Made by a program: the position numbers and the translations under genes. Below are positions 1 through 31,486 of a DNA stretch of 31,486 nucleotides, in pieces. The stretch is taken from IMG/VR virus record IMGVR_UViG_3300022690_002678; one strand, given 5' to 3'. The notes beneath the pieces are model-generated. The model worked only from the letters and a program-made list of their open reading frames with translations. It searched no databases and was not told where the DNA came from. Numbering within the stretch: the stretch's first letter is position 1; every line of letters starts with the position of its first letter. This DNA comes from a virus.

Positions 1-784
1 ATGGCCATGAACCATCATGATAGACTCTGATCAGCTTGGCATTAATGTCAGGTAATGCTGTAGGACAGTTAAGCCAAAAGGAATATTCTTCCCATATTAC
101 CCATCCATCTGAAATTGAATCATTGTCCTCACTTTCAACATCCCATATCTCCCAAGATGGTATGTCAAAGTTGAAGAGGAGAGCGTACCATTTGCCTTGA
201 TATTTTAGTATCTCTGCATAATAATAGTCATTACCACCGAAGGTCAGAGTGTAATCATCTATGAAAGTAGAGTCAATGGTATGAGCATTACTCCAATCAT
301 ATGCACCTGTAACGTGATTGAAGAGTACAACCTTTTTTTCCATACCTGAACCTCTCTCTGCATAATATGTTACAATTTCCCAAGGACTGTTATTTGGTGC
401 TAAGATTGTTGGAGCATACAGATAAGAAGTGTCTTGGAGAGTGATGCCATTAACATGCACTTGATTTTTGGAATAAATACCAAAGATATCACTGGTAAAT
501 TTATCCAAAAGTGTCCCAAATGATTCATGTCCATAACCAATTGGTGGTGGAGAACCTGCAAATCTCTTTAATTCTTCTTTACTTAGTGGATGTTTTTCTC
601 TTGGTGTTTTGTCAGCTATATCTTGAGGTAATACGGGAGTAGGACTTGCTCTTAGTGCACGGTCAGATCTTTCTTTTGCAATTTGGTTTGCCTTCTCTGA
701 TGGGATAGCTTCTACCATTACTGAAAATGGTAGAATCAACGCAACCAAAGATGCAAACAATATTGTCTTTGTTAGTAAAGTCAT
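1..784 (-). CDS. Secreted protein, 3'-truncated by window edge (MTLLTKTILFASLVALILPFSVMVEA...), aromatic/beta-rich mature part
   Basis: Manually translated open frame from ATG at 784 to the window start with no stop; N-terminus resembles the Nitrosopumilus-type signal peptide KTILFASL..LILPFS. Absent from the ORF track because it lacks a stop. Confidence 0.85.
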   Translation of the reverse strand, partial: MTLLTKTILFASLVALILPFSVMVEAIPSEKANQIAKERSDRALRASPTPVLPQDIADKTPREKHPLSKEELKRFAGSPPPIGYGHESFGTLLDKFTSDIFGIYSKNQVHVNGITLQDTSYLYAPTILAPNNSPWEIVTYYAERGSGMEKKVVLFNHVTGAYDWSNAHTIDSTFIDDYTLTFGGNDYYYAEILKYQGKWYALLFNFDIPSWEIWDVESEDNDSISDGWVIWEEYSFWLNCPTALPDINAKLIRVYHDGSWP

Positions 785-845
785 TACGCTAACCTTTAAG
801 AATTGACTGTTAAATAATTGATCTATTTCAATAGAGCTAATTTTG

Positions 846-1967
846 TTACAGTGGCGTTTCTATTGGATCTGGTTCCCTAACTAGGATGGATATTGTATCT
901 GTACTTGTCACTCCTTTACGATCAGTTACTGCAAGTTGAAACTCTGCATTTCCTGTTTCTTCTGTTGCTGTAAATGTTGCAATAGCATTTTTAGAATTAG
1001 TTAAGGTACCCTCTACTCCTGATAACTGAATCCAAGAATAAGTTATTGTATCGCCATCAGGATCTGAACTTTTAGAACCGTTTAGATTAATTGATTCATT
1101 AACAAATACTTCATCATCTTCACCTGCATCGGCCACTGGTGAATGATTGCTAGAATCGCTTCCAATTACCATATTAATCACAAACATTGTAGTAGTTTTT
1201 GTAATAGTTTGATCAAGATAAGATAAAATCACGTCAACATCATATTCGCCTGGTGGAGAAATATTTGCTGGAAAGTACCATTCTCCATCCCAATGACCAT
1301 TATTTGCAGTAACACCAGATAGAGTTGCAACTGGATTATCATCAAGTGATATCAAAACTTTGACATCTACACCGTCAATTCTTCCATGAAAATCACTAGA
1401 TGATTTTGGATCAGAATTAATATTGCAATCAAATGATTGAATATTTATATCAAAATTTTGCATCCAATATGTTCTAAAGTCGTGCGATGAGGTCATGCAC
1501 AAGTCTGCAACGTATGGTGTTTTCTCTTTGGTTATCTCTGTTTCAATTATTTTTTCTTTGGAAAATGGAATGGCAGATGTTGTTGGAAATTTAATCAGTC
1601 CTTTGTCTGTTGAAAAATATACATTGATCTTATAATTTCCAAGCTCTGCATTCTTGTGACCATAAATTAAAATCCCATCAACTGCACTTGAAATTCTAAA
1701 ATGATTTCCAGTACTTGTAACTCTAATTTCGGGTTCTCTTAGAGGAACCTCATCGCCATAAAATTCCAAAGTTATATCATCTAAATGATTAGTTATCCAA
1801 TCTCGTGCTATTCCTTGTCTTACTGTATCTGCACCAAACTCAATATACACTGAGATTACTGCACTTTCACCTACCAGAGTAACTTCTTGTAGTGTATTGT
1901 TGTTTACTGCATATGCTGGATTTAGCAGCAAAGGAATCAAAAGTAATGAAAACAAAAGTTTCTTCAA
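846..1967 (-). CDS. Secreted/surface protein with C-terminal PKD/REJ-like Ig domain
   Basis: Signal peptide MKKLLFSLLLIPLLLNPAYA; C-terminal PVADAGED...LNGSKSSDPDGDTITYSWIQLSG...FQLAVTD signature; TTG start ~25 nt downstream of a minus-strand TTTTATAAATA (1991-2001). Confidence 0.85.
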   Translation of the reverse strand: MKKLLFSLLLIPLLLNPAYAVNNNTLQEVTLVGESAVISVYIEFGADTVRQGIARDWITNHLDDITLEFYGDEVPLREPEIRVTSTGNHFRISSAVDGILIYGHKNAELGNYKINVYFSTDKGLIKFPTTSAIPFSKEKIIETEITKEKTPYVADLCMTSSHDFRTYWMQNFDINIQSFDCNINSDPKSSSDFHGRIDGVDVKVLISLDDNPVATLSGVTANNGHWDGEWYFPANISPPGEYDVDVILSYLDQTITKTTTMFVINMVIGSDSSNHSPVADAGEDDEVFVNESINLNGSKSSDPDGDTITYSWIQLSGVEGTLTNSKNAIATFTATEETGNAEFQLAVTDRKGVTSTDTISILVREPDPIETPL

Positions 1968-2016
1968 TGAATCTTTTAGGTCTTTGCATGTATTTATAAA
2001 ATTAGTGGAAGAACTC

Positions 2017-2023
2017 TTTATCC
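2017..2023 (+). promoter_or_regulatory. Probable TATA box of the tRNA gene
   Basis: TTTATCC located 25-31 nt upstream of tRNA position 1 (2048). Confidence 0.45.
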
Positions 2024-2047
2024 ATAATTAATACAAAGTAAATTTGT

Positions 2048-2118
2048 GGGCTCGTAGTGAAATGGTATCACATCTCCGTGAAACCGAGAAAGTTCGGGTT
2101 CGATTCCCGACGAGTCCA
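2048..2118 (+). tRNA. tRNA with anticodon GAA (Phe) but alanine acceptor identity (G3:U70, A73); CCA not encoded
   Basis: Acceptor GGGCTCG(2048-54)/CGAGTCC(2111-17); T8 A9; D stem GTGA/TCAC with loop AATGGTA; anticodon arm TCTCC-GTGAAAC-CGAGA (C31.C39 mismatch, GAA at 2080-82); variable AAGT; T arm TCGGG-TTCGATT-CCCGA; A15/U48 Levitt pair; discriminator A2118. Confidence 0.9.
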
Positions 2119-2135
2119 CACTAAATTAATCAATT

Positions 2136-2182
2136 AAAAAAAAGAAAGTTAGTGAAATACTCACCAAATCTCCGTGAAACCT
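2136..2182 (-). ncRNA. Predicted antisense sRNA A, complementary to the anticodon arm and D arm of the adjacent tRNA
   Basis: 2168-2181 is an exact 14-nt copy of tRNA 2072-2085; TAGTGAAAT and TCAC are also shared. Minus-strand TATA TTTAATAA (2212-2205) puts +1 at ~2181; ends in minus-strand TTTCTTTTTTTT (2147-2136). Confidence 0.65.
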
Positions 2183-2467
2183 ATTGTACAATTAGTTAAG
2201 CTGCTTATTAAATGATAACTAAATTACCGAACCTGTCAATCTCAGACGGTTTTTGGCAGTCCACACTTATTTTCAGAAAAATAAAAAAAGAAAGTCAGTG
2301 AAATAGATCACCAAATTCTCCATGATAACTATTGTACAATTAGTTAAGCTCGTTATTAAAGCATTCTGAAAAATATTGCAACTCTGCGCTTTATTTTTCC
2401 ATTAGACTCTACCAAGATAAATGATTTATTCCAATGATATACCATAGTCTATTAAAATTGTACAATT
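2183..2467. promoter_or_regulatory. Three copies of perfect palindrome ATTGTACAAT (putative operator)
   Basis: At 2183-2192, 2331-2340 and 2457-2466 (third extends to AATTGTACAATT); in the first two it lies between the minus-strand TATA box and the predicted +1. Confidence 0.6.
2283..2330 (-). ncRNA. Predicted antisense sRNA B, paralog of A, matching an anticodon arm with GAT (Ile) instead of GAA
   Basis: Same cassette 148 nt downstream (TTATTAAA 2353-60, ATTGTACAAT 2331-40, GTGA..TCAC hairpin, A7GAAAG tract); variable part TCTCC-AT-GAT-AA-C (2317-2329) aligns with tRNA TCTCC-GT-GAA-AC-C. Confidence 0.6.
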
Positions 2468-2489
2468 ACAATAAAGTGATCTAATAAAT

Positions 2490-2578
2490 AAAAAAGAGAT
2501 CTAGTAAAAAGTTACATAACATGCCAGTGAAGTAACGAAAGTGTTTGGTAACAAATGAAGAGCTACTTCACTGACACT
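2490..2578 (-). ncRNA. Predicted hairpin sRNA C with loop antisense to the leader/RBS of the gene at 2695
   Basis: 15-bp stem 2576-2562/2536-2522 whose two mismatches are G:U only on the minus strand; loop segment 2547-2561 matches 2671-2685 at 14/15 (the difference gives G:U); minus TATA TTAAATAA at 2609-2602; T-tracts at 2510-2506 and 2495-2490. Confidence 0.65.
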
Positions 2579-2601
2579 TGTTATGAATTCTAAATAACTT
2601 A

Positions 2602-2649
2602 TTATTTAATCTTTAAGATCAATTTGTGATTCATAGAATCCTTAAATAA
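2602..2649. promoter_or_regulatory. Back-to-back divergent TATA boxes (both TTAAATAA)
   Basis: TTAAATAA on minus at 2609-2602 and on plus at 2642-2649; the latter predicts +1 near 2671-2673. Confidence 0.6.
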
Positions 2650-2694
2650 CATATCTTGAAATTATTTCTCGGTAACAAATGGAGACAAACAAAC

Positions 2695-2961
2695 GTGGTA
2701 GTATTTGCAGCTAACATTACAGAATTTACACTTGCTCTAGTCGCTGATCTTTTAGCAACTGATCGCTGTGTAAAATTTAGCCAGCTAAACAAGCTGAATC
2801 TATCAGACAATACGATCTTGATTAGATTAGCACTAATCAATCTAGTGAGGCATCTGCCAGATAATGACGAGGTTCAAAAATACAAGGCAGCATTGCAACG
2901 TCCCCATGAATTTGATGACTTTTTGAAAGAAGAGTTAGGGGGCATCAACAGTGCAGTCTGA
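2695..2961 (+). CDS. First gene of rightward operon; possible ribbon-helix-helix-like regulator
   Basis: ORF track start (TTG 2656) lies upstream of the predicted +1; in-frame GTG 2695 has GGAG at 2681-84. Beta-strand-like VVFAANI followed by two helices (..NTILIRLALINLVR). Fold call is weak. Confidence 0.6.
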   Translation: MVVFAANITEFTLALVADLLATDRCVKFSQLNKLNLSDNTILIRLALINLVRHLPDNDEVQKYKAALQRPHEFDDFLKEELGGINSAV

Positions 2962-3157
2962 AATGTATGTATGTTGTGGCGAGCAGCCAACATCTCTTTT
3001 TGTTTATGAAAATAATGAAGTGTATGGAATATGTGACAAACACTTTGATTCCAAAGTTCATCGCTGTTTTGTAAGATATGTAATTGAGATAAAAAGCAGG
3101 AAGAAATTTCTTGCCAGTGAAATTTTCGAGGAGGTAAAAATTGAACCGATGCAATGA
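2951..3157 (+). CDS. Small Cys/His (Zn-binding?) protein
   Basis: 68 aa, CCG...ICDKHF...HRC; overlaps the upstream gene. Confidence 0.65.
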   Translation: MQSEMYVCCGEQPTSLFVYENNEVYGICDKHFDSKVHRCFVRYVIEIKSRKKFLASEIFEEVKIEPMQ

Positions 3158-3236
3158 GTGCGATGCGATAATTCCTCCTACCTATCGGGCTACTAACTGC
3201 CCAGTATGCGGCGAGCACCTGGAGGATGAGAAATAA
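3141..3236 (+). CDS. 31-aa zinc-ribbon microprotein (MNRCNECDAIIPPTYRATNCPVCGEHLEDEK)
   Basis: TTG start preceded by GAGGAGGT; CxxC and CPxCG; TAATG coupling to the next gene. Below the ORF-track size cutoff. Confidence 0.8.
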   Translation: MNRCNECDAIIPPTYRATNCPVCGEHLEDEK

Positions 3237-3454
3237 TGATGGACTCTGAAAAGGCTGAGACTGAGGAAGTTCTCACTAATTCTCTAAAGAAAGGTTTCAT
3301 GGAGCCACTCAAAGAAATGGTTGAGCGACTAAAGACAGAATCAGAACTACGTGAAAAAACACAAGAAGCACGCTACTCACTTACACAAAAAAAGTTAGAC
3401 ATTATTGAGGAAAAAGTCGACAAGGCAATCAAGCTACTGGAGAATAACACATAA
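3236..3454 (+). CDS. Coiled-coil hypothetical protein
   Basis: 72 aa, GGAGG RBS, TAATG coupling at both ends. Confidence 0.75.
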   Translation: MMDSEKAETEEVLTNSLKKGFMEPLKEMVERLKTESELREKTQEARYSLTQKKLDIIEEKVDKAIKLLENNT

Positions 3455-3597
3455 TGTCAAGAGGTGCATTAAGGGAGCTTCTTAGTGTAACTCCTGAAAA
3501 ATTTAATGTTATGGTAAAAAATATGCCAAAATCTGAAAAGCCTCAACTGCTTAAATTTCTAACAAAACGTTATTCCTTGGTGTTGGGTTTAAGATGA
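3454..3597 (+). CDS. 47-aa hypothetical protein (MSRGALRELL...)
   Basis: Manually translated; TAATG coupling upstream and ATGA downstream. Confidence 0.7.
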   Translation: MSRGALRELLSVTPEKFNVMVKNMPKSEKPQLLKFLTKRYSLVLGLR

Positions 3598-3878
3598 GCC
3601 AGTCTCTCATCACTGATGTTCAGTCAAGAACTGAATGGATATTAATTCACATTCCAGACTCTAGAAACTATACTGAAAACGAGTTTCTGTTTTGCTACTG
3701 GAGAAACTGGGAAGGCTTTGCATCAGAGGCATATGATCCAAGAATACTGACATCGCATGAAACAATCTCTAGATGTAAAAGAAAACTTGTTGAAAAAAAT
3801 GTGCAGTACAAGTCTAATGATACTGTAAGGCGAGCCAAGCAGCTCAAAGAAGAAGCATTTCGGGAGTGGTCAAAATAG
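3594..3878 (+). CDS. Hypothetical protein
   Basis: 94 aa coupled ORF in operon. Confidence 0.75.
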   Translation: MSQSLITDVQSRTEWILIHIPDSRNYTENEFLFCYWRNWEGFASEAYDPRILTSHETISRCKRKLVEKNVQYKSNDTVRRAKQLKEEAFREWSK

Positions 3879-4267
3879 TAATAAAAAAAGAAGGTGCAAC
3901 TCAGACTTGTAGTAACTGCAATACTGACTTGGTTTGCAGACTAAAAGACTATGGAGGAAACTTTGCGCCAACGTTGCAGTGGCAGAACTATGACGGGACT
4001 GCACATTTTAAAACTACGGATGGCAAAAACTATGCTTGCAATGTTCCAGATGAAGAGGTAACTGCGCAGACAAGAATTCCAAGTGAAGCTCCCCCTAGTG
4101 CAACTACTCCAGGCGATTCTCCAACTGGAATTAGTAATTCAAACTTGCTTTCACTTTCAGCAATTTCAGAAAAAATTGATCATATCATGTTAAAAGTCGA
4201 TTCACTTGATGAGATGATTCAGGCAATATTCCGATATACAGTTGATGAGCAGTTGAAAAAAAAATGA
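3866..4267 (+). CDS. Hypothetical protein with N-terminal Cys/His cluster and C-terminal coiled coil
   Basis: CSNC...C...H...C, Pro/Ser linker, heptad-like C-terminus; ATGA-coupled to the next gene. Confidence 0.75.
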   Translation: MVKIVIKKEGATQTCSNCNTDLVCRLKDYGGNFAPTLQWQNYDGTAHFKTTDGKNYACNVPDEEVTAQTRIPSEAPPSATTPGDSPTGISNSNLLSLSAISEKIDHIMLKVDSLDEMIQAIFRYTVDEQLKKK

Positions 4268-5451
4268 AACTCTCAATTAACGAAGAGTATTCCACTCTAG
4301 TTCCAGCACTGACTGAGGATGAATACATTTCCCTAAAAGACTCTATCAAAGAAAGTGGGTTATGGATTACAATACTGTGCAATCCTGATGGAATAATCCT
4401 GGATGGACATCACAGGTTTAGGGCATGCAATGAACTGGATATACAACCAAGGTTTGCAATACGTGAATTTGAAAATAAGTTATTTGAGAAAAAGTTTGTA
4501 ATTGAATGCAACCTAAAGAGACGACAGCTCAATGACTATCAGAGAGCAGAGCTAGGAATTCCTCTTCTAAAAATTGAGCAAGAACTTGCAGCACAACGCC
4601 AGGCTGCTGGTACCTTAAGGTCAAATGAACTTAAGGGTCAGTCCCGTGACTTTGTTGCAAAAAAGATTGGACTCTCTGGTACAACATTTGAGCGAGCTAA
4701 AAAAATAATAGAGACTGCTCCAGAGGAGATAAAAAAGAAGCTACGATCCCAAGACCCACAAACATCAATCTCAAAAGAATACAAGAACATCATCAAGGCA
4801 GAAAAAAAAGAAAAGCGACAAGAACAGATAAAAGAATTTCAGGTACATCTCCCAGAAAAAGTAACACTACACAATGCAGAGTTTCAAAAAGTCTTCATCG
4901 AGGGAAGTTCTGTTTCCCTAATTATCACTGACCCTCCTTACCATGAAAAGGATCTCCAACTGTATGATAACCTGGCCGTCCATGCATCACGAGTTCTTCG
5001 AGAAGGAGGGTCACTGTTATGTTATGCAGGACACTATGCCATTGGCACTATCATATCTATGGTTGAAGCACATGGACTAAAGTTTCAGTGGCCTATGGTA
5101 ATTCTTCATGGTGGCCCTAGTCCTGCAATCTTTGGCAGAAAAGTTTTGGTAGGATATAATCCAATGCTGTGGTTTGTCAAGGGAAAGTATGATGGAGAAA
5201 TGGTACGAGATGTAATCCAATCAGAGTTTCAGGGAAAAGAGCTGCATGACTGGGCAAAGAGTACCGTAGAGTCTGATTATTACATAAAATACATGACCAT
5301 CAAAAACGAGATTGTATATGATCCATTTATGGGTCAGGGAACTTTTGGAATATCTGCTGTAAAACTAAACAGGCAGTTTATTGGATGTGAGGTAAATCCT
5401 GAACACTTTGCAAATGCTGAGAGGTTGATTTCAGAGGCAGCTAAAACATGA
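4264..5451 (+). CDS. ParB/Srx-like domain fused to beta-class N6/N4 DNA methyltransferase
   Basis: N-terminal ILDGHHRFRAC...NLKRRQL and HTH VAKKIGLSGTTFERAKKI; catalytic IITDPPY preceding SAM motif VYDPFMGQGT...RQFIGCE. Confidence 0.92.
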   Translation: MKLSINEEYSTLVPALTEDEYISLKDSIKESGLWITILCNPDGIILDGHHRFRACNELDIQPRFAIREFENKLFEKKFVIECNLKRRQLNDYQRAELGIPLLKIEQELAAQRQAAGTLRSNELKGQSRDFVAKKIGLSGTTFERAKKIIETAPEEIKKKLRSQDPQTSISKEYKNIIKAEKKEKRQEQIKEFQVHLPEKVTLHNAEFQKVFIEGSSVSLIITDPPYHEKDLQLYDNLAVHASRVLREGGSLLCYAGHYAIGTIISMVEAHGLKFQWPMVILHGGPSPAIFGRKVLVGYNPMLWFVKGKYDGEMVRDVIQSEFQGKELHDWAKSTVESDYYIKYMTIKNEIVYDPFMGQGTFGISAVKLNRQFIGCEVNPEHFANAERLISEAAKT

Positions 5452-5669
5452 TGCTGACATTGTTAATACTTGCAATAATTCCTGCATTTATTGCAATTCC
5501 TATCTTGATTTATCATTTTCTAATTTTTCCAAATCTTGATGGAGTAATTCAAGATCTTTCTTGGTATAATTATGATGAGCAATCTCAGCATTTTCTTTAT
5601 TGGGTTGGATTTTACTCTAGTGGAATTTTTGGTGCAATTCTAGGATCTTCAGCGAGGACAAGTAAATAA
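5448..5669 (+). CDS. Small membrane protein (2 TM)
   Basis: Two hydrophobic stretches; coupled on both sides. Confidence 0.7.
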   Translation: MMLTLLILAIIPAFIAIPILIYHFLIFPNLDGVIQDLSWYNYDEQSQHFLYWVGFYSSGIFGAILGSSARTSK

Positions 5670-6004
5670 TGACAAATAACAACGAACAAATTTTGGAGAT
5701 AAAAGTGAATCTAGCTTTACTCCCACGTTTCAAATCAAGATGTTATGTATGTCACACCAAAAAATCAAGAAAAGGTTTTACGTTTCATCATTTGTGGTAT
5801 GTGCTAAATGATATAGTTCGCAAAAATTATCCAAAAAATTCCAGTGGTACACTGCAATACTATAAGGAACTGGAACCAGAAATCAGAAAAAATCCAAAAA
5901 GATTCTTGTATGTATGTAATCCGCACCACCAAGCAATAACACGCTTGCGTATGTGGGGAAAGAACCTGAACCGATTGATCAAGGCAGTGAGGATGACAAA
6001 CTAA
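5669..6004 (+). CDS. HNH-like (His-Me finger) protein
   Basis: CYVC...FTFHHLWY...YVCNPHH pattern. Confidence 0.6.
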   Translation: MTNNNEQILEIKVNLALLPRFKSRCYVCHTKKSRKGFTFHHLWYVLNDIVRKNYPKNSSGTLQYYKELEPEIRKNPKRFLYVCNPHHQAITRLRMWGKNLNRLIKAVRMTN

Positions 6005-6094
6005 TGCTTACCCATGGGATACTCTCTGAGATGTCATGGCTTGTAATAATACGAGAAGTTTACCGTCAAAGAGAATTCTTCAAGGAGAAAGAAT

Positions 6095-6502
6095 TTGCCT
6101 AAGGCTGGATTCAAAAGTATTACAGTAAATGAGATAGTTTACGACAAGTTTTACCAGATATTCTTTGATCAGAAAGAAAAACTTGCAATGAAAGGCGTCA
6201 ATAGTTTTTCGGGATATGTAACTCACTGTCTTGAGGAAATGATGCGAAAGGATGAGACATTCTCAAAGTTTACACCAAAGATTGAAAAAATTTCAGTTGA
6301 TGATACAAGAGTAATCCTCAATGACATTGTAAAAACCAGAATAGTTGAAGTCAAGTTTGTTGAAAATAGACTTTGCTGCATGTTGTGTGATCAAGAGGAA
6401 TGCAAGCATGTCGGCTTTTGCGAGTCAATGCCTGAAGTAATTGAGATTTTGGGAATGAGGATGCAACCAGGATGGAAAAAGAAGAGAGAGAGAGGAGTGT
6501 AG
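6095..6502 (+). CDS. Homolog of a conserved Nitrosopumilus-type protein: RHH-like N-terminus plus C-terminal CxxC-x4-CxH Zn site
   Basis: MPKAGFKSITV...KGVNSFSGYV...KIEKISVDD.RVIL.D...CMLCDQEECKHVGF, recognised from memory as a thaumarchaeal family. Confidence 0.75.
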   Translation: MPKAGFKSITVNEIVYDKFYQIFFDQKEKLAMKGVNSFSGYVTHCLEEMMRKDETFSKFTPKIEKISVDDTRVILNDIVKTRIVEVKFVENRLCCMLCDQEECKHVGFCESMPEVIEILGMRMQPGWKKKRERGV

Positions 6503-6851
6503 AGAGAGTATGGCATCAATACCTGAATTCAGACGAGCAAATGCAATTATTTCTACAGTCAAGAAAGCAGACGGCCAAAACGCCCATATCTTTGATGTCT
6601 TGGATATTACACATACCTCCCATTGGTGGTGGAAAGATCACAAGAAATGGTTCTTTCATAGAAATCCCTTCATGTCACTACAAAAAATAGAAGGAGAAGA
6701 TTACCTAGTCTATTCACCAGACGTAGCTGAAAAACCAAAGGAGACACTAGATAATGTATAATGAAAATATTTTTTATGATATTTTTTATAATAATATAAT
6801 AATTAAAAATATTTTTTATTATAAAAAAAATCTCTCTACACTCCACTCTCT
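6487..6851. repeat. 21-bp inverted repeat (1 mismatch) flanking an 83-aa ORF and an AT-rich tract
   Basis: GGAGTGTAGAGAGA 6494-6507 is the exact reverse complement of 6831-6844; extends to 6487-6507/6831-6851 with one mismatch. Confidence 0.8.
6510..6761 (+). CDS. Hypothetical protein (Trp/His-rich)
   Basis: 83 aa ORF directly after the previous stop. Confidence 0.65.
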   Translation: MASIPEFRRANAIISTVKKADGQNAHIFDVLDITHTSHWWWKDHKKWFFHRNPFMSLQKIEGEDYLVYSPDVAEKPKETLDNV

Positions 6852-6868
6852 TTTTTGGAGGTCATGTT

Positions 6869-7201
6869 ATGAATCCTAAACGATTAGAGATGATTGAGAT
6901 TTTAGGGGGTTTTAAATGCAAACATTGTAGTGTTGTTGACGCTAGAATATTAGAAATTGATCATATTTTTGGAAATGGGAAAGAGATGCCACTTTCTGAT
7001 CATAATATTTTAGATATTTATTTAGATAATCCTTATCTTTGCAAAACGGAATTACAAATCCTATGTTGTAACTGTCATAGGATTAAATCATTAGAACATG
7101 GAGATTTGGGGAGAAGGAAAGGGGAACCTAAACCTATAACTGTTAAAAAAAAAGACATTCCTAAAAATATCTTAGAGAATATGGATTGGTATACATCATG
7201 A
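6869..7201 (+). CDS. HNH endonuclease-like protein
   Basis: LGGFKCKHC...LEIDHI.G.G...LQILCCNCHRIK; GGAGGT RBS. Confidence 0.8.
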   Translation: MNPKRLEMIEILGGFKCKHCSVVDARILEIDHIFGNGKEMPLSDHNILDIYLDNPYLCKTELQILCCNCHRIKSLEHGDLGRRKGEPKPITVKKKDIPKNILENMDWYTS

Positions 7202-7449
7202 TTGAATATCTTGATGATGAATCTCAAGAATACATTGAAGATGATGATCAGTATATTGATGAGAATAATGATCCATGTGGTGTAGTAAAGATAACAGAAG
7301 AGAACTCTGTGAGAGTTGAGGACAAAGAAGAAGTCATTGAGTTTGATGAAATATTTGAGACAGTAAAGGCAGAGATTGTAGATTTTGTAGAGCATGATCA
7401 TATGATGGAAGAAAAAGTAGTGGATGCTTTGAGAAGAGGGAAACTGTAA
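7186..7449 (+). CDS. Highly acidic small protein
   Basis: Very D/E-rich; likely start at ATG 7198 (ATGA coupling). Confidence 0.7.
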   Translation: MVYIMIEYLDDESQEYIEDDDQYIDENNDPCGVVKITEENSVRVEDKEEVIEFDEIFETVKAEIVDFVEHDHMMEEKVVDALRRGKL

Positions 7450-7586
7450 TGAGTGAATCAAAGTGGAATGAGCGATTTGATATACGAAAACACATATCAT
7501 TAAAATTAAAAAATAATGAACATATTCCCATTGCAGAATGGCAGATGTTACACTTGGCAAATCTCAAAGACGAGGTGCAAAACTGA
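7449..7586 (+). CDS. 45-aa hypothetical protein (MSESKWNERF...)
   Basis: Manually translated; TAATG-coupled; carries the GAGGTG RBS of the next gene. Confidence 0.6.
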   Translation: MSESKWNERFDIRKHISLKLKNNEHIPIAEWQMLHLANLKDEVQN

Positions 7587-7587
7587 A

Positions 7588-7803
7588 ATGAGTTCTAATT
7601 CGACAGAATTGAATAAAGGTTTAATTGGATTAATTATGCTCATTGGTTCTGTTGTATGGGCGTTCTATAGTGTATTAACATGGACTATAGATAGTGTTGA
7701 ATTATCACCTGCATTATTTGTTTCATTTACTGTTGGATTCATTTCATTATTTTTACTGATGGCAAATACCAATCATTCAGGGTGTTCAGGAGGAAAGAAA
7801 TGA
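7588..7803 (+). CDS. Small 2-TM membrane protein
   Basis: Start reassigned from 7516 to ATG 7588 (GAGGTG RBS); two hydrophobic helices. Confidence 0.7.
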   Translation: MSSNSTELNKGLIGLIMLIGSVVWAFYSVLTWTIDSVELSPALFVSFTVGFISLFLLMANTNHSGCSGGKK

Positions 7804-8096
7804 CTCGACTCGATTATGCCATACACTTTTTCTTCGGAAAAAAATCAGATTCCATGATTAGTATTGAAGAAAGATTCCCACAACTAGACAAGTTTGACAG
7901 GTTAGGAGCTTTCTTTCATGCTTTTGGAAATCTTAGTATCACTTTTAAAAAAGGATGGATAATCATACTTCCTGCTAGACATGAATTTAAATGGAATAAT
8001 AGTAAAGGAATAATTCAAATCTCAATTTCAATATTTGCACTTTATTGGAACAAAACTAGAAAAAAGACAGTTCAAACAAAAGGTGATTCTACATGA
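7800..8096 (+). CDS. Hypothetical protein
   Basis: ATGA-coupled start at 7800 with GGAGG RBS. Confidence 0.6.
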   Translation: MTRLDYAIHFFFGKKSDSMISIEERFPQLDKFDRLGAFFHAFGNLSITFKKGWIIILPARHEFKWNNSKGIIQISISIFALYWNKTRKKTVQTKGDST

Positions 8097-8180
8097 TTCT
8101 ATATTTTAAGAATGGTTGGGTTGACTCTAATAATAAAACATGGTTTTGGAAGAATGACATTTTATTCTCATTAATTAGGA

Positions 8181-8372
8181 GTGAAAATTAAAATGAAAGT
8201 TGAATTACTGTTACAAAATCACATACTGTCCTATGATCTTAAACGACTAGTAGAGCATTTAGCAAAACTAAAGGGATTTGAATTTATCATTGATCCCAAC
8301 TATGATTGTAAAATCATAGTCAAGAAGCGACCCTACAGAACTAAAAGGAGAATCCAAGATGAGCCTCTTTAG
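8181..8372 (+). CDS. Small basic hypothetical protein
   Basis: ORF track; fits the operon. Confidence 0.55.
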   Translation: MKIKMKVELLLQNHILSYDLKRLVEHLAKLKGFEFIIDPNYDCKIIVKKRPYRTKRRIQDEPL

Positions 8373-8655
8373 ATATTCTGATTATTACAACGAATCAAAA
8401 CAGAACAAAACAGTATCACACAGAAGAGGTACTCATGGGGGCATTGCAATCTCAAAAAAGATAACACTTCCAACACAGCACAGATCACCGAATCATCAAT
8501 GTGTACTGTGTCCAAGAACTGATGCCCGACAATATTCTATATCATTTAAAGAAACAAGATGGCTTTGTCCTGTTTGTATTGTAAAAAACAAAAACAAGAA
8601 CACAAAAGAAAAACCAAATTTCATCAAAGCCAGTCAGTTGGGAGTAAAAGCATGA
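8359..8655 (+). CDS. Basic Zn-finger protein
   Basis: CVLC...WLCPVC; AGGAG RBS. Confidence 0.7.
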   Translation: MSLFRYSDYYNESKQNKTVSHRRGTHGGIAISKKITLPTQHRSPNHQCVLCPRTDARQYSISFKETRWLCPVCIVKNKNKNTKEKPNFIKASQLGVKA

Positions 8656-8828
8656 CAAGTCTTGAATGTGTTTTAGGAATACTAGAAAGAGTACGAGGAC
8701 TAGAAGTGCAAAAAAAAGCACTTCAATTGCAACAATCTGAGATAGACCGCGAAATAAACGAGCAAAAAAACCAACTCAATGATTTCTTGGATGCGCATTT
8801 TATGGACGTTAAGGAGATGCCAAAATGA
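8652..8828 (+). CDS. Coiled-coil small protein (MTSLECVLG...)
   Basis: ATGA-coupled internal start of track ORF 8559-8828; GGAG RBS. Confidence 0.65.
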   Translation: MTSLECVLGILERVRGLEVQKKALQLQQSEIDREINEQKNQLNDFLDAHFMDVKEMPK

Positions 8829-8937
8829 GTCAGACAATTAATCTGAAGATCAACAAGCTTGGAAAACATTTGCTAGAATGTGAGAATTGTATGAGCAAGT
8901 TTACTATGATTATAACTCATTTGGTAGGAGAAAAAAA

Positions 8938-9078
8938 ATGAAGGAATCACAACTAAAGGCTCGCGAAACCAGACTCAACAACCATCTACAAAATAATGAA
9001 CTTCTTACCCCCTATGAAAGACAAGCAACCAAAGAAAAATTGGCTACATACATTGACAAAAGGAAAAGAATAGAATGA
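8938..9078 (+). CDS. Small basic protein (MKESQLKARE...)
   Basis: AGGAG RBS; coupled to a 38-aa ORF at 8825-8941 and to the Cdc48-N gene. Confidence 0.6.
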   Translation: MKESQLKARETRLNNHLQNNELLTPYERQATKEKLATYIDKRKRIE

Positions 9079-9608
9079 CTGATTTCATAAAACTCAGATG
9101 CAAGGAATCCTACACCAGAGATGTTGGACGTGGACATCTCAGACTTGATTATTACTCAATGGACAAGCTGAAAATATCTACAGGTGATATTATTGAGATA
9201 GAGGGCAAGAAAAAGTCAGTAGCCAAAGCATTACCATTGTATCCTACTGATGAGGGAAAAGGAATGGCAAGAACTGATGGTATAGTTCGAGAAAATATGG
9301 AATTAGTTGTTGGTGAGGAGATAAAAATTACCAAAGTCAAATCTCATGATGCAATCAAGATAGTTGTCAAATCAGAAAATGTAATTCCTCCAATTGATGA
9401 GCGATACCTTACTGATGCCTTTGAGGGAATGGCAATCTCTATTGATGATTATATCATGGTTACATACTTTGGAGGGCGACTGAAATTCCAAGTGGTTAGT
9501 ACAGTTCCACAAGGTGCAGTAGTAGTTACTCGCTTGACTAATTTTGTTATAGAGGGAAAAAAAGAAGATGATAAAGTCACATGTCCTACTTGTGGGAGTC
9601 TGGTGTGA
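9075..9608 (+). CDS. Stand-alone Cdc48/p97/VAT N-domain (double-psi barrel plus CDC48_2), no AAA module, C-terminal CPTCG
   Basis: ESYTRDVGRG..RLDY.SMD.L..STGDIIEIEG...VAKALPLYP.DEGKG..R.DG...IPPIDERYL.DA...YFGGRL.FQV, as in archaeal Cdc48 N-termini; stop follows immediately. Confidence 0.92.
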   Translation: MTDFIKLRCKESYTRDVGRGHLRLDYYSMDKLKISTGDIIEIEGKKKSVAKALPLYPTDEGKGMARTDGIVRENMELVVGEEIKITKVKSHDAIKIVVKSENVIPPIDERYLTDAFEGMAISIDDYIMVTYFGGRLKFQVVSTVPQGAVVVTRLTNFVIEGKKEDDKVTCPTCGSLV

Positions 9609-9802
9609 AGTTTTTCTCAAGACGTAAAGCAGCATCTCCTGAGAGGAGTAAAGTACCCGTCTACATCACACTACAAGGCAAAGATCAACTGATTCGATTA
9701 TGGGTTGACAAAAACATGCATCCCTATAAAGTAGAACTGCGAATGAAAAACTTTCAAGGGTATCTTGATGTTGATGAATTTCTAAAGAGATTAAAAATAT
9801 GA
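9605..9802 (+). CDS. Small basic hypothetical protein
   Basis: GTGA-coupled start at 9605. Confidence 0.6.
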   Translation: MKFFSRRKAASPERSKVPVYITLQGKDQLIRLWVDKNMHPYKVELRMKNFQGYLDVDEFLKRLKI

Positions 9803-10209
9803 CGAAATGGCTTGTAGCTGACACTAAAAGCGTAAAGGATGGTAAAATAGAACACACCATTACAGAAACTCCTTTGCTGCATTGCTGCTGCAACGAGGAT
9901 CATTTTGCAGATGTTAATATCGATATAAGACCAGAAGTAAATCCTGACTTTGTATGTGATGTAACTGAAGAATTGCCATTCAAAGATGACCAGTTCAAAG
10001 CTGCATTTGCTGATTTTCCTTGGGTTGGTTCATGGCGATTTAAATCTGCCAGAGCCATCAAAGAAATGCTCAGAGTTGCACCAATTGTATACACAATATC
10101 TCCTTGGCTGTATGGTGCTAGAACTTGCTATCCTGAATTTATCAAAGTGTCTTGGAGACCTGGAATTAACCATCCAATTCTGTTTGTAAAATATGTCAGG
10201 AGAACATGA
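9799..10209 (+). CDS. Minimal SAM-dependent methyltransferase-like protein (DPPY-like motif DFPW)
   Basis: VNIDIRPEVNPDFVCDV..LPFKDDQFKAAFADFPW...EMLRVA; motif I degenerate (LHCCCN). Confidence 0.7.
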   Translation: MTKWLVADTKSVKDGKIEHTITETPLLHCCCNEDHFADVNIDIRPEVNPDFVCDVTEELPFKDDQFKAAFADFPWVGSWRFKSARAIKEMLRVAPIVYTISPWLYGARTCYPEFIKVSWRPGINHPILFVKYVRRT

Positions 10210-10361
10210 TGGCATCAACTTTTGCACAGTTTCCAAATAATACTACAACTGCAAATACAACTGACTGGAACTTTACAGATACGTGTACGTGGCAATTTAA
10301 TATCACCATAATCTATGAAGACAATGATGAGTATGAAAACTGTGGTGGATACATTCCATGA
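10206..10361 (+). CDS. 51-aa Asn/Thr-rich microprotein
   Basis: Manually translated MMASTFAQFPNNTTTANTTDWNFT...; ATGA-coupled, AGGAG RBS. Confidence 0.45.
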   Translation: MMASTFAQFPNNTTTANTTDWNFTDTCTWQFNITIIYEDNDEYENCGGYIP

Positions 10362-10398
10362 ATTGTGGATTTTGTGTGTGAGATATATTGCAATAAAA

Positions 10399-10860
10399 AT
10401 GGGACACCGAGATATTACTGCACTGCACAAAATCTATGAGGAGGCAAAATTAATCTGCAAGGAAAACGAGCTGCCTTATCACTTTACAGTAGATGATGGC
10501 GACTATGAGACTGCAATAGAGTTCTTCTTTTTAGGAGATGCAAAGACTCCGCAATGGGAAACATTTCATCCTCCATATTCTCAGAACTGGAATGAAAACT
10601 CTAACATATTGTGCCCTGATATACTGGACTATCATCATAAAATTATAATAGAATTTGAGGAAGAAGTAGGAGAGCCACGCACAGGAGCCAGACTTGCCAA
10701 AAAAGGCCATCATAGGGAGGGTGATATGGATAACAGTCATGATACAGAGCGAGAATACTATTACAAGTGGGGACAATTTCACACGTTGCGAATATGGGAT
10801 TCTGATACAATGTGGAAAGGCAAACTAAAGAAATTTTTGATAGATGTTTATGGAAATTGA
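10399..10860 (+). CDS. PD-(D/E)XK nuclease, Vsr/DUF559-like
   Basis: CPDILD...KIIIEFEE...HD.ERE...GQFHTLRIW; ATG 10399 preferred over the track start 10315. Confidence 0.7.
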   Translation: MGHRDITALHKIYEEAKLICKENELPYHFTVDDGDYETAIEFFFLGDAKTPQWETFHPPYSQNWNENSNILCPDILDYHHKIIIEFEEEVGEPRTGARLAKKGHHREGDMDNSHDTEREYYYKWGQFHTLRIWDSDTMWKGKLKKFLIDVYGN

Positions 10861-10898
10861 ACTAATCTTTAAATATTAACCCACTACTATGATACATT

Positions 10899-11042
10899 AT
10901 GAGTAAACGTGTTACAATTATGATCGACGAAGATCTTGACAAGAAACTCAGACTCAGACAAGCAAAAATGATTTCACAAGAACAGTCATCATATAGTTTT
11001 TCAAGAGTGTTAAATGAAGCAGTCCGTAAAGGTTTGAAATAA
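10899..11042 (+). CDS. 47-aa ribbon-helix-helix protein (MSKRVTIMIDEDLDKKLRLRQAKMI...SFSRVLNEAVRKGLK)
   Basis: Manually translated; classic RHH pattern of a Nitrosopumilus-type family; TTTAAATA ~25 nt upstream (leaderless). Confidence 0.9.
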   Translation: MSKRVTIMIDEDLDKKLRLRQAKMISQEQSSYSFSRVLNEAVRKGLK

Positions 11043-11118
11043 ATAAAATTGGGGTTCAATAATCCCTTCATCACAATTGACAAGTTCTTTTTATTTAATT
11101 ATTATTAAAGTTTCATTT

Positions 11119-11517
11119 GTGATACTTGATGCATTTAATGAACATGTAAGAATTTATCCAAATGACAGTGCTCAACTTTCTGCGTTGGGTACTGTACTGC
11201 ATAACTATCGAAGCCGAAGCATGTGGTCGCTTTTAGCTAACAACCCAAAGCGAACATACCATCTAAAAGAGATGGCAAGAATTATTGAAAAACAAGAAAA
11301 CCCACGTTTGTCAATTTACGAGTACCATATCAAGATTATGATGAAATCAAAGATCCTCATACCAACTACCAAAATACACAATAAACATGATGTAGTATTT
11401 TACAGAGCAGCTCCGTTTGTTTTACTGAGTCCTCCACAATATTATAAAAAGGCACTCACTAGTGAAACTCTAAACCGTGCATTCAGCAAAGTCTTTGAGC
11501 TTCAATGGGTACAGTAA
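11119..11517 (+). CDS. ArsR-like winged-helix regulator
   Basis: LSALG.VL.N.RSR.MW.LL...YHLKEMARII...LSIYEYHIKIM; GTG 11119 lies downstream of TTTATTTAA. Confidence 0.7.
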   Translation: MILDAFNEHVRIYPNDSAQLSALGTVLHNYRSRSMWSLLANNPKRTYHLKEMARIIEKQENPRLSIYEYHIKIMMKSKILIPTTKIHNKHDVVFYRAAPFVLLSPPQYYKKALTSETLNRAFSKVFELQWVQ

Positions 11518-11561
11518 TTACTGTACTATCTTTTTTATAAAAAAAAATACAAATTTTTCTA

Positions 11562-12152
11562 TTGGCTGAAAAGTGCAAGTATTGCTCAGAGATATTTCCA
11601 AACATAATAGATCTGCTTGAACATTTTCATGATGAGCATCTCTCAAAACTAGACTCTCTTCCATGTATGTTCTGCGAGAAAAGCTTTGCAAACTTTGAGG
11701 ATATTTTACATCATGTACAACTAGAGCATATGGGAATAGATTCTCCTCTATTAGAAAAGGCAACCATAGCCCGACAAATAAAAAAAGAGCTTGGAGATTA
11801 TCTTGATGTAGGCAAACCAGGAATTGGCTATGAATGCCCTGAGTGTTTTGAGCAGTTCTCAAATATTGATAGGCTTGTTATTCATGCTAAAAAAGAACAT
11901 AAGCGAGAACTTAATCCAGAGTTTCTTGAGCAAATAAAAAAAGTTTCAGAGACTAGTAGTAATGGCAAAGTGCAACCAATATGCCAGCGATGCAACAAAA
12001 CCTTTCTTGGTGTAGTATTTACCAAAATAGACAACAAAGTTCTAAATGTCTGCCTTAACTGCTATGAAGACTATTTTGGAGCAAACGCACTAACTAGGTT
12101 AACTGTGGGAACAAATGATGACATGATAGCCAAGATGAGAAAACCGTTATGA
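11562..12152 (+). CDS. Multi-C2H2 zinc-finger protein (3 C2H2 plus C-terminal C4)
   Basis: CKYC..F..L..HF..EH; CMFC..F...HV..EH; CPEC..F...HA..EH; CQRC...CLNC. Confidence 0.9.
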   Translation: MAEKCKYCSEIFPNIIDLLEHFHDEHLSKLDSLPCMFCEKSFANFEDILHHVQLEHMGIDSPLLEKATIARQIKKELGDYLDVGKPGIGYECPECFEQFSNIDRLVIHAKKEHKRELNPEFLEQIKKVSETSSNGKVQPICQRCNKTFLGVVFTKIDNKVLNVCLNCYEDYFGANALTRLTVGTNDDMIAKMRKPL

Positions 12153-12331
12153 ATTTTTTTTCTGATATTGATCAGTGGAGTAAGGAATCAAAAAAAGGAC
12201 TGGTATGTGGAATATTTGGATGCAACGAACCAGTAAAAATAAGATGTAATATTTGCAAAGGCGGTTATTGTAAGGAACATCAAAAATGGCATTTTCATAC
12301 ATCCAATAATATGGGAATTTTTCTAAAATAA
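12149..12331 (+). CDS. AN1-like zinc-finger small protein
   Basis: CGIFGC...CNIC...YCKEH...H. Confidence 0.75.
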   Translation: MNFFSDIDQWSKESKKGLVCGIFGCNEPVKIRCNICKGGYCKEHQKWHFHTSNNMGIFLK

Positions 12332-12333
12332 TT

Positions 12334-12771
12334 ATGAACAAAAATAAAAATGCCGATACAATCTTTGAAGAATATGCTGATCTCTACAAATTAACCGCAA
12401 AGACCGCAGATGAGCATATAGCATTTTACAAAAAGAAGGAATCTCTTTCTATGGAATATTTGTTTGATGTCTGGCACAAACTATCATTGCAGGCATTATA
12501 CTTTGATGATAGATTGTGGATTGAGAACTGGCACAACTGGGCTAAAAATATGCAAGCATTTGAAGGGCACAAATTTGAGGCAAAGTTTCTAATCCAGCAC
12601 TATCTTACAGATGTGCTTGATGAATTAGTAAGCAGACTAATTACTGAATATGTGAAACCTGCTCTTCTTAAAGTCAAAAAATCCGCCAACAAGGACGAAA
12701 TATCTGAGCTAGTAAAAGATGAAGTCACACGCCAAGTAAAAGAGGCATTAAAGAAGAAAAAGAAAACTTGA
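12334..12771 (+). CDS. Hypothetical helical protein with basic tail
   Basis: 145 aa ORF, last of the rightward arm. Confidence 0.75.
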   Translation: MNKNKNADTIFEEYADLYKLTAKTADEHIAFYKKKESLSMEYLFDVWHKLSLQALYFDDRLWIENWHNWAKNMQAFEGHKFEAKFLIQHYLTDVLDELVSRLITEYVKPALLKVKKSANKDEISELVKDEVTRQVKEALKKKKKT

Positions 12772-12787
12772 TAATCTTTAACTACCA

Positions 12788-12977
12788 TTAATTTCTTGTA
12801 ATTTTGGGATGCCTCGATCCATACTTTGTCAATAGTTTTGCGATTTTATACATATGAGGCATCCCTAAAAGAATTAAGTACGATGTCATTTCTAATAAAA
12901 TTGCAGAGCAGTTGTATTCTTTTCATTAAAACATTATTGTTGCGATAATGTGGGTGTCTCTGCCACCCAAAATTATT
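12788..12977. terminator. Two GC-rich stem-loops between convergent operons
   Basis: GGGATGCCTC(12806-15)/GAGGCATCCC(12856-65) and TGGGTG/CACCCA near 12951-12969. Confidence 0.45.
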
Positions 12978-12978
12978 T

Positions 12979-13203
12979 TCAAATTTTCTTTTTGTTTTCT
13001 AAAAATTCCATTACTAAAAAAATAATGCCCATGTAGTCCCTGTTTTGAGTTCTTAATAGTTTGACTGATCTTACCATTATGTTCTTCTCATTCCCATCTT
13101 CTTTAATCCAAGTAGAAATCTTTTCAGTGTAGAAATTCTCCATCATAGTACCCTCTCTTAATGATATTTTCAAAATTTTTAAAAGTTTTTTCTTTGATTT
13201 CAT
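12979..13203 (-). CDS. Hypothetical protein
   Basis: 74 aa, starts 1 nt after the upstream stop. Confidence 0.55.
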   Translation of the reverse strand: MKSKKKLLKILKISLREGTMMENFYTEKISTWIKEDGNEKNIMVRSVKLLRTQNRDYMGIIFLVMEFLENKKKI

Positions 13204-13204
13204 T

Positions 13205-13399
13205 TTAATTGGCAGTCATCTTTTCACGCAACGCTTCAGGTGATTTTCTCTGAGGCTTTATCTCACATTTCATACAGCGCCACTTCATCTCACGCAACAT
13301 CTGCAATCCCAATATCATGTTTGGAAAAGTCATTGTCTCTTTACAATTCAAGCACAGTGCACGAAACAGTCTGTCATCAAACTGTTTTAGTTCTGACAA
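13205..13399 (-). CDS. Small C4 zinc-binding protein (MSELKQFDDR...CLNC...CMKC)
   Basis: TTG at 13399 with GAGGT RBS, overlapping the transposase 3' end. Confidence 0.65.
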   Translation of the reverse strand: MSELKQFDDRLFRALCLNCKETMTFPNMILGLQMLREMKWRCMKCEIKPQRKSPEALREKMTAN

Positions 13400-14397
13400 C
13401 TTACCTCTTTTTCGATTGTAGCGTTTTGAATCAGTGTATCCCACTTGTTATCCTCAATGTAAATCCCTGCACGCTCAGAAGGAATTGCATTAATTCCCAT
13501 ATGATCTCGGATAAAATTGTAATACAGTATAAAGCCGTCAACGGATACTGAGTTCATATTCTTTATTGCCCGAAACGACTTTGATCTCTGTCGAAATGTT
13601 CCGTTCCATCTCTCCATTAGATTGTTCTTCCACTTTGTACCGTTGCTGTAGTTTGCCCTGACATGTTCAGTTACCTGTGAATCAAAGACTTCTCCAAATG
13701 CCTTTTTGTAGCTGGGCATACTATCAGTTGTGAATATCTTTGGATTTTTTTGTGCCTTTGTGATTGCCATTTGAAATAACTTGTTTGCCTTGTGGGTCTT
13801 TTTGGTGTCTGCAATGTAATATGCCAAAACGAATCTAGTCTCATCATCCATTAGTACGAAAAGATATTTTGGCTTTCCCTGAATTTTCAGATAGATTTCA
13901 TCGCATCTCCACTTGTCTGAAACCTTTGGCGTGAACTGATCTAAAAACACCTTCATTAGTTTCACATATTTTTTTATCCAGTAAAAGACACCACCAGATG
14001 AAATTTCTATTCCCTGCATCTGCAAAAACTTTGCAATGTTCCTAATTGACTCACCAGTAAAGTAAAGCTGCATTGTCTGGGCAATTGCTTCTGTCTTTAC
14101 ACGCAGTCCTTTGAATCCAATAACACTAAAGTCAAACTGAACGCCACAGCTTTTACAAACGTATCTCTGAACTATTCTTACTTTGTTGTGCCTTGTGCCG
14201 TTTTTGATAAAATAAGTTGAATTGCAAGTAGGACACGTAGCGTTATTTTTAGGTGCTGTGATGAATATCTTGTCTTTTGTCTTAATTACAGTCTCTGGTC
14301 TTATCTTCTTCTGAGTTATGATTTTCTTAAAGTGCTGTTGTTCCAGTTTTTCCAGATCTGGAATGTCCAGTTCTAGCTTGCTTAATCTCTGTGCCAT
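13387..14397 (-). CDS. IS6-family (DDE_Tnp_IS240-like) transposase/integrase with N-terminal Zn ribbon
   Basis: CPTC...KNG...QRYVCKSC; HTH (ESIRNIAKFL...VFYWIKKY); catalytic WRCDE, FTTDS, NNLMERWN; YYNFIR.H. Confidence 0.9.
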   Translation of the reverse strand: MAQRLSKLELDIPDLEKLEQQHFKKIITQKKIRPETVIKTKDKIFITAPKNNATCPTCNSTYFIKNGTRHNKVRIVQRYVCKSCGVQFDFSVIGFKGLRVKTEAIAQTMQLYFTGESIRNIAKFLQMQGIEISSGGVFYWIKKYVKLMKVFLDQFTPKVSDKWRCDEIYLKIQGKPKYLFVLMDDETRFVLAYYIADTKKTHKANKLFQMAITKAQKNPKIFTTDSMPSYKKAFGEVFDSQVTEHVRANYSNGTKWKNNLMERWNGTFRQRSKSFRAIKNMNSVSVDGFILYYNFIRDHMGINAIPSERAGIYIEDNKWDTLIQNATIEKEVSCQN

Positions 14398-14754
14398 TTC
14401 TGATCGATCTTAAATTTCTATTTAATAAATTAGTTCATTTGAATTGATATATCTTCTTTTGATGACTATAGTTTATTACATTAAATCATTCATCTTGATA
14501 AATCATATCTATTTAATTAAATCATATTCAATGAAATAATTAAAGATCATCTATCACTAAATGTGTAATTTCTGCTAGAAAATCAATACTGATTTTGTGT
14601 CTGCCATCAGCATATTCAAGATCTCATAATTGAATATGCAAATTTTTGCTATACATTACACAAAATGTATTTTGCAAAAATATTCCTGAAATACTGTGGT
14701 TCCCTAGAGTCAATTAAAATAAAATTACACTATACATTCCTCAGGTGTTGTATT

Positions 14755-15051
14755 TCACGGATTTGTAATTATTGTATTATCATTTTCTGGTGCAATTGGC
14801 TGCAGGCATTTTACGTCAATTAACTGTATAGAAGTATCATTATTCCACATTGTCACGGGTTGACATTGAAAACTTTGCGGCATTATTCCAAGTATTGTAT
14901 CTTGAGCTCCTGCATCATATCCGTTTTGAAATGACAACTGATTTCCTGAAATTATAGATGGAATGACATAATTATCAATTATTACAAACCAGATAAAAAT
15001 GAATGATAATACTACTGTTAGGATTATTATGAGAATCTTTTGATTTATCAT
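14755..15051 (-). CDS. Membrane-anchored small protein
   Basis: N-terminal TM helix, two Cys in the extracellular part. Confidence 0.75.
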   Translation of the reverse strand: MINQKILIIILTVVLSFIFIWFVIIDNYVIPSIISGNQLSFQNGYDAGAQDTILGIMPQSFQCQPVTMWNNDTSIQLIDVKCLQPIAPENDNTIITNP

Positions 15052-15125
15052 ATTATACTTTGATGTGATTTGGATATGAATTTATCGTGGGGAATAAAGA
15101 AAAGAGAGGTTGTATTGATTGGAAG

Positions 15126-17453
15126 TTAACTTAGTGTTGTTGACTTCCAACCGTTGTTAGTACATACATACAGATAGTTGTTCGTGTCATCCACTTTCAT
15201 TCTACCAATTTCGTCTATTACATCACAATCTGCTGTTGGCGGCGTGCCTGAACTTGTAGCAAGTTCGATATAACCAGTTACTTCTAATTGTGAGTTTGGA
15301 GTTATAGTTCCAATGCCAACGTTGCCATCAGTGTAATGAATTATTCCATTACCTCCATCCATCCAAAGATTGACAAACAGTGTCTCTCCAAAGTCACCAG
15401 ACAGTACAGGTGATGTAGTAGTAGATGCAGTTGATGTTGTATCAGCTGAGAGTATTTGTGTTGTACCAGTTGGAGTAACAGTAGTAATGCCAACTACTGG
15501 AGGTCCTGCATTATTTGTATTTTTGATAGTTATCATAAATTTGTCAGGTGCAACCCATTCTCCTTCATCTATTTTACCAAGTGGTTCTGAGAATGTAAAC
15601 AAGTCGTTAACATCTTTTTCTGTCAGTTTTCCTGGTCCACTTGGTGTATTTGTGTCTGAATCAAATAATATGACTATAATATCACCAGAAGAATATATAA
15701 CATCCAAGTCATCAGGATCGTCAGCTATTAGTGATGTGATTACTGGTGCTGAAGAGATAAATGATCCAAAGTTACCAGACAGTACTGGTGATGTGGCAGT
15801 AGATGCAGTAGATGTTGTATCAGCTGAGAGTATTTGTGTTGTTGTGCTAGTTGGAGTAACAGTAGTGCCAGTTATAATTGGCGGTGTTGCACCAGTCACA
15901 TCTGTAACTGTAATTACAAATGTATCAGCACTAATCCATTGTCCAGTATATGTGTCTCCAAGTGATTCAGTAAATGTGAACAAGTCATCAACTGCTGTTT
16001 TTGTTTGGAATCCTGTTCCGCCTGGTTCATTGGTATCAGAGTCAAAAGTTATGGTTATAATATCATCAACAGAGTATACCTCATCGAGATCATCAGGATC
16101 GTCAGCTATTAGTGATGTGATTACTGGTACTGGTGAAATAATAGACGTAGCACCTTGCATAGTCACCCATGTGTATGTACTACCATTATAAACACACACA
16201 TACATTTTAGCATTTGAATCATCTACTTTCATACGGCCTATCTCATCTATACTATCACAATCAGTTAATGGTGGTTCACCTGAATTTGTATCAAGTTGAA
16301 TATAACCTGATACTTGTAATGCTGAGATTGGAGAGCTAGTTCCTATTCCTATATTACCTGTAGTATAAGAAAGATCACTTCCTGATTGTGTCCAAAAATT
16401 TGTGTCTACTGTATGAGCTCCTGTAACAAATCCAAATGTTTCAATATCTGTTTGGTCTAGTGTAGTGTCTACTGTATGAGCTCCTGTAACAAATCCAAAT
16501 GTTTCAATATCTGTTTGGTCTAGTGTAGTGTCTACTGTATGAGCTCCTGTAACAAATCCAAATGTTTCAATATCTGTTTGGTCTAACTGAGTATCCATAC
16601 TGGCAGTTGTCTGTGTTGTACCATCAGAGAACTTGAATCCTCCAGATGTGGATTCTATGATTCCATTAACTGAGAGTGATTGATTAGGATTTGTGGTTCC
16701 AATACCGACATTACCACCATCATAGTAAATTACTCCAGCGCCTCCATCAATCCAATAATTTGAAAGTGGTGGTGATGCAGTAACATCATTTACTGTCAAT
16801 GAAAATATTTGCCAAGTATTATCATCTGTCCCATCGGATGCTGTAACATTAAAATTGTATACTCCAGAATCAGAGAATCCAGGATTTGCTGAAAACGTTG
16901 CAGTATCATTACCATTATCAACAAATGATGTAAAGTTTAACAAAGGACTTATTCCAAATGATATCGGATCTGAATCTGCATCAGTTGCACTGATTAATAA
17001 ATCCAACGATGTGTCTTCATCTACTGATTGGTTTGGTATGAAATCAAGTACAGGTGAATTATTAGTAACCTCGGATAAACCATCAAGGAATAGGATATGG
17101 ACTGCGCCTCTGTTAGTACCACCTTCATCATCTTTATTTGCACCAACTACAATGTCATTAATTCCATCATTATCCAAGTCACCAATGTTGCTGACAGATC
17201 TACCAAAGTGATCACCAGTACTTAGTCCTGGTCCATTTGTTGTACTAGAATTAATTTCTACTGTTAATATTACATCACCAGGTGCTGCATGCACTGGAAT
17301 AATTCCTCCAGGAATTAACATCATACTCATAATACTAAACATAAGAAGTGTTTTGAGAATCTTTGTCTTTTTTACGTTATCATTATTCTCGTTATTAATT
17401 AACAATGACAATTTTGAAAATAGCATATATATAAAATGATCAAACGTTATCAA
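15126..17453 (-). CDS. Large secreted adhesin/fibre-like protein: FG-GAP repeat, cadherin/Ig-like domain, three GNVGIGT modules, tandem repeats
   Basis: Signal peptide ending VHA-A (true start probably downstream of 17453); DHFGRSVSNIGDLDNDGINDIVVGA..DD.GG.NRGAV; N.SPVLD.I..Q.VDE...ATDAD.D; GNVGIGT x3; duplicated PVITSLIADDPDDLD domain. Confidence 0.85.
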   Translation of the reverse strand: MITFDHFIYMLFSKLSLLINNENNDNVKKTKILKTLLMFSIMSMMLIPGGIIPVHAAPGDVILTVEINSSTTNGPGLSTGDHFGRSVSNIGDLDNDGINDIVVGANKDDEGGTNRGAVHILFLDGLSEVTNNSPVLDFIPNQSVDEDTSLDLLISATDADSDPISFGISPLLNFTSFVDNGNDTATFSANPGFSDSGVYNFNVTASDGTDDNTWQIFSLTVNDVTASPPLSNYWIDGGAGVIYYDGGNVGIGTTNPNQSLSVNGIIESTSGGFKFSDGTTQTTASMDTQLDQTDIETFGFVTGAHTVDTTLDQTDIETFGFVTGAHTVDTTLDQTDIETFGFVTGAHTVDTNFWTQSGSDLSYTTGNIGIGTSSPISALQVSGYIQLDTNSGEPPLTDCDSIDEIGRMKVDDSNAKMYVCVYNGSTYTWVTMQGATSIISPVPVITSLIADDPDDLDEVYSVDDIITITFDSDTNEPGGTGFQTKTAVDDLFTFTESLGDTYTGQWISADTFVITVTDVTGATPPIITGTTVTPTSTTTQILSADTTSTASTATSPVLSGNFGSFISSAPVITSLIADDPDDLDVIYSSGDIIVILFDSDTNTPSGPGKLTEKDVNDLFTFSEPLGKIDEGEWVAPDKFMITIKNTNNAGPPVVGITTVTPTGTTQILSADTTSTASTTTSPVLSGDFGETLFVNLWMDGGNGIIHYTDGNVGIGTITPNSQLEVTGYIELATSSGTPPTADCDVIDEIGRMKVDDTNNYLYVCTNNGWKSTTLS
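15388..16128. repeat. Intragenic duplication of a ~126-127 aa domain
   Basis: Near-identical blocks at 15709/16090 (offset 381) and 15388/15766 (offset 378). Confidence 0.9.
16402..16585. repeat. 63-bp perfect coding tandem repeat, ~2.9 copies
   Basis: Units start at 16402, 16465 and 16528; encode DTTLDQTDIETFGFVTGAHTV. Confidence 0.95.
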
Positions 17454-17781
17454 AAATGATAATAACTAACATAATTTATTGCAATTTACTCATAAAATCA
17501 TTCTAAAATTGAAATATTTTGTTTTAGGATTTTTTATTTTTACTGATTTTGAGAATAATTGAAATAAAAATTAATGAAGACAAAATACAAAAAATTCTCA
17601 AAATAAGAATATTATCATTTCACGAAATACAATACTCATAATTCACTATACACCTGTTTCAAGTGTGTTTCAAAATTTTTAGAATCTTTTTGTATTTTTC
17701 AGGAGTTAGTAAATGGGCTGTACTGTATTGAGATAAATCAATCTTACTCATAATGATCTGCCTTCTGTTTGAACTGTATTT

Positions 17782-17931
17782 CTATTGTAATCCTGCATTT
17801 AGTTCAACTCCACATTTTGGACAGCATTCCCATTCAGCGTCTAAACTAGTTTGACACTTCATACAAAAATATTGAAATGAATCATAAGGAATTTTGGCAA
17901 CTGTGATTTTTTGCTCCATAGTGGTTTTCAT
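17782..17931 (-). CDS. 49-aa zinc-ribbon protein (CMKC...CPKCG)
   Basis: Manually translated; AGGAG RBS. Confidence 0.75.
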   Translation of the reverse strand: MKTTMEQKITVAKIPYDSFQYFCMKCQTSLDAEWECCPKCGVELNAGLQ

Positions 17932-18099
17932 ATTTCATCTCCTGCACGTTCTGAATTAACTGTCAATCTGATAACTCCTTTAGTTTTTTCATTAAATTGA
18001 ATTTGAATGTAGGAAATGCCTCATCTTTGCCAATAAGCAAACATAGGTAAGTAAATTCAGATTCAGAAAGCCTCTTATTCAATTTTGTATTTTTAGACA

Positions 18100-18264
18100 T
18101 TAGATGAATGGACTCCCACAATCAAATTTAATCATAAACCCATCTAGTGCAGAACAACCACAAGCCATTCTTTTACCTTTAACAAAATATCCGTATTGTC
18201 TTTTTGTTAATTCTTTTTGATTAGTTAATCGTAATACTTCTTTTTCAGAAATACACTCTTTCAT
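18100..18264 (-). CDS. 54-aa hypothetical protein (MKECISEKEV...)
   Basis: Manually translated; ATGA/TAATG coupling. Confidence 0.6.
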   Translation of the reverse strand: MKECISEKEVLRLTNQKELTKRQYGYFVKGKRMACGCSALDGFMIKFDCGSPFI

Positions 18265-18446
18265 GATTGATTACATCCTGACTGATCTGTATTTCTTACT
18301 GCCAACACTCCATGTAAATCACAACAATGATTAGAGCATACCCAAATTTTTCTATAAACAGGTTGACCAAATTGATTTTTTCCTCTATACCAATTAATTA
18401 CTCTATGAGATAATTGTCGAACGTCTGTAATTTTACCGTTATTCAA
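18261..18446 (-). CDS. Small Cys/His protein
   Basis: Coupled ORF. Confidence 0.6.
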   Translation of the reverse strand: MNNGKITDVRQLSHRVINWYRGKNQFGQPVYRKIWVCSNHCCDLHGVLAVRNTDQSGCNQS

Positions 18447-18727
18447 TTTCGTTTCTCAAATTCCTCAATTATTGCCATATCTGCATTATGTATCTGTTGC
18501 AACTGAGCGTTTTGTTCTTTGAGAGATTCGTTTTCATTTAGTAAATTATTCACTTGTTTTATTATATCTCCAAGTGTATCATATTTCTCGGCTTTCTCTT
18601 TGTTCTCCATTACACCATATACAACTGAATGAACATCATTGAATCCAAGTTTGCGAAATACATCATAAATTTGAGTATTGCCATGTATAGCTAACATGTT
18701 GACTAGTTCTTTTTCTACTTCATTCAT
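18443..18727 (-). CDS. Hypothetical coiled-coil protein
   Basis: 94 aa, AGGAG RBS. Confidence 0.7.
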   Translation of the reverse strand: MNEVEKELVNMLAIHGNTQIYDVFRKLGFNDVHSVVYGVMENKEKAEKYDTLGDIIKQVNNLLNENESLKEQNAQLQQIHNADMAIIEEFEKRN

Positions 18728-18860
18728 CTTCTAGCATCTCCTTGTTTGATTTTTTCAGCTCATCCAAAGTATTATCAAACTTTTTCCAGTCTCTTTTGTG
18801 AAAGTTATCAAGTAATGCAAGCATCTGATCTTTCATTTCTTCTGGTATTTTATCAGTCAT
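18720..18860 (-). CDS. 46-aa protein MTDKIPEEMKDQMLALL...
   Basis: Manually translated; coupled at both ends. Confidence 0.65.
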   Translation of the reverse strand: MTDKIPEEMKDQMLALLDNFHKRDWKKFDNTLDELKKSNKEMLEDE

Positions 18861-19591
18861 TTTTCTTTCTCCTTGCATTTCTCACATTCACAGCCAACTG
18901 GAATCATCTCAGGTGCTAATGGAAAAAATACTATTTCCTGATTGTGATCTCTACACATAACCCTAAATCCAAACTTTGTCCATCCACACTCTAGGCTTGC
19001 ATATGGGTTTTCTTCTTCAACACATTTTCTACAATGAACAAAGGAAAATATCTCATTTGAGTGCTCTAACTCTTTTGGCAAGCCTTTTGTTATTGTTGAT
19101 TTTTCTGTCTGCTTGGAAATTGCATCCAGTATTCTCTGCGGTAAGCCACATGATTTTACTGAAAGTGAAAGCCTCCACGCAAGAAAGAGGTTTATCTTTT
19201 CAATTTCTACGAAACTTTTGTTAAGAATAGATTCACTTTTAGTAACGTTTGAATCTTGAGAACAAAAGTCTGTGTCTTGCTCATAAAATAATTTTTCAAT
19301 GTGAGAAAATTCGGCATCCCATGCAAGTCCCAAATTATTCCAATAGTCCCCGTTTGTTTTCATGTCATTTTCAAGACAATTCAAACAGATTATCTGAATC
19401 TCTATTGTATTGTTATACATTCCATATTCAGAATCAAGCTTGTCTTTTACGTCTTCTAAATTCTTTTTGCAGGTGGTACAAATAAGATCACTCAAAGTCA
19501 TTCTAATTCCTCCTTTCTGTATTTGTGTGACTCAAAATGCTGAGAGTCTATCTGGTCTTTCATTTCTTCTGGTATTTTATCAGTCATTTTT
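18823..19591. repeat. 42-bp direct repeat (1 mismatch) flanking the 214-aa gene
   Basis: ATCTG(A/G)TCTTTCATTTCTTCTGGTATTTTATCAGTCATTTTT at 18823-18864 and 19550-19591. Confidence 0.9.
18857..19501 (-). CDS. Cys-rich hypothetical protein
   Basis: CTTC, CLNC, HCRKC...YASLECGWT.FG.RVMC..H, CECEKC. Confidence 0.8.
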   Translation of the reverse strand: MTLSDLICTTCKKNLEDVKDKLDSEYGMYNNTIEIQIICLNCLENDMKTNGDYWNNLGLAWDAEFSHIEKLFYEQDTDFCSQDSNVTKSESILNKSFVEIEKINLFLAWRLSLSVKSCGLPQRILDAISKQTEKSTITKGLPKELEHSNEIFSFVHCRKCVEEENPYASLECGWTKFGFRVMCRDHNQEIVFFPLAPEMIPVGCECEKCKEKEK

Positions 19592-19786
19592 TTTCTCCAA
19601 TCGCTCTATGCTTTTAGAAATTATTTTGTCAACTTCACTTCCTTTCTCAAAAATAGCCACCAACATCGTTTTATCATCATGTTTCAATAGTGAGCCTTCA
19701 TTCCATGCTTTGAGTTCATCCTCATTGGAATATTCTGTGCGTATGGCTTTTTCACCTTTCTTTTTGGTTAGTTGAATAATTGTCAT
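19580..19786 (-). CDS. Hypothetical protein
   Basis: 68 aa, GGAG RBS. Confidence 0.65.
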   Translation of the reverse strand: MTIIQLTKKKGEKAIRTEYSNEDELKAWNEGSLLKHDDKTMLVAIFEKGSEVDKIISKSIERLEKKND

Positions 19787-19789
19787 ATT

Positions 19790-20101
19790 TTACTCCAATC
19801 GCTCCTTGCAATTCTTACAAAGTGGGTGTTTTGCTTTTAATCTATCATATGGATCACAGTTAGTATCATAGACATTTTCACAAGGACAGATTATTTGATA
19901 CTTGTAATCTCCTTTAGTTTTTTCAATGACTCTTTGTTTTTTGATCTCATCATACATATTTTGTAATTTTTTCTCTAACTTTTCTGATTGCTTTTGAGTG
20001 TCTTTGTATTCTTTTTCAAGTTTAGATATCAGAGTTTTTCTAGATGTAATCATTGATTGATTTATCTGTGTAAATCTTTGATCTTTATTCCTATCAATCA
20101 T
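19790..20101 (-). CDS. Coiled-coil plus Cys-cluster protein
   Basis: Heptads followed by CPC...C...LCKNC. Confidence 0.7.
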   Translation of the reverse strand: MIDRNKDQRFTQINQSMITSRKTLISKLEKEYKDTQKQSEKLEKKLQNMYDEIKKQRVIEKTKGDYKYQIICPCENVYDTNCDPYDRLKAKHPLCKNCKERLE

Positions 20102-21359
20102 CTTTGTTCATCACCACAATAACTGTATTAATTCCTGTACCGCTTTTCTTAAAGCTTTCTTTAGGTAACTCTATAATGTATCCATTCTTCTCAATTAATT
20201 CTCTGAATTTTTTGGTTTTGTTGTTGTCTCTAAATGTAATTCCATTAGCCATAACTGATACCAGTCTGCCTCCAGCTTTTAGCATCGCATATGCATGATT
20301 GACATGATCAACGTCTAGCTGATCAGGAAAAGGAGGATTCATAACAATTCTATCAAAACTATTTGGTGCATCAAACTCCATAAAGTCATCAAATGCTATC
20401 TCATAGCCTTTTTCCTTTAGAATTATCTGATTGCCAAGATATAACTCACCGCATGTAATGTGACAGTTTTTCAAATACTCTAAAATGTGTCCCTGTCCTG
20501 CTGATGGCTCTAATACTGTCATGTTTTCTTTAATCTCTGCATGATCTAACAATACCTCAACTACTGCAAGAGGCGTTGGAAAATAATTGTAAAATTTTGG
20601 AACTGTAATTTCCTCTTTGATTTCTGTTGGTACATTCCATTTTATTGTGGCTGCCATATCTTCTTTATCAATCCATGTTTGCACCTTTCGAGGCAGCTGA
20701 ACCATAAACATAGCATCATGTTTTTTCTCAGAACTTAACAGATATGATATTTTTGTAACTAATTTCTGCATATTTTCATCTAAAATAATATCTCTGTTAA
20801 CATCAGATTCTGCCCACATTACATCACTGGATAAAATAATTTTGGTTCTTGGCATTTCTTTAACTTCAATGTTTATTCTATCCCAAGGAAAATCTTTTTT
20901 GTTTAGCGGATTTTTTACATAAATTTCCCCCTTTTCTCTAATGCCAAATATCCCATCAATGGTATAATCAAATGATGGCTCTTCAGTAAGTCTCTTAGTG
21001 TGTGTACTTAGGAAAAGATCCAAAATCTCTTTTTGATTTTCCTCTGCAAAATGTTTTGCAAAGAAATTCTCAAAGTTTATCGTGTCTTCGTCCTTTTTAT
21101 GAGATATGATAATTTTGCATAACTCATCTACGTTATCTTTTTCAATGATACTTATTGACATTTTATTGTAATTGCATTCAAACCCTTTTTCAGTAGTCTC
21201 ATAGATTCTCATGTGTGGCTTTTTACTCAGTACATATGATATCTTGTTTCCCTCAAAGTGAGAATACTTTAAGGAAAAATAAGGAGTGTTGGGAACCACT
21301 CTTATTTGTTGCCCATCATACAGGGTTAGCTCTGATTCTCTAGTTTGAGCAACTATCAT
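20094..21359 (-). CDS. Gamma-class N6-adenine DNA methyltransferase domain with ~250-aa unknown N-terminal region
   Basis: YFPTP...VLEPSAGQGHI...E...DF..F...FDRIVMNPPF...HV.HA..ML..GGRLVS...FKKSGT.I.TV. Confidence 0.9.
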   Translation of the reverse strand: MIVAQTRESELTLYDGQQIRVVPNTPYFSLKYSHFEGNKISYVLSKKPHMRIYETTEKGFECNYNKMSISIIEKDNVDELCKIIISHKKDEDTINFENFFAKHFAEENQKEILDLFLSTHTKRLTEEPSFDYTIDGIFGIREKGEIYVKNPLNKKDFPWDRINIEVKEMPRTKIILSSDVMWAESDVNRDIILDENMQKLVTKISYLLSSEKKHDAMFMVQLPRKVQTWIDKEDMAATIKWNVPTEIKEEITVPKFYNYFPTPLAVVEVLLDHAEIKENMTVLEPSAGQGHILEYLKNCHITCGELYLGNQIILKEKGYEIAFDDFMEFDAPNSFDRIVMNPPFPDQLDVDHVNHAYAMLKAGGRLVSVMANGITFRDNNKTKKFRELIEKNGYIIELPKESFKKSGTGINTVIVVMNKDD

Positions 21360-23965
21360 CTATAAATTACCTCGATTTTGTTTCCATCAATGGTTACATT
21401 TCCTCTTCTCCAATATCCACTATTAACATCATTTAGAATATCCTCAAAAGTTCCATCAATTGTTATTTTTTGATTTGCTACAAATGACAATTTGATTTTA
21501 CCTTCGTCTTCTTGAATGGATATTTCCAAGTCTTCTGCTGTACCCTTATAGAATAACTCAAAGGCTTCTTTGTTTGTCTTCGCTCTGTCTACTCTGTCTT
21601 TGAATTTATCGCAGATAATTTCCTTTGTCATATTCCTTACGGTATGCTGCCAAGTTGTTTCATCTGCATCTTTGAATTTCTTAAACAACTTTAATGTTAT
21701 TTCAAACTCTGTGTATTCTTTGTTTGCAAGTTCTAAAAATAGTTCGTGAATTTCCTTGCAAATCTTTATGTCTGCTTCTTCTTCAGATTCCCATCCTTTG
21801 CTATACTCAAATATTTTAGAATATGTCTTTGCATAAAATTCTCGAACCACCCCTTTTTTGATTTGCCCCAATCGCTCTAGTGCGTTTTCTGGGGATTCAC
21901 TCCAGTTTCCTTCAAACTCTATCTCTATATCTTCAACTATCTGTTTTCCTATGAACTCATCATAATGATGTTCTACTGTATGAAATTCTACTTTGGAGAT
22001 TTCATCTATCAGAATTAAAGCCTGTATGTTATCAGTCTTTGATTCATCATCAATAATTACCAAATCAGAATTTGATTGCTCCATACAAAATTGCGGTGTA
22101 AGTCTTTTGGCAAACTTTGATTTGTGTGCCCTGAGAATATCAATTTTTTCATATTCTATAATCTGGTTGGCAGTTAGTGTTCCTTTTGTTGTCTCAAATT
22201 GTATGTTCTCTGTGTTTTTCATAAACTCCTCTAGAGTTATGCTTTCAGTTTCCTCAAACTTTTTGTGGTCTTTGAATACTGCATATTTACTTAATTCACT
22301 ATCTCGTAGTCTTTCTGCAAATTCTTTAATGGTTGCATCAGCCAAGAATTCTTTTGGAATTCTAATACAGTTCTCATCAAGATCACACAGATTCATTTGA
22401 GTTACATTCTCACCCCATCCAAGATATCTAACTGCAACCTCACCCAGAACTGTATTTCTTGGCATCTTGATATTTTTCTCTTTTACAAAATCTGAAATAT
22501 TTGAGATTCCAGCATTTTTCATAATCTCTAGTGCCTGTTTTCTGTCGTTTTTGTTCTGTCCATAAGAATAATAATTTTTTGAACCGTCTGGAACCAAAAC
22601 TATAACATCTGGACAAATCTCAATCACTTTGTTTATCTTGGTTTTAATCTTGTTATAGCTTGAGATGAATTGTGCATTTTTCTCAAAAACTTTATCAAGA
22701 CTTGCAGTATATTCTCTATCTTCTGTCTGTGTTCCATCAAAGGCAAACAATCTTAATTTTAATAACTCATTAAAATTAACTGTCTCTTTTGGCAAGGACT
22801 CTACAAAGTAAGAAGGCAAGTTTTTAGCAAAATAGCTGTTTGGATTGTTTTGATAATCTTCAACTGTTTTTATCTTGATTTTACTAAAAAATTTCTCCAA
22901 GTCTGCTTTGATTACAGCAGATAAATCCTTGAATGATTTACTTAGTAGACTTTCCCTTGATGCTACAGGTGCAAACATTCTCTCATTTTTAATATTTAGG
23001 AAATAACCAACACAGCCAGCGTTAGGAATTTCATTTTTTTCCTTGCTGTCATATTGGCTTATGGTTTCTCCCAAGGAAATAGGAATACCAACAAGATAGT
23101 TAAGATATACATGATCTTTCACATATTTCTCACTAAATGCCAAACACAAGTGATAGTTATCATTTTCAATCTCTACCCAATGAATATTATCTAGTCCAAG
23201 TTTTTCAGATAAGAATTCTTTTGGATCTACTAGTCCTATCTGAGTTTTTCCCTTTTTGAATTTTGGCTCTTGGTCTAATTTCTTTGCAGTTTCGCTTTCA
23301 TACAAGTCATCTAAAAATACCAAGTTTGTCTTTACTTTAGTAAACTTTGTAATTGTCTTGATATATTTTGCAAGCTCTGGGAGTTTTATGTCGTCTTTAA
23401 TTGCAAAAGTTACTCTTGCACCATATTTTTCCATAATTGGAGGCTTTATCTTTGGATCAAACTTGGAACCCTTGTAAAGAAATGAATATTTTTCGTTTGT
23501 TTCTCTAGCAAATGTTTCAAATAGTAATGAATGGCTTATGGCTCTAAATGATTTCTTGCCAATTCCAAACATTCCAGATTCTTTTCCATCCAAATTACCA
23601 GACCTTCCTAAATGTCGATATACATCCTTGAATGTTTGAGAAGGCATTCCCATAGAGTCAATTTCTTCAATGGTCAGATTGTTGAATTTTAAATCAAAAA
23701 TGATATTGATTTCAGGGCTTGCACCTAGTTTTGCTGCTGTTCTGCACTGTCTCAAGGCGTTGTTTAGTGCTTCTCTTACTGATTCAAACGGATCAGGATA
23801 CATTGATACTGATATTATCTCATCTAATGCCTCTTTTTCTAAAACTTCTGAGATAAGACCGTCTGCTTCTATTATGTCATCAAGTGGTGTTTTGATTTCT
23901 TGGTTTGATTCCAAATTGAGTGGTTTTTGTTTTTCAACTGATATGGTGGAATATTTTGTTTTCAT
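21356..23965 (-). CDS. GHKL (Hsp90/MORC/RIIA-like) ATPase with long C-terminal region
   Basis: MY.DP..SVREALNNA (N box), DSMGM (G1), GRSG...GMFGIGKKS (G2), GARVTF. Confidence 0.85.
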   Translation of the reverse strand: MKTKYSTISVEKQKPLNLESNQEIKTPLDDIIEADGLISEVLEKEALDEIISVSMYPDPFESVREALNNALRQCRTAAKLGASPEINIIFDLKFNNLTIEEIDSMGMPSQTFKDVYRHLGRSGNLDGKESGMFGIGKKSFRAISHSLLFETFARETNEKYSFLYKGSKFDPKIKPPIMEKYGARVTFAIKDDIKLPELAKYIKTITKFTKVKTNLVFLDDLYESETAKKLDQEPKFKKGKTQIGLVDPKEFLSEKLGLDNIHWVEIENDNYHLCLAFSEKYVKDHVYLNYLVGIPISLGETISQYDSKEKNEIPNAGCVGYFLNIKNERMFAPVASRESLLSKSFKDLSAVIKADLEKFFSKIKIKTVEDYQNNPNSYFAKNLPSYFVESLPKETVNFNELLKLRLFAFDGTQTEDREYTASLDKVFEKNAQFISSYNKIKTKINKVIEICPDVIVLVPDGSKNYYSYGQNKNDRKQALEIMKNAGISNISDFVKEKNIKMPRNTVLGEVAVRYLGWGENVTQMNLCDLDENCIRIPKEFLADATIKEFAERLRDSELSKYAVFKDHKKFEETESITLEEFMKNTENIQFETTKGTLTANQIIEYEKIDILRAHKSKFAKRLTPQFCMEQSNSDLVIIDDESKTDNIQALILIDEISKVEFHTVEHHYDEFIGKQIVEDIEIEFEGNWSESPENALERLGQIKKGVVREFYAKTYSKIFEYSKGWESEEEADIKICKEIHELFLELANKEYTEFEITLKLFKKFKDADETTWQHTVRNMTKEIICDKFKDRVDRAKTNKEAFELFYKGTAEDLEISIQEDEGKIKLSFVANQKITIDGTFEDILNDVNSGYWRRGNVTIDGNKIEVIYR

Positions 23966-24051
23966 TAGATATTTTTCTCCAATTTCTCAACATGACTATA
24001 AAAAAATATTTGTTGAGTCGTGGTTATTTTGTTTATTTCGTTTGTTTTCAT
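23965..24051 (-). CDS. 28-aa leader ORF coupled to the GHKL ATPase
   Basis: ATG 25 nt from the TTAA core of the repeated promoter motif; TAATG overlap; contains GGAG. Confidence 0.55.
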   Translation of the reverse strand: MKTNEINKITTTQQIFFYSHVEKLEKNI

Positions 24052-24069
24052 AATTATTGTATATCAGAT

Positions 24070-24095
24070 TTACACTTAAGTGTTACTCATTATAA
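24070..24095 (-). promoter_or_regulatory. Repeated promoter motif, copy 1
   Basis: TTACA(C/G)TTAAGTGTTACTCATTATAA, 25/26 identical to 27745-27770, same spacing to ATG. Confidence 0.8.
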
Positions 24096-24105
24096 GAATA
24101 AAAAA

Positions 24106-24513
24106 TTAATTTGCATTTTCAGTAAATGGGTTTTCAATTCCAATTTCTTCATAAGTTTCCGTATCATGGTAATCATATATGACTGTAAAAGTTTCATGAC
24201 ATTTACTGCATTGAAAAACTGCCTCAATTTCATTTTGTATTCCAATGAATTTCCATGAAATTAATCCATGACTTGAATCACATGAATGATCATTATCTCC
24301 TGTATATTGAGCTTGAATGAGATATTCGTCTGAATTTTTCTCTTTTCTAATCATGAAAAAATCATCAAATACATCAATCATTATGTTTTCACCATTAAAG
24401 ACTATGATTTTATTTTCGTCTACTTCTTCAAGTAAATCATTCATTAGTTTTTCTACTCCATTTTTTCTTACTGCACCAACAACAAACATCGTCGTAACAA
24501 TCTTTTTCAACAT
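24106..24513 (-). CDS. Hypothetical acidic protein with C-terminal Zn ribbon
   Basis: HSC..SH...FQCSKC; TAATG-coupled. Confidence 0.7.
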   Translation of the reverse strand: MLKKIVTTMFVVGAVRKNGVEKLMNDLLEEVDENKIIVFNGENIMIDVFDDFFMIRKEKNSDEYLIQAQYTGDNDHSCDSSHGLISWKFIGIQNEIEAVFQCSKCHETFTVIYDYHDTETYEEIGIENPFTENAN

Positions 24514-24779
24514 TAAATTCTATTGCATCAGGATCAGAATAGTCATGAATATGGTTATCTAGATATTTTTTCTTTAATACTGGAATATCTTTGAGCATAA
24601 TTTCTACGCCTTGGTTTTCTAATTTTTCTAATTGACATGTTGTGTATTTCATTAGTTTTTTCCCTTTTGTAATTCTTCATGAATTAAATCCCAAGCTTCC
24701 TTTTCATCAATTTTACCTGATTGAAACTTTAGATCAATTTCTGCAATTTTACCAAGTATTCTAAGGGCTTTTTTTTCAA

Positions 24780-25337
24780 TCATTGTATTTCCTCCACATA
24801 CCATTGGATTTTCGGAGATGAGAAATGGATTTTTTTCTTGTGAGACTTTACCCATTTCTCAGCTTTACTTAATGCCTTTTCAAAGTTCTTTCTGGTGAAT
24901 TTTTTATATGTGAGATTTACATTGTGTTTTGGCTCTATCCATAAACTCCACCAAGCACCAAACAAAGTATTTCCAGTTTCAGTAATGCCTAATTCTGATT
25001 TTTTACAATATTTCTGATAAAGTTTTGTACCTATTAGATAAAACTCTAAATTTAAAACACTTGAATATTTTAGATGATCTTTTTTTATTTTCTCCAAGAA
25101 TTTTTTTGCAGTTTTTTCTGATACTCTATTTTCTAAAGAAATTACTTTGTTTACTGAAGTGCTAAATTTGTCAAAATCAGAATAATACCATCCCTTGTAC
25201 AAAACAAGTGTTTGATTTTTCTGATATTCTCCAATTCTGCATATTTTTGTTACGTCTTTTTGTGGAATTTTAAACAGTAACAAATTACATTCATTTTTTG
25301 TTGCGTTTTGGAATGTCAAGTTATGAATTGTTTTCAT
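24780..25337 (-). CDS. Basic hypothetical protein
   Basis: 185 aa coupled ORF. Confidence 0.75.
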   Translation of the reverse strand: MKTIHNLTFQNATKNECNLLLFKIPQKDVTKICRIGEYQKNQTLVLYKGWYYSDFDKFSTSVNKVISLENRVSEKTAKKFLEKIKKDHLKYSSVLNLEFYLIGTKLYQKYCKKSELGITETGNTLFGAWWSLWIEPKHNVNLTYKKFTRKNFEKALSKAEKWVKSHKKKIHFSSPKIQWYVEEIQ

Positions 25338-25690
25338 CTTTTTGCAGACTCCTTTAATGCTTTTTGTGGTGTATCTTCTAAAACTAACTTCATAGGATTT
25401 TTGCCCTTGTAGATTTTTGTATAATCAAATTCAATTTTTAGATTTTCTTGAATTACAATTTTTTTTGCAAGCTCACCTGAAGTCTTGGCACAAAGACAGC
25501 TCCAAGTACCTTTTGGATTCTTTGCGTTTAGTTTGTTATCACCTATTACATGATCGCCTTTTGGATTCATTATATGTGCTAACCATTGTTTTTCTTGATG
25601 ATTTTTGAATATTAGTAATCGATCACCATTTTTTTTATCTTCTTCCCAAAATTCATGAATTCCGTTATCTCCATAATACAAAGTATTCAT
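25334..25690 (-). CDS. Hypothetical protein
   Basis: 118 aa, GGAGG RBS. Confidence 0.75.
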   Translation of the reverse strand: MNTLYYGDNGIHEFWEEDKKNGDRLLIFKNHQEKQWLAHIMNPKGDHVIGDNKLNAKNPKGTWSCLCAKTSGELAKKIVIQENLKIEFDYTKIYKGKNPMKLVLEDTPQKALKESAKR

Positions 25691-25856
25691 TCTTTAAATT
25701 CCTCCTTCATTTGCTCAGCTAGTGCAATTAACTCTTTTTCATTATAAATTTCAAGCTGTGCATTTGCATCATCAATATCATTTAGAATATAGACACAATC
25801 TTTTTGTGTTATTTCATATCTATGATCTTGTAAATATTTTACAGCTTGCTCAATAT

Positions 25857-26054
25857 TCAATTTTCACGACTCCTTACAATATAGTCTGGATTATCAGCAA
25901 TTTTGCAACGTGCAAACCAAAGACCACCTAGAATAATATTTGGCTCATGATCATACCAATCCCCTAAACATTCAGCACAATATTCACATTCAAAGAGATG
26001 TTTTACAAATTCCTCAAAAGTTTGACCATCTAATTTTATTTCTTGTTCACTCAT
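25857..26054 (-). CDS. Small Cys/His protein
   Basis: CEYCAEC...H...C; ATGA-coupled. Confidence 0.7.
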   Translation of the reverse strand: MSEQEIKLDGQTFEEFVKHLFECEYCAECLGDWYDHEPNIILGGLWFARCKIADNPDYIVRSREN

Positions 26055-26323
26055 GATTGATTCTCCTTACAATCTCTGCAAAGTTTATCTTTTTTATTTT
26101 CAAGCATATTTCCTTCTTTCTCTAGTGATCTTCCACATTCTGAACATGATCCGCAATCATCACAAATCCATTTTCCAAATATTAAAAAACCATCAGGTAG
26201 TTCGTCTGCTGGTCGTGATATTGTCCCATCTTCTTCTTTAACTTCTGCATTTTTCCATACTTCATAATCAAAAGAATTTTCACAAACATCACAAATTATG
26301 GATTTAGTTTCTTCAATAGACAT
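26051..26323 (-). CDS. Multi-CxxC zinc-finger protein
   Basis: CDVC, CDDC, CSEC, CRDC. Confidence 0.75.
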   Translation of the reverse strand: MSIEETKSIICDVCENSFDYEVWKNAEVKEEDGTISRPADELPDGFLIFGKWICDDCGSCSECGRSLEKEGNMLENKKDKLCRDCKENQS

Positions 26324-26562
26324 TAGTTTAAGATCTCCATTTCTCTTTCTTTTCTTAGCTTGCGATTATTGCGTTTAATTTGCAAGCCAAAAGGAACCTC
26401 ATAGAATCCCAAATCTCGGCATGTATGATCTGAACTGTCTGTAATGGCTTGATCTAGTGCTATTCTAAAAGGACAACAATCATTCCAGCCAAGAAAACAC
26501 CTGTCACACAATGGAGCCATGACACAAGCATTAGGATTTTCACAGCATCGACATTTAGACAT
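26323..26562 (-). CDS. Cys-rich small protein
   Basis: CRCC..C...CDRC...CC; TAATG-coupled. Confidence 0.7.
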   Translation of the reverse strand: MSKCRCCENPNACVMAPLCDRCFLGWNDCCPFRIALDQAITDSSDHTCRDLGFYEVPFGLQIKRNNRKLRKEREMEILN

Positions 26563-27089
26563 TATTTTTCATCATCCTTTTGTTTTTTCTCCAAGTCTAA
26601 GGTTTTTTGAGTGGGTAAATATTCAACATTTTTTGAATTGATATTTTGCAATAATACAATCATTAAAAATATCTCTAGTCTTTCAGTCCAATGAGACTTT
26701 TTCTCATCATTTAGAAAATCATCAAAGCTTTTAGGATGACAATCATATTCAATTCCATCAGTCCAGTTTTTCTTATAATCACATAGCCATGAAACAAACT
26801 TGCTTAGATTATTTTGTTGAACACTTGGATCAATTCGATAAACTTTAGCTTTTCTTTCATATTTGTATAGAAAAGGCTCGCATTTCTCAATTGAAATTTT
26901 ATGTCCATTATCTAATCCGAATCCATGACCAAAGGCTGTAATTTGATGAGATAATAACCATAATTGATTAGGTGTCATGTTTAAAAATTCATCAGGTATA
27001 GTTATGATGTATATTTCATAGTCATTTTCTAGCTTGAATTTTCTGTTTGTCTCAAGCTCTGTGATTTTGTGTATTGTTGATTGAATCAT
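26562..27089 (-). CDS. Hypothetical protein
   Basis: 175 aa coupled ORF. Confidence 0.75.
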   Translation of the reverse strand: MIQSTIHKITELETNRKFKLENDYEIYIITIPDEFLNMTPNQLWLLSHQITAFGHGFGLDNGHKISIEKCEPFLYKYERKAKVYRIDPSVQQNNLSKFVSWLCDYKKNWTDGIEYDCHPKSFDDFLNDEKKSHWTERLEIFLMIVLLQNINSKNVEYLPTQKTLDLEKKQKDDEK

Positions 27090-27388
27090 TTTTGAAGCAC
27101 CTTTATGACTAGGGGTTTATTTTCTCTAAATTCTATCCAGTGTTGTTCTAAAAAGTGATTTTCTTTTCCATCATAGTATTCTGAATTTCTAAATCCTATA
27201 ATATAACCAAGTTGACCCTCAATACTATCTCTATACATCGGAGATTTTCTTTTGTTTGGATAGTTTTCTTTAATCCATTCTTTAGCTGCATTAATTGAAT
27301 CAAAATTCTCTAGAGTATTATCATATATTGAATAAGCATCTTTAGGATTAAATGACTTTGAGCATTTTGTAATTGCTAATTGAATCAT
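27086..27388 (-). CDS. Hypothetical protein (MIQLAITK...)
   Basis: TAATG-coupled start at 27388 with GAGG RBS. Confidence 0.7.
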   Translation of the reverse strand: MIQLAITKCSKSFNPKDAYSIYDNTLENFDSINAAKEWIKENYPNKRKSPMYRDSIEGQLGYIIGFRNSEYYDGKENHFLEQHWIEFRENKPLVIKVLQK

Positions 27389-27726
27389 TATTCTGAAACC
27401 TCGCAAATTGTTTCTGAATATCGATATCCGTCTGTTACTAATTCATAGTATTTGTAGGGAACAGTTTTTTTATCAACAATTTTACTATTTTCTCTTAATT
27501 CAACTTTTCCAAATTTTTTGGAATATTTAATTAATCCATTTTTGCCATGTGAATAAATATCTCCTAAAATTACCTTAGTTTTGTTTTTTGTAAAGCCTAA
27601 AAATGCGTATTTCTTTTTAAAGGCTAGTGCATAATTTTCTAATGCGATAAATTGAACGCCATCTTTTGAATAAATCATCTTTTCAATTGCTTTAATCGCT
27701 TGTTCTGGTATTGGGTTTATTTCCAT
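27388..27726 (-). CDS. Basic hypothetical protein, first gene after promoter motif copy 2
   Basis: 112 aa; leaderless spacing from the motif. Confidence 0.75.
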   Translation of the reverse strand: MEINPIPEQAIKAIEKMIYSKDGVQFIALENYALAFKKKYAFLGFTKNKTKVILGDIYSHGKNGLIKYSKKFGKVELRENSKIVDKKTVPYKYYELVTDGYRYSETICEVSE

Positions 27727-27744
27727 GTATATTATATAATAGAA

Positions 27745-27770
27745 TTACAGTTAAGTGTTACTCATTATAA
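27745..27770 (-). promoter_or_regulatory. Repeated promoter motif, copy 2
   Basis: See copy 1 at 24070-24095. Confidence 0.8.
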
Positions 27771-27783
27771 TATAATAAAAAAA

Positions 27784-27966
27784 TTAATCAAAAGTTGAGG
27801 CTAAATCTTCAACTATTGAATTAATTCTTTTTTTAATTATTGGTAATATCTCTATAATTTCCTCATCTGATAAATCAAAATCAGCTTGAATTTCTGTTGC
27901 ATTATCCCATGCTCTTTTAATTTTTTCAAGTTCTGATTTTTTCATTTTATCAAGCCTCCTATCCAT
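27784..27966 (-). CDS. Small helical hypothetical protein
   Basis: Likely starts at MKKSEL, after GGAGG. Confidence 0.6.
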   Translation of the reverse strand: MDRRLDKMKKSELEKIKRAWDNATEIQADFDLSDEEIIEILPIIKKRINSIVEDLASTFD

Positions 27967-28272
27967 TCAATCTTTAAAGGAATTTTATAATTTAAAATTA
28001 ATTTTTTTATGTTTTTCATTCCCTTGTTATGAAGTCTTTTGTTTTCATGAGGCTTTATTTTTAGAGTCATGTAAAATCGTTTCATGCAAATAAAACCCCC
28101 GTGCAAATAGCCTCATTTACTAAATGCCTATAGTCTAAAAGATTAGGCTGCATAAAAAAAGAGAAAATTATTTTATTCAAGTTCTTTAATCTCCTTTTGA
28201 ATTTGTTTATATTGTTCATCAGTTGGATCAAACCATTTCAAATAATCATATAATGCTTCAAGGATAATTGTT

Positions 28273-28413
28273 TTATTCAATTTCAAAAAGCTCCATTTCT
28301 TCAAGTAAAATGTTACATTTTGCATTATTATTTTCAAAGTGTTTTAAAAATTCAGAATAATCATTAAACTTATTTTGACAATTATTACAAAAAAAAGTTT
28401 TTTGAGAATTCAA
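28273..28413 (-). CDS. 46-aa C2H-C zinc-finger-like microprotein
   Basis: Manually translated FFCNNCQNKF....EFLKHF......C; TTG start with GGAG; coupled to ORFs 28173-28280 and 28410-28574. Confidence 0.55.
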   Translation of the reverse strand: MNSQKTFFCNNCQNKFNDYSEFLKHFENNNAKCNILLEEMELFEIE

Positions 28414-28570
28414 TTTTTTAAAATCTCCAATAAGTGATTATTATCCATAATCAAAACACGAGCTTTGTAAGATTCATCAATTAATGAATCAATAGTAAAA
28501 GCACACTCACGCATTGAAAATTCAATAATATTTGTATAGTCTGCATATGCTCCAAACTTTTCAAATAAAT

Positions 28571-29167
28571 TCAATTTGACCAATACCTCTTATTATGATC
28601 TTTTAATAGTTCTGTGATATAATTATCCTCAACCTCTCCAAAGTCTTTATTTTTACTAGCTAAAAATTGGTGCATTTCTGATAAATGAAAACATTCCTTG
28701 CAAAATTCTAAGCTTTGATTATGTAAATAACATATTCTTTGAGCTCGTTCATTAAAGCATTTTACACATTTTGAATCAATGATTAGTTTTATTTGTTTTA
28801 CTTGCTCTGATAAATGATCATGGCAGTCTATAGCATTAGAATAGTTTGATCTTGCATCATAGTAAATAATACCATACATATTATCAATATATCCGCTTAT
28901 CATGGTATGTTTTATTCTAATTCCATTTTCATCTAATAATTCAATGTATGAACTTGTAATTGGATCTTTTTGTACGACATTGATTAATTTATTTCCAGAC
29001 AAAAACGCATAAGCCCTCAAAATATCGATATTTGTATAGCCTTGTTTTTCTATTGCGCCAGTCAAACCCATAAAAGAAACACTTGGATAATGTCTTTTTG
29101 TCATTTCATAAATTACAAGTTTTGATATTTTTTCAATCTCTGGTGTAATTTTAAAAGCTTGAGACAT
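28571..29167 (-). CDS. Hypothetical protein, possible wHTH N-terminus and C-terminal Zn site
   Basis: CVKC...ICYLH...FCKEC..H; GGAGG RBS. Confidence 0.75.
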   Translation of the reverse strand: MSQAFKITPEIEKISKLVIYEMTKRHYPSVSFMGLTGAIEKQGYTNIDILRAYAFLSGNKLINVVQKDPITSSYIELLDENGIRIKHTMISGYIDNMYGIIYYDARSNYSNAIDCHDHLSEQVKQIKLIIDSKCVKCFNERAQRICYLHNQSLEFCKECFHLSEMHQFLASKNKDFGEVEDNYITELLKDHNKRYWSN

Positions 29168-29385
29168 TAGCTGATATCCTCCTTTAGCTGCATTACTGCG
29201 ATCTCTTTGAGACTATGCCTTTTGAAAATTTCAATGCGTTCACGCTGTCTTTTTGTGAATTGCTCTAAATTCATATTAGTTTCACTTAGGCATTTTATTA
29301 AATCCTCATTACATTGAACGCAACGAATTTTAGTTTTGTCTGAGCTGATATTAACAACTTCACAAACTGAGCATAAATGACTCAA
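29167..29385 (-). CDS. Small C4 Zn-finger protein
   Basis: CSVC...CVQC. Confidence 0.7.
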   Translation of the reverse strand: MSHLCSVCEVVNISSDKTKIRCVQCNEDLIKCLSETNMNLEQFTKRQRERIEIFKRHSLKEIAVMQLKEDIS

Positions 29386-29822
29386 TTTTTCAAAGCCTCC
29401 CTTTTAGCTCTTCTTTGAGCTATTAGATAGTCAAGAACATTTGAAAAATTAATTTCAATTCCTTTTTTTTCTAATATCTTACATGCTTTTTTAGCTTCAA
29501 TTGTATCTTTTTTCATGCGTTCTTGCCATCCCTCAGAGCACCAAAAATTATGGTCAAAATGCTCAACTTTGATCCCCTTGTAATATACGGATCTGTTTTC
29601 ATCTTGTGTCATATCTTTAATGCCACACAGCCAAAAAATCGGTTTTGTGTATGTGCCTTTTATGACATCATCATAAATTTTTTGAAGTAGTCGTGTACCT
29701 TTTCCATTGATATTATCATTAGCTGCATTTTGAATTAAGAGTAAATGAGAGGAGCTTAAATTATTTCCATCATTTGTCTTTTTCAATATTTCAATGCTCA
29801 TATCAAAAATACTTTGATTCAA
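29382..29822 (-). CDS. Hypothetical protein
   Basis: 146 aa coupled ORF. Confidence 0.75.
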   Translation of the reverse strand: MNQSIFDMSIEILKKTNDGNNLSSSHLLLIQNAANDNINGKGTRLLQKIYDDVIKGTYTKPIFWLCGIKDMTQDENRSVYYKGIKVEHFDHNFWCSEGWQERMKKDTIEAKKACKILEKKGIEINFSNVLDYLIAQRRAKREALKN

Positions 29823-30190
29823 TTGTAATTTTCTCCTTCGTGATCTTTTTGCTCTTTTAGCTTGGCAAGATATCGATCTCTAGCGATAAAATATGGTTTT
29901 TGAGCTTTGTACATTGAATTTATTTTATTAATCTCAATTCTAGCTGATCTTTCTGTTTTTGCCTTGAGTCTAATATTTTTTGTTTGCTCGCCATTTCTTA
30001 CATGCTGAATGATTAACATATAGTCAATATCATTATTACATGGCTTACATTCACAGTCAACCACAGAATTTTTTAAAACAAAGTCAGCACCATTGAAAAT
30101 TTGCCCTTTTGAAATAACTTTGCCCTTTTCATCTAATTCCAGTCCAGACATGTTAAAACATCGACTTGAAAAAATACCATCTTGAGACAT
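29819..30190 (-). CDS. Hypothetical protein
   Basis: 123 aa coupled ORF. Confidence 0.7.
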   Translation of the reverse strand: MSQDGIFSSRCFNMSGLELDEKGKVISKGQIFNGADFVLKNSVVDCECKPCNNDIDYMLIIQHVRNGEQTKNIRLKAKTERSARIEINKINSMYKAQKPYFIARDRYLAKLKEQKDHEGENYN

Positions 30191-30423
30191 TATTTTTCAT
30201 CCTCATCATTTGATTGAAGTTTAAGATCCTGATCTTTAAATTCAAGTTTTATGAGTCTATCAAGTTTTGTTTTAAAGTGTCTTAATTCATCAATTTTTAA
30301 TAAATCCACTAAATTGTTTATTGTCCATGCTAAGCCATTATGAGCTATTTCTTCTCTTAGTGTCTCAAGCTCGCATTTCTCACAAGGATAATGAGAAGAA
30401 TACATTTTATTTTTATGAGACAT
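30190..30423 (-). CDS. Hypothetical protein (MSHKNKMY...)
   Basis: TAATG-coupled start at 30423 with GGAGG RBS. Confidence 0.7.
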   Translation of the reverse strand: MSHKNKMYSSHYPCEKCELETLREEIAHNGLAWTINNLVDLLKIDELRHFKTKLDRLIKLEFKDQDLKLQSNDEDEK

Positions 30424-30644
30424 TAGATTAAAGCCTCCATTACACATTCCAAAAATGATTTAGTTATGACATATTCTTTTTTTGGTCTTTCTAAGGATTT
30501 TACTAATTGATCCCTTTTTTCTTCTGCTTGTGGATATGTCGCAAAAACACCACGAACACCAAAATTATTACTTAGGACAAAAACGAATCTATCTTTTATG
30601 GTATAATTTTGATTTTCTTCAAAGTCTTTAACTATTTTCAGCAT
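30423..30644 (-). CDS. Hypothetical protein
   Basis: 73 aa, GVFATYPQAE motif; coupled. Confidence 0.7.
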   Translation of the reverse strand: MLKIVKDFEENQNYTIKDRFVFVLSNNFGVRGVFATYPQAEEKRDQLVKSLERPKKEYVITKSFLECVMEALI

Positions 30645-30973
30645 TAGTTTAAAGTCTCCTTGTCGACTTCAGTATAAAAAAAGCGTTTGTGTCCATCTTT
30701 GAAAGTGTCATTTCTCACTAAGATTTTACCGCTTGCGTTTCGCTCTTCAATAATTGTGATTTTCTTTTTTACTTCTCTTATTCTAGTTGTAACATTAGTT
30801 AACATATACCATCGTGCATCCTCTGGTGAATTATCATATTTTCGAGGGATATTTTTCTTAATTCCTTTCCAATATGCTTTTTCTTTTTCTAATTTCTCAA
30901 GTTTTACAGCTAGTTTCTCTAATGCTTGCGGATCGTCTTGAAATATTACGCTCAATTTCTTATATCTCCACAC
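30644..30973 (-). CDS. Protein resembling the C-terminal part of DUF3560-type mobile-element proteins
   Basis: I..DDP.ALEKL..KLEKLE...Y.LTN....IR.VKKKI, recognised from memory. Confidence 0.55.
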   Translation of the reverse strand: MWRYKKLSVIFQDDPQALEKLAVKLEKLEKEKAYWKGIKKNIPRKYDNSPEDARWYMLTNVTTRIREVKKKITIIEERNASGKILVRNDTFKDGHKRFFYTEVDKETLN

Positions 30974-31197
30974 ATGATTTTTTGATAAGCTGCGTTGATC
31001 TGAGCTTCTAATTCATCATAGGTCATAATTTCAGCATTATCGAATTTTTGATATAATTCAATTTCAATACTTCTGAATTTTCTTACGTTTTGTTTGTGTA
31101 AAATTTCCGCATCCTCGTTTGCAATTCTTCGATCATTCAAATTTGAGCTATGAATTAATCGTGAATTATCCTCTAATGATGGAATAAACTCAGACAT
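30952..31197 (-). CDS. Hypothetical protein
   Basis: 81 aa, AGGAG RBS, TAATG-coupled. Confidence 0.7.
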   Translation of the reverse strand: MSEFIPSLEDNSRLIHSSNLNDRRIANEDAEILHKQNVRKFRSIEIELYQKFDNAEIMTYDELEAQINAAYQKIMCGDIRN

Positions 31198-31486
31198 TAG
31201 TTCACAGTCTCCTTTAGAAAACCAAACGCAAAGCTGTGATCTTCTCTTGTTGCAGTCTTTGAATCAATCAATTTTATAATTTGACTAATTCGCTCCAAGT
31301 CTTTAGACATTAGATAGCCCTCGTAACAATTGCAAACATGCCTTGACAATGTAGCTCAGGAATAATCACACCTAATTGATAAGGCTTTGATTTTGGTAAC
31401 ATTGACTTTAGTTGTTCAAAAAATTCATTCTTGCCATTACCTACAATGGTTAATTGTTGTTTCATGATTGATCCCCTTTACAATCA

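Follow-up and report, generated by a model that had tools for sequence, protein, structure and literature searches.

The window, a 31,486-nt stretch of DNA that is part of a 109,872-nt contig, carries a tRNA gene with the body of tRNA-Ala and the anticodon of tRNA-Phe, next to a short gene predicted to encode an RNA complementary to its anticodon arm. Sequence comparison strongly supports the pairing of such mismatched tRNAs with co-evolving anti-tRNA genes. The two genes together probably constitute an all-RNA toxin-antitoxin module, in which an alanine-bodied tRNA, predicted to put alanine at Phe codons, would be neutralised by an adjacent 45-nt antisense RNA. Extra mismatched tRNAs and anti-tRNA genes occur in ammonia-oxidising archaea and their viruses. 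The preliminary description had read the locus as a miscoding tRNA with an anticodon-specific antisense RNA, and this is supported by co-variation, by antisense polarity in four layouts and by a confirmed prediction at a GTC locus, the toxin role being predicted.

The tRNA gene (2048-2118, plus strand) matches RF00005 (58 bits, E 3e-10), the sole Rfam family matched over the window, and is labelled Phe GAA by ARAGORN, that is, named from its anticodon (2080-2082). The acceptor stem, as read from the sequence, comprises G1:C72, G2:C71, G3:U70 and C4:G69 and is followed by A73, as in tRNA-Ala, so that both marks of the tRNA-Ala identity class (G3:U70 and A73) are present; together these results bear out the Ala identity with a GAA anticodon proposed earlier. 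G3:U70 is given as the chief alanine determinant in PMC9976931, whose Table 1 lists G20 and C13-G22 as needed for archaeal Phe identity besides GAA and A73. The resident tRNA has GAA and A73, but U20 and A13-U22 in place of the other elements of the canonical archaeal tRNA-Phe set. Its fold is 7/5 with a variable loop of 4 nt; U33 and A37 are normal, while G32, U20 and the C31.C39 mismatch are unusual. In genome G119, which carries several family members, the ordinary tRNA-Ala also has G3:U70, and tRNA-Ile has G3:C70. A purine-rich element and a TATA-like box upstream (2007-2023, plus strand; box at 2016-2023, 25-32 nt before G1) form the predicted promoter of the tRNA gene, a role suggested by archaeal promoter spacing. 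The same bases might be taken for a third, vestigial cassette preceding the tRNA, but they read better as this promoter, and that reading was rejected. No ORF of at least 50 aa overlaps 1968-2630, and avoidance of Phe codons by the element was not seen, Phe accounting for 5% of 4612 codons in 16 genes. A contig from run X2 that covers window positions 1867-2136, but not the cassette, represents a near-identical strain with A instead of G at tRNA position 32.

Two cassettes, A and B, follow the tRNA with a spacing of 148 nt and are 87% alike across 47 nt. On the minus strand each contains, in order, a TATA-like box (2205-2212 in A, 2353-2360 in B), a palindrome, a complement of the anticodon arm, a hairpin and a U-tract, the last seen on the plus strand as an A-tract (2137-2148 and 2283-2294). 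Positions 2072-2085 of the tRNA recur exactly at 2168-2181 in cassette A (14 nt), as does a strand of the D stem at 2150-2158, whereas cassette B carries a GAT loop at 2317-2329; the earlier statement that A matches the resident tRNA perfectly and B differs with a GAT loop is correct. When the anticodon-arm query is shortened slightly, cassette A still matches over 13 nt, against at most 9 nt in 204 other 300-nt windows of the contig.

Cassette A is predicted to encode the antitoxin of the resident tRNA, an antisense RNA of about 45 nt (2136-2182, minus strand) that ends in a U-tract; its unpaired 5' seed is complementary to the anticodon loop and its internal hairpin to the D arm. Its putative promoter (2183-2212, minus strand), assigned from the sequence and the TATA spacing of the family, comprises the TATA-like box and a 10-nt palindrome (2183-2192) by the predicted transcription start. 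The first 9 nt of RNA A are unpaired in its predicted fold (z -2.3). The computed duplex of RNA A with the resident tRNA reaches -40.8 kcal/mol, compared with -24.6 kcal/mol for RNA A with the best other family tRNA and -32.0 kcal/mol for RNA B with the resident tRNA. None of the duplexes of RNA A and B with 16 ordinary tRNAs of G119, a set without host tRNA-Phe and the tRNAs of the true host, is stronger than -25.7 kcal/mol.

Cassette B is predicted to encode an orphan antitoxin, RNA B (2283-2330, minus strand; block 2317-2329; fold z -1.9), specific for a GAT-anticodon tRNA that is missing at the locus; its candidate promoter (2331-2360, minus strand) consists of a palindrome (2331-2340) and the TATA-like box. 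Just ahead of this cassette lies a 9-nt copy of the tRNA 3' end (2258-2266, plus strand, identical to 2113-2121), at a similar distance to the next A-tract, which is likely a remnant of a lost second tRNA gene once paired with cassette B; the preliminary description had overlooked it. This copy suggests that a GAT module at the window lost its tRNA and retained the antidote. Transfer RNA relatives with exactly the loop of cassette B were found on other contigs in runs X1 and X4, the X4 contig, from the same study as the window, giving a 13-nt match to cassette B with no further arm difference listed. These tRNAs, and the GTC contig described below, were read off difference tables from single contigs at a depth of about 5, so they serve as evidence of presence only. 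Between the cassettes there is also a small hairpin followed by a T run (2228-2252, plus strand; fold -6.2 kcal/mol, z -1.45, not significant).

The order of TATA-like box, palindrome, complement, hairpin and U-tract set out in the preliminary description holds at both cassettes, but the palindrome is not a family feature, its core occurring in one of 30 promoters. A third copy of the palindrome (2457-2466) lies within a leftward promoter-like stretch (window 2360-2490) that is partly kept in loci L072 and L084 and would drive transcription of an AT-rich region. Likewise, an array of cassettes is present here, but most loci have a single cassette, and a second, non-matching one beside a tRNA was found only here and in G308, where an AAG tRNA with a partner of its own is immediately followed by an orphan GTC cassette, which obeys the same logic as cassette B.

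Relatives were sought with a tRNA pattern that requires G3:U70, excludes alanine anticodons and fixes A or T at position 35. In the phylum this pattern matched 5 of 301 genomes and yielded 8 real tRNAs in 4 genomes, all amoA-positive; in the class, 19 of 401 genomes were matched, with 33 real tRNAs in 17 genomes after two non-tRNA rows were dropped. The module is patchily distributed (17/401 genomes), with up to 5 copies per genome by one pattern. When these 401 genomes were screened for anticodons with G35 or C35, 0 and 3 tRNAs of these types emerged, respectively, together with three further A35 members. Nothing claimed here depends on G673, which is flagged as unpublished. The set analysed below comprises 36 tRNAs from the class survey, the window and loci L008, L016 and L101, one identical duplicate being collapsed, and includes the anticodons GAA (17), AAG (7), GTC (4), CAG (3), GAG (3), AAC (1) and GAT (1). 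In G119 the modules come on top of ordinary tRNAs, and its contig C1 carries at least nine (L295, L300, L302, L336-L338, L350, L410 and L415), seven of alanine type, one of them decayed, and two of serine type. The majority of copies are chromosomal. Among the viral and metagenome loci, L008 (Ala body, GAA) belongs to a tailed virus, G001, which is complete and encodes capsid, terminase and portal proteins, and L101 (Ala body, AAC) belongs to the window's own element family. No tRNA was found in 48 virus records sharing the capsid protein of G001, most of which are fragments and two at least 90% complete.

Several loci depart from this design. L008 (1501-1665) and L101 (3400-3551) seem to use another type of antidote. 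A conserved hairpin precedes the tRNA on the same strand, and its loop is an exact 8-nt complement of the respective anticodon loop; between L008 and L101, 5 of the 8 loop positions are different. Serine-type bodies with a long variable arm, G73 and GAA, TAA or TAT anticodons (Phe, Leu, Ile) were observed at L072 (3051-3135), L078 (1872-1953), L105 (1502-1586), L350 (1501-1584) and L415 (443-526). Next to each lies a hairpin with a match of 8-13 nt to the variable arm of that tRNA, and these loci may represent a second branch of the same tRNA/antisense logic. The alanine-bodied GAA tRNA of L016 (576-647), on a viral contig, has no cassette; its leader and trailer could pair over about 15 nt and so lengthen the acceptor stem. 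In L367 and L368, which are alanine-bodied with an enlarged anticodon arm of ambiguous register, a 17-nt cassette match is still present. The high-GC viral contigs L010, L031 and L047 carry G3:U70 tRNAs with a TAA anticodon; an adjacent complement over the anticodon was not seen in L031 and L047, nor beside further viral G3:U70 tRNAs that bear foreign anticodons, including actinophage-like ones.

Whether the cassette adjacent to G3:U70 tRNAs with non-Ala anticodons varies together with the anticodon was a check proposed in the preliminary description, and its outcome is positive. A perfect complement of 12-18 nt over the tRNA's own anticodon, at most 600 nt away, is present for 25 of the 36 alanine-bodied non-alanine tRNAs, compared with 2 of 1260 non-cognate pairings reaching at least 12 nt, both with the same anticodon, and none of 922 with a different anticodon. 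The 12-nt level was reached by no control tRNA, either ordinary viral (0/57) or ordinary archaeal (0/16 on the main contig of G119, maximum 8 nt). Taking all 29 tRNAs of G119, four reach the threshold, namely one family member and three neighbouring tRNA copies on other contigs. A threshold of 8 nt is non-discriminating, being reached by 266 of the 1260 non-cognate pairs. Partners were accepted for 32 of the 36 tRNAs, L016, L313, L315 and L316 being set aside, and these four tRNAs without an accepted partner are a point against the module reading; among nine tRNAs found later, a partner was present in eight and absent at L370. Because the copies are related, the co-variation counts, which cover 35 distinct arms and seven anticodons, are not independent events. 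Copies inside one genome have differing arms, each matching its own neighbour. The earlier proposal has specificity set by the anticodon; the match spans the whole anticodon arm, tRNA positions 28-40, and so extends beyond the three anticodon bases. A blind prediction came from a 3499-nt sediment contig in which the 5' half of a tRNA is followed by a cassette with the anticodon GTC. The GTC loop expected for its tRNA was confirmed by the same 11 letters in the tRNA. By duplex energies, the best partner of each cassette is the neighbouring tRNA in 30 of 30 cases, a comparison that is partly circular.

The cassettes occur in four layouts. Most (21) lie upstream in divergent orientation, 8 are in tandem downstream, 2 in tandem upstream, and 1 is downstream and convergent. 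All four would give a tRNA-complementary RNA; in ten loci the reverse complement lies on the tRNA's own strand. Among 30 partners of the long type, 26 have a TATA-like box 25-31 nt before the seed, 29 a U-tract 28-52 nt after it, and 25 have both, compared with 2, 2 and 0 in the opposite polarity and with 0.8% having both at random positions. Co-variation and this promoter/terminator polarity point to an antitoxin-like RNA gene that adjoins the tRNA and is specific for it. Across tRNA positions 28-40, each position shows Watson-Crick pairing in 27-30 of the 30, that at positions 34-36 being perfect by construction; pairing drops outside this interval and returns at positions 8-12. The predicted unpaired probability is 0.78 for the seed and 0.37 for the body, the seed being higher in 29 of 30. 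In the 5' block, G.U wobbles outnumber A.C mismatches (42 versus 6, with 19 of the 42 coming from one position), while in the anticodon block the difference (20 versus 13, p 0.3) is not significant. In the tRNAs themselves, 25 of 36 have no 31:39 pair; this defect would make strand invasion easier, and it may weaken decoding and hinder an anticodon-reading synthetase. G32 occurs in 7 of 36, a purine at position 37 in 34 of 36, and the T arms are intact.

A search starting from the cassettes was noisy (69 matches versus 44 in a reversed control), and 11 new family-like rows were chosen from it by eye. These included three with an intact matching tRNA, two with a decayed tRNA, two with a 5' stub only, two with no matching tRNA, and two chance matches, L406 and L407, which show no tRNA and were dropped. 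At L410 a broken acceptor stem lies beside an intact cassette, and altogether seven loci have an intact cassette with a tRNA that is broken, truncated or absent. The clearly partnerless tRNAs, L313 and L316, have no upstream promoter as judged by eye, and L313 abuts a transposase. Decay is asymmetric, the antisense gene being kept and the tRNA lost, as in toxin-antitoxin pairs. A transposase-type domain occurs within 1.5 kb of 15 of 37 module loci and of none of 16 ordinary tRNA loci of G119, a control consisting of one genome. The 113 ORFs that neighbour the family loci revealed no partner protein in common.

The gene content of the window is virus-like and includes methylases, an HNH nuclease and an 869-aa protein nearest to mostly viral clusters. 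One marine sediment run contains the window sequence and may be where it originates. Its status as a virus is likely rather than shown, because no capsid or terminase family was found among its 60 ORFs. The next gene has a homologue attributed to a thaumarchaeal genome. An 88-aa protein (window 2695-2961), with 213 homologues, looks like a ribbon-helix-helix regulator, although it has no family match, and an imperfect palindrome upstream of its gene (window 2609-2619), conserved in 34 of 38 related loci, is probably its operator. The 10-nt palindrome of the cassettes was rejected as the operator of this neighbouring regulator, its core being found in 4 of 38 loci while the different upstream motif is kept in 34. 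Among 42 metagenome loci related to the ribbon-helix-helix-like protein, 22 of them with at least 800 nt upstream, ARAGORN found a tRNA in three, none at the position of the module, which is thus an accessory insert. The protein has no confirmed relatives in the viral or genome collections, and exact 18-19 nt probes from the tRNA and the cassette matched no viral contig. The window also encodes a stand-alone CDC48 N-terminal domain without the ATPase part (9075-9608), as do L062, L077 and L087, possibly a decoy or adaptor.

In the proposed mechanism, the host alanyl-tRNA synthetase would charge the resident tRNA, because this enzyme presumably reads G3:U70 and ignores the anticodon, and alanine would be inserted at Phe codons here and, across the family, at bulky hydrophobic or Asp codons. 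The free 5' end of the small RNA would pair with the anticodon loop, unzip the weak stem and then engage the D arm, thereby blocking decoding or triggering decay of the tRNA. Loss of the module or a halt in transcription would free the tRNA, presumably the more stable partner, and arrest the cell, resulting in addiction or abortive infection. Cassette B may be a retained antidote against the GAT-anticodon tRNA of rival elements. Addiction, abortive infection and inter-element conflict cannot be separated as the role by sequence alone. The reliance of alanyl-tRNA synthetase on G3:U70 means that anticodon variants can misincorporate alanine; among engineered yeast tRNA-Ala, as reported in 10.1101/2022.11.23.517754, the GAA variant mistranslates with moderately slower growth, and the CAG variant slows growth strongly. 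The moderate effect of the GAA variant is a point against the toxin reading. Phenylalanyl-tRNA synthetase could compete for the resident tRNA, because GAA and A73 are Phe determinants; the archaeal enzyme is described as also reading G20 (PMC9976931), and the resident tRNA has U20.

A use of the tRNA in regulated mistranslation, with controlled misincorporation of alanine under stress or infection and the antisense RNA as an off-switch instead of an addiction antidote, is conceivable but unlikely. Mistranslating tRNA-ProX genes are natural in Streptomyces and raised the carbenicillin tolerance of E. coli (PMC10404621), many copies of the present family lie among housekeeping genes, and their weak anticodon stems suggest a tuned-down activity. 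However, the modules are patchily distributed, single genomes carry several different anticodons, the antisense gene outlasts the tRNA, transposases are close by, and the 113 neighbouring ORFs include no common partner protein. It also seems improbable that the tRNA works outside decoding, as an anticodon-nuclease decoy or a synthetase sink controlled by the antisense RNA. The odd loops, including G32, and the broken 31:39 pairs would fit such a role, and some allo-tRNAs near toxin-antitoxin genes are reported as non-translating, yet two of six killed cells (PMC5389517). Against it are the purine retained at position 37, the intact T arms and the concentration of anticodons on A35 and GTC in spite of the G35 and C35 searches, and a nuclease decoy would need no alanine acceptor.

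It is very improbable that host tRNAs are the targets, with the cassettes acting as toxins or regulators and the element's tRNA as a resistant substitute. The precedent is CreT, which is described as poisoning by sequestering a tRNA (PMC12737573), but the partly circular comparison of duplex energies makes the neighbouring tRNA the best match of each cassette, and the limit of -25.7 kcal/mol applies to RNA A and B with the 16 ordinary G119 tRNAs, a set lacking the true host's tRNAs and host tRNA-Phe. We find it scarcely credible that the cassettes are functionless, decayed partial tRNA duplications, even though those of the window repeat the 5' half of the tRNA on the same strand and a tandem repeat includes B. 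The ten loci with the reverse complement on the tRNA's strand, the polarity of promoter and terminator (antisense 25/30, sense 0/30), the near-perfect pairing at positions 28-40 that falls outside them and the confirmed GTC prediction all contradict it; the preliminary description had named non-covarying, decayed duplications as the outcome that would overturn its reading, and co-variation and antisense polarity dispose of that case.

Beyond the toxin-antitoxin module itself, a broader view, which we hold to be possible but fall short of calling probable, is that ammonia-oxidising archaea harbour a widespread, programmable RNA conflict system. Mobile elements would carry Ala- or Ser-bodied tRNA poisons with Phe, Leu, Ile, Val and Asp anticodons, each disarmed by a dedicated anti-tRNA RNA. 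Elements and hosts would collect orphan genes of the kind of cassette B as sequence-specific immunity against the tRNAs of rivals. If the module reading itself is true, it would be a natural, protein-free system of about 150 nt with a tRNA as the weapon and an antisense RNA as the safety catch. It would explain a class of 'extra' tRNAs that ARAGORN assigns to the wrong amino acid, offer a testable reason why toxic mismatched tRNAs persist, and add a candidate addiction or defence module to a globally important nitrifying lineage. Since specificity would come from base pairing over the anticodon arm, such pairs might be used to switch suppressor tRNAs orthogonally.

No published description of a miscoding tRNA with an antisense antidote was found in the literature searched, which covered few subscription papers, and nothing similar appears in the consulted parts of a survey of thaumarchaeal mobile elements (PMC6563490), the tRNAscan-SE 2.0 paper (PMC8450103) and a review of mistranslation (PMC11415595). 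The allo-tRNAs of Acidobacteria, with 8/4 or 9/3 folds, likewise combine Ser or Ala identity with foreign anticodons; they are reported as missense-active, kill E. coli and are often near toxin-antitoxin genes, the word 'antisense' is absent from the main text of the paper, and no RNA partner was seen for them (PMC5389517). The resident tRNA differs in being archaeal and of an ordinary 7/5 fold, without the 8/4 or 9/3 structure and long variable arm. The tRNA-ProX genes (ProA, ProN and ProT) of Streptomyces and Kitasatospora are also natural dual-identity tRNAs, reported to mistranslate and to be toxic in E. coli, and the word 'antisense' does not occur in the main text describing them (PMC10404621). 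They have proline identity and a dedicated synthetase gene (ProRSx), whereas the acceptor stem here has G1:C72 and G3:U70, synthetase families are absent among the window ORFs, and the linked gene is a complementary RNA with no partner protein.

In type I toxin-antitoxin systems of the hok/sok type, the mRNA of a protein toxin is the target of a short antisense RNA, which is encoded nearby and acts through an unpaired 5' seed. The modules described here resemble them in having a seed-led antisense RNA against a neighbouring gene and convergent or divergent layouts, but the predicted target is a tRNA, the two genes do not overlap, and no ORF of at least 50 aa overlaps 1968-2630. In type VIII systems, exemplified by SdsR-RyeA of E. 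coli and CreTA of Haloarcula hispanica, both the toxin and the antitoxin are RNA; SdsR is an mRNA-targeting small RNA. The same is predicted here, toxicity from engineered analogues and the pattern of decay, and neutralisation from duplex energies. According to the accounts of type VIII systems in PMC11951105 and PMC12737573, CreT also hits translation via a tRNA and acts by addiction, but it is a small messenger RNA by which a host tRNA is sequestered, and the CreT promoter is repressed by CreA via Cascade. Here, the predicted toxin is the tRNA itself, and the antidote would pair with it directly. Cas families are absent among the 60 window ORFs and the 113 family-locus ORFs, and Rfam detected no CRISPR repeat family in the window, unlike the CRISPR-Cas setting of the crRNA-like antitoxin of CreTA. 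If toxicity and rescue hold, the module would be type VIII by definition, yet its parts and mechanism would be unrelated to those of the type VIII systems compared here.

Follow-up and report, generated by a model that had tools for sequence, protein, structure and literature searches.

The window, by which is meant the whole stretch of 31,486 nucleotides analysed here (part of a 109,872-nt contig), encodes a tRNA that combines an alanine-type acceptor with a phenylalanine anticodon, and a gene on the opposite strand just downstream is predicted to produce an antisense RNA against the anticodon arm of this tRNA. Similar pairs were found from Nitrosopumilaceae, and sequence comparison strongly supports that the tRNA and its cognate antisense RNA constitute a two-gene module with a predicted function. 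It is likely that the pair is an undescribed all-RNA poison-and-antidote module. That the tRNA is an attenuated, alanine-mistranslating toxin held off by the antisense RNA as its antitoxin is considered moderately probable. The features of the locus and its neighbours are listed below.

846..1967, minus strand: left neighbour in divergent orientation, a PKD/Ig-domain protein (Pfam PF22352, E 7e-17); not part of the module
2017..2047, plus strand: AT-rich stretch upstream of the tRNA that contains TATA-like boxes and has TGT as its last bases, next to G1; predicted promoter, from the sequence
2048..2118, plus strand: dual-identity tRNA with an alanine acceptor, anticodon GAA at 2080-2082, C31·C39 and G32; predicted toxin
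2134..2182, minus strand: predicted antisense RNA 1 (about 45 nt), complementary to the window tRNA; predicted cognate antitoxin
2205..2212, minus strand: TATA-like box of antisense unit 1, located 31 to 24 bases upstream of the start of the antisense; putative function
2233..2254, plus strand: hairpin and T run, the first terminator-like site on this strand downstream of the tRNA (1 found vs 0.1 expected in shuffles, with a bacterial-type scan model)
2282..2330, minus strand: predicted antisense RNA 2, a paralogue of unit 1 that matches a sibling tRNA; predicted orphan antitoxin
2353..2360, minus strand: TATA-like box of antisense unit 2, from the sequence
2692..2961, plus strand: right neighbour, outside the module; its 88-aa protein has 191 relatives in metagenomes

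Identity of the window tRNA

The gene is the sole tRNA called in the window by ARAGORN, as tRNA-Phe(GAA) at 2048-2119, and 2048-2118 matches Rfam RF00005 with 58 bits (gathering threshold 29). An earlier note on this DNA had described a tRNA with an alanine-type acceptor and a GAA anticodon and had expected automated tools to label it tRNA-Phe. Both calls and the position numbering agree with the description, and the label is the one ARAGORN gives. The top of the acceptor consists of G1-C72, G2-C71, G3:U70 (2050/2115), and C4-G69, followed by A73 (2118), and G34A35A36 occupies 2080-2082. The core residues listed in the note are all present on the numbering (U8, A14, A15-U48, G18G19 in the D-loop, and UUCGA within the T-loop UUCGAUU), and so is the canonical 7/5 fold by which the gene had been set apart from allo-tRNAs, with a variable loop of 4 nt. 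The note had overlooked several features of the anatomy: the anticodon stem has only 4 pairs, with a C31·C39 mismatch flagged in the Rfam alignment step; position 32 is G; all four conserved Phe determinants, G34, A35, A36, and A73, are retained; and partial copies of the tRNA lie downstream. CCA is not encoded 3' of A73, and the minimum-energy fold of the lone tRNA strand differs from the cloverleaf in the D and anticodon arms.

A sequencing or assembly error at GAA, which the note had allowed for, is not borne out by other contigs. A 3,683-nt contig from run X1, which is a possible source run and not independent, shows 0 differences over window positions 1500-2927. A 271-nt contig from run X2, which belongs to another study and has a depth of 2, differs within 2020-2136 only at 2078 and 2091. 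Since the X1 contig is identical and the X2 contig keeps GAA and U70, an assembly error behind either is unlikely.

G3:U70 is a major and conserved determinant of tRNA-Ala, and the change of C3-G70 to G3:U70 turns a plant tRNA-Phe into a substrate of AlaRS (PMC9976931). Few synthetases ignore the anticodon, and AlaRS is described as one of them (PMC11415595). The window acceptor had been called typical of archaeal tRNA-Ala, and in the Nitrosarchaeum MAG G005 (46 Rfam tRNA hits), all three tRNA-Ala indeed share its four top pairs and A73. The tRNA-Phe of G005, unlike the window tRNA, has C2-G71 and C3-G70, while its tRNA-Ile has the same 5' acceptor strand but G3-C70. A genome scan for this acceptor pattern with U11, covering 25 of 64 parts, gave 120 loci; ARAGORN called 106 (101 Ala and 5 other) and left 14 uncalled. 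The related tRNAs described below keep G3:U70 while their anticodons vary. The NGC anticodon of canonical tRNA-Ala is absent from the window tRNA, which has GAA instead. The sequence gives good support for alanine identity combined with a Phe anticodon, and this part of the proposed Phe-to-Ala mistranslator stands; its reading as a lone gene was incomplete, for the antisense partner had been missed. By its acceptor, the tRNA would be charged with alanine and would substitute Ala for Phe.

The conserved Phe determinants are G34, A35, A36, and A73, and G20 is additionally used in an archaeon (PMC9976931). Because the four are kept, PheRS may charge part of the window tRNA, which has U20 where the host-type tRNA-Phe has G20. 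The 31·39 mismatch may damp its decoding. Overall identity, counted over 71 positions, is 48 and 47 to two tRNA-Val, 46 to two tRNA-Ala, and 36 to the host-type tRNA-Phe; at the level of sequence, these values do not name the parent tRNA.

Predicted antisense partners in the window and in Nitrosopumilaceae

A repeat search revealed a tandem duplication of about 146 nt 3' of the tRNA, with a copy of the anticodon arm at 2165-2181. On the minus strand, each repeat contains a TATA-like box, an identical 20-base stretch (2182-2201 = 2330-2349), a part antisense to an anticodon arm, a part antisense to a D arm, and a poly-T run. In unit 1, 14 bases (2168-2181) are perfectly complementary to tRNA positions 25-38, a length reached by 0 of 2000 shuffled flanks (maximum 11). 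The stretch at about 2150-2164 is complementary to the D arm, and the unit ends in a poly-T run at 2134-2147. The distance from its TATA-like box to the antisense stretch agrees with archaeal spacing. Unit 1 and the window tRNA form 29 predicted pairs, with a duplex energy of -40.8 kcal/mol. The net cofold gain of unit 1 is -16.0 with its own tRNA vs -10.5 with the best of 53 host-type ARAGORN calls, a set that includes spurious long-intron calls; an antisense RNA aimed at the host tRNA-Phe was rejected on this comparison.

The anti-anticodon part of unit 2 (2317-2329) matches a sibling tRNA with the anticodon GAU and not the window tRNA, with which unit 2 pairs poorly (-7.6). The GAU sibling loop was seen in contig 7 of X1 and contig 11 of X4, with differences phased by contig depth. 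X4 also has a third relative, on a contig of 3,499 nt and depth 34, which shares the 5' acceptor strand and the D arm, continues into a GUC loop, and apparently has a downstream unit with matching loop letters.

As the first terminator-like site on the plus strand lies only at 2233..2254, the trailer of the pre-tRNA may extend across antisense unit 1. No Rfam match was found in 2119-2660, which covers both antisense units, and no ORF of at least 60 aa lies between 1968 and 2630. The units were also considered as C/D box guide RNAs, and this was rejected on the missing C box in both; CUGA is absent from unit 1 and occurs once in unit 2. Farther downstream, the 12-base core that precedes both antisense units recurs a third time (2457-2468), the poly-A flank is copied in part (2490-2509), and the D-arm part of unit 2 has a 16-base inverted copy (2560-2575). 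These are possibly a decayed third unit or operator sites.

Related tRNAs were collected from 401 Nitrosopumilaceae genomes centred on G005, with a pattern for G3:U70 tRNAs that have A or U at position 35; seven genomes flagged as unpublished were used in denominators only. The strict acceptor pattern matched 1 of the 401 genomes, and a looser one admitted true tRNA-Ala(UGC) by register shift, these loci serving as controls. Altogether, 37 family genes with Phe, Leu, Ile, or Asp anticodons were found in 19 genomes. The 36 distinct tRNAs that were scored are these 37 and the window tRNA, less one duplicate and L505, which was dropped by the acceptor-pairing filter and has a 13-base partner. Counts based on ARAGORN lost members and added spurious intron calls, and were replaced by counts based on geometry or coordinates. 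L211 is probably a mis-registered tRNA-Ala(CGC), and the loops of L521 and L525 are ambiguous (UCU or CUC).

A perfect antisense of at least 10 bases (10-18) to the own anticodon arm was found within 300 nt for 30 of the 36 tRNAs, the window included, versus 1 of 30 host tRNA-Ala(UGC) loci of Nitrosopumilaceae (Fisher p 1e-11), the control flanks being sometimes shorter (302 nt and up vs 600). When tRNAs and flanks were swapped, 19 of 1260 pairs reached 10 bases, and the own flank was strictly the best match for 29 of 36. A poly-T run follows 14-27 nt past the antisense in 29 of the 30 partners, and TGT stands directly 5' of G1 in 26 of the 36 members. Both orientations occur, since the layout is divergent in 21 (across about 50 AT-rich bases), tandem downstream in 8, and convergent in 1, the window. 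RNAduplex energy alone separated the classes poorly. A count with 174 Ala controls left out 20 of 236 tRNAs that had less than 300 nt of free flank, and the matches of 14 and 19 bases among those controls probably stem from adjacent copies of a tRNA.

Because G3:U70 belongs to the family search pattern, only the surveys of G087 and G005 are free of that selection. In G087, with 58 Rfam tRNA hits, at least 11 complementary bases were found for only six, which are exactly its six G3:U70 non-Ala tRNAs; the 48 hits without G3:U70 reach at most 10 bases, and the three true tRNA-Ala at most 7. A search without the anticodon filter in ten genomes added six held-out genes, five of them with partners of 13-16 bases. 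The 29 non-Ala G3:U70 tRNAs of these ten genomes all have Phe, Leu, Ile, or Asp anticodons except for one ambiguous loop, and five of the 29 have C33.

The stems of the family covary (acceptor 5:68, 6:67, 7:66, D, and T), being paired in 32-36 of the 36 members with many pair types, and 15:48 is paired in 34, at a median identity of 64% within the family. These patterns indicate that the cloverleaf is under selection. Position 37 is A in 35 of 37 family rows, so that R37 is kept, and 31:39 is unpaired in 25 of 36 family tRNAs vs 0 of 174 Ala tRNAs. The family tRNAs are supernumerary: G005 and G087 retain three Ala tRNAs and a normal tRNA-Phe. Up to six modules are found per genome (G087, G359). 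Of six 16-20-kb stretches around members, examined through 77 chosen ORFs, five contain transposase, conjugation, or restriction-modification genes, and all five are transposon-type islands; the sixth (L587) contains mostly housekeeping genes. At L536 (about 2340-2690), an insert of about 200 nt whose ends are inverted interrupts the D arm of a family tRNA with the anticodon AAG, and the divergent 16-base antisense copy of this tRNA is intact.

Six of the 36 members have no 10-base partner within 300 nt. L469, without a partner, is directly behind a transposase gene and is flanked by transposases. The partners of L510 and L519 are imperfect or interrupted. L512, L513, and L514 have no evident antisense unit, and they weigh against a lethal toxin, which should not be tolerated without a partner unless it is silent. 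Among the distinct G3:U70 non-Ala tRNAs of IMG/VR, 0 of 39 have a 10-base partner within 600 nt, so G3:U70 non-Ala tRNAs exist without antisense control. Exact-pattern scans of IMG/VR for the D arm and the T arm of the window tRNA gave 0 matches. A metagenome scan gave tRNA-Asp(GUC) with G3-C70 at 115 of 120 loci and no family member, and the search of a phage collection gave weak matches, with E about 7 for the 20 listed.

Predicted mechanism and its rivals

Under the toxin-antitoxin reading, the tRNA and antisense genes would both be transcribed, and the host AlaRS would charge the tRNA through G3:U70, whatever the anticodon. Since AlaRS ignores the anticodon, any loop could be swapped into such a tRNA. 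Free Ala-tRNA(GAA) would read UUC/UUU and insert Ala where Phe belongs, with the open 31·39 lowering the rate, and replacement of Phe, Leu, Ile, or Asp by Ala would damage many proteins. The antisense RNA would nucleate on the enlarged loop, zip into the D arm, and block decoding or trigger decay. The open 31·39 may have both effects, damping decoding and exposing a larger loop for nucleation. If the element were lost or its transcription stopped, the short antisense RNA would decay first and the stable tRNA would poison translation, the outcome being addiction or abortive defence. The second antisense unit would neutralise the sibling tRNA with the GAU anticodon. A toxin with its antitoxin would be the simplest account of a supernumerary, well-folded tRNA of alanine identity, a foreign and varying anticodon, and a dedicated antisense gene that matches it.

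In yeast, mistranslation is reported for 52 of 57 engineered tRNA-Ala anticodon variants, and growth is moderately slowed by the one with GAA (10.1101/2022.11.23.517754). Missense allo-tRNAs arrest the growth of E. coli and kill it, and some allo-tRNAs are charged without translating (PMC5389517). In a natural mistranslating tRNA-Ser, G33 damps decoding (PMC11415595). The 31·39 mismatch, G32 in the window tRNA, and C33 in five of 29 relatives could make poor or inactive decoders. There is about an even chance that the modules constitute a new all-RNA class of mistranslating-tRNA toxins with anti-anticodon antitoxins, in which the anticodon arm would be the specificity code, modules with different anticodons would coexist and compete, and mobile elements would gather additional antisense genes that give immunity against the tRNAs of rivals.

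The main rivals keep the module and change its output. It is unlikely that the tRNA is a non-decoding decoy or inhibitor under antisense control, be it an A-site blocker, a sponge for AlaRS or PheRS, or a bait for an anticodon nuclease. The atypical anticodon arm of most members would suit such a role, and records exist of irregular tRNAs that are charged but do not translate (PMC5389517) and of a phage tRNA that neutralises the PARIS nuclease (PMC11464382). A decoy would, however, have no need for an alanine acceptor, that of one of the few anticodon-ignoring synthetases (PMC11415595), on Phe, Leu, Ile, and Asp anticodons; moreover, R37 is kept (A37 in 35 of 37), and the T and acceptor stems covary. 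Still less likely is a non-lethal switch, in which the antisense RNA would keep Phe-to-Ala substitution at a tuned low level, to the benefit of the element or its host, through stress response or proteome variation, rather than control an addiction or defence toxin. The anatomy would be the same for both, and the features that may damp decoding (an unpaired 31·39 in 25 of 36, C33 in 5 of 29), the coexistence of up to six modules in G087 and G359, and the several members without a partner are consistent with a switch. Against it, anticodons and antisense diversify as matched pairs in the swap test, an additional antisense unit, fitting a sibling tRNA, has been kept in the window, and the interrupted tRNA of L536 retains its antisense copy. 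Matched divergence, orphan antitoxins, and a broken toxin with the antitoxin kept are typical of toxin-antitoxin turnover, and these three observations fit it.

The two readings that dispense with a module are hard to square with the controls. An ordinary virus-borne helper tRNA-Phe, with an incidental G3:U70, is very improbable, although G34, A35, A36, and A73 are present and Phe codons in 10 long ORFs of the window are UUU 163 times vs UUC 36 times: the acceptor is alanine-type in 101 of the 106 called genome loci, identity to the host-type tRNA-Phe is 36 of 71 vs 46 to two Ala and 47-48 to two Val, relatives have Leu, Ile, and Asp anticodons on the same acceptor, and a helper tRNA would not need an antisense partner. 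Least probable of all is a decayed tRNA-Ala or tRNA-Phe whose downstream copies are functionless partial duplications or integration scars. The window copies are direct repeats within the tandem duplication of about 146 nt, and the element carries a transposase, as decay of this kind would suggest. Integration duplicates the 3' half of a tRNA, whereas the partners copy the 5' D arm and the anticodon arm; 8 of 30 partners are in reverse-complement orientation, and partners stand at fixed distances with a TATA-like box and poly-T. The compensatory stem changes across the family and the 48 ordinary tRNAs of G087 without such copies also argue against decay.

Known systems, genomic context, and other loci

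Both parts of the module are predicted RNAs, so that it would be filed as type VIII, with a layout like that of type I. In type I systems, a short antisense RNA with its own promoter and terminator lies beside the toxin in convergent, divergent, or tandem orientation; these systems are found on mobile elements and show cognate specificity among paralogues. Their toxins are small proteins, and the antisense RNA targets the mRNA. At the sequence level, the window antisense gene likewise adjoins and is complementary to the predicted toxin transcript, but its target is a tRNA and not the mRNA of a small protein, as there is no ORF of at least 60 aa in 1968-2630. In the type VIII pair SdsR-RyeA, toxin and antitoxin are both RNA, as predicted for the window genes, but they are mutually cis-encoded sRNAs, while the window antitoxin is predicted to be separately encoded (PMC6610125). 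CreTA, also type VIII, is all-RNA, and CreT acts on translation through a tRNA in archaea; it differs in that its toxin CreT sequesters a host tRNA that is rare and its antitoxin CreA acts as a transcriptional repressor through Cascade (PMC8501985). In the window module, the predicted toxin would itself be a tRNA, and the antitoxin would pair with its anticodon arm. A crRNA-like antitoxin, CRISPR-repeat handles, and cas genes, by which CreTA is recognized, were not seen, with no Rfam match in 2119-2660 and no Cas family among 32 window ORFs.

Allo-tRNAs are natural tRNAs of Ala (G3:U70) or Ser identity with unrelated anticodons, and the window tRNA likewise combines Ala identity with a non-cognate anticodon; some allo-tRNAs mistranslate and kill E. 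coli, and they are located near toxin-antitoxin genes and transposons (PMC5389517, PMC7609411). They are bacterial, with 8/4 or 9/3 folds and a long variable arm, whereas the window tRNA is archaeal, 7/5, and short-armed (PMC5389517, PMC7609411). The tRNA-ProX of Streptomyces resembles the predicted toxin in natural dual identity, a canonical fold, a non-U33 loop, and a toxicity set by the misread codon, but has proline identity and a co-encoded ProRSx, and the account in PMC11415595 describes no antisense partner; for the window tRNA, the host AlaRS would suffice. Canonical archaeal tRNA-Phe has G20 and no G3:U70, unlike the window tRNA with U20 and G3:U70. No mistranslating tRNA paired with an antisense RNA was found in a full-text search that covered few subscription papers, and the word 'antisense' has 0 occurrences in the main text of PMC5389517, PMC11415595, and PMC7609411.

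If the toxin-antitoxin reading is true, natural dual-identity tRNAs near mobile elements, long unexplained, would gain a function and a control mechanism, and deliberate mistranslation would be used as a toxin and switched off by an anticodon-masking RNA. The system would be protein-free and of about 130 nucleotides. Annotation would miss it, since the toxin receives the label tRNA-Phe, -Leu, -Ile, or -Asp and no call is made for the antitoxin. About 5% of the genomes sampled from an archaeal family of central ecological importance contain the module, dozens of naturally matched pairs are at hand for swap tests, and a compact on/off switch for engineered tRNAs is suggested.

The window belongs to a mobile element, likely of ammonia-oxidising archaea. 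One of the 191 relatives of the 88-aa neighbour is named from a Thaumarchaeota MAG, which ties the element to thaumarchaea; a search of viral and genome contigs for this protein confirmed no locus. Genes in the window include those for an IS240-type transposase, a ParB-methyltransferase, an HNH nuclease, and a CDC48 N-domain protein. No virion gene was found among 30 window proteins with PHROGs, and no co-encoded synthetase among the 32 ORFs with Pfam. The CDC48 protein (9075-9608) consists of stand-alone N-terminal domains without the ATPase part and is a possible adaptor or inhibitor of host Cdc48. A 775-aa FG-GAP/Ig-domain protein with three tandem 23-aa repeats (15126-17453) is encoded upstream of the IS240-type transposase, where two gene blocks converge.

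Three loci of Patescibacteria MAGs (L232/L260, L233/L259, and L165/L261) show a looser arrangement, in which G3:U70 tRNAs with UGA or GCG anticodons have an upstream antisense before a hairpin terminator, of 12 and 11 bases in two cases and of 19 bases with two G-U pairs in one. They are a possible bacterial version of the module. A 64.9-kb virus with terminal repeats (G002) has a solitary G3:U70 tRNA with GAA and C37 (L006/L134, 1501-1574), with an 8-base loop complement only, 50 nt upstream; its second tRNA (L136) is long-armed. At four IMG/VR loci (L371, L406, L457, and L592), the G3:U70 tRNA has a stop anticodon, CUA in three and UCA in one; these tRNAs are candidate alanine-inserting nonsense suppressors in phages. 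L001 was rejected as a relative: despite the same anticodon stem, it is an ordinary tRNA-Ala(UGC), in an element without similarity seen to the window. Directly behind this tRNA-Ala(UGC), in a 99.5-kb virus, lies a tRNA-like gene with a 6-nt anticodon loop (1580-1650).

The thaumarchaeal genome G087 contains ten extra tRNAs (L550, L564, L565, L572, L574, L575, L580, L581, L583, and L584) whose body is serine-type, with G73 and a long variable arm, while their anticodons are those of Phe, Leu, Ile, or Arg. For these ten, a separate antisense gene could not be clearly made out. Just past most of them, the opposite strand has a TATA-like stretch from which a cis-antisense transcript could be driven.

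Follow-up and report, generated by a model that had tools for sequence, protein, structure and literature searches.

The gene at 9075..9608 (+) of the window, as the whole analysed stretch of 31,486 nucleotides is called here, codes for a captured, intact, stand-alone N-domain of the unfoldase Cdc48 that is under purifying selection. It belongs to a real and conserved family of motor-less Cdc48 N-domains, apparently undescribed, which is carried by viruses that likely infect ammonia-oxidising archaea. Our best reading of its role, and a tentative one, is that of a competitive decoy which soaks up the normal partner of the host N-domain.

The N-domain gene, its family and its carriers

The ORF call, Pfam, an AlphaFold model and Foldseek agree on the nature of the 177-aa product. 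The double-psi beta-barrel lobe (CDC48_N, residues 6-89, 9090..9341 (+), E 2e-21), with its conserved E-x-YTRDVGRG and LPLYP-x-DE loops, and the second beta lobe (CDC48_2, residues 108-163, 9396..9563 (+), E 8e-12) both score over the curated Pfam cut-offs, and the model (mean pLDDT 88.7, 64-70 in the tail) aligns structurally with VAT-N and p97-N (Foldseek E ~1e-12, TM 0.74-0.81), in agreement with the complete Cdc48/p97 N-domain fold proposed in the first-pass annotation. The top BFVD matches of the protein are viral Ufd1 proteins, and no PHROG or PADLOC family matches it. A YFGGR hairpin (residues 130-135, 9462..9479 (+)) is near-invariant in the motor-less family and in the host paralogue referred to below as A. 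The second lobe is followed by a tail of only ~14 residues, in which a short charged linker leads to KVTCPTCGSLV and the stop codon. The CPTCG motif (residues 170-174, 9582..9596 (+)), four codons before the stop, is a predicted half zinc site; it had been taken for a new tail, whereas the alignment shows it to be invariant in 40 protein clusters. The contigs of one DNA sequencing run, a possible source of the window and not independent of it, contain the gene without differences.

The first protein search gave 257 matches among 297 candidates, and 37 of the 120 listed were CPTCG-ended proteins of 174-186 aa with pairwise identities of 43-91% in the alignment. Profile searches added three, bringing the family to at least 40 CPTCG clusters (171-186 aa), and a further eight proteins carry CPTCG plus a helical extension. 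One relative, P0042, bears an automatic UniRef name for the domain. Examination of dN/dS among homologs, as had been proposed, gave 0.28 for the window gene against its counterpart in L004, the nearest locus with DNA, and 0.10-0.39 over ten pairs of five genes, several of them near saturation, which indicates purifying selection. The value of 0.28 is also the highest among the 11 genes shared with L004 (range 0.09-0.28), and one of the six CPTCG-type genes with DNA (L003:3560-4086) is frameshifted after approximately residue 58, through decay or an assembly error. Together, the high ratio and the frameshift indicate that some viruses can dispense with the gene or hold it under little constraint.

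Three IMG/VR records (L001, L002, L003) carry family members, which places relatives of the gene on viruses, and one of these records has a terminase: L002 lies in G001, a linear genome of 41,471 bp (CheckV 100%) that encodes a terminase large subunit (E 3e-29). In L001 and L003 the gene lies near large genes that are related to each other; a weak portal match (E 5e-5) is seen only in that of L003. The metagenome locus L004 is syntenic with positions 2656-12771 of the window, and in the same scan (25 of 64 parts) 3 of the 80 metagenome loci kept were motor-less. The CPTCG form was absent from the best 80 genome loci (35 of 64 parts scanned). Unlike host Cdc48, the CPTCG family occurs on viral and unclassified metagenome contigs and was not found in the 301 Nitrososphaerales genomes searched, where the 150 listed of 841 matches all stop before the tail and the best score was 248.8 bits, compared with 252-321 bits for family members (a circular yardstick, since most of them built the profile). 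Scans of viral contigs with single proteins (that of the N-domain gene and those of two neighbours) gave no match, and neither did GenBank phages with the N-domain protein. A DNA scan of viral contigs for the tail motif returned one match, which was off-frame inside an unrelated 5659-aa gene and was rejected. The tailed viruses that carry the family likely infect ammonia-oxidising archaea, and the window's own element is presumably a virus of Nitrososphaerales, with no virion genes found in its 31.5 kb by Pfam or PHROG.

In the window, the gene is part of a co-directional block of small genes (2656..12771 (+)), the region syntenic with L004. Its ATG overlaps the stop of a small upstream ORF (8938..9078 (+); ATGA, 9075-9078), at whose place L004 has another gene, and its own stop overlaps the GTG of a 65-aa ORF (9605..9802 (+); GTGA, 9605-9608), which has no Pfam match and is conserved in L004, though not in L001, L002, L003 or L012. 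The coupling on both sides noted earlier therefore exists as four-base overlaps; since overlaps with different neighbours occur in four related loci too, it amounts to ordinary operon packing. A conserved partner gene was looked for beside the N-domain gene at the family loci and none was found; small non-structural genes surround it both in the window and in G001.

The window contains several other features. A tRNA at 2048-2119 has a GAA anticodon whose stem is closed by a C-C mismatch, together with G3:U70 pairing and A73, both features of alanine-type identity, and two degenerate repeats 148 bases apart (2150-2360) reuse pieces of its D and anticodon arms. The suggested link between the N-domain and mistranslation stress from this miscoding tRNA found no support, as no tRNA accompanies the N-domain gene in the complete genome G001 or in the 20.5 kb of the syntenic locus L004. 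An IS6-family DDE transposase (13387-14397 (-)) lies where the gene block ends, and one contig of the sequencing run joins 13184 to 2270 at a depth of 3.5. An 869-aa protein (21356-23965 (-)) with GHKL-like ATP-binding motifs, recognised by eye, has no Pfam, PHROG or PADLOC match; the gene for it and a DNA methylase fusion at 20094-21359 are coupled. Two further genes, at 15126-17453 (-), which includes three 63-base tandem copies, and at 846-1967 (-), encode proteins of exported or virion type that have FG-GAP/Ig and PKD domains.

Absence of the motor and origin from a host paralogue

Compared with archaeal Cdc48/VAT, the window protein has a CPTCG cap and is devoid of the linker, the tandem AAA domains D1 and D2 and the HbYX end. 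The first-pass annotation had reported no AAA remnant downstream, and a profile of linker, D1 and D2 built from 64 host Cdc48 proteins indeed gave no match in the six-frame translation of the window (best E 4.2, against 1053 bits for the positive control). The D1-D2 profile was likewise without a match in the window, L001, L003, L004, L012 and G001, and the complete 41.5-kb G001 gave no match to PF00004 or PF17862 either. The occurrence of a member in a complete tailed virus lacking a Cdc48 motor argues against a split gene. In none of the 40 family members is the penultimate residue Tyr or Phe, and 29 of them end in SLV, whereas 55 of 68 full-length copies of host paralogue A end in YYR, an HbYX-type terminus.

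In a phylogeny against host Cdc48 paralogs, the other check that had been proposed, paralogue A and all motor-less proteins form one group that excludes two other paralogues (SH-aLRT 96, in a quick tree with long outgroup branches; all our trees are quick searches), which indicates derivation from this HbYX-bearing Nitrososphaerales protein. The window protein falls within a clade of 25 members with a support of 100 in such a tree. The AU test does not reject a single origin for the CPTCG proteins (p-AU 0.59, with L178 left out), which is no proof of it. Some proteins with other tails branch, again in a quick tree, among Nitrosopumilus-type host sequences, and this suggests that the N-domain may have been released from host Cdc48 repeatedly. 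Short N-domain frames in the complete host chromosome G002 (L179, L180, L181) turned out to be frameshifted full-length paralogues, probably through sequence errors, and were left out of the counts.

The window protein has the same lobes, fold and A-specific residues as VAT-N (PDB 1CZ4) and the Nitrososphaerales paralogue marked by an EAYTRDVGRG loop and a terminal YYR, and is ~52-56% identical to the host copies. Out of 98 host-invariant columns, 57 are kept in the motor-less family, 16 are partly kept and 25 are lost. Among the 33 columns that are common in other paralogues too, 24 are kept; of the 39 specific to paralogue A, that is, invariant in A and rare in 35 copies of other paralogues, 19 are kept in at least 85% of the family and 20 are not. 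The kept A-specific columns include Y13, Y26, K51, L53, L55, P105-I107, Y131 and F132. As the other paralogues fold without these residues, a preserved ligand surface seems to be indicated.

The side of the domain that faces the motor gives a less uniform picture. The D1-facing patch (positions 70-81) is relaxed in the family, and positions 76 and 78, invariant in hosts, are kept in only 17-20% of it, while the YFGGR hairpin is 90-100% kept. Mapped by register only (profile position 7 set to p97 residue 79, an approximate match), positions 76 and 78 correspond to p97 R93 and R95, and YFGGR to the R155 hairpin, all located at the N-D1 interface according to passages of PMC3318706. The signal of interface conservation thus appears mixed and approximate.

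Motor-less N-domains in the hosts

The best 150 matches after 50% clustering held 142 new representatives, 100 of which have extra sequence and no AAA motifs; this clustering collapses ordinary Cdc48, so that motor-less forms are over-represented, and several look like frameshift artefacts. A Pfam scan of 111 of the 142 (the 31 short ones being left out) together with P0123 revealed four AAA domains, two TIR, one KAP NTPase, one caspase, one kinase, one HNH, one AN1 finger, nine TPR, four SHOCT and several tandem N-domains. The fusion proteins (P0281, P0381, P0269, P0298, P0346, P0364 and P0371) comprise TIR, KAP NTPase, caspase-TPR, kinase-TPR, HNH and AN1-finger forms, the TIR, KAP, caspase and kinase parts of which match PADLOC models. 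The KAP fusion is named to Nitrososphaera, and most effector fusions are single-member clusters. Moreover, 8 of 10 host genomes, picked for most matches, hold a motor-less N-domain or a barrel-only protein. Given such host copies and fusions, we regard the Cdc48 N-domain as a mobile module in the host lineage and the viral protein as its minimal form.

Some of these genes deserve separate mention. A host family (L197:1456-2283, L224:1453-2283, L198:1159-2127) joins the N-domain to an unannotated C-terminal domain of ~100 aa, while in L238:1480-2298, L240:952-1779 and L241:1486-2304 the barrel lobe only is fused to an unrelated C-terminal domain, next to a membrane gene that looks TerC-like by eye. 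Eight motor-less N-domains (P0035, P0040, P0047, P0066, P0067, P0112, P0116 and P0120) have a helical tail resembling GatB/YqeY, a resemblance based on one weak Pfam match (E 0.001).

Judged from the sequences, the effector fusions suggest that the N-domain may serve as a module of conflict. It is even conceivable, although rather doubtful, that hosts graft the N-domain onto TIR, KAP-NTPase, caspase, kinase or HNH effectors as an integrated decoy sensing viral attack on Cdc48, and that viruses answer with a free, zinc-linked N-domain sponge; if true, this would amount to an archaeal guard-type immunity with the proteasome motor at its centre.

Possible functions and their meaning

The use of truncated host domains as decoys is a known viral strategy. 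In the competitive-decoy reading, the free, intact N-domain of the host's proteasome-linked Cdc48 would bind the domain's normal partner, so that during infection this partner and its cargo would be kept from reaching the host Cdc48-20S machine. We infer that the protein is produced, that it binds the partner and that the binding is inhibitory. Without AAA domains it cannot unfold substrates or join the ring, and without an HbYX end it is not expected to open the 20S gate; mixed hexamers are an unlikely route to a dominant-negative effect, as the ring-forming AAA domains are absent. Because CPTCG offers only two cysteines and the other cysteines are not invariant in the family, we predict that the motif shares a zinc site with a second copy or with a partner, and copies linked by zinc would gain avidity against the hexameric competitor. 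The complex prediction for two copies with zinc scored 0.02, the mark being 0.42, and carries no weight either way. The C-P-x-C-G pattern is presumably that of the Rad50 zinc hook half-site, and Rad50_zn_hook (PF04423) gave weak scores in the relatives P0034 and P0099 (E 0.05-0.06, under the cut-off); the Rad50 arrangement of a half-site between coiled coils is nevertheless not seen, as the CxxC is terminal and the model has no flanking coiled coil.

As for the target, PAN is stated to be absent from Thaumarchaeota in a part of PMC3493965, and its OB domain was found in none of five genomes, so that Cdc48 is likely the main proteasomal ATPase of the host group. Targeted proteolysis in Haloferax requires a Cdc48, according to an excerpt of PMC4895103, and taken together the two points make Cdc48 a plausible viral target. 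Eukaryotic cofactors dock mainly on the N-domain of Cdc48, often competitively, as a portion of PMC4192671 describes, and the physiological function of the archaeal N-domain is called unclear in a section of PMC5423775. Matches to the ThiS family in two Nitrosopumilus-sized genomes lie only inside long frames and do not establish a free ubiquitin-like tag as ligand. The size of the family, the selection acting on it, its origin from paralogue A, the kept A-specific residues, the relaxed positions 76 and 78 and the motor-less G001 all count for the decoy. On the other side, the kept YFGGR hairpin fits docking to the ring as well, 20 of 39 A-specific columns are lost, the swapped tails of relatives fit an adaptor, and the gene combines the highest dN/dS of the shared genes with the frameshift in L003.

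Docking in trans on the D1 ring of host Cdc48, where the protein would displace or mimic the native N-domain and tune the ATPase and unfoldase rate, is an unlikely explanation, yet the first of the alternatives to be weighed. The near-complete retention of the hairpin speaks for it, as the R155 hairpin of p97 can be cross-linked to D1 and the cross-link locks the enzyme off (passages of PMC3318706), and removal of the N-domain raises VAT activity (the same section of PMC5423775). Nevertheless, the second D1-facing patch is relaxed, one untethered domain would face six tethered competitors, and tandem N-domains and effector fusions are more easily explained by a diffusible ligand.

It is less probable still that the protein is an adaptor similar to Ufd1, holding the Cdc48 machinery with one end and picking cargo with a swappable other end, whereby host unfolding would be redirected to selected host proteins or viral assemblies. 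Ufd1 UT3 indeed has the same Cdc48-N fold and no motor (also in the cited portion of PMC4192671), and the constant N-domain of the relatives is combined with tails as varied as CPTCG alone, CPTCG with helices (the eight proteins), zinc fingers, GatB-like helices and TPR. The window protein, however, is only 9-17% identical to Ufd1, lacks its long SHP-bearing tail and branches with the host Cdc48 paralogue; identity with Ufd1 was rejected (UFD1_N2 18.1 bits, cut-off 37). The shortness of its own tail, the lack of an HbYX-type end in all 40 members and the lack of a conserved adjoining partner gene also weigh against an adaptor.

Quite improbable is a role as holdase or folding aid to viral proteins, independent of ATP and perhaps switched by redox state or zinc through CPTCG. 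Isolated VAT-N reportedly displayed chaperone activity (Golbik, 1999), and two members (L001, L003) adjoin the portal-like gene, but a generic holdase would need no residues specific to one paralogue, there is no link to the odd tRNA, G001 and L004 having no tRNA, and the gene of the window and of G001 has non-structural neighbours. Even lower stands counter-defence or exclusion, in which the protein would mask a viral Cdc48-binding protein from host N-domain-effector sensors, or neutralise that of a competing virus. The fusions to TIR (two clusters), KAP NTPase, caspase, kinase, HNH and TPR are consistent with it, as is the setting of host copy L224, flanked by a recombinase-like ORF on one side and a weak TIR_2 ORF on the other; the effector fusions are, however, mostly single-member clusters without genomic context, some maybe assembly chimeras, and no viral protein that binds Cdc48 was identified. 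That the gene is a decaying fragment, or one half of a split Cdc48, is hardly credible and already largely refuted: the frameshifted L003 copy and the restriction of the motor search to 31.5 kb of the 109,872-bp contig are outweighed by the shared end point of 40 clusters under purifying selection (dN/dS well below 1), by the complete relative G001 without a Cdc48 motor, and by the longer matches, since among the 120 listed of 4153 identity never exceeds 56% and none carries CPTCG in the corresponding position, so that neither the lone, neutrally evolving gene nor the AAA partner elsewhere that the first-pass annotation had allowed for was encountered, and its view that the gene is not broken holds.

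Full-text searches found no description of viral or stand-alone archaeal Cdc48 N-domains, although supplements could list the gene, and Cdc48 is not mentioned in the main texts of PMC6563490 (thaumarchaeal mobile elements), PMC8651126 (archaeal tailed viruses) and PMC7159879. CDC48-family ATPases are listed as virus- or plasmid-associated under arCOG01308 in a table of PMC4158269, the row for which concerns ATPases and is silent on motor-less forms. A giant-virus-type stand-alone NSF/Cdc48 N-domain (an unnamed 164-aa protein, BFVD A0A0P0YMB7, TM 0.63-0.67) likewise retains nothing of a host AAA motor except its docking domain, but shares 15% identity with the window protein and comes from a different donor and a different host domain of life.

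A virus-borne free N-domain with an A-specific surface is a ready bait for the ligand of the archaeal N-domain, and marks the residues that matter. If the competitive-decoy reading is right, viruses of a globally important group of nitrifiers would interfere with host proteolysis, and the effector fusions hint at a layer of archaeal immunity that has so far gone undescribed.
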